DNA from: Chloroflexota bacterium
Lineage (GTDB): Bacteria; Chloroflexota; UBA5177
Direction of reading: 5' to 3'
Length of the DNA stretch: 29,724 nt
NCBI GenBank assembly: GCA_051004335.1
Contig: JBPCKK010000084.1
Coordinates: forward strand, 1 to 29,724
Shown here: positions 1 through 29,724 of the stretch, piece by piece
Layout: each line of letters opens with the position of its first letter
Position numbering within the stretch: the first letter of the stretch is position 1
Translations under genes and position numbers: made by a program
The notes under the pieces: generated by a model
Databases searched by the model: none
The model's input: the letters and a program-made list of their open reading frames with translations, nothing else
What the model was told of the DNA's origin: nothing

Positions 1-732
1 CCGCGAGACCTGCAGAACGAGATGGAACACGGGTGGGGCGAGCGTCGCTCGCCCCAGGCCACGCAATCCGCGGGATCGGTGACGCAGGGCGCCGAGATGG
101 AGACCCGCCCGTAGTGCGTACAGGAGCAAGCAGACCAACGACACCAGGATTCCCGCCACCCAGGTTGAATAAATCGTCAACCCGTTGGTGTGCGTCAGCG
201 AGAGCCCGGCCCCGATCAGCACAAGAAATTTGGTCGAGGCAAAGATAATGTTTCGTATGAACTGGAGCCCACCGCGAAGTAGCCCAATCAGCGCTTGGTC
301 GAGGACAAGCGTCATGGTGGTCAGTCCGACGCCGGCGGCAAATACCACGACCGTGCCCACGCTTCCGCCTATTGGCCCCAATTGGGAAGAAACATGTGGG
401 GCGATCACGGCAAAGAGAACGCCTAGCACCCCTCCGGTGACTCCAGCAAGCATGAGTGCCGCTGAGATCAAGGCTCCCTGCCGATCAGGTTGACGCGGAA
501 GTTCACCCATGAGCAAAGTCCCGAGGCCGAGAGCCGCAATCACCGCCAGCAAGGTCATTGCGGAGATGGCGGCATACGCCAACCCCACTGAGGTGGGCGA
601 GAACCGGTGCGCCGCGAACCACCAGTAGACCAGACCAAGCCCGGCGGTGGCCGAGGCGGTACCGACAAGGGAGGACGCATTGGCGATGATCCGCCGGTTT
701 GCGCTACCGGTCAGACGGGCGGGCAATTTCAT
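1..732 (-). CDS. Wzx-like polysaccharide flippase / O-antigen-teichoic acid export membrane protein (3' end runs off the window)
   Basis: Not in the ORF track because no stop lies in the window. Manual translation from ATG at 732 is open to position 1: MKLPARLTGSANRRIIANASSLVGTASATAGLGLVYWWFAAHRFSPTSVGLAYAAISAMTLLAVIAALGLGTLLMGELPR..., polytopic and typical of MOP-superfamily flippases. ATGA overlap with the stop of the upstream gene (729-732). Confidence 0.8.
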   Translation of the reverse strand, partial: MKLPARLTGSANRRIIANASSLVGTASATAGLGLVYWWFAAHRFSPTSVGLAYAAISAMTLLAVIAALGLGTLLMGELPRQPDRQGALISAALMLAGVTGGVLGVLFAVIAPHVSSQLGPIGGSVGTVVVFAAGVGLTTMTLVLDQALIGLLRGGLQFIRNIIFASTKFLVLIGAGLSLTHTNGLTIYSTWVAGILVSLVCLLLYALRAGLHLGALRHRSRGLRGLGRATLAPPVFHLVLQVSR

Positions 733-1568
733 CCGACGTGACCGCCGTTCCCCGATGAAGTTGAGGCTACCGGCGCCGCAATACTCCACAGCTTCGTACT
801 CTGGTAGACGGCGCTGGGCCGTTCCGTGCGATAGAGCAGCGCCTGCACCGGCCCGGACGTACGAGCAGGCAACACGACCACAGTCTTCCAGGTTTTCCCC
901 GGCGACAACGAGATAGCGCGCCACTGTTTCACCGCATGGTCCTGGATGCGAAGTGTGACGTTGTACTGATGAGCACTTGACTCATTACTCATGATTCCAA
1001 CCTGCACCGTGCCGGTCGATGCGCCGGCCGGCAACAACCAAAACTGGGTAAACCCGGTCGAAGCCTGGCGCTGGGCGCCGAGTACGGCAGTTCCCACTGC
1101 GGCGACGACCACGAGCAGCGCAACGCCGAATTGCATCCCCTGGCGCAGCGTGAGCCGTGTGCGTGCCTGAGCAACTACGGTACGCAGTTGGTAGTGGCGA
1201 CGGCCCAGAGCTCCCAGACCGGCACATACAGTTGTGCCGGCTAACAGGAGCGCCCACGGCTTGGTCTCGAGGCCCCACGGTGTGGCATTGAGCAAAAAGC
1301 CACCACCGGTAGTGACGGCAATACTGCCACCGATGCTCAGTATGAGGCGCTCAGCGGCGCCAAATGGGTTCACATCAAAGGGGCGCGGCATGCTCTGCTG
1401 AGGATCAGGATAGGCCAAGGCCATGATGGCGTAGCCGGGAAGGATGAGGACGAGTGGGATGGTCAGCAGAGCACGGACAAGTAACACGTGCACGCCGAGG
1501 AGAGTTACCGCGGCGGCAAGAATGGCCAGCGCAATGACCGCATAGAGATCGCGCGAATTAGTGGCCAC
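729..1568 (-). CDS. DUF1616-like membrane protein
   Basis: N-terminal TM helices with PLVLILPGYA...AYP and ERLILSIGGSIA motifs, followed by a soluble beta-rich C-terminal domain (FTQFWLLP...VQVGIMSNE...QYNV). This is the DUF1616 architecture. Confidence 0.75.
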   Translation of the reverse strand: MATNSRDLYAVIALAILAAAVTLLGVHVLLVRALLTIPLVLILPGYAIMALAYPDPQQSMPRPFDVNPFGAAERLILSIGGSIAVTTGGGFLLNATPWGLETKPWALLLAGTTVCAGLGALGRRHYQLRTVVAQARTRLTLRQGMQFGVALLVVVAAVGTAVLGAQRQASTGFTQFWLLPAGASTGTVQVGIMSNESSAHQYNVTLRIQDHAVKQWRAISLSPGKTWKTVVVLPARTSGPVQALLYRTERPSAVYQSTKLWSIAAPVASTSSGNGGHVG

Positions 1569-3465
1569 GTGCTATGGCTCCGACATCAAAGATCTGGATC
1601 GCGCCGTTATCGAAAATACGGCTTATCTTTGGGGCGCGGTCGAACTTAGTGAACAGCTGAGGAGCAACAGGACGATCGAGGAACTTGTCGATTCTCGGAT
1701 TCGTGCCGTCAAATTGGACGCCCCAGGGCCGCCCGGTGGTGAGTCGACGATCGACGACTGCGTAGCGGATTTTGCCCTGACGGATGAGTGCCCGTTCTTG
1801 GGGGCCAATCTGCGTCGCCAGGAACAGGTACGAGACGTCCACGCCACCGTTCAGTGTGATTTCGATGTTCTGTTCGCCATATGATCCGAGAAGTAGGTTA
1901 TCGATCGAATCAGCAGCCACATGATTATTGGGGCCGAGATACGCTCGGACCCATCTGCTGGCGGATACGTTCCGGGTATCGATCGATCGGGGTCCGTCGG
2001 CGACCAAATAGGGGCCGGGGAGGCGCCAACTGGGTGGCCATCCGGCGATAATCCCACCGGTGAAGATAACTGATGCCCACAGCACAAATACCAGGGAGCG
2101 GGTCCGCCGGAACGGACGGCGCAGCCAGAGATGGACTGTCCCTACGGCCAAGACAAAGCTCAGGGCAACAAAGAGCGATTCCGACGCTCGGTTGGCGATT
2201 TCCCACCCTTGTCCGGTAAAGCGAAATGCGAGGCTGGCCGGGTACCCCAGCGCGCCAATGACCAACACTACCGCGATCGCCCGGTCCCGGAACCGACGCC
2301 ACACGCCCCAGAGACCGAGCGGCATGGCCAGCAAAATGAAGCCGGCCGAAGCAATACCGGTGAGACGCTCCCAGAGAGGAGATACCGTTCCCGTTGACGA
2401 GTGGAAGAGTTGTCGCCCGGCGAGCTGCCCGCTCAGAATGTTCCGCGCGAGCTCGAGAATTGCTCCCTCAAAATGCGGCGCGAGATAGCCAACCGTGATA
2501 GTCGCTACATAGATCAGCCAAACGGCACTTCCCACCAGGGTCAATACCGCCAGCAGTCCCGGACTTGTTCGATCGACGGCGCCACGGCGCCGCAGCCAAT
2601 AGGCGGCTATCTCCCAGAGGCAGAGAAACCCCGCCAGGAGATATGAAGTCAAGTGATGGGTTGTGATGACAACCGCGAGCAAGGGAAATATGAGGAAAGT
2701 CAGGCCCAAACGGCCGGGCGCCGAGTGCTGCTGGCGGCGAACCAGAAGGTACAAGACGAGTACCGCGATGGGCAGCGCGAGGGACTCGTATGAAAATTGC
2801 GCTGACCAAAAGACGAAATTCGGGTTGGCCATGTACAGCGCGGCGCCGATTCCCGCCACCCGCGTCGATCCGCTGACCTGGAGAAAGAGCAAGTACAAGG
2901 CCAGCACCAGAAGTAGCCGTGCCAGGCCGAGCACGATCAGCCCCACTATAAAGATAGGCAGGCCGCTGAGATGCGCCAGTGCGGTGGTCACGATCTCGAG
3001 GTCAGGGTAGAGAGCACTCACCGGCTGGAGGGGATTTTCATGAAAGAGATGGCCGCTGGTAAAGATGTCCTGTGCCGTGCGCAGATGCGCGAACTCGTCG
3101 TGAAAGGTAAACGCAATAGGGCTGTGCAGCACTTTCACGATATAGAGGCCGATTCCGAGGACCAGGACGAGACCCATACTCTCCCGACGCGTATCGGCTG
3201 ATGTCAACCGTGCCGCTACAGGAAAGAAGAGCACGAGCACTCCTACCCAGAAGAGCACTTGAGCCCAAAAGATGCCGTTTCGTGCCGCCGTATCGGCTAG
3301 AGACACGAGCAGCAGACCGCAGGCGGCCACGATGCTCAGGGCAGGTAGCCAGCCCCATTCCGCCTCATGACCAATGTCCACGACAGGCGCATACGTGGCC
3401 TCGTTTTCGGTGACTGGCGCCACCGGTACGGCCGCCAGGGTGTCCACAGTAGGTTCCGCGCTCAT
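1558..3465 (-). CDS. Polytopic membrane protein, probable GT-C fold glycosyltransferase/polymerase
   Basis: 635 aa with more than 10 hydrophobic segments, an acidic FHDEFAH motif in an early loop and a soluble C-terminal domain (IRYAVVDRR...FDNGAIQIFDV). Overlaps the DUF1616 gene by 11 bp within a glycan locus. Confidence 0.6.
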   Translation of the reverse strand: MSAEPTVDTLAAVPVAPVTENEATYAPVVDIGHEAEWGWLPALSIVAACGLLLVSLADTAARNGIFWAQVLFWVGVLVLFFPVAARLTSADTRRESMGLVLVLGIGLYIVKVLHSPIAFTFHDEFAHLRTAQDIFTSGHLFHENPLQPVSALYPDLEIVTTALAHLSGLPIFIVGLIVLGLARLLLVLALYLLFLQVSGSTRVAGIGAALYMANPNFVFWSAQFSYESLALPIAVLVLYLLVRRQQHSAPGRLGLTFLIFPLLAVVITTHHLTSYLLAGFLCLWEIAAYWLRRRGAVDRTSPGLLAVLTLVGSAVWLIYVATITVGYLAPHFEGAILELARNILSGQLAGRQLFHSSTGTVSPLWERLTGIASAGFILLAMPLGLWGVWRRFRDRAIAVVLVIGALGYPASLAFRFTGQGWEIANRASESLFVALSFVLAVGTVHLWLRRPFRRTRSLVFVLWASVIFTGGIIAGWPPSWRLPGPYLVADGPRSIDTRNVSASRWVRAYLGPNNHVAADSIDNLLLGSYGEQNIEITLNGGVDVSYLFLATQIGPQERALIRQGKIRYAVVDRRLTTGRPWGVQFDGTNPRIDKFLDRPVAPQLFTKFDRAPKISRIFDNGAIQIFDVGAIARGH

Positions 3466-3492
3466 GGCGTACTCATGCGCTTGCGGTACTGC

Positions 3493-4764
3493 TCACACAT
3501 GGCTTGCCATCCCCGCCGAAGTAGCCACAGTATCCATCTTGGTTGAAGCGCCGGTGACTTCCTGATACACTGCCTCGATCCGGGGGACAACGACGCTGGC
3601 GCGAAAAAGATTGACACGCTCCCGGCTGGCACTGCCCATCGTTTCGCGAAGGGTTCCATCGGCCAGTAAGGAAGCCATCGCGTGGGCCAACGCCTCAGCG
3701 TTTCCCGGCGGCACCAGCAGCCCGGTTACCCCATTGTCGACAATGTCGGGCAATCCGCCGATGTTGGACGCGATGACCGGCCTGCCTGCCGCCATCGATT
3801 CCAGGACAACTATGCCGAAGGGTTCATCCCAGACCGAGGGCGCCAGCGCCAGCAGACTGCGATACCGGCTTTCCATCACAACATCGTTGGGCCATGGACC
3901 TAGAACAACCACGTTATCGGGAAAGCGCTGAGGCGCATCCGGGCCCTGGCGCCCGATGAGAACCAATGGAGGAGCGCCGCTCAGGCCGGAGTAGGCCCGC
4001 AGCAGCACATCCACACCTTTGTCTTGCGATAGGTCGCCAACGTAGAGAAGGTACTCCTCGCCGGGGAGTTGCGCGAGGCGCGGGTCGTCTCCAGTCCGCT
4101 CCTTGCCCAGATCATCCGGAACAAAGTTCGGAATGATGCGGCACGGTAGATTCCGGTCAATGATTCCATTGCCCACGGCCGTGGCATGACTGACGGCGAT
4201 AAACATGTCGACGGCGTGTCGCTCCACCGCCCCCATCACCCAGTTGGTTACTGTGGTGGTCACTCCCTTGACGGCGCCATAGTGGTCGCTGGCGCACCCC
4301 AGACATTTCGTTAGTCCAGGGCCGCTGCAAGGAGCGCCGCGATACATCAGCCGCTTCTTAGCGCAGGCCAGACTGTAGTCGTGCAGCGTCATCACCAGCT
4401 TGGCGCCGCTCCAGGCCTTGAGCGGCAGGAATGAATGCACCAGCCAATTGTGGGCGTGCACAATCTCCGGTCGTTCCTTCGTGATGATACGGTGAAGCGC
4501 GGCGCTCGCTTCCGGATCGGGGAATGGCGGTACGTGCGGGCGCGCGCTGTCGGTAAACGCCCAGGTGGCCCGTTGCATGGTTGTGCGGATCCGATGGATC
4601 CGCACGCGGGCGTCAATTTCGAATTCGGGCTCTCCCGGTAGCGCCAGGGTAGCCACCGACACGTCGTGTCCCCGGGTAACCAGCTCGCGACTCAGGCCCT
4701 GAACGTGCCGCTCTTCGCCGCCGACTACCGGTGGATAGAACTGCGCGAGCATCAGGATACGCAC
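3493..4764 (-). CDS. Glycosyltransferase family 4 (GT-B)
   Basis: Start moved to GTG 4764 (MRILMLAQFYPPVVGGEERHV). Contains HAHNW, YVGDLSQDKG and EPFGIVVLESMAAGRPVIASNIGG (EX7E motif). Overlaps the upstream GT4 stop. Confidence 0.93.
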   Translation of the reverse strand: MRILMLAQFYPPVVGGEERHVQGLSRELVTRGHDVSVATLALPGEPEFEIDARVRIHRIRTTMQRATWAFTDSARPHVPPFPDPEASAALHRIITKERPEIVHAHNWLVHSFLPLKAWSGAKLVMTLHDYSLACAKKRLMYRGAPCSGPGLTKCLGCASDHYGAVKGVTTTVTNWVMGAVERHAVDMFIAVSHATAVGNGIIDRNLPCRIIPNFVPDDLGKERTGDDPRLAQLPGEEYLLYVGDLSQDKGVDVLLRAYSGLSGAPPLVLIGRQGPDAPQRFPDNVVVLGPWPNDVVMESRYRSLLALAPSVWDEPFGIVVLESMAAGRPVIASNIGGLPDIVDNGVTGLLVPPGNAEALAHAMASLLADGTLRETMGSASRERVNLFRASVVVPRIEAVYQEVTGASTKMDTVATSAGMASHV

Positions 4765-5837
4765 GCGGACTCTCTCAGTGCCTGGTCGTATACGGCGAGA
4801 AGATCGGTGACGCAGTCCTCCCACGTGGGAAGAACTATGTTTCCCGCTTGTCGTGGATGGCGTAGGTTTTCGAGGACACTCTGGGCAATCTCGTGGGTCG
4901 TGCTTGCCAGAGGAATCGAGGCCACCAGACCGCGGTCGGCCAGCTCGGCCAATCCGGAGGTGTAGGTCACCAGGACTGGCCGGCCCAACGCAAGCGCCTC
5001 CATCACGGCGATCGGGTGGGCCTCGAAGTCGCTCAAGAGCACCACAAGCGCACTCCCGGCGAGTGTCCGTGCCATGCCACCGCGGTCGGCGACTGGAATG
5101 CTTCCGATCTCGACTCGATCGGCCACTCCCAACTCGGCTGCTAGCCGACGAAGCACCGCTTCGAACGGGCCGCTACCGAGGATGCGGAGGTGAGCGTCCG
5201 GACACTGTTCGAGGATCTCCGGAAGCGCGGCGATGACGCGTTGGTGCCCCTTGTAGCGCTCCAGCCGGCCAACGGAAAGAATCAGCGTGGAGTCTATCTG
5301 CACGGGAGCCGATTCCATGACCAGTTGAGATCCGTTGGGAATAACGGCAAATTGCTCGCGCGGGAGGTGCAAATGGTTGGCGAAAAGATCTGCTTCAAAG
5401 TCCGAGACTGCCACCAGCCGAGTCGCGCCGGCCAAGAGTGGTCGCAGCAGCCGGCGTTGCAGGCCCCGTATTGCGTTGCGCAGGCGTGAGGAATGTCCAC
5501 CGGTGTGGAAAGTGACCGCATAGGGAATACCAGCCCGCCACGCGGCAAACATGGCAAGCGGCGCAACGAATGTTTGCCATCCCTGACAGTGCACGAGGTC
5601 CCAGGCGCCACCGGTGATCACCGGATAGACGGCGGGAGCAAGATAGTAGTCACGCCTTCGTGGCCAGGCGCGTACTCGCTTGATGTGAATACCGTCGACC
5701 TGCTCCTCTCTTGGTAATTCGCCACTCACATCGGTGGTGAGCACGGTTACCTCATGGCCCAGGGCCGCCAGCCGGCGTGCCACTTCATGGGTATGCACTT
5801 CCACTCCACCCATCCAGGGAAAATACCGTGCGGTCAC
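4752..5837 (-). CDS. Glycosyltransferase family 4 (GT-B); true start uncertain, possibly upstream
   Basis: YFPWMGGVEVH, SVGRLERYKG and EAHPIAVMEALALGRPV motifs. The in-frame upstream sequence encodes RPLRILF directly before the GTG at 5837. Confidence 0.9.
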   Translation of the reverse strand: MTARYFPWMGGVEVHTHEVARRLAALGHEVTVLTTDVSGELPREEQVDGIHIKRVRAWPRRRDYYLAPAVYPVITGGAWDLVHCQGWQTFVAPLAMFAAWRAGIPYAVTFHTGGHSSRLRNAIRGLQRRLLRPLLAGATRLVAVSDFEADLFANHLHLPREQFAVIPNGSQLVMESAPVQIDSTLILSVGRLERYKGHQRVIAALPEILEQCPDAHLRILGSGPFEAVLRRLAAELGVADRVEIGSIPVADRGGMARTLAGSALVVLLSDFEAHPIAVMEALALGRPVLVTYTSGLAELADRGLVASIPLASTTHEIAQSVLENLRHPRQAGNIVLPTWEDCVTDLLAVYDQALRESACVS

Positions 5838-6007
5838 AAATAAAATACGGAGAGGTCGTGAGCGATAAAGTGTCCCGCCGGCGGAGCGTCTAGTATCTAA
5901 CTGTGTCAGCTATGAGTAACAACTGATGCGGTGATAGTACTGTCACACGCCGTGACCGCATAGTCAAGCAGTTCGAACCCGGCGACTCGACGGCGGCGCC
6001 TTCCAAT

Positions 6008-6703
6008 GTGCGGTATCGCCTTGGGAAGCTGAAAGAGCTCAGTCTGTTGCGTGGGCGCTGGCTCGACTGCGGCTGTGCAACCGGCGGATACACCGTGGCC
6101 CTGGTGGAAATGGGCGTGGAAAGCGCGGTGGGAGTCGACCCCGACGAGGCCCGGACCGCAGAGGCCGCTTCGGCACACCGCGCGAATCCGGCGGTGCAGT
6201 TCCAGCAGGCCGAGGCTGAATCTCTTCCATTTCCCGACGCTTCGTTCGATGGCGTCCTGCTCAATGAGGTGTTGGAGCACGTGCGGAGCGAGCGGCAGAC
6301 GTTGCGCGAGATCTACCGGGTGCTCAAGCCGGCGGGGCGCCTCGCCATCATGGTTCCCAATCGTGGATTCCCGTTCGAGGGGCACGGCATGCATATCGGT
6401 AGTCTCAATGTGAACATCCCGATCCCGTTCCTCGCCTGGGTACCACAGCGCATTGGACGGCACTTCATGCGTGCCCGCAACTACTGGCCGCGCGAACTGC
6501 ACGATCTCGTGAACAGCCAGGAATTTGAGATTCAGCACACCAGCTTCCTTTTTCCCACGTTTGAGGTGTATCCCTGGCTTCCGGCTCGCGCTGTTGCGCG
6601 TTATCGTCAGCTGGTTCCCGAACTTGAGCGAACGCCACTCCTGCGGCGTATGGGGAACTCGTACCTTCTGATCGCCCGGAAGCCACCGGATAACGCCCGG
6701 TAG
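6008..6703 (+). CDS. Class I SAM-dependent methyltransferase (Methyltransf_11-like)
   Basis: Motif I WLDCGCATG, acidic GVDPD, LPFPDASFDGVLLNEVLEHV and RVLKPAGRL. It is the only plus-strand gene inside the glycan locus. Confidence 0.9.
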   Translation: MRYRLGKLKELSLLRGRWLDCGCATGGYTVALVEMGVESAVGVDPDEARTAEAASAHRANPAVQFQQAEAESLPFPDASFDGVLLNEVLEHVRSERQTLREIYRVLKPAGRLAIMVPNRGFPFEGHGMHIGSLNVNIPIPFLAWVPQRIGRHFMRARNYWPRELHDLVNSQEFEIQHTSFLFPTFEVYPWLPARAVARYRQLVPELERTPLLRRMGNSYLLIARKPPDNAR

Positions 6704-6723
6704 GTATCCGCAGGTTCGGAGCG

Positions 6724-7323
6724 TCATTGATTCCGGCACACCTGTTGAAAGTGAGCGGTGATCGCGTGGGTAAGCACCATATGCGCGTCTTCGACCTGCC
6801 CATAGTCATTGCTTCCGACAACCACGCTGTGATCCACGAGGTCTTTGACCTTCCCGCCGGAGAAGCCGAGCAGGCCAACCGATCTCATGCCGAGGTCACG
6901 AGCCGCCTTGACGGCCTCGACAATGTTGGGAGAATTGCCGCTCGCCGTGATGACTATAAGTAAATCGTTCGGGCTGCCGTGGGTGCGCAATTGCTCCGAA
7001 AACACTACATCGTAACTTGCGTCGTTTCCCCAGGCGGTAAGCAGCGCCACATTGTCGGTGAGGGCCACTGCTCTCATGCGTCGCACGCCGTATTCGGTGG
7101 TCACGCCTCTCACTGTCTTGCCTAGGTCACAGGCCATATGAGAGGCGGTAGACGCGCTCCCCCCGTTGCCCACTACAAAGATTTGCTGATTATTCTCGTA
7201 CGCCGTCTGAATATACGTGATGATCTCGTGCGTGTCCTCAACGGACAGGGTATCAAGAACCGCGCTCAACGTACTCAAGTACGTCTTGATTCCCTTTCTG
7301 GTGTCAAATGCTAGGTTAAACAT
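6724..7323 (-). CDS. gmhA: Phosphoheptose (sedoheptulose-7-phosphate) isomerase, SIS domain
   Basis: GNGGSASTASHMACDL, ALTDN, ITASGNSPN and EDAH motifs. Adjacent to an HddA-like kinase with an 8 bp overlap. Confidence 0.88.
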   Translation of the reverse strand: MFNLAFDTRKGIKTYLSTLSAVLDTLSVEDTHEIITYIQTAYENNQQIFVVGNGGSASTASHMACDLGKTVRGVTTEYGVRRMRAVALTDNVALLTAWGNDASYDVVFSEQLRTHGSPNDLLIVITASGNSPNIVEAVKAARDLGMRSVGLLGFSGGKVKDLVDHSVVVGSNDYGQVEDAHMVLTHAITAHFQQVCRNQ

Positions 7324-8314
7324 ATCTATTCGCCTCTTCCACGTAAACTATCTTGCTGCCTTGCGGTTCAAATTGAAACGCCACTGGTTTCAGTGCGCAC
7401 AGTGCCGTTCGGATTTCCTGGTGGCGTTCCGGTGGGGCAAAGAGTAGCAAAAAACCGCCGCCGCCGGCTCCCAAAATCTTGCCGCCCAGCGCGCCATGCT
7501 TCCGGGCGCACTCATACCACTCGTCGATGCGCTGATTGCTGATGCCTGACGCCAGGCTTCTCTTACTCAGCCACCCCTGGTGGAGGATTTCGCCAAAGGT
7601 GCTCAGGTCATCACGGTAGAGCGCATCGCGGAGTTCGCGAGCCAGGCTCGTCATGCTTCGCAACGCCTCACGACGCGGACCAGTCTCTCCAGTGTTGCGT
7701 TTTTGCTCCTCAAGCACCGCGCCGGATGATCTGGTCATGCCGGTGTAGAGCAAGAGCAGGTGATCCTGCAATCCACGCTTCGTCGCCGGCGAGCAGATAA
7801 TCGGATCGACGAACACGCTCTCATCAGAATTGAACTGGATGTACTGCAGACCGCCGAAGGCGGCGATGTACTGGTCTTGCTTTCCTATCGGCTTGCCACA
7901 CACGTCGATTTCCACATGACAAGCCTCGGTAGCGAGTCGTGTGGCTCCGGCATGTTCGCCATGAAACGCATGCAACGCATTGAGCAATCCCACGGTATAG
8001 GTACTGGACGAGCCCAGACCGGTACCTTCCGACGGTATATCCGAAATTGAGGTTACTTCGAGAGCGCCACGCTGCTCGGTGAGCTTCAATGACTCGCGAA
8101 TGAGCTCGTTCTTGAGTTCATCCGCGCTGTTCACGATCTCGGTCACTGAATAGCTAGCTCGTATCTTGTTGTCGAACTTTTCATTGACATTGATGTAGAT
8201 GTATTTGTTGATAGCCGTGGTGACCACGGCGCCGGGTTCTGTGCGGTAAAAAGCGGAGAGATCGCTCCCTCCGCCGGCGAAGGTCACGCGCAACGGCGTC
8301 CGCGAGATGATCAT
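7316..8314 (-). CDS. hddA: GHMP kinase, D-glycero-alpha-D-manno-heptose-7-phosphate kinase-like
   Basis: Start moved to ATG 8314 (ATGA overlap with the galE stop): MIISRTPLRVTFAGGGSD. Contains PSEGTGLGSSS, GKQDQY and GGKILGAGGGGF. Confidence 0.87.
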   Translation of the reverse strand: MIISRTPLRVTFAGGGSDLSAFYRTEPGAVVTTAINKYIYINVNEKFDNKIRASYSVTEIVNSADELKNELIRESLKLTEQRGALEVTSISDIPSEGTGLGSSSTYTVGLLNALHAFHGEHAGATRLATEACHVEIDVCGKPIGKQDQYIAAFGGLQYIQFNSDESVFVDPIICSPATKRGLQDHLLLLYTGMTRSSGAVLEEQKRNTGETGPRREALRSMTSLARELRDALYRDDLSTFGEILHQGWLSKRSLASGISNQRIDEWYECARKHGALGGKILGAGGGGFLLLFAPPERHQEIRTALCALKPVAFQFEPQGSKIVYVEEANRYV

Positions 8315-9303
8315 GCCGCATACCCCGATGGATGGCTCTGCCGCCACGCCCAGGCGGTGCGCACCATGCCTTCCAGATCGGGGTAGCGTGGTGACCAACC
8401 CAGGTCCTGACGAATTCGTGCTGAGTCGGCAACGAGGCGAGCTGGGTCACCGGGACGCCGATCACCGGCTACTATCGGGATCGGCCGGCCGGTTACGCGC
8501 CGCACCATCTCGATGACCTCCAGATTCGAGTAGCCGTTGCTGTTGCCCATGTTGTACGCCTGGCCGCCCACCTGCTCGGCATGGGCAAGGGCCAGAAGGT
8601 GCGCCTGGGCAATATCGGCAACGTGAATGTAATCACGAATGCACGTTCCATCCGGCGTATCGTAGTCCGTGCCGAATAGCTGGATAGCGTCTCGCTGGCC
8701 GGTGGCTACCTCAAAGACTATGGGAATCAGGTGCGTTTCCGGTACGTGATATTCGCCGTGGAGATCGGTAGCGCCGCAGGCATTGAAGTAGCGCAGTGAA
8801 ATATAGGAGAGGCCGTATGCTGAGCGATACCAGCGCAACATGCCCTCGAAGGCCAGTTTGGATGCACCGTACGAGTTCACTGGGTCATGAGGGGCATCCT
8901 CGGGGATAGGCACGCTTAGCGGCTCGCCGTACACGGCGGCGGTGGAGGAGAAGACTATACGCTTCACGCCGGCTTCCACCATGGCCTCAAGGAGATTGAG
9001 GCCGCCACAGGTATTCACCGAATAAAAGCGACCCGGATCGCGGAGCGACTCGTCAATGAGCGCCTCGGCGGCGAGATGAACCACCGCGTCGACCGGGTTC
9101 TCCTGCAGCACCTGCTTGAGCCAGGGACCATCGGTGATGTCCCCCTGGATAAATCGGGCCTCCGGAGGTACGGCGGCGGCATGACCATGCCGTAGATCAT
9201 CGAGCGCTATCACCTCGTATCCCTCTGCAAGCAGGAACTCAGAAACGACGCTACCGATGTAGCCTGCTGCTCCAGTGACGAGCACTCGAGCGGGAGGCGT
9301 CAT
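8311..9303 (-). CDS. galE: UDP-glucose 4-epimerase
   Basis: GAAGYIG Rossmann motif, FSSTAAVYG, YGASK (YxxxK), RYFNACGA, PETHLIP and GTDYDTPDGTCIRDYIHV. Confidence 0.92.
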   Translation of the reverse strand: MTPPARVLVTGAAGYIGSVVSEFLLAEGYEVIALDDLRHGHAAAVPPEARFIQGDITDGPWLKQVLQENPVDAVVHLAAEALIDESLRDPGRFYSVNTCGGLNLLEAMVEAGVKRIVFSSTAAVYGEPLSVPIPEDAPHDPVNSYGASKLAFEGMLRWYRSAYGLSYISLRYFNACGATDLHGEYHVPETHLIPIVFEVATGQRDAIQLFGTDYDTPDGTCIRDYIHVADIAQAHLLALAHAEQVGGQAYNMGNSNGYSNLEVIEMVRRVTGRPIPIVAGDRRPGDPARLVADSARIRQDLGWSPRYPDLEGMVRTAWAWRQSHPSGYAA

Positions 9304-10241
9304 TAGCTAGCGGCGGTGCGCTGTGGCACACCCACGGCGGTGAGCACCCGGCCCCGAACGTATCCGGCGGTGGTGGCCAGCAGACCGGCGGTAATGGCCC
9401 CGGCGCGCGCCAAGCCATACGGATCGCGCGAGAGGACCGTGTCAGCCAGGCCGCGCATCACGCCGAGAGGAAGCGTACGAAAGGTATAGGCACGCTCGGA
9501 GGCCAATGCGTCCTTTGGACCCACCAGCCGCGCCACATTCGCCTTCGAACCGCCCTCGAAATAGCAACGGGAGAGGAAGTACGACCATCGTGCTCTGCTG
9601 GGCGGAACGCGGTGCTGGATGCGCGCTTGAGGAGCATAGAGCAGAACACTGCCCGGTAGTTGGTTCCGTAATCGAATGCACAGTTCGGTTTCGTCACAGC
9701 CGTATCCCAGTTGGAAGCCACCAACCGCCATGAGGACGTCACGGCGAAAAGACATGTTGCAGCCGAAGAGATTGCGGACCGGCGCCATGCCTTCCGGCAT
9801 TCCCCGATAATCGCAGCCCACGACCCAGCCAAACTCCTCGGGAAACCAGGAGGGACGGCCAGAGGCATACATCGGCTCAGTAGCGCCACCGACGCCCACC
9901 ACGGCCTCGTCCTGGTAGCCCGCGCACAACTGCTCGAGCCAATCTGGGCTCGCAATGGCGTCGTCATCCAGAAAGGCGACAACCTCGCCACGGGCGGCCG
10001 ACATACCACTGTTTCGGGCGCCGCCCAGTCCGTGAGCCTCGTTATTTTCCACAACGATGACGTTGCATAATTCTCGTCGCGCCTGCTCAAGCAAGGTTGG
10101 ATTGTAGTCGATGACGACGATCACCTCGCCGGGTGAAGAGGTCTGGTTCAATGCCGCCTCCACACTGGCGACTAGATCCCGCCATCGATCCATCGTGTAG
10201 GCGCAGATTACTACAGAAACGTTGTGGGCGTCTACCGTCAC
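9303..10241 (-). CDS. Glycosyltransferase family 2 (GT-A)
   Basis: VSVVICAY, GGARNSG, FLDDDA (DxD), GCNMSFRR and DETELCIR motifs. Confidence 0.92.
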   Translation of the reverse strand: MTVDAHNVSVVICAYTMDRWRDLVASVEAALNQTSSPGEVIVVIDYNPTLLEQARRELCNVIVVENNEAHGLGGARNSGMSAARGEVVAFLDDDAIASPDWLEQLCAGYQDEAVVGVGGATEPMYASGRPSWFPEEFGWVVGCDYRGMPEGMAPVRNLFGCNMSFRRDVLMAVGGFQLGYGCDETELCIRLRNQLPGSVLLYAPQARIQHRVPPSRARWSYFLSRCYFEGGSKANVARLVGPKDALASERAYTFRTLPLGVMRGLADTVLSRDPYGLARAGAITAGLLATTAGYVRGRVLTAVGVPQRTAAS

Positions 10242-11167
10242 GAAGCCACCACGTACATCCGATTGCGGGCATCAGCCTGGCGAAGGCCATTGCCCTTGCG
10301 ACGATCTTCCATACCCCTGTCTAGTCTTCGGCGTTCCAGGCCGCTGCGCCGGTCGAGGCCACTACGCCGGTCGAGACCTGTTCGGCGGCCATCCTCGGTG
10401 CGTTCGCCCTCCTGGACGCCCACGCCGGCATGGCCAGCCGGTATGTAGCGGGGGCTTGGGGCGAGGCGCTCCGACATGATCGTCTTGAGAACGCGCCAAC
10501 CGTCGCGGACCGCGTTCAGATTGCTCACGCCATGAATGCGGCTCTCCTCGAAGCTGGGAACTTCGACCACGCGGAGTCCAGCCTTGGCGATCCGTACATT
10601 GATGAGCGTCTCAACCTCAAAGCCGTCGCAATCTACATTCATGTGCGGCAGACACTGCGCCCAGAAGGCGTTGTAGCCGTAGCAGAGATCGGTGTAGTTC
10701 GTCCCAAACAATCCGTTTACCAGGGCATTCAAGCCCCGGTTTCCCCAGGTGCGCAGTCTGGTGATATCGGCGCTTCCACCCTCCGGCAAGAACCGCGAGC
10801 CCTTTACAAAGTCCGCGCCGGACAGCAGCGCGGCGACAAAGAGCGGAATCTCTTGAGGATCGGTTGAGCCATCAGCGTCAAGCATGACGATGATGTCGCC
10901 TTCGCAGGCGGCGAATCCGCTGATGAGCGCGTTGCCCTTCCCGCGGCCTGTTTGATAGAGAATCCGCACGTCGGGGCATAGACGGCGTGCTACATCAACG
11001 GTGTCGTCGGTGGAGTGTCCATCCACCACGATAACTTCATGAATGCCTTCTGGTACTCGGGTGAGTACGTGTGGCAAATTTCTCGCCTCGTTCAACGTGG
11101 GGATGATGAGGCTAACCTTCAGCCGGTCCGGCAGTATCGATATCCCGGGTCGTTCCATTGTCTCCAT
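10238..11167 (-). CDS. DPM1-like GT2 (polyprenyl-phosphate glycosyltransferase family) with Arg-rich repeat tail
   Basis: VSLIIPTLNEA, VVDGHSTD, MLDADGS, FVKGSR and FEVETLI motifs. First gene of the glycan operon. The start could alternatively be ATG 11158. Confidence 0.88.
   Translation of the reverse strand: METMERPGISILPDRLKVSLIIPTLNEARNLPHVLTRVPEGIHEVIVVDGHSTDDTVDVARRLCPDVRILYQTGRGKGNALISGFAACEGDIIVMLDADGSTDPQEIPLFVAALLSGADFVKGSRFLPEGGSADITRLRTWGNRGLNALVNGLFGTNYTDLCYGYNAFWAQCLPHMNVDCDGFEVETLINVRIAKAGLRVVEVPSFEESRIHGVSNLNAVRDGWRVLKTIMSERLAPSPRYIPAGHAGVGVQEGERTEDGRRTGLDRRSGLDRRSGLERRRLDRGMEDRRKGNGLRQADARNRMYVVAS
10292..10393 (-). repeat. Degenerate 18-bp coding repeat giving RR(T/S)GL(D/E) x3 plus DRRKG
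   Basis: The minus strand reads ggtctcgaccggcgtagt / ggcctcgaccggcgcagc / ggcctggaacgccgaaga, encoding DGRRTGLDRRSGLDRRSGLERRRLDRGMEDRRKG. Confidence 0.85.
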
Positions 11168-11183
11168 GTCTCCTTATGTCTCC
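11159..11183 (-). promoter_or_regulatory. Triple GGAGACA repeat forming the ribosome-binding region of the first glycan-operon gene
   Basis: TGTCTCC occurs at 11159, 11167 and 11177 on the plus strand. The mRNA reads CAGGAGACAUAAGGAGACAUGGAGACAAUG. Confidence 0.7.
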
Positions 11184-11717
11184 TGCTACTCTTCCGACTG
11201 CGCGGCGCTGCACCTCTGCTCGCGAACAGCACGGAGAGAGGTTGCCACCGCCCGCACGGTGATTTTGTCCCTCGCCGACCTCCGAACCTTCGTTAAGCCT
11301 AGGCAAGTTTCATGCCATCGAGGCCTCACTGCGCGGGTGTAACTTCTTGCTCTGGAGCCGGCGGCGCTCCCTTCCAATCCACGGTGGGAGAGTGGTGCAT
11401 AGTCAAGGATAAATACGCACGTTCAAGATATCTAGATCACTCGTGATGTTGTCATGCAACGGTAAGAATTATGCACTTCACAAGCGTTGCCGTGCCTTCA
11501 TAGAGACATTGCCGTAATTTCCCTCGACTATTCTGGATTCAAAATACACATCGCGACCTGAGCATAGTAGGGGAAGATGAGAGGAGTGTGAGGATTGCCC
11601 GACGCTTGTTCCGCTTGGCTGCGAAAGACGGATGGATGAATACCATGGAGCCAAGTGCGGAAGTCACACCGTGCCTCCCATTTCATCGTCTCCCAGCGGT
11701 CTTACCACCGAGTCACA

Positions 11718-12152
11718 ATGATTACGATTCCGTCACAGTCTGGTGTGCCAGTCCCAAAGTGGATAAAATGGCTCACGGGACCACGTAGATCAGTGGCTTT
11801 AGCCCGCGTGACGTTCCCGGTGGATCCGGTCGACCGAGCCGAATACAGCTGGCACCCACCGTGGCGGGTTCTCAGAGCGGGAACATACTTGTATATGGCC
11901 GCACACGGGCTAAAGCCACTGTTCTACGAGAGGCTGGGCGGGGTGTGCTCTCAGCTCCCTCCAGCGCTTCGACTTCAGCCGGCGTTACCCGGTTTGGGGG
12001 TGTCTCGTCTGATCGCCGAGCACCCCGTGGTAACGTTCTTGCTAAGCGATTACCGTGAAATCTTGAAGCGGGCCTCATGTGCAGCGGCCCAGGAGCACCG
12101 CCTCATACAAGAGGCGGTGATTAAGGCACTGGAAAGACGCCAGCAACAGTAG
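11718..12152 (+). CDS. Hypothetical protein with possible C-terminal ribbon-helix-helix-like segment
   Basis: Fills the gap before the next gene. Start uncertain (11655 or 11718). The C-terminus VVTFLLSDYREILKRASCAAAQEHRLIQEAVIKALERR has a strand-helix-helix pattern. Confidence 0.5.
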   Translation: MITIPSQSGVPVPKWIKWLTGPRRSVALARVTFPVDPVDRAEYSWHPPWRVLRAGTYLYMAAHGLKPLFYERLGGVCSQLPPALRLQPALPGLGVSRLIAEHPVVTFLLSDYREILKRASCAAAQEHRLIQEAVIKALERRQQQ

Positions 12153-12227
12153 CGCAGGTGTATCGGTGGAATTCCTGTCGGGTGTAGGGTGGCATGTCAA
12201 TGCAGATCTCAACGGGGTGCATTAATA

Positions 12228-12914
12228 ATGGAAACAGAAACAGCAGTATCCGATTCTCTCCAAGAACGCGAGGAGGTGTGCCCCTTTCTGATCGGTGACG
12301 CGGATACGGAGAGATATCGTTGTGGCGCTCTGCTGTCTTCTTCACGCCTGCTGGGTAATCGGTATGTCGATACGTACTGCCGGACGGCGCGTCACACTGA
12401 TTGCGCTATATTCGCCACATACAACGCCAACGTTCACGATGCAAAACCGGCTGGGTTTGTAACGTTTCCGCAGCAGGGGAAAGCACACGGACCATGGCTG
12501 CTATCTCTTACCGGTTTCGTCGTCACGTGCGCGCTTGCCGCCTTTCTCACTACCCGATATGATCATATCGGGACAAAAGCCACGGCGAAACCGGTGCGGG
12601 CGTATCCCGTACATCCACGAACTGTCGTGCGATTCCCTTTTTCCGCACACCGCGGTGAAGGCGCGGTATTGACGGTTACCAGTCGATCCGCCGCGCCGGG
12701 TGCCGTATTCGTACAGTTGGTGAGAAAGGCCGGCACACGGACCATCAACGTGCCGGTAGCGCCAATGAGTGGGGCGGAGGTAGACCTATCGGGGGCTGCC
12801 GGCATCGGAAGTACCACACAGGTGGCAGTCCGCGCCAACGTGCCTATTCTTGCTCAGTTGATCATAATCGACTCAACCTCCGTTCGCTTGATCAAGCCGT
12901 CGACGAGACGGTAG
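12228..12914 (+). CDS. Bitopic membrane protein with N-terminal Cys/His motif and C-terminal beta-rich extracytoplasmic domain
   Basis: C-x13-C-x18-C-x4-H-x2-C (CPFL...RYRC...TYCRTARHTDC), one TM segment (WLLSLTGFVVTCALAAFL) and a beta-rich C-terminal region. Start ATG 12228 assumed. Confidence 0.7.
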   Translation: METETAVSDSLQEREEVCPFLIGDADTERYRCGALLSSSRLLGNRYVDTYCRTARHTDCAIFATYNANVHDAKPAGFVTFPQQGKAHGPWLLSLTGFVVTCALAAFLTTRYDHIGTKATAKPVRAYPVHPRTVVRFPFSAHRGEGAVLTVTSRSAAPGAVFVQLVRKAGTRTINVPVAPMSGAEVDLSGAAGIGSTTQVAVRANVPILAQLIIIDSTSVRLIKPSTRR

Positions 12915-12930
12915 ACAAGGAGAAGTATCC

Positions 12931-13068
12931 ATGGAATACTTGAGTACAGGAGAATGCGTGTCCCGTGGGAGAGCCGGCTGCGTTACTGTGACGCGGTGCG
13001 GATGTTGTTGCGATGAAAGAGTCAATGGAGAGCGTCATGCAACCGAGACAAGCGAAATCGAGATTTGA
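12931..13068 (+). CDS. Putative 45-aa Cys-rich small ORF
   Basis: AAGGAG SD 8 nt before ATG 12931, 16 nt after the previous stop. Translates to MEYLSTGECVSRGRAGCVTVTRCGCCCDERVNGERHATETSEIEI. Below the ORF-track cutoff. Confidence 0.35.
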   Translation: MEYLSTGECVSRGRAGCVTVTRCGCCCDERVNGERHATETSEIEI

Positions 13069-13675
13069 TTCCATCCTGAAGCGATTCAGCGCCTCGGCCG
13101 GCGTTGCTTGCCTACTGACCGCGGTAGTTCTGTCACTGGCTTCGAGTCGGGTTGCCATGGCCGCCGGCGTTGCGGCGAACACCAGCCTGTGTTCCTCGGT
13201 AGGCGGCGCCAGTGGATCGGTTGACTGCAAGGTAATCCCCGCGTCGGGAGCGTTCTCCTTGCAGATACCCGGCACCACGACCCAGTTGGTCGGCGCCGGT
13301 GCGTTGGACCGGGCAGGTGAGGTTATCGTCGTGAGAAGAACCAGCCTGATTTGCCCTCAATTGGGTGGCTTCGGGATTCAGATTCAAACTCCTCGCCGCA
13401 CCGGATTGTTACCGCCATTGCACTGGAAGACCGGGATGCTGTTTTCGAGGAACCATTCAACTGGCCAATGTACCGGTATCGGGAGCCCCGCGTTGGCTGC
13501 CGCGCCAGGTTTCTATCAGGTAGTGCCTGGGTTGGGAGTCCACGCCGTGGCCCGCACGGGCGGAGCTGCTAGTAGCGCAAACGCGGCCTTGGGCACGCTT
13601 AGCGTCGCCTGGCTTGCCGGGCTCGTCAGCCTCCTGCTGGGAGTTGCACTCCTGTCGCGGAGGCGTTTCGTCTAG
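13037..13675 (+). CDS. Secreted surface protein with sortase-type C-terminal sorting signal (VARTG)
   Basis: N-terminal signal peptide (...GVACLLTAVVLSLASSRVAMA). C-terminal VARTGG, hydrophobic helix and RRR tail. GGAG SD before ATG 13037; ATG 13013 is an alternative start. Confidence 0.75.
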   Translation: MQPRQAKSRFDSILKRFSASAGVACLLTAVVLSLASSRVAMAAGVAANTSLCSSVGGASGSVDCKVIPASGAFSLQIPGTTTQLVGAGALDRAGEVIVVRRTSLICPQLGGFGIQIQTPRRTGLLPPLHWKTGMLFSRNHSTGQCTGIGSPALAAAPGFYQVVPGLGVHAVARTGGAASSANAALGTLSVAWLAGLVSLLLGVALLSRRRFV

Positions 13676-13735
13676 GATGCGCGTCCGGGCCGAAATCAAC
13701 TGATCCTGAGAAGACAATCAACCGTACAACATGTG

Positions 13736-13777
13736 GTGTCCATCGTCACCGTTAGGCGACGATGGACACTATTATTC
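13736..13777 (+). terminator. Probable intrinsic terminator hairpin
   Basis: Perfect 12-bp inverted repeat GTGTCCATCGTC (13736-13747) / GACGATGGACAC (13758-13769), followed by TATTATTC, 60 nt after the surface-protein stop. Confidence 0.65.
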
Positions 13778-13827
13778 AATACTGCCGGGAGCACACGGGC
13801 GCAGATGAGTACGACTGAAACGGCAAC

Positions 13828-14340
13828 ATGGCGCGATCGCGATTAGAGCGCCTGTACTATAAACATAACTACATGACGAGAGTATTGCGGATCGGCAACT
13901 ATCTCTACAGAAAGAGAGTGCCGATTCTGCCCAACCTTATTCGCCTTGGGTTGAGAGTGGCGTTCAATTCCGATGTGCCGGTCATGATGAATGTGCCCAA
14001 GGATGTGATCTTCATGCACAACGGGATGGGCACGGTGATCCATGTTGACGTGCGCTTCCGCGGCCCGGCGTTAATCAACCATAACGTTACCTTGGGTGCG
14101 AGCTACGGCCACAGCGACGAGGCTCCGGAAATCGGCTCCTACGTGTTCATTGGCACCGGGGCCATTGTTCTCGGTGACGTCAAGATAGGTGATTGCAGCA
14201 CGGTGGGCGCCGGCGCGGTGGTACTGAAAGATGTGCCACCGCTTCATACTGCGGTCGGCGTGCCCGCGGTGGTGCGTCCATCCAACCCGGACTATATACG
14301 GCGGATTTTTGACGTCAATCCAGAGGATGTGTTGGCCTGA
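13828..14340 (+). CDS. Serine O-acetyltransferase-like hexapeptide-repeat (LbH) acyltransferase
   Basis: HNGMGTVIH, HNVTLG, IGSYVFIGTGAIVLGDVKIGDCSTVGAGAVVLKDVP and TAVGVPA. At 170 aa it lacks the CysE N-terminal helical domain. Confidence 0.85.
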   Translation: MARSRLERLYYKHNYMTRVLRIGNYLYRKRVPILPNLIRLGLRVAFNSDVPVMMNVPKDVIFMHNGMGTVIHVDVRFRGPALINHNVTLGASYGHSDEAPEIGSYVFIGTGAIVLGDVKIGDCSTVGAGAVVLKDVPPLHTAVGVPAVVRPSNPDYIRRIFDVNPEDVLA

Positions 14341-14795
14341 GATTGCGGTTCGCCTCGTGGGGGCGCCGATGACCCGCACGGGGACGGCAGCGTTCCCTCG
14401 GTGACTGTGCTCATCCGCGTCAAGCCTTCCGGCGCTTGACTGAGCCGAGCGCAGGCGATCGAGCAGAGCTGAGACACGGTTTCGATACTCTCATCAACCA
14501 GCAGATACTCGGTGATGCTCCCTTTCGTCACGCTTACCTCGTCGGCAACACCTATGGAGTACTGTCCTCTCCTCGCCGGACGGCGCACTACGAAGACCGG
14601 GTGACCGCTCTCGTCGGTCAACTGAACGTTGGCACAGTACTCGTAGCGCGGCGGGGACGTTTCGCCGGCGCGATTCGTCAGTCGGGACGAAATGCGCTTG
14701 GGGGGCGCCTGCATCTCCACCGGACGCCAGTCACGAAGATTCGGTAATTCATCAAGCGTCAGCCATCGCGCGCCATACGGCCAGATGATGTTCAC
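14292..14795 (-). CDS. Hypothetical protein (167 aa)
   Basis: GTG at 14795 preceded by GAGGGGGGAG. Fills the otherwise empty 14341-14800 interval, divergent from the GAF gene. Overlaps the acetyltransferase 3' end by 49 bp. No recognisable motif. Confidence 0.45.
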   Translation of the reverse strand: MNIIWPYGARWLTLDELPNLRDWRPVEMQAPPKRISSRLTNRAGETSPPRYEYCANVQLTDESGHPVFVVRRPARRGQYSIGVADEVSVTKGSITEYLLVDESIETVSQLCSIACARLSQAPEGLTRMSTVTEGTLPSPCGSSAPPRGEPQSQANTSSGLTSKIRRI

Positions 14796-14877
14796 ATGCT
14801 CCCCCCTCGGTATTCTGTTGTATCGGTCAGCTTCCGGGCAGTGTCTACTCGCTATAGTAAAGAATATGGGATACGAG

Positions 14878-15438
14878 ATGTCGCTCGGCACCTACTTTGA
14901 CGCACTGTACCAGATTACGCTGCGTATTAGTAGCAGTCTCGACGTAAATGAGGTACTCGCCTATCTCACCGAAGAGGCCGCCAAGGCGGTGGGCGCCAAG
15001 GCGTCCGCAGTCCGGCTGCTCGATCCCGATGGCCAGCATCTGGAGATGCGCGCGGTCTACGGCCTTAGTGAAGACTACCTGAACAAGGGTCCGGTCGAGG
15101 TGGCGCGCAGTCCGGTGGATCGAAACATCCTGGAAGGCCAGGCAACCCAGCTACCGGATGTGACCCACGACGCTAACTTCCAGTATCCGGAGGAAGCGCG
15201 GCGTGAGGGCATTGTCTCGGTGGCCAGCGTGCCCCTTATCGCCCACGGCCGCCCAATCGGCGTGTTGCGGGTCTACAGCGGGCAGCGCCGCACCTACGGC
15301 GATGACGACATGCGCTTTCTGGTGGCGACTGCCGATCTGGCCGCCCTGGCTATCGACAATGCCCGGCTCTATGACCGCATGAAGCAGAACTACGAAGAGA
15401 CGATGAATACCCTCTGGGGTGACGAACCTATCGCCTAA
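14878..15438 (+). CDS. Stand-alone GAF domain protein
   Basis: ISSSLDVNEVL, GLSEDY, DANFQYPEEARREGIVSVASVPLIAHGRPIGVLRVYS and LAALAIDNARLY are the classic GAF pattern. No output domain. Start is ATG 14878 or 14866. Confidence 0.88.
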   Translation: MSLGTYFDALYQITLRISSSLDVNEVLAYLTEEAAKAVGAKASAVRLLDPDGQHLEMRAVYGLSEDYLNKGPVEVARSPVDRNILEGQATQLPDVTHDANFQYPEEARREGIVSVASVPLIAHGRPIGVLRVYSGQRRTYGDDDMRFLVATADLAALAIDNARLYDRMKQNYEETMNTLWGDEPIA

Positions 15439-15468
15439 ACATCGCTTGATCGGAGAGGCGCCGCCCGC

Positions 15469-16524
15469 GTGATAAGCAGTCTTTCTCTACCATTCCTGCT
15501 TCTCATCTTTCTAGCCTCGGCTGCGGTGGTCTGGATTGCCGGAATCTACCTGAGCAACACCACCGATGCTATCTCCGTGCGTTTCCATCTGGGCCAGGCA
15601 TTAGCTGGGCTCATCCTGCTCGCCGTGGCCGAGGACTTGCCCGAGGTCGTCATCACAGCCAGCGGGTCGTTGTCTCATCATCTTGGTCTGGTCATCGGCA
15701 ACCTGCTCGGCGGCATCGCGGCGCAGACGGTGGTGCTGGTTGTTCTGGACGCAACGAGCATCGCAAATTATCCGTTCAGCTATCGCGCCGCCTCCCTCAC
15801 GCTCGTCCTCGAAGGAGTGAGTGGGGTCGCCGTGTTCGGCGGCGTGGTGGTAGCGGCGCAGCTTCCTGCCTCGCTCGATATAGTTCGCCTGAGTCCCGGC
15901 GCCGTGTTGGTGGCCGGACTGTGGGTCGGCGGACTCTGGCTGGTCAAGAAGGCGCGGAGTGGATTGCCCTGGCAGGAGGAAGGGCGTGCCCCCGGCCTTC
16001 CTCAGCCGTCCGCCGCGCAAAAGGCGAGTAAGGAACGCCGCCGTCAACGCAGCACCACGCATGTTCTGCTGCTCTTCGGCGCCGCCGCCCTCTGCACGTT
16101 GATCGCGGGCTATGCGCTGGAAGAAAGCAGCAATGGATTGGCCACGCATATGGGACTGAGTAGCGTCATTTTCGGCGGAACTATTCTCGCCGCTGTCACA
16201 TCGCTACCCGAGCTTTCGGTTGGGCGTCAGGCTATCAAAGATGGAGATTACGAGTTGGCGTTCAGCGAGGTCTTCGGCAGCAATGCCTTTCTTCCCGCGC
16301 TCATTCTGCTCGCCGTTCTGCTCTCCGGACAGTCTGTCCTGCCGCATGCCCATCCCACTGACATTTTCCTCGTCAGTCTGGGCATAATACTGACGTCTCT
16401 CTATATAGTGGGGCTGATCTTCCGGCCGAGGCGGCAGTACTTTCGCCTCGGAGTCGACTCCATTGCCGTACTGCTCACCTATCTGCTTGGTGTCGCCGGT
16501 CTGATAGCCGTCGCCCACGGGTAG
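15469..16524 (+). CDS. Sodium:calcium (CaCA superfamily) antiporter
   Basis: About 10 TM segments with two alpha-repeats (AVAEDLPE...GNLLGG and AVTSLPEL...SEVFGSN). GGAG/GAGG SD before GTG. Confidence 0.85.
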   Translation: MISSLSLPFLLLIFLASAAVVWIAGIYLSNTTDAISVRFHLGQALAGLILLAVAEDLPEVVITASGSLSHHLGLVIGNLLGGIAAQTVVLVVLDATSIANYPFSYRAASLTLVLEGVSGVAVFGGVVVAAQLPASLDIVRLSPGAVLVAGLWVGGLWLVKKARSGLPWQEEGRAPGLPQPSAAQKASKERRRQRSTTHVLLLFGAAALCTLIAGYALEESSNGLATHMGLSSVIFGGTILAAVTSLPELSVGRQAIKDGDYELAFSEVFGSNAFLPALILLAVLLSGQSVLPHAHPTDIFLVSLGIILTSLYIVGLIFRPRRQYFRLGVDSIAVLLTYLLGVAGLIAVAHG

Positions 16525-16589
16525 CGGTGGACGGCGCAGGCGTCGATCTCAAGCACAATGGTGAGGACAACCACCAGGGAGGACAAATC

Positions 16590-17981
16590 ATGGCGGATAC
16601 CGCTGCTCTCGCCTACGCCCACAATGCCCACGATCGATTCCTGGATGAACTGAAGGAACTCCTGCGCATTCCCAGTATCAGCACCCTACCCGAGCATCGG
16701 CCCGATATGGAACGCGCCGCCGGCTGGCTTCGCGACCGTCTCAATGCTATCGGTATCCAGGCGGAGGTTATTCCGGGGGACGGGTATCCCTTGGTCTACG
16801 GCGAGTGGCTGAAGGCGCCCGGCGCGCCCACGATCCTCGTCTATGGGCACTATGATGTGCAACCGGTCGACCCAATCGATCTCTGGACTTCCCCACCATT
16901 CGATCCCATTGTCCGCGACGGCAATATCTACGCGCGTGGTGCAGCGGATGACAAGGGCCAGACCATGACCCTTATCGACGCCGCTGAGAGCTTGCTGCAC
17001 GCCGAGGGATCCTTGCCGGTCAATCTCAAGTTCCTTATTGAGGGGCAGGAGGAAGCCGGCGGCGCTGTCGTCACGGCGTACGTTCGTGAGCACGGCGATC
17101 GGCTGCGCGCCGATGTGGCTCTGGTCGCCGACACGGGCATGTTTGCCCCCGGTATTCCCACGCTCGATACCGGTTTGCGTGGCAATGTCTACACGGAGGT
17201 GTTTGCCCGCGGGGCGGCGCAGGATCTCCACTCCGGCCTGTATGGCGGCGTGGCGCCCAATCCGCTCAATGCGCTTGCCCACATTATTGCCGGCCTGAAG
17301 GACACGGAGGGCCGCATTACTATTCCTGGGTTTTATGACGATGTTCGCCTGCCCGGTGAGGAGATTCGTGCCTCCTGGCACGATCTTCCCTTTGATGAGG
17401 ATCGCTTCCGGCGGGAGGAGATTGGCGCAAGCGCTCTGGTCGGCGAACCCGGCTTCACTTCGGTGGAACGGATGTGGTCTCGACCCACGCTCGATGTGCA
17501 CGGCATTGCCGGTGGCTTTGTTGGCGCCGGCGCCAAAACGGTGATCCCGAGCGTGGCCAGCGCCAAAATCAGCATGCGCATCGTCCCCGATCAGCGCGCC
17601 GAGGGTATCTTCGACCTCTTCCGCCGGCGGGTGGAGCAGCTCACGCCACCAGGAATCGGAATTAACGTGGTGTTGCACCATGGAGGCGAACCGGTGCTGG
17701 TGCCGATCGACAGTCCGTACATGCGCGCCGCGCAACAAGCCCTGGCCGAAATTTTTGATCATCCCGCCGTGCTCGCCCGCTCCGGTGGCTCGATTCCAAT
17801 TGTCGGACTCTTCAAGGAAGCGCTAGGATTGGATTCCGTACTCATGGGGTGGGGCCTGCCGGACGACAATCTGCATGCCCCCAATGAGAAACTCTCGCTG
17901 ACCAATTTCTATGCGGGGATCGATGCCGTCATCCGCTTCTGGCAACTCCTGGGCACTGCCCGCGAAACCTTGCCGCGATAA
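16590..17981 (+). CDS. M20 family dipeptidase (ArgE/DapE-like)
   Basis: YGHYDVQP, ARGAADDKGQ, EGQEE, DLHSGLYGG, GGSIP and HAPNEK metal-binding motifs. GGAGGA SD before ATG 16590. Confidence 0.93.
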   Translation: MADTAALAYAHNAHDRFLDELKELLRIPSISTLPEHRPDMERAAGWLRDRLNAIGIQAEVIPGDGYPLVYGEWLKAPGAPTILVYGHYDVQPVDPIDLWTSPPFDPIVRDGNIYARGAADDKGQTMTLIDAAESLLHAEGSLPVNLKFLIEGQEEAGGAVVTAYVREHGDRLRADVALVADTGMFAPGIPTLDTGLRGNVYTEVFARGAAQDLHSGLYGGVAPNPLNALAHIIAGLKDTEGRITIPGFYDDVRLPGEEIRASWHDLPFDEDRFRREEIGASALVGEPGFTSVERMWSRPTLDVHGIAGGFVGAGAKTVIPSVASAKISMRIVPDQRAEGIFDLFRRRVEQLTPPGIGINVVLHHGGEPVLVPIDSPYMRAAQQALAEIFDHPAVLARSGGSIPIVGLFKEALGLDSVLMGWGLPDDNLHAPNEKLSLTNFYAGIDAVIRFWQLLGTARETLPR

Positions 17982-17997
17982 ACGCTCCAAATTCTCT

Positions 17998-19272
17998 TTG
18001 AATCGCCTGATCTTGGTAGTTCTCGGCGCCATTGTGGTTCTCTCCGCGGTTACCATTGCCCGCGTAACCCGCGCATCTCCGCCGCCCGTCGGTGTGGGCT
18101 ATTGGCACACCGCGGGGACGCGCATTCTGGATGAGAACGGTCATCAGGTGCGTATTGCCGGCATCTCCTGGTACGGCATGGAAACGTCGTACTGGGTGCC
18201 TGCCGGCCTCGATTTTCAGTCGTATACCTCCATCATGGACCGCGTGCGTGCCCTGGGCTATAACTCAATTCGGCTCCCGCTCTCCAACGAACTCATCGAG
18301 ACCAATCCAGTGGTGACCGACCACGTGCGCGCGAACCCACAATTCCGCGGTTTGCATGCGCTGCAGGTTCTGGACGCCATCGTGCTCTATGCCCAGCGCA
18401 TTGGCGTGAAGCTCATCTTTGATGATCACATCTCCACGGCCACCCGTCCCAAGCAGGTCAATTATCTGCTGGAGCCACTGTGGTACACGGCGAATTATCC
18501 GGAGACCGCCTGGATCCATGATTGGGTGACGCTGGCCCAACGCTACCGGGGAAACACCGCGGTGATCGGCTTTGATCTGCGCAATGAGCCTCACACCAAT
18601 GGTCCAGGAGCGTGGGATCTGGAAGGATATCTCAATCGCGGGGCCACCTGGGGACCATACCAGGGCGCGAATAATCCGTCCACCGATTGGCGCCTGGCGG
18701 CCGAGACCGCCGGCAATGCCATCCTCGCGGTGAATCCGCATCTTCTGATCTTTGTCGACGGGATCCAGCTCTATCCTGATCCGACAGCGCCGGGCGGGGC
18801 TGTAGCCTATTGGTGGGGCAGCAATTTAGCGCCGGTTGCGCGCTATCCGGTTGTTCTCCGGGTTTCCCACCAGCTGGTCTACTCACCGCACGACTGGGGC
18901 CCGTGGAAGTGGGAAATGCGCTGGTTTCGCCAGATGACCTACGATTCTCTGCAGCGCGTGTGGCACGCCAAGTGGTCGTACCTGCTTGATGACCCCAACG
19001 CGTCGTATGCCGCGCCGATTTGGATCGGCGAGTTCGGCACCTGCACCAGCAACCCGCAATGCGTCGATGACCAGCGTCCGGGCAATCAGGCTACCTGGTT
19101 TCACTTGCTCCTGCGCTATCTCCGCGACCACCCAGAGATCGGCTGGACGTTTTGGGCGCTCAACGGGACCAATGCCAATGACCACGCCGCCAACAATGGG
19201 TTGCTCAATCCACAGTGGAATGGTCTGGCGAACGGCGCCCTACAGAACGACCTCACGAAGATCCAGAATTAA
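17998..19272 (+). CDS. Secreted glycoside hydrolase family 5 (endoglucanase E1-like), no CBM
   Basis: Signal peptide from TTG 17998. GYWHTAGTRILD...RIAGISWYGMET, acid/base DLRNEPH, YSPHDWG and nucleophile WIGEFG. Confidence 0.9.
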   Translation: MNRLILVVLGAIVVLSAVTIARVTRASPPPVGVGYWHTAGTRILDENGHQVRIAGISWYGMETSYWVPAGLDFQSYTSIMDRVRALGYNSIRLPLSNELIETNPVVTDHVRANPQFRGLHALQVLDAIVLYAQRIGVKLIFDDHISTATRPKQVNYLLEPLWYTANYPETAWIHDWVTLAQRYRGNTAVIGFDLRNEPHTNGPGAWDLEGYLNRGATWGPYQGANNPSTDWRLAAETAGNAILAVNPHLLIFVDGIQLYPDPTAPGGAVAYWWGSNLAPVARYPVVLRVSHQLVYSPHDWGPWKWEMRWFRQMTYDSLQRVWHAKWSYLLDDPNASYAAPIWIGEFGTCTSNPQCVDDQRPGNQATWFHLLLRYLRDHPEIGWTFWALNGTNANDHAANNGLLNPQWNGLANGALQNDLTKIQN

Positions 19273-20498
19273 AAGTCAGTCTGGCAACTGGGCGCCCGCT
19301 CTCCAGCGAAGAGCAGATCAGCCCGTGCCAGGGCGCCGGCGGTACATTCGTGCACCCGTCCGGCACGAGCAAGTGAGCTAAAGGTGGTTCCTCCCAAATA
19401 GGAGGCGCCCAAATCGGCAACCTCAAGTTGAAGATCGGGCTCTTTTGTTGTCCGCCGGCAGCCGGCCCCGTCCGCACTTGCCTCCAGCTCATAGGAGCCG
19501 TTGTTGTCCGGGCGGAAACGGTCGTGGACTTCGAGCACCAACCGGCCCTCGCTGGCGTAGTTTCTGCCGCGCAGGGTGGCGCAAATGTCCATGGGGCGCA
19601 CCCAGAGGCCATCATGGTAGCGGATGACGCGCAGCCTGCGTGAATCGGCCAGCATCCAGCGCAGCGGTTCGTCAACCGGGCACCGCGCGTCGATGTGGTG
19701 AATCAGGTCGATCTGCAGCACAAATGCCCAGAGGGCGGCGCGTGCGCTGGGGGTGCAGCTTACCAATTCCATCACCCGCAGCTCGCCGTTCGGCACTCCG
19801 TTGGTCCACTCATTCTTGATGCGATAGGCGATGTAGCCGTCCATCTTGCCCTTATCATTGCGATATACCGCGAAGAAACGGGGCCCTGCTCCGTCCCACC
19901 AGCGTTCGGGGTCGCGTTGCAGAGAGTAGTCCCAATACGCATCGGACCGGGTTATGGCTCCCGGCTGGAGGATGCGCGCCTTCTCATAGATCGCCGGCAG
20001 TATGGCCGCTGCCTCTTCGCGGGTGAACATTTCCACCTGTCCGCCGTGCTGGGGCGAAAAGGCATATTTGGCCGCTGCGCTATCCAGCGTGAAGCGCATC
20101 TCCGTGGTGGCCGTGCCGTAGCCATAGCGGCCGTAGATGATGCTTTCCGAGGCCCAGAGGATGGCCACCGCTTCTTCCCGCTCCTGGACGTCATCGAGGA
20201 TGCGCGTCATCATGCTGTTCAGGATGCCGCGGCGTCGATGAGTGGGCTGGACGGTGATCCAACTGACTCCGCCGGCCGGTATCTGCCGGTGGCCGGGGAC
20301 GGTGAGTTGAAAGGTGAAGGTCTCGCCGGTGCCCACGATCCGATCTCCATCGAAGGCGGCAATACTCCGCTCGAAGTTGAAAAGGGGACGTTCCTCCTCA
20401 AGCTCCTCGTCTTTGGCATGCTCGCCGAAGCCGGCGACCGCCGAACGGCTAAACGCTAGGAATTCATCGGGAATGATTGGGCGAAGGTCAAAATCCAT
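19269..20498 (-). CDS. Eis-like GNAT acetyltransferase (two GNAT folds plus SCP2-like domain)
   Basis: Start moved to ATG 20498 (MDFDLRPI). Contains ITVQPTHRRRGI, LWASESIIYGRYGYG, DEPLRWMLAD, DGLWVR, LGASYLGG and a terminal ...QTDF. Confidence 0.88.
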   Translation of the reverse strand: MDFDLRPIIPDEFLAFSRSAVAGFGEHAKDEELEEERPLFNFERSIAAFDGDRIVGTGETFTFQLTVPGHRQIPAGGVSWITVQPTHRRRGILNSMMTRILDDVQEREEAVAILWASESIIYGRYGYGTATTEMRFTLDSAAAKYAFSPQHGGQVEMFTREEAAAILPAIYEKARILQPGAITRSDAYWDYSLQRDPERWWDGAGPRFFAVYRNDKGKMDGYIAYRIKNEWTNGVPNGELRVMELVSCTPSARAALWAFVLQIDLIHHIDARCPVDEPLRWMLADSRRLRVIRYHDGLWVRPMDICATLRGRNYASEGRLVLEVHDRFRPDNNGSYELEASADGAGCRRTTKEPDLQLEVADLGASYLGGTTFSSLARAGRVHECTAGALARADLLFAGERAPSCQTDF

Positions 20499-20509
20499 AA
20501 CTGCGCATT

Positions 20510-21088
20510 CTACTCGTTCGGTGTGACCGCTTCGGGTTTGTCCTCCCTGATCGAGCGCAGACGCCAGAAGACGATGATGATGGCGCACAGCAGCAACGCA
20601 AAGGAAATGATTTTGAGCGTGTGCGAGTGGTGAAACTTGCCAAAGAGGGCCAGCACAGTGGCCCCGCCGAACCAGCCCAACAGCAGTAACGCGCCGGACC
20701 ATACCATCGCGGCCGGCATCAGTCCCCAGAGGAAGCGTCGAAACGGCATCCCCGCGCTGGAGGCGGCGAAGACCGTGGCGTTGCGCAATCCGGGAACGAG
20801 TCGAGCAACGGCCACTCCCCAGATGCCGTGTTGCCGGATCAACTCCTGCGCCCGGCGGGGAAGCACGCGATTCAACGCTTGCGCTCGCCCCACGCCATGG
20901 AACAGCACCGATGCGCCCAGTGTCATGCCGATGCTGGCCACAATCCAGGCAATGGACAAACGCACGGGGTGCTGTGCCTCGTGGATACCGGCGGCGACCA
21001 GCGATATGTTGCCGGGAAGCAGGAAAAGCCCGGCTTCCTCCAAGGTGAGGAGCGCACCGAGCCCCAGGTAGAACAGCAAGGGCGCCAT
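20510..21088 (-). CDS. DedA family membrane protein
   Basis: LEEAGLFLLPG and VAVARLVPGLRN motifs. Start ATG 21088, 8 bp after the upstream stop. Confidence 0.85.
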   Translation of the reverse strand: MAPLLFYLGLGALLTLEEAGLFLLPGNISLVAAGIHEAQHPVRLSIAWIVASIGMTLGASVLFHGVGRAQALNRVLPRRAQELIRQHGIWGVAVARLVPGLRNATVFAASSAGMPFRRFLWGLMPAAMVWSGALLLLGWFGGATVLALFGKFHHSHTLKIISFALLLCAIIIVFWRLRSIREDKPEAVTPNE

Positions 21089-21096
21089 GGCGGAGG

Positions 21097-21711
21097 TTAG
21101 CTTTTCAGGCCGTGGCCAGGGCTCTTGGTCACGCGATACACGTGGACGATGCGCTGTGCCACCGTGTAGTAGGTGGATAGGCACAGGACGACCAGAATGA
21201 TAGTCAACGCGGTCTCACGCGTTGCTGAGGCGAGGATCAAGCCGATAGCCAGGATGACAATACGTTCCGGCCGGGCCATCCAGCCCACTTCGCAGTCAAG
21301 ATTCAATACCTCGGCTCGAGCGCGCGCGTAGGATATCAGGACGGAACCGAGCACAACCGCATAGATAAGCCCGGCCTGTACATCGTCTCCCCGCACCAGC
21401 GCATGCCAGAGAAGGCCTAGACCCACGCTGGCTTCCGCCAAGCGGTCCAGCGTGGCATCAAGGAAATCGCCGAATTCGGAGGCGGCATCTTTCACGCGTG
21501 CCAGAGCTCCGTCGGCCATATCGAAAATCCCGGCAAAGAGCAGCAAAACACCGGCGACAAAGAGGTATCCGCCGCCAATAACCCAGGCGGTGAGGACGTT
21601 CAGTAACAGACCGATCACTGTAAGCGTGTTCGGCGAGATCCGGCTGCGAGCCACCGGTCCCATGAGACGCATGGAGATACGCCGTACTGTCGCCTCTAGC
21701 GGCGCAAACAT
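21097..21711 (-). CDS. CDP-alcohol phosphatidyltransferase, phosphatidylinositol-phosphate-synthase-like
   Basis: Signature DMADGALAR...GDFLDATLD, plus ISPNTLT, ISYARARAE and RPER motifs seen in PIPS/AIPS-type enzymes. Purine-rich SD before ATG 21711. Confidence 0.88.
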   Translation of the reverse strand: MFAPLEATVRRISMRLMGPVARSRISPNTLTVIGLLLNVLTAWVIGGGYLFVAGVLLLFAGIFDMADGALARVKDAASEFGDFLDATLDRLAEASVGLGLLWHALVRGDDVQAGLIYAVVLGSVLISYARARAEVLNLDCEVGWMARPERIVILAIGLILASATRETALTIILVVLCLSTYYTVAQRIVHVYRVTKSPGHGLKS

Positions 21712-21806
21712 TCTCTTCCCTTCTCTGTGCTCTTTCGAGCCTTGTGCATTATGACGTATTAGCGGGACGCTGTCGACAGGCACACAGCACCCTCACCTTC
21801 TGGACC

Positions 21807-22646
21807 TTAGCCCTGACCAAGAACAAGCTGTCGAACGGGCCGCGGCCACCGCTCTCTCCCCGGCCAGCGAGCGAGAGCCAATGAGCAGGATGTGGCAACC
21901 ACAACTACCACTACCCCTCCTGCCACATCGAGGAAATAATGATTGCCGGTAACCACCACCGCCAGCAGCATGAGTGGCGGATAGATGACGCCGATGGCGC
22001 GGATGGCCAACGGGCGCGCGAGGAAGACCAGGGACAATCCGGCGACCAGGGCCCAGGCAAAGTGGACGCTGGGCATGGCGGAGAACTCGTTATATCCCGC
22101 CTGACTCCCAACCAGATGCCCGCCGTTCGACAGGATGCCGAAGACAGTGTCATCAAAGGTGAACCGGTGATGATTGAACCACAAGTCGGTAGTAAGGCGC
22201 GGTGGCGCCACCGGGAAGTTCTCATAGACGATCAAGGCCAGCCCGTTGGTAAGGATAATGATGTTGCGCAGCAACGTAAAGTAGCGGTGGCGCCGGAAAT
22301 AGACCCAACAAGCAACCCCCAGCGTGAAAAAGACGTGGCCCAACACATAGATCGCGTTCATAATGTGCGCCATATCCAGCCAGGTAATGGTCAGGGCGAA
22401 GACGTGCCGCGTCTGTAGGAAGAACATCTGCCAGGCGGGTTCGTCCCAGAGATCGTGCGCTACTTCGAAGTTGACGAGCTGTCGCGCGTTCTCGATACCC
22501 TGCAGAGTGCCTCGTTGGGCAAAGAGTCCTCGCCCCAGGTCATCGCCCACTTCAAAAGAGATCGCCACCAATACCTGGAGGAAAAACGCCGGCCACGCCA
22601 CCAAGCGTGAGTTACGCCGTAACGCTCCGATCTCGATTGCGCACAT
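21807..22646 (-). CDS. PAP2 superfamily, AUR1/inositol-phosphorylceramide-synthase-like membrane protein
   Basis: FPVAPPRL, YNEFSAMPSVHFAW and TGNHYFLD catalytic motifs. GGAG SD 7 nt before ATG 22646; TTG 22604 is an alternative start. Confidence 0.85.
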   Translation of the reverse strand: MCAIEIGALRRNSRLVAWPAFFLQVLVAISFEVGDDLGRGLFAQRGTLQGIENARQLVNFEVAHDLWDEPAWQMFFLQTRHVFALTITWLDMAHIMNAIYVLGHVFFTLGVACWVYFRRHRYFTLLRNIIILTNGLALIVYENFPVAPPRLTTDLWFNHHRFTFDDTVFGILSNGGHLVGSQAGYNEFSAMPSVHFAWALVAGLSLVFLARPLAIRAIGVIYPPLMLLAVVVTGNHYFLDVAGGVVVVVVATSCSLALARWPGRERWPRPVRQLVLGQG

Positions 22647-23685
22647 CGTCCGTCTCCGTACCACTGGCCCATGCAGCCAACCGCTGCATCGTACCACCAT
22701 CGCGTGCCGAGCGATAGGCAGCGGTTATCGCGCTGACCAGGACTCCGGCCTCCGTGAAATTGCGGTCGGCTTCCGCTCGATTTGGGTCCAGCACATTGTA
22801 GCGGAACATCAACCGGAACCAATCCGGATGATAGGACGATTGGGTTAACCGGCCCGAGAAGGGCAGCTCACGGGAGCCGGCCCCACAGCGCACCACTATA
22901 CGATCGTCGTGGATATCGATTCTGCCCATCGTACCGATGATTTCGCCTGAATTGCCGCGCTGACCCGCCGTCCAGGAGAGGTCGATCTGTCCCCTCGCAT
23001 TCGGAAAACACAGATTGAGAGTCGCTTCATCTTCTACCGGCAGATTCCGTCGGTCGTTGGTCCGCATGTCCGCCCGTATGGCTTGCAACGGCGCCGCGGC
23101 CCAGCCAAGCAACAGGTAAAGCTGATGCCAACCATGGTCCAGCACGATTCCACCGCCGGCCTCAGCTAGATCTGTCCGCCAGTGCGGCGCCCAGCCTGTA
23201 TGGCCCAACGCGGCTCGCGTCCGCTCGGTGGAGAGCGCCAGGCGTTGCACCGTGCCAATTTCCCCGCTCCGCAGAACTGTCGCTACGTGTCGGTAGAGAT
23301 CAGAGTGCAGCCAGTTGTTCACGCTCACCACGCGGCTCCCACTTGCCTGACGAGCAGTAGACACTTGAATGTATTCCTCGTTGGTCAGCACAAACGGTTT
23401 TTCGCTAATGATGGACTCGATTCCGCGCACGCAGGCATCGACGATCAAATCGGCGTGGGTCCGAGGTGGCGAGCAAATGTCGAGGGTGTCAATGTCTGCA
23501 CCGGCAATCAGCTCCGTGGACATGCGATAGAGAGCAGCTTCGGGCAGCAGCTCAGCGGCGCGCGCCAAACGCTCCGCTGATGGATCCGCTACGGCAACTA
23601 CGTCGACCCCTTCAAAGGAGAGCAAAGCAGGGAGATGGCCGTGCTCAGCGATACTGCCGAACCCGACTAGACCAACGCGCCGCAC
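22612..23685 (-). CDS. Gfo/Idh/MocA family NAD(P)-dependent oxidoreductase
   Basis: Start moved to GTG 23685, 1 bp after the aminotransferase stop. Contains VGLVGFGSIA, ICSPPRTH, SEKPF and GGGIVLDHGWH. Confidence 0.9.
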   Translation of the reverse strand: MRRVGLVGFGSIAEHGHLPALLSFEGVDVVAVADPSAERLARAAELLPEAALYRMSTELIAGADIDTLDICSPPRTHADLIVDACVRGIESIISEKPFVLTNEEYIQVSTARQASGSRVVSVNNWLHSDLYRHVATVLRSGEIGTVQRLALSTERTRAALGHTGWAPHWRTDLAEAGGGIVLDHGWHQLYLLLGWAAAPLQAIRADMRTNDRRNLPVEDEATLNLCFPNARGQIDLSWTAGQRGNSGEIIGTMGRIDIHDDRIVVRCGAGSRELPFSGRLTQSSYHPDWFRLMFRYNVLDPNRAEADRNFTEAGVLVSAITAAYRSARDGGTMQRLAAWASGTETDDVRNRDRSVTA

Positions 23686-23686
23686 G

Positions 23687-25018
23687 TCAGACCGAACGCG
23701 CCAGCGCGACTTGAGCGCCCACCAGCACCTCTTCGATAATGTCGCAGCCCGCATCGGCCAGCTCTTTGGTAAGGACCAACGGCGGGTTGATGCGGAGCGA
23801 CGTGCCGGAGGGCATGACCAATAGACCTCGCTCGAGGAGCCGGAGGAAGATGCGCTGCATGTCGCTGCGCTCCAGTGGCCGGTGGGTCTCCGGGTGAACG
23901 AGCTCGATGCCGATGAGCAGTCCTTTGCCGCGAACGTCACCGACCATCGGTGATTGCTCGACCAATCGACGCAAACGACGCAGCATGTGCGCCCCTACCT
24001 CGGCGGCGTTCTCGCCCAAGCACTCGCGGCGCAGTGTCTCGACGGTGGCCAGCGCGGCGGCACAGGCCAGCGCGTTACCCCCGTAGCTGGAGGAGTTACC
24101 GCTGGGCTTGGCCCAGGGCTCGGCATGGGAAACCTCCTCCCGCGCGGCAATGCCGCTAATCGGGTAGCCGTTGCCAAACCCCTTACCCATGATCAGGATG
24201 TCCGGCAGGCAGTCCTCATCCATGAAGGCAAAGGCAGGACCGGTGCGATAAAAGCCGGTGATCATCTCATCGGCGATAAAGAGCGCGCCGATATCGTGGG
24301 CTACGTCCCGCAATAGGCGCAGGAAACCGGGCGGCGGCACAACGTTGCCACCGCGACCCTGAACCGGCTCAACAATGATGGCGGCAATATCCCGATTGGT
24401 GCCGTGCGCGATCATCTCCCGTAAGAAATCAATGGTTCGCTCGGCACAGTCGGGGCCGGCAAATGGGGAGTGTCGCGGATCGGCGTATGGCGCCAGGACA
24501 ACGCCGGGCGCCGATGCGCCGTAGCCCACCTGCTCGCCCTCGGAAAGAGACCGCGTACCCTCGGTCTTGCCGTGATACCCGCCCCAGAAACCCAGGACGG
24601 TGGACCGACCGGTGGCGCAGCGGGCCAGGCGCAACGCCGCCTCCACTGACTCGGCGCCGCCACTGTAGAACTGCATGCGGCTTAGTTCCGGCGGCAGGAT
24701 GCCGTGCAGAGCCCCGAGGAGTCCGATGCGCGCTTCGGAGGTGAAACCGCCGGCGGCGAGTTTTGCCGCCTGGCTGGCGACGGCTCGTGTCCAATCGGGG
24801 TTAGCATGGCCGATGCTGCAGACACCAATGCCCGCCATGAAGTCCAGGATGACGTTGCCATCCAGATCGAAGAGAACGCATCCCTCTCCGCGATCAATGC
24901 AAAGGCGAGCCCAGTGTGTGACGCTCTGCAGTCCGGGGGCGATCAGCCGGCGCTCGCGTTCGTATGCGGCGAGCGACTTGGGACCAGGAATGGGGGTAAC
25001 TACATGCGGAATAGGCAT
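23687..25018 (-). CDS. Class III PLP-dependent aminotransferase (GabT/ArgD-like fold)
   Basis: DLDGNVILDF, SGGAESVEAAL, IVEPVQGRGG, FIADEMITGFYRTG and PLP-lysine DILIMGKGFGNG. GGAG SD before ATG 25018; GTG 25078 is an alternative start. Confidence 0.92.
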   Translation of the reverse strand: MPIPHVVTPIPGPKSLAAYERERRLIAPGLQSVTHWARLCIDRGEGCVLFDLDGNVILDFMAGIGVCSIGHANPDWTRAVASQAAKLAAGGFTSEARIGLLGALHGILPPELSRMQFYSGGAESVEAALRLARCATGRSTVLGFWGGYHGKTEGTRSLSEGEQVGYGASAPGVVLAPYADPRHSPFAGPDCAERTIDFLREMIAHGTNRDIAAIIVEPVQGRGGNVVPPPGFLRLLRDVAHDIGALFIADEMITGFYRTGPAFAFMDEDCLPDILIMGKGFGNGYPISGIAAREEVSHAEPWAKPSGNSSSYGGNALACAAALATVETLRRECLGENAAEVGAHMLRRLRRLVEQSPMVGDVRGKGLLIGIELVHPETHRPLERSDMQRIFLRLLERGLLVMPSGTSLRINPPLVLTKELADAGCDIIEEVLVGAQVALARSV

Positions 25019-25102
25019 GGACTTGCTCCGAAAAAGGTGAGGATACCGTGCGTCGTCGTCGCTCCCGCGTCGAGGCACGCGCCAGCATAGCAGAAGAGGG
25101 GC

Positions 25103-25822
25103 CTACGACTTGACCGGCTTCTTCGCCTGCTCCTTTAAGCGGTACCCGACACCCCACACCGTCTCGATGAAACGCGGGTTGGATGAATCATCATTGAGTT
25201 TGGCCCGCAGCCGGCGGACATGCACATCAATCGTGCCGCTGTCGCCGAAAAAGTCATAGCCCCAGACGTCATGGAGCAGTTGCTCCCGGGTGAACACCAC
25301 ACCCGGCCGGCGGGCCAGCTCGACGAGCAGATCATACTCCTTTGCTCGGAGCGTGATCGTTTCCCCAAACAGGCGAACTTCACGCTTGTCGGTGTCGATT
25401 GTCATCTCACCGTAGTCCAGAAGTGTACTGGAATTCTCCGCCGCCGGTGCGGTACGCGCCCGACGCAGGATCGCCTTGACGCACGCCACCAATTCGCGGG
25501 GAACGAATGGTTTGGTCACATAGTCATCGGCGCCCAGCTCGAGACCAACGATCTTATCCTCATCACCCTCCCGGGCGGTGAGCATAATGATGGGCACATC
25601 GCTGCCCCGACGGATCTCACGGCAGACTTCCCAGCCGTCGATGTCCGGAAGCATGATGTCCAGTACGACCAGGGACGGCATATTCCGCCCAATTATCTCC
25701 AACGCCTCCGCGCCGCTGCGGGCGTGAGCCGTGGTGAATCCCTCGCGCTCCAGGTACATCGCAATCAGGCGAATGATCCCGGGCTCGTCATCCACGATCA
25801 GTACGTCGCCTTTGCTAACCAT
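25103..25822 (-). CDS. OmpR/PhoB family DNA-binding response regulator
   Basis: LIVDDE, phosphoacceptor LDIMLP, MLTA, DDYVTKPF, and winged helix with IDVHVRRLRAKL and IETVWGVGY. GGAGG SD before ATG 25822. Confidence 0.95.
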   Translation of the reverse strand: MVSKGDVLIVDDEPGIIRLIAMYLEREGFTTAHARSGAEALEIIGRNMPSLVVLDIMLPDIDGWEVCREIRRGSDVPIIMLTAREGDEDKIVGLELGADDYVTKPFVPRELVACVKAILRRARTAPAAENSSTLLDYGEMTIDTDKREVRLFGETITLRAKEYDLLVELARRPGVVFTREQLLHDVWGYDFFGDSGTIDVHVRRLRAKLNDDSSNPRFIETVWGVGYRLKEQAKKPVKS

Positions 25823-25905
25823 CATTCCTCCCCAGGTCGCCGCATCCGTACGAGCCGACACTGGACGGATAGTTGGTCGGGTAGTACAGGACTTGACTCT
25901 TGCCG

Positions 25906-26025
25906 ATTGTACCGCGCCCTCGAGCGTTGCTGAGTACCGCTCGGGACGACCTTCGTATTGTTCACGGAAAGTTAATCGGGTAGTAAGCCGGCGTCTAGAA
26001 AAGCGCGAGAAAACGTCCGTACACT
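25906..26025. promoter_or_regulatory. Divergent promoter region with an 11-bp-phased direct repeat (OmpR/PhoB-type box candidate)
   Basis: TACAAT on the minus strand at 25911-25906 and TACACT on the plus strand at 26020-26025. Between them are GTTCAC (25960) and GTTAAT (25971), 11 bp apart. Neither -10 has a good -35. Confidence 0.45.
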
Positions 26026-26061
26026 AAGGAAGGCTTCTATCTCCTTGAAAGATCGGAACGC

Positions 26062-26688
26062 ATGACTCACCGCTTCCTTTTCCCGAAGTCCGCCGTTGCT
26101 GTCCTCGCGCTGATGGTCGCTCTGGCGCTCAACCTAGCGCCGGCGGGCGCGCAGACCGTTCCGATCGTCCATAGCTATGACCGAGTGCATTTCATCGGGC
26201 AGGTGAGCAACGTGCTCGGCTCATCGACGATACCCGATTCTCTCTCTCTGCAGCTCGGTACCCTCGCGATTGACCTGCGCACGATCCCACGGACCACCGT
26301 CAAGGCGAATAGCGCGGAGGCTCAGGTCGAAGGGCTGGTCAATGGCGACTATGCACTGGTCACCGGCCGCCGAGTCAAGCGCGCGTGGGTCGCCGTTCGA
26401 ATTGTCTACGATGTGCGCCCGTTTGGGCCGCTGCGCCAGTTTTCGGGCACTATTCTGCGAGTGTCGCCCAATAACGTTCGGCTGCTCCTCAAGCTGGATA
26501 CCGGTCACAACCTGTGGGTACGCGCAAGCCCCAAAGCGCACTTCCGAATGGATGGCCATCTCCTGGATGTACCGCCTGTTTTCACTAAGGGAGAGACAAT
26601 CCAGATTCTCGCTTTGAACGACTATGGTTGGACGGCCTACGAGATCGATCTGCACTCGCCGTTCTACGGTAATTGGCGTTTGCGCTAG
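26062..26688 (+). CDS. Secreted protein with two DUF5666-like repeats
   Basis: Signal peptide ending APAGA. Two repeats, FIGQVSNV...GDYALVTG...WVAVRI and FSGTILRV...GETIQI...WTAYEI. Confidence 0.7.
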   Translation: MTHRFLFPKSAVAVLALMVALALNLAPAGAQTVPIVHSYDRVHFIGQVSNVLGSSTIPDSLSLQLGTLAIDLRTIPRTTVKANSAEAQVEGLVNGDYALVTGRRVKRAWVAVRIVYDVRPFGPLRQFSGTILRVSPNNVRLLLKLDTGHNLWVRASPKAHFRMDGHLLDVPPVFTKGETIQILALNDYGWTAYEIDLHSPFYGNWRLR

Positions 26689-26930
26689 CTCGCTACCTTC
26701 TTGCTGTCTTCCAGTGCGCTACCCGTAACGCGCCACTTGAGAAAATGCAAGCGTTCCCATTCGCTCAGACTGAAGGACGGCCCTTCGTCCAGTCGGAACT
26801 CGCGACTGCAGGGCGGGGAACAGAATGGACCGACACGTCCATTCTCGACCACGCGCCAGTACCAATTTTCATTGGAATTGTCAACTGGCTCTCCCCGTGG
26901 GGAGCCGCACTTCAAGCACTTATATTCCAT
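26685..26930 (-). CDS. Small TRASH/MYM-like zinc-finger protein
   Basis: MEYKCLKCG...GPFCSPPC (C-x2-C-x28-C-x3-C). GAGG SD 8 nt before ATG 26930. Its stop interlocks with the DUF5666 stop in CTAG at 26685-26688. Confidence 0.65.
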   Translation of the reverse strand: MEYKCLKCGSPRGEPVDNSNENWYWRVVENGRVGPFCSPPCSREFRLDEGPSFSLSEWERLHFLKWRVTGSALEDSKKVAS

Positions 26931-27101
26931 GGGCATTGCCTCGATCTAGAGTATGGCAATCAGTATAAAGCTTCCCGGCGAAAAAGCAATGTACTTTCGG
27001 GCACAAAAGTGGAAGGACATACGCCCTACGGCGGCGGCGTGTGTTCCTACTTACGTCGGGACGCTACCATAGAGCCACAGAGAACAGGACGCGGGAAAAA
27101 C

Positions 27102-27695
27102 ATGCAACGGGGCGATGTCATCGTGTTGCGCGCCCACAAGTCGGACGGCACGGTCTACCGCTGGTGGCGGGCAGCCGTGGAGTCGATTGACGCCGAGCGC
27201 GTAGTGGTGGTGAACCGAGTTGGCGACCGGGTGGATGGCCCGGGCGGTGGGTGGTCGTGGAAGCACGCTCTGCGCGCCACCTACTGGTTCGATCGCTCGT
27301 ACAACCTGGTCGAGGCGTACCATGCTGATGGCCGGCTCAAACAGATCTATATCCATATCGCCACGCCGGCCGTTATCCAGACCAACTCGCTGAACTATAC
27401 CGACCTGGAACTGGACGTGATCAAACGGCCGGGCCAACCTCTACGCATCGTGGACGAGGATGAGTTCGACGAGGCGGCGCGCTGCTACGGATACACGCCC
27501 GAATTTCAGTGCTCCTGTCGGGAAGCGGTGGACGAAGCTATGCGGTTGGCGAAGTCTTGGCGCTGCACCGGCGCGCCCACAATGCCCGACAAGCGCTCCT
27601 CCCGCCGTTGGCGGAGGCGCCGGCGGCGATCCACTCAGGACGTACGCACGGAGGTCCCGGTCGCCGACTCGAGTACACGTAGCAACGACGTATAG
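27102..27695 (+). CDS. DUF402 family protein (FomD/Ntdp-like nucleotide phosphatase fold)
   Basis: Start moved to ATG 27102: RAHKSDGTVYRWW, YWFDRSYNL, IYIHIATP, YTDLELDV and VDEDEF motifs. Confidence 0.85.
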   Translation: MQRGDVIVLRAHKSDGTVYRWWRAAVESIDAERVVVVNRVGDRVDGPGGGWSWKHALRATYWFDRSYNLVEAYHADGRLKQIYIHIATPAVIQTNSLNYTDLELDVIKRPGQPLRIVDEDEFDEAARCYGYTPEFQCSCREAVDEAMRLAKSWRCTGAPTMPDKRSSRRWRRRRRRSTQDVRTEVPVADSSTRSNDV

Positions 27696-28528
27696 TCGCA
27701 TCTGCCGAATCCGGCGGCTTGGGCCACGCTATACAGCTGGCGGGCCAGGGCCGTCAGAAACAGGGGCACGCCGGAGTCGGCGCCCAGATCGAGGGCCAAG
27801 CCCAGGTCTTTGACCAACAGATCGGTCATGAATCCCGGCTCAAACGTCCCGCTGAAGGCGCGTCGAGGGAAGTGGTTGGAGAGTTGCCAGCTCGCTCCCG
27901 AGCTGGCGCCAATGACCTCGGCCATGGTTGCCACGTCCGCACCCGCCTTAGCGCCGAGGACCAACGCTTCAGCAGTAGCCGCCGCGATGGCGCCGGCCAG
28001 CACGTTGTTTACCAGTTTGATCACCTCTCCGGAGCCCGAGGGACCAACATGGAAGATTTTCCTTCCCATGGCCTCCAGCACCGGACGAACCCGCGCCAGA
28101 GCTTCCGCTTCGCCGCCCACCATAACGCTTAGAGTTCCTGCGTCGGCGCCCAGCGTTCCTCCGCTGACCGGTGCATCCAGAAACTGGACGCCCTGTGCCT
28201 GGCAACGCTCGGCAAGGGACCGGCTCATCTCGGGCGCGATCGTGCTCATATCCACCACGATCAAATTCTTGCCTGCTCCGGTCAGGATGCCCTCTGATCC
28301 GCTGACCAGCGCCTCCACATCCGGAGAGTTCGTCACACAGAGAATGAGCACGTCCACCATCGCCGCCAGTTTCCCTGGTGAGTCGGCCCAACCGGCTCCC
28401 GCCGCACGCAGTTCATCGGCGCTCTCCGGTCGCCGTGCCCAAACGGTGAGCGGAAAGCCCGCCTTCATCACATTGCCGGACATGGGGCGACCCATCGCCC
28501 CGAGGCCAATAAACCCAACGCGATCCAC
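27635..28528 (-). CDS. NAD(P)-dependent beta-hydroxyacid dehydrogenase (3-hydroxyisobutyrate dehydrogenase / tartronate semialdehyde reductase family)
   Basis: GFIGLGAMG, DMSTI, FLDAPVSGG and catalytic VIKLVNN. GGAGG SD before GTG 28528. Confidence 0.92.
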   Translation of the reverse strand: MDRVGFIGLGAMGRPMSGNVMKAGFPLTVWARRPESADELRAAGAGWADSPGKLAAMVDVLILCVTNSPDVEALVSGSEGILTGAGKNLIVVDMSTIAPEMSRSLAERCQAQGVQFLDAPVSGGTLGADAGTLSVMVGGEAEALARVRPVLEAMGRKIFHVGPSGSGEVIKLVNNVLAGAIAAATAEALVLGAKAGADVATMAEVIGASSGASWQLSNHFPRRAFSGTFEPGFMTDLLVKDLGLALDLGADSGVPLFLTALARQLYSVAQAAGFGRCDYTSLLRVLESATGTSVRTS

Positions 28529-28603
28529 ACCGTCCTCCCAATTGCAGTAATGCCTTGAGCATACGCGCTCAGGACAGCGTTGCTAGACTTGACCGAGGTT
28601 TCT

Positions 28604-29724
28604 ATGCTCGACAGTTTCCGTAGCCGGCTCGTTATCTCGAATCTGCTGATCACGCTGCTCGGGCTCCTGGTCATCGTTGCCGTCTTCTTTAACGTGCTGG
28701 CCAATCGGAGCCAGGATGTGAAACGCAACGCGCTCACCACCGATTCACGCCTGGTGGCCAACCAGCTGGAAGATTACTTTCAGAGCCGAGCCGGAGCCGA
28801 ACTGACCGTACAACAACTGGTGAATCAGACCAGTCGCGCGTTGCGGGTGCGCGTGATCGTCGTCCGACGTGGCACCAACAAGATCATCGCCGACTCCAGC
28901 CGGCGCACGCCGTTCTTTAACGGGAGTTGGACACTCGACCGGCGCGCTCTCGATCGTGCACAAACGGCGACCGGCGTGGCACGTGACGGCAAGGTTCAGA
29001 CTTTTCAGACTCCGCTAGAGGGCACGCGCGGCCACATCATTGGCGCCGTCGTTCTGGTGGCCAATGTGAGTGACGTTCGGCCGAGCCTGGGTGACTTTCG
29101 CGACCTCTTCCTTATCGTGCTGGGCACGGCTGCTCTTGTCTGGCTTGCCATTGGTCTGTTTTTCACCTTCTCGATCTCGCGGCCGTTGCTGCGCGTGATT
29201 CATGCGACCCAGCGGATGGCTCGGGGGCAGTACGACGCTCGTGTGCCACCTGGTGGCAACGGGGAGATCGCCCGTCTGGCCAGCAGTTTCAATGTCATGG
29301 CCCACCAGGTGCAGGGAAGTAATCGCACCCTCAAAGACTTCGTAGCCAACGTCTCCCACGATCTACGTACACCATTGACCATGATCACCGGCTTCTCCAC
29401 CGCGCTGATCGACGGCACGGCCCGCCCCGAGGAGGTGGAGGAGGCGGCCACGGTCATCCACGACGAAGCGGTGAAGATGCAGCACATGGTGGACGATCTT
29501 CTGCAGCTCACTCGTCTGGAATCCGGGCTGTTTTCCTTCCGCCGTCAGCCTGTCGAGGTTCAGCTTTTTGTGCAGAGTGTCATCGAGCGCGTTGCCCGAA
29601 CCCACAGCGGCACGGCGGTGGCTCAGATACTCAATCAGGCGCCGGCCGGGGTTCCGCCGATCGCCGTGGCTCATGCACACTTCGAGCGGGCCCTGCGTAA
29701 GTCGTTGGAGAATGCCCTGCAATA
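28604..29724 (+). CDS. HAMP-domain sensor histidine kinase (3' end runs off the window)
   Basis: Not in the ORF track because no stop lies in the window. Manual translation from ATG 28604 gives two TM segments, HAMP (SRPLLRVIHATQRMARG...EIARLASSFNVMA), H-box FVANVSHDLRTPL and the start of the N-box (ENAL). Confidence 0.93.
   Translation, partial: MLDSFRSRLVISNLLITLLGLLVIVAVFFNVLANRSQDVKRNALTTDSRLVANQLEDYFQSRAGAELTVQQLVNQTSRALRVRVIVVRRGTNKIIADSSRRTPFFNGSWTLDRRALDRAQTATGVARDGKVQTFQTPLEGTRGHIIGAVVLVANVSDVRPSLGDFRDLFLIVLGTAALVWLAIGLFFTFSISRPLLRVIHATQRMARGQYDARVPPGGNGEIARLASSFNVMAHQVQGSNRTLKDFVANVSHDLRTPLTMITGFSTALIDGTARPEEVEEAATVIHDEAVKMQHMVDDLLQLTRLESGLFSFRRQPVEVQLFVQSVIERVARTHSGTAVAQILNQAPAGVPPIAVAHAHFERALRKSLENALQ

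Follow-up and report, generated by a model that had tools for sequence, protein, structure and literature searches.

The window, that is, the whole 29,724-nucleotide stretch of Chloroflexota DNA that was analysed, carries a row of seven genes on its minus strand and a sensor kinase gene at its end. These features are listed below in the order of the row, with the kinase last.

25103..25861, minus strand: OmpR/PhoB-family response regulator (Pfam Response_reg and Trans_reg_C), first gene of the row
23687..25078, minus strand: class III (omega) PLP aminotransferase (PF00202, 312 bits)
22612..23685, minus strand: Gfo/Idh/MocA NAD(P) oxidoreductase (Pfam)
21807..22646, minus strand: PAP2_3 (AUR1/Ipt1-like) membrane enzyme (PF14378, 116 bits against a cut-off of 27)
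21097..21711, minus strand: PIP-synthase-like CDP-alcohol phosphatidyltransferase (CDP-OH_P_transf, PF01066, 60 bits against a cut-off of 22)
20510..21088, minus strand: DedA/VTT-domain membrane protein (PF09335, 43.4 bits against a cut-off of 33.9)
19269..20498, minus strand: Eis-like acetyltransferase (Pfam GNAT, GNAT-like and SCP2)
28580..29722, plus strand: HAMP-HisKA histidine kinase (Pfam), truncated by the window end

Co-orientation and tight packing of the seven genes had been proposed in a sequence-only reading and were confirmed here, with Pfam domains found for all of the products. With the most plausible starts the intergenic gaps are 24, 1, -35, 95, 8 and 11 nt, as had been claimed; the coordinates given in that reading were correct overall and differ from ours in the choice of start codons. 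Promoter and terminator scans gave sites no more numerous than in shuffled sequence.

The seven-gene order is kept in eight related Chloroflexota genomes from six genera of one family. In these eight loci the DedA gene always follows the CDP-alcohol transferase gene, the response regulator gene lies upstream in six (it is absent in L012 and L013), and the Eis-like gene is last in seven (it is split in L010, and L013 ends before that position). The PAP2_3 gene is absent from one family member (L011/L004). Synteny in the family extends to unrelated flanking genes encoding GH5 and DUF402 proteins. Conservation of the gene order is therefore in part plain synteny and says little on the Eis-like protein, the DedA protein or the regulator. 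Co-occurrence of the aminotransferase, dehydrogenase, PAP2_3 and CDP-alcohol transferase genes, which had been suggested as a search across genomes, holds within this one family but not beyond it.

A canonical operon for inositol lipids is encoded separately in the same genome. It consists of MIPS, two acyltransferase, GT4 (PimA) and PIP synthase (PIPS) genes, with the acyltransferases between MIPS and GT4, and is conserved in both families examined. Its MIPS gene was detected through PF01658; a search with PF07994 had missed it. Since this operon has its own PIPS, the CDP-alcohol transferase of the window is a second paralog. The paralog forms one cluster at 50% identity, its next relatives are at most 51% identical, and in the tree its clade is monophyletic (support 100/99) on a long stem. 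With the PIPS equivalog model NF045883 it scored 135.3 bits, under the cut-off of 170, and the housekeeping PIPS on C48 likewise fell under this cut-off (128.9 bits). The signature D-x2-D-G-x2-A-R...G-x3-D-x3-D is present, and D88, D91, G92, A95, R96, G105, D109 and D113 are invariant in the 29 clade members. Directly after the second Gly of the signature stands an Asp (D106, in G-D-F-L-D), which was found in 29/29 members of the paralog clade and in 0/148 other PIPS. D106 sits one helical turn from the equivalent of A90, a position that borders the inositol ring in M. tuberculosis PgsA1 (PMC6506517). The inositol-phosphate residues of PgsA1 are R94, S132, Y133, K135, R137, R152, R155 and R195 (PMC6506517); the paralog retains the equivalents of all of these except K135, which is replaced by Arg, a residue also common there in other PIPS. 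Its sequence marks the transferase as a second PIPS paralog that is specialised and has an altered active-site motif.

The nearest solved relatives of the aminotransferase are GabT-type enzymes (about 35% identity, PDB), and its best NCBIfam matches are GabT and acetylornithine types. It scored 258 bits with the GabT equivalog TIGR00700, whose cut-off is 506. The equivalents of GabT K268 (Schiff-base lysine), D239 (PLP-binding Asp) and R398 are kept, the first two being invariant, and R141 (substrate carboxylate) is replaced by Lys and E211 (gate) by Arg. The Arg at the E211 position was considered as a hint of phosphate binding; it was kept only as a weak lead, because the other phyla lack it and have Thr there. 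In the dehydrogenase, the motifs E95-K96-P97 (EKP) and D183 and H187 (D-x3-H) are invariant. Its AF2 model (pLDDT 87.6) confirmed the Rossmann and C-terminal domain fold. Foldseek with this model gave the generic family fold (TM 0.75-0.81, 16-22% identity) without substrate discrimination, GenD2 and KanD2 being among the structural neighbours. The IolG equivalog TIGR04380 (cut-off 355) gave 56.3 bits, in the N-terminal half only. Because the dehydrogenase and the aminotransferase are far below every equivalog cut-off, their substrate is not assignable from these models. We propose that they are a candidate inositol(-phosphate) dehydrogenase and a candidate keto-inositol(-phosphate) transaminase, respectively. 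The substrates of class III aminotransferases are usually aldehydes or omega-amines, and the known inosose aminotransferases are DegT-type; both points count against an inosamine product.

The aminotransferase gene is directly upstream of the dehydrogenase gene at all loci that were found, and these come from at least four lineages. Related pairs with 46-48% and 31-39% identity occur in Desulfobacterales, Binatia and other MAGs, and here too the linkage to inositol-lipid genes recurs: the neighbours encode MIPS, HAD, an ITPK-like ATP-grasp protein, an IPCT-like nucleotidyltransferase, a DIPPS-like CDP-alcohol transferase and a flippase-like protein. The flippase-like protein, of the LPG_synthase_TM/HpnL-like type, follows the transferase, and in L037 it directly follows the dehydrogenase. 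The Eis-like gene has no counterpart in these phyla, where a YdjC/HpnK-type deacetylase is found instead. Two types of bacterial inositol-lipid gene cluster have been described, including a putative alternative one for CDP-inositol lipid in Bacteroides vulgatus and Prevotella, with NTP transferase, CDP-alcohol transferase and HAD genes (Heaver et al. 2022, PMC9246714). The distant loci L034-L038 have exactly that gene set, plus MIPS, ATP-grasp and the aminotransferase-dehydrogenase pair, so that the same amination module is attached to the alternative pathway, whereas the Chloroflexota operon uses PIP-synthase logic. By gene content, the Chloroflexota operon and the distant cassettes match the two cluster types, each with the pair added. 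No NTP transferase, HAD or ATP-grasp gene is present in the window, and none was found by an ATP-grasp query in five Chloroflexota genomes. The CDP-inositol lipid route of Rhodothermus is reportedly related to the alternative cluster.

The motifs PS-x-H and H-x3-D of the PAP2_3 protein are invariant in eight orthologs wherever the sequence is covered. The protein scored 24.9 bits against 480 for the phosphoinositol dihydroceramide synthase equivalog NF052609 (BT_1522 type). Single-protein and profile sequence searches of the PDB with it gave no matches, and its AF2 model (pLDDT 57.7) was too poor for structure search. It may act as a phosphotransferase for head groups or, alternatively, as a phosphatase of lipid phosphates.

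From these comparisons of sequence we infer a pathway, including its substrate, ring position, step order, acetylation, flipping and regulation, whose product would be a modified inositol phospholipid; we give this reading a probability of about 0.55. Myo-inositol phosphate would be supplied by the genome's own MIPS, the gene for which is present outside the operon. The Gfo/Idh/MocA enzyme would oxidise one ring hydroxyl to a ketone and the class III aminotransferase would convert the ketone to an amine, yielding inosamine phosphate, which the dedicated PIPS paralog would join to CDP-diacylglycerol. The PAP2_3 enzyme would then remove the remaining phosphate or, on the outer face, hand the head group over to a different acceptor, and the DedA protein would translocate the lipid. 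N-acetylation of the amine by the Eis-like enzyme would either pull transamination forward or give the final form. Thus read, one of the membrane lipids of this soil/rock Chloroflexota bacterium probably has an inositol head group that carries an amine. The earlier proposal of such a head group, built by the dehydrogenase and the aminotransferase and attached by the PIPS-like enzyme, is partly supported overall, with comparative support from the specialised PIPS paralog, its co-presence with the dehydrogenase and the MIPS cassettes in other phyla. More tentatively, several phyla may make an undescribed lipid class with an inosamine (amino-deoxy-inositol) phosphate head group, a portable dehydrogenase-aminotransferase module having been joined, in separate events, to each of the two inositol-lipid routes known in bacteria. 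In Chloroflexota, a duplicated PIPS would have gained the active-site Asp to accept aminated inositol phosphate, resulting in a zwitterionic replacement for anionic PI. A literature search for aminated inositol lipids or this gene combination found no description.

The PIPS paralog, PAP2_3 and DedA proteins might instead make an ordinary second inositol-lipid pool, for example by AUR1-type inositol-phosphoryl transfer, while the aminotransferase and the dehydrogenase make a separate soluble aminocyclitol or amino sugar that is acetylated by the Eis-like enzyme. The sister family is consistent with this idea: it keeps the aminotransferase-dehydrogenase pair among unrelated neighbours, has a single PIPS, and carries no second PIPS, PAP2_3, DedA, Eis or other lipid genes nearby. 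A 900-aa protein encoded after the dehydrogenase there matches uncharacterised Chloroflexota proteins only. In addition, the Atlas clusters nearest to the PAP2_3 protein are actinobacterial PAP2_3 proteins, some of which are fused to GT87 mannosyltransferases, and these fusions in Actinomycetota suggest a role on ordinary PI glycolipids. However, among 12 genomes of the window's own family, the PIPS paralog and the dehydrogenase are both present in nine and both absent in three; genomes with the dehydrogenase ortholog have two PIPS copies and those without it have one. Unrelated phyla place the pair between inositol-activation and lipid-transfer genes, and the paralog has its unique acidic residue within the catalytic motif. 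We therefore regard two separate products as unlikely.

It is also conceivable that the head group is aminated but does not derive from inositol, the dehydrogenase and the aminotransferase acting on another phosphorylated polyol or sugar that the diverged transferase accepts. Neither enzyme matched a substrate-specific model and the transferase is under the PIPS equivalog cut-off, which favours this idea, but the inositol-phosphate-binding residues are retained in the transferase (with Arg for K135) and the partners in other phyla belong to inositol-specific families (MIPS, ITPK-like ATP-grasp, IPCT/DIPPS-like). A head group of this kind is quite improbable.

Hopanoids deserve mention because the cassette in other phyla adjoins HpnH (525 bits) and is itself either fused with HpnK and HpnL-like genes or next to them, and because both the same-genus genome G040 and the sister family have a squalene-hopene cyclase. 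The pair could then modify hopanoid side chains (e.g. turn ribosylhopane into an amino or a tetrol form), with the cluster serving to decorate hopanoids. This is very unlikely for the Chloroflexota cluster, since G091, a 91% complete genome with the full cluster, yielded no cyclase, hpn genes were not found near the cluster, and the PIPS-like transferase presumably takes CDP-DAG as its substrate. A catabolic role of the two enzymes (on GABA, polyamine or sugar) merely beside lipid genes is hardly credible in spite of the GabT and acetylornithine matches, given the replacement of R141 and E211, the lack of a succinate-semialdehyde dehydrogenase or transporter gene nearby, the 1-nt gap within the pair and its conservation across phyla in inositol cassettes.

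For the modified inositol phospholipid, the DedA protein is a candidate translocase, and flipping by it is plausible by analogy; it scored 28 bits against 300 for the UptA equivalog. The Eis-like protein has the GNAT, second GNAT-like and SCP2 architecture and matches the subfamily model NF002367 (418 bits, cut-off 259), with 283 bits against a cut-off of 576 for the Eis equivalog NF002368. N-acetylation by this enzyme is likewise plausible by analogy. The response regulator is below all NCBIfam equivalog cut-offs. The histidine kinase at 28580..29722 is a possible partner of the regulator, a kinase also occupying the corresponding position in L003 and L004, and the operon may be under two-component control. 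Membrane charge remodelling by the operon is plausible by analogy with the arn system (pmrHFIJKLM), which adds 4-amino-arabinose to lipid A. The two have like logic: oxidise, transaminate, N-acylate, attach to a lipid carrier, flip and transfer, with possible two-component control. They have no homologous enzymes in common, none of the operon proteins belonging by Pfam to the ArnA, ArnB, ArnC or ArnT families, and the carrier and acceptor differ, so the likeness is an analogy only.

The GenD2/GenS2, KanD2/KanS2 and NtdC/NtdA pairs likewise convert a ring hydroxyl to an amine with a Gfo/Idh/MocA dehydrogenase and a transaminase. Compared with the aminoglycoside 3''-dehydrogenase/aminotransferase pairs, the dehydrogenase is 21-22% identical and its operon context is membrane-lipid genes. 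The transaminases of those pairs, in contrast to the one in the operon, are not known to be of class III. The PIPS route of mycobacteria (PgsA1, Rv2612c; PMC6506517) and Bacteroides (BT_1523, BT_1525, BT_1522 and BT_1526; PMC9246714) has in common with the operon a PIPS-like transferase with the inositol-phosphate-binding residues, and MIPS is likewise encoded in the Chloroflexota genome. In Bacteroides, an AUR1/PAP2-type enzyme also stands beside the transferase (BT_1522 there, PAP2_3 here), and a putative lipid translocase is in the cluster (the LPG-synthase homologue BT_1521 there, DedA here) (PMC9246714). In contrast to these routes, the Chloroflexota genome has MIPS together with the PIM genes in a separate operon, the transferase is a second paralog with a sub-cut-off score and a unique signature Asp, and the operon has three further enzymes, namely a dehydrogenase, a class III aminotransferase and an Eis-like acetyltransferase.

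Lipids whose head group is an aminated inositol would, if they exist, form a new class that differs in charge, and the operon would be a natural example of a PIP synthase changing its acceptor specificity. Inositol phospholipids are rare in bacteria; they are relevant to envelope structure and host interaction and are drug targets in mycobacteria. The cluster also suggests what PAP2_3 enzymes that adjoin PIP synthases may do. The mycobacterial PIP phosphatase was still described as unidentified by Grave et al. (2019, PMC6506517). Soil and sediment lipidomics would gain a new biomarker in this lipid, if it exists. DNA near-identical to that of the window is present in metagenomes that several studies obtained from rock, sediment and soil.

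The operon is real and conserved, and we regard it as a new variant of bacterial inositol-lipid biosynthesis. It consists of seven tandem minus-strand genes at 19269-25861 of the window. These genes, as classified by Pfam, and a nearby kinase gene are as follows.

Gene 1, minus strand: OmpR-type response regulator
Gene 2, minus strand: class III aminotransferase (AT), 312 bits
Gene 3, minus strand: Gfo/Idh/MocA oxidoreductase (Gfo)
Gene 4, 21807-22646, minus strand: PAP2_3 protein, 116 bits
Gene 5, 21097-21711, minus strand: CDP-alcohol phosphatidyltransferase
Gene 6, minus strand: DedA/VTT protein
Gene 7, minus strand: Eis-like acetyltransferase, GNAT-GNAT-SCP2
Three genes off, opposite strand, cut by the window end: HAMP-HisKA kinase

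With start codons chosen to agree with orthologs, the gaps in gene order are 24, 1, -35, 95, 8 and 11 nt, which bears out the tight, co-oriented seven-gene operon of the sequence-only reading. That reading also proposed that AT and Gfo aminate an inositol- or sugar-like head group, which the PIP synthase (PIPS)-like transferase attaches to a lipid. Support for an aminated inositol head group is good and purely genomic: the paralogy of the transferase, an Asp in its motif and the presence of AT-Gfo in inositol cassettes argue for it, whereas AT-Gfo without a second PIPS in a sister family argues against it. Full-text literature searches turned up no description of an aminated inositol phospholipid or of such a set of genes. 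The source MAG is 1.5 Mb in 163 contigs and about 65% complete; metagenomes of several studies, from rock, sediment and soil, contain near-identical DNA.

All of the operon's enzymes stay below the NCBIfam equivalog cut-offs. The transferase reaches 135 bits against the PIPS model (cut-off 170) and 140 bits against the archaetidylinositol phosphate synthase model (cut-off 180), Gfo 56 bits against IolG (cut-off 355), and the PAP2_3 protein 25 bits against the Bacteroides phosphoinositol-dihydroceramide synthase (cut-off 480); the best models for AT, acetylornithine and GabT-type, give about half their cut-off scores. The catalytic motifs are intact: the complete D-x2-DG-x2-AR...G-x3-D-x3-D signature in the transferase, EKP and D-x3-H in Gfo, the Schiff-base lysine in AT, and PS-x-H and H-x3-D in PAP2_3. 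At the GabT R141 position AT has Lys in all cases, and at the E211 position Arg in Chloroflexota and Thr in other phyla. These replacements suggest that AT is not a GabT, and we draw no further reading from them. The AF2 model of Gfo is good (pLDDT 87.6). Its structural neighbours span the entire family (TM 0.75-0.81, identity 16-22%), including GFOR, anhydrofructose reductase, DgpA, GenD2/KanD2 and scyllo-inositol dehydrogenases, and the predicted fold is uninformative on substrate. The nearest PAP2_3 clusters in the Atlas are actinobacterial, some carrying a fused GT87 mannosyltransferase or a wax-ester synthase/DGAT domain, a hint that PAP2_3 enzymes of bacteria act on inositol glycolipids or neutral lipids.

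The transferase is the second, specialised PIPS-like copy in its genome. The other is on contig C48 (L006:4157-10134), where myo-inositol-1-phosphate synthase (MIPS), two HtrB-type acyltransferases, a PimA-like GT4 and the PIPS-like gene are followed by a DUF1611 protein. This is a canonical, actinobacterial-style early PIM operon, and its type is kept in both the window's own family and the sister family. The MIPS encoded there answers the objection that the window itself shows no inositol-phosphate synthase. In a search against 1.8 billion representatives, the window's copy formed one cluster at 50% identity, and its next relatives had at most 51% identity and half the score. In a tree of 97 PIPS-like proteins, the cluster-linked copies are monophyletic (100/99), with a long stem and very short internal branches, apart from the housekeeping PIPS of those genomes. 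The sister family's only PIPS branches as sister to the cluster-linked clade, with moderate support (93/87).

Inositol-phosphate binding in M. tuberculosis PgsA1 involves R94, S132, Y133, K135, R137, R152, R155 and R195 (Grave et al., PMC6506517). All are kept in the paralog, with K135 as Arg. Set against 148 other PIPS-like proteins, the 29 clade members compared show three changes in the signature: Ala replaces Leu between D1 and D2, Asp replaces Ala immediately after G2 (Asp in 29/29 clade members and 0/148 others), and Ala replaces Ser after D3. The third change falls at the equivalent of PgsA1 A90, which the A90Y mutant places next to the inositol ring (PMC6506517). The clade-specific Asp lies four residues before it and, by helical periodicity, probably on the same helix face. 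An acidic side chain by the acceptor ring together with unchanged phosphate-binding arginines would be expected for an ammonium-bearing inositol phosphate.

A pattern search of GTDB genomes with the Gfo alignment found distant AT-Gfo pairs (AT 46-48%, Gfo 31-39% identity) in MAGs labelled Desulfobacterales, Deltaproteobacteria, Binatia or unclassified. They share a module of HAD hydrolase, nucleotidyltransferase, 286-aa protein, AT, Gfo, long CDP-alcohol transferase and a flippase-like LPG_synthase_TM protein, the last sometimes with a fused YdjC domain; MIPS adjoins it in three loci. At L034:8972-10927, L035, L036 and L040, an LPG_synthase_TM/HpnL-like membrane domain fused to an HpnK-type YdjC deacetylase domain directly follows the CDP-alcohol transferase. 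The nucleotidyltransferase and long transferase show weak similarity to the two halves of the archaeal inositol-phosphate cytidylyltransferase/DIPP synthase model. The 286-aa protein belongs to the ATP-grasp family and resembles inositol-trisphosphate 5/6-kinase; in Bacteroidota it occurs fused to the nucleotidyltransferase, CDP-OH transferase or HAD protein. Heaver et al. 2022 (PMC9246714) proposed an 'alternative' CDP-inositol lipid cluster, to which these loci correspond with AT-Gfo inserted. The window resembles the Bacteroides thetaiotaomicron-type cluster of that paper, which has a PIP synthase, a PAP2-type enzyme and a flippase-like protein, again with AT-Gfo inserted. The occurrence of one AT-Gfo module in two non-homologous inositol-lipid architectures is the strongest argument for its acting on the inositol head group. 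The Chloroflexota form has no kinase, phosphatase or cytidylyltransferase of this kind, and an ATP-grasp query of five Chloroflexota genomes found none. This is consistent with a route in which inositol phosphate itself is aminated before PIPS-type transfer.

Among 401 sampled Chloroflexota genomes, Gfo orthologs (E < 1e-40) were found only in the own family (8/11, the window's genome not counted) and in a second family within its class, the sister family (5/5). The proposed co-occurrence of AT, Gfo, PAP2_3 and CDP-alcohol transferase genes holds only in the own family: all eight loci keep the order AT-Gfo-PAP2_3-CDP-alcohol transferase-DedA, except one from a same-genus genome lacking PAP2_3, and in the seven loci with enough contig left Eis comes next. 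The regulator, proposed as an operon member, is upstream in most loci but absent in two of the eight. Own-family genomes with Gfo have two PIPS copies each, and the three without it have a single housekeeping-type PIPS (44-50% identity). Conservation within the family carries limited weight, because flanking GH5 cellulase and DUF402 genes are also syntenic and relatives do not count as independent samples. In the sister family, which has one PIPS, the AT-Gfo pair persists (AT 65%, Gfo 45% identity) among unrelated neighbours; this is the chief evidence that the link between AT-Gfo and the lipid genes is not obligatory. At L017:10558-13260 (sister-family genome G190), AT-Gfo has no lipid genes beside it; a 900-aa protein matching only uncharacterised Chloroflexota proteins, some with DUF7408, and an ABC transporter ATPase follow. 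Genes split by frameshifts or stops in long-read MAGs, namely Eis in own-family G091 (L010:12705-13932), most of the cassette at L040:7095-10998 and squalene-hopene cyclase in same-genus G040 (C2:985726-987590), are probably assembly errors rather than pseudogenes.

In the proposed mechanism, Gfo and AT would oxidise and then transaminate inositol phosphate, and the paralog would transfer the product to CDP-DAG; comparative support is limited to these steps. PAP2_3 may then act in dephosphorylation or head-group transfer. DedA is a candidate translocase, by analogy with the flippase-like protein in the same place in other phyla. Eis may N-acetylate the product, a role supported solely by its position beside the cluster within one family; the deacetylase domain in its place in other phyla at least suggests that N-acyl chemistry is part of the pathway. 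The charge remodelling proposed earlier would be a reasonable outcome of head-group amination, because PI is anionic and amino-PI would be zwitterionic.

A hopanoid role was also considered, since the cassette of other phyla adjoins HpnH and HpnK/HpnL-type genes; squalene-hopene cyclase was found in some relatives. However, such a role is unlikely for the Chloroflexota cluster, because no cyclase was detected in G091 (91% complete, full cluster) and no hpn genes flank the cluster. In two Desulfobacterales MAGs (L038:4006-6368, L039:6838-9990), an HpnH equivalog (adenosyl-hopene transferase) immediately precedes MIPS at the start of the AT-Gfo inositol cassette, and at L038 OEP and MMPL transporter genes lie downstream.

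Between regulator and kinase (26062-28528) are three genes, syntenic in relatives, for a 208-aa protein without family, a 340-aa DUF402 protein and a 3-hydroxyisobutyrate-dehydrogenase-like protein. The DUF402 protein has a weak FomD/NtdP-like nucleotide hydrolase match, and is conceivably a CDP-alcohol or CDP-DAG hydrolase. A long predicted glycosylation operon, with a GT2 at 10238-11167 and more large ORFs, occupies 1-11167 on the minus strand.
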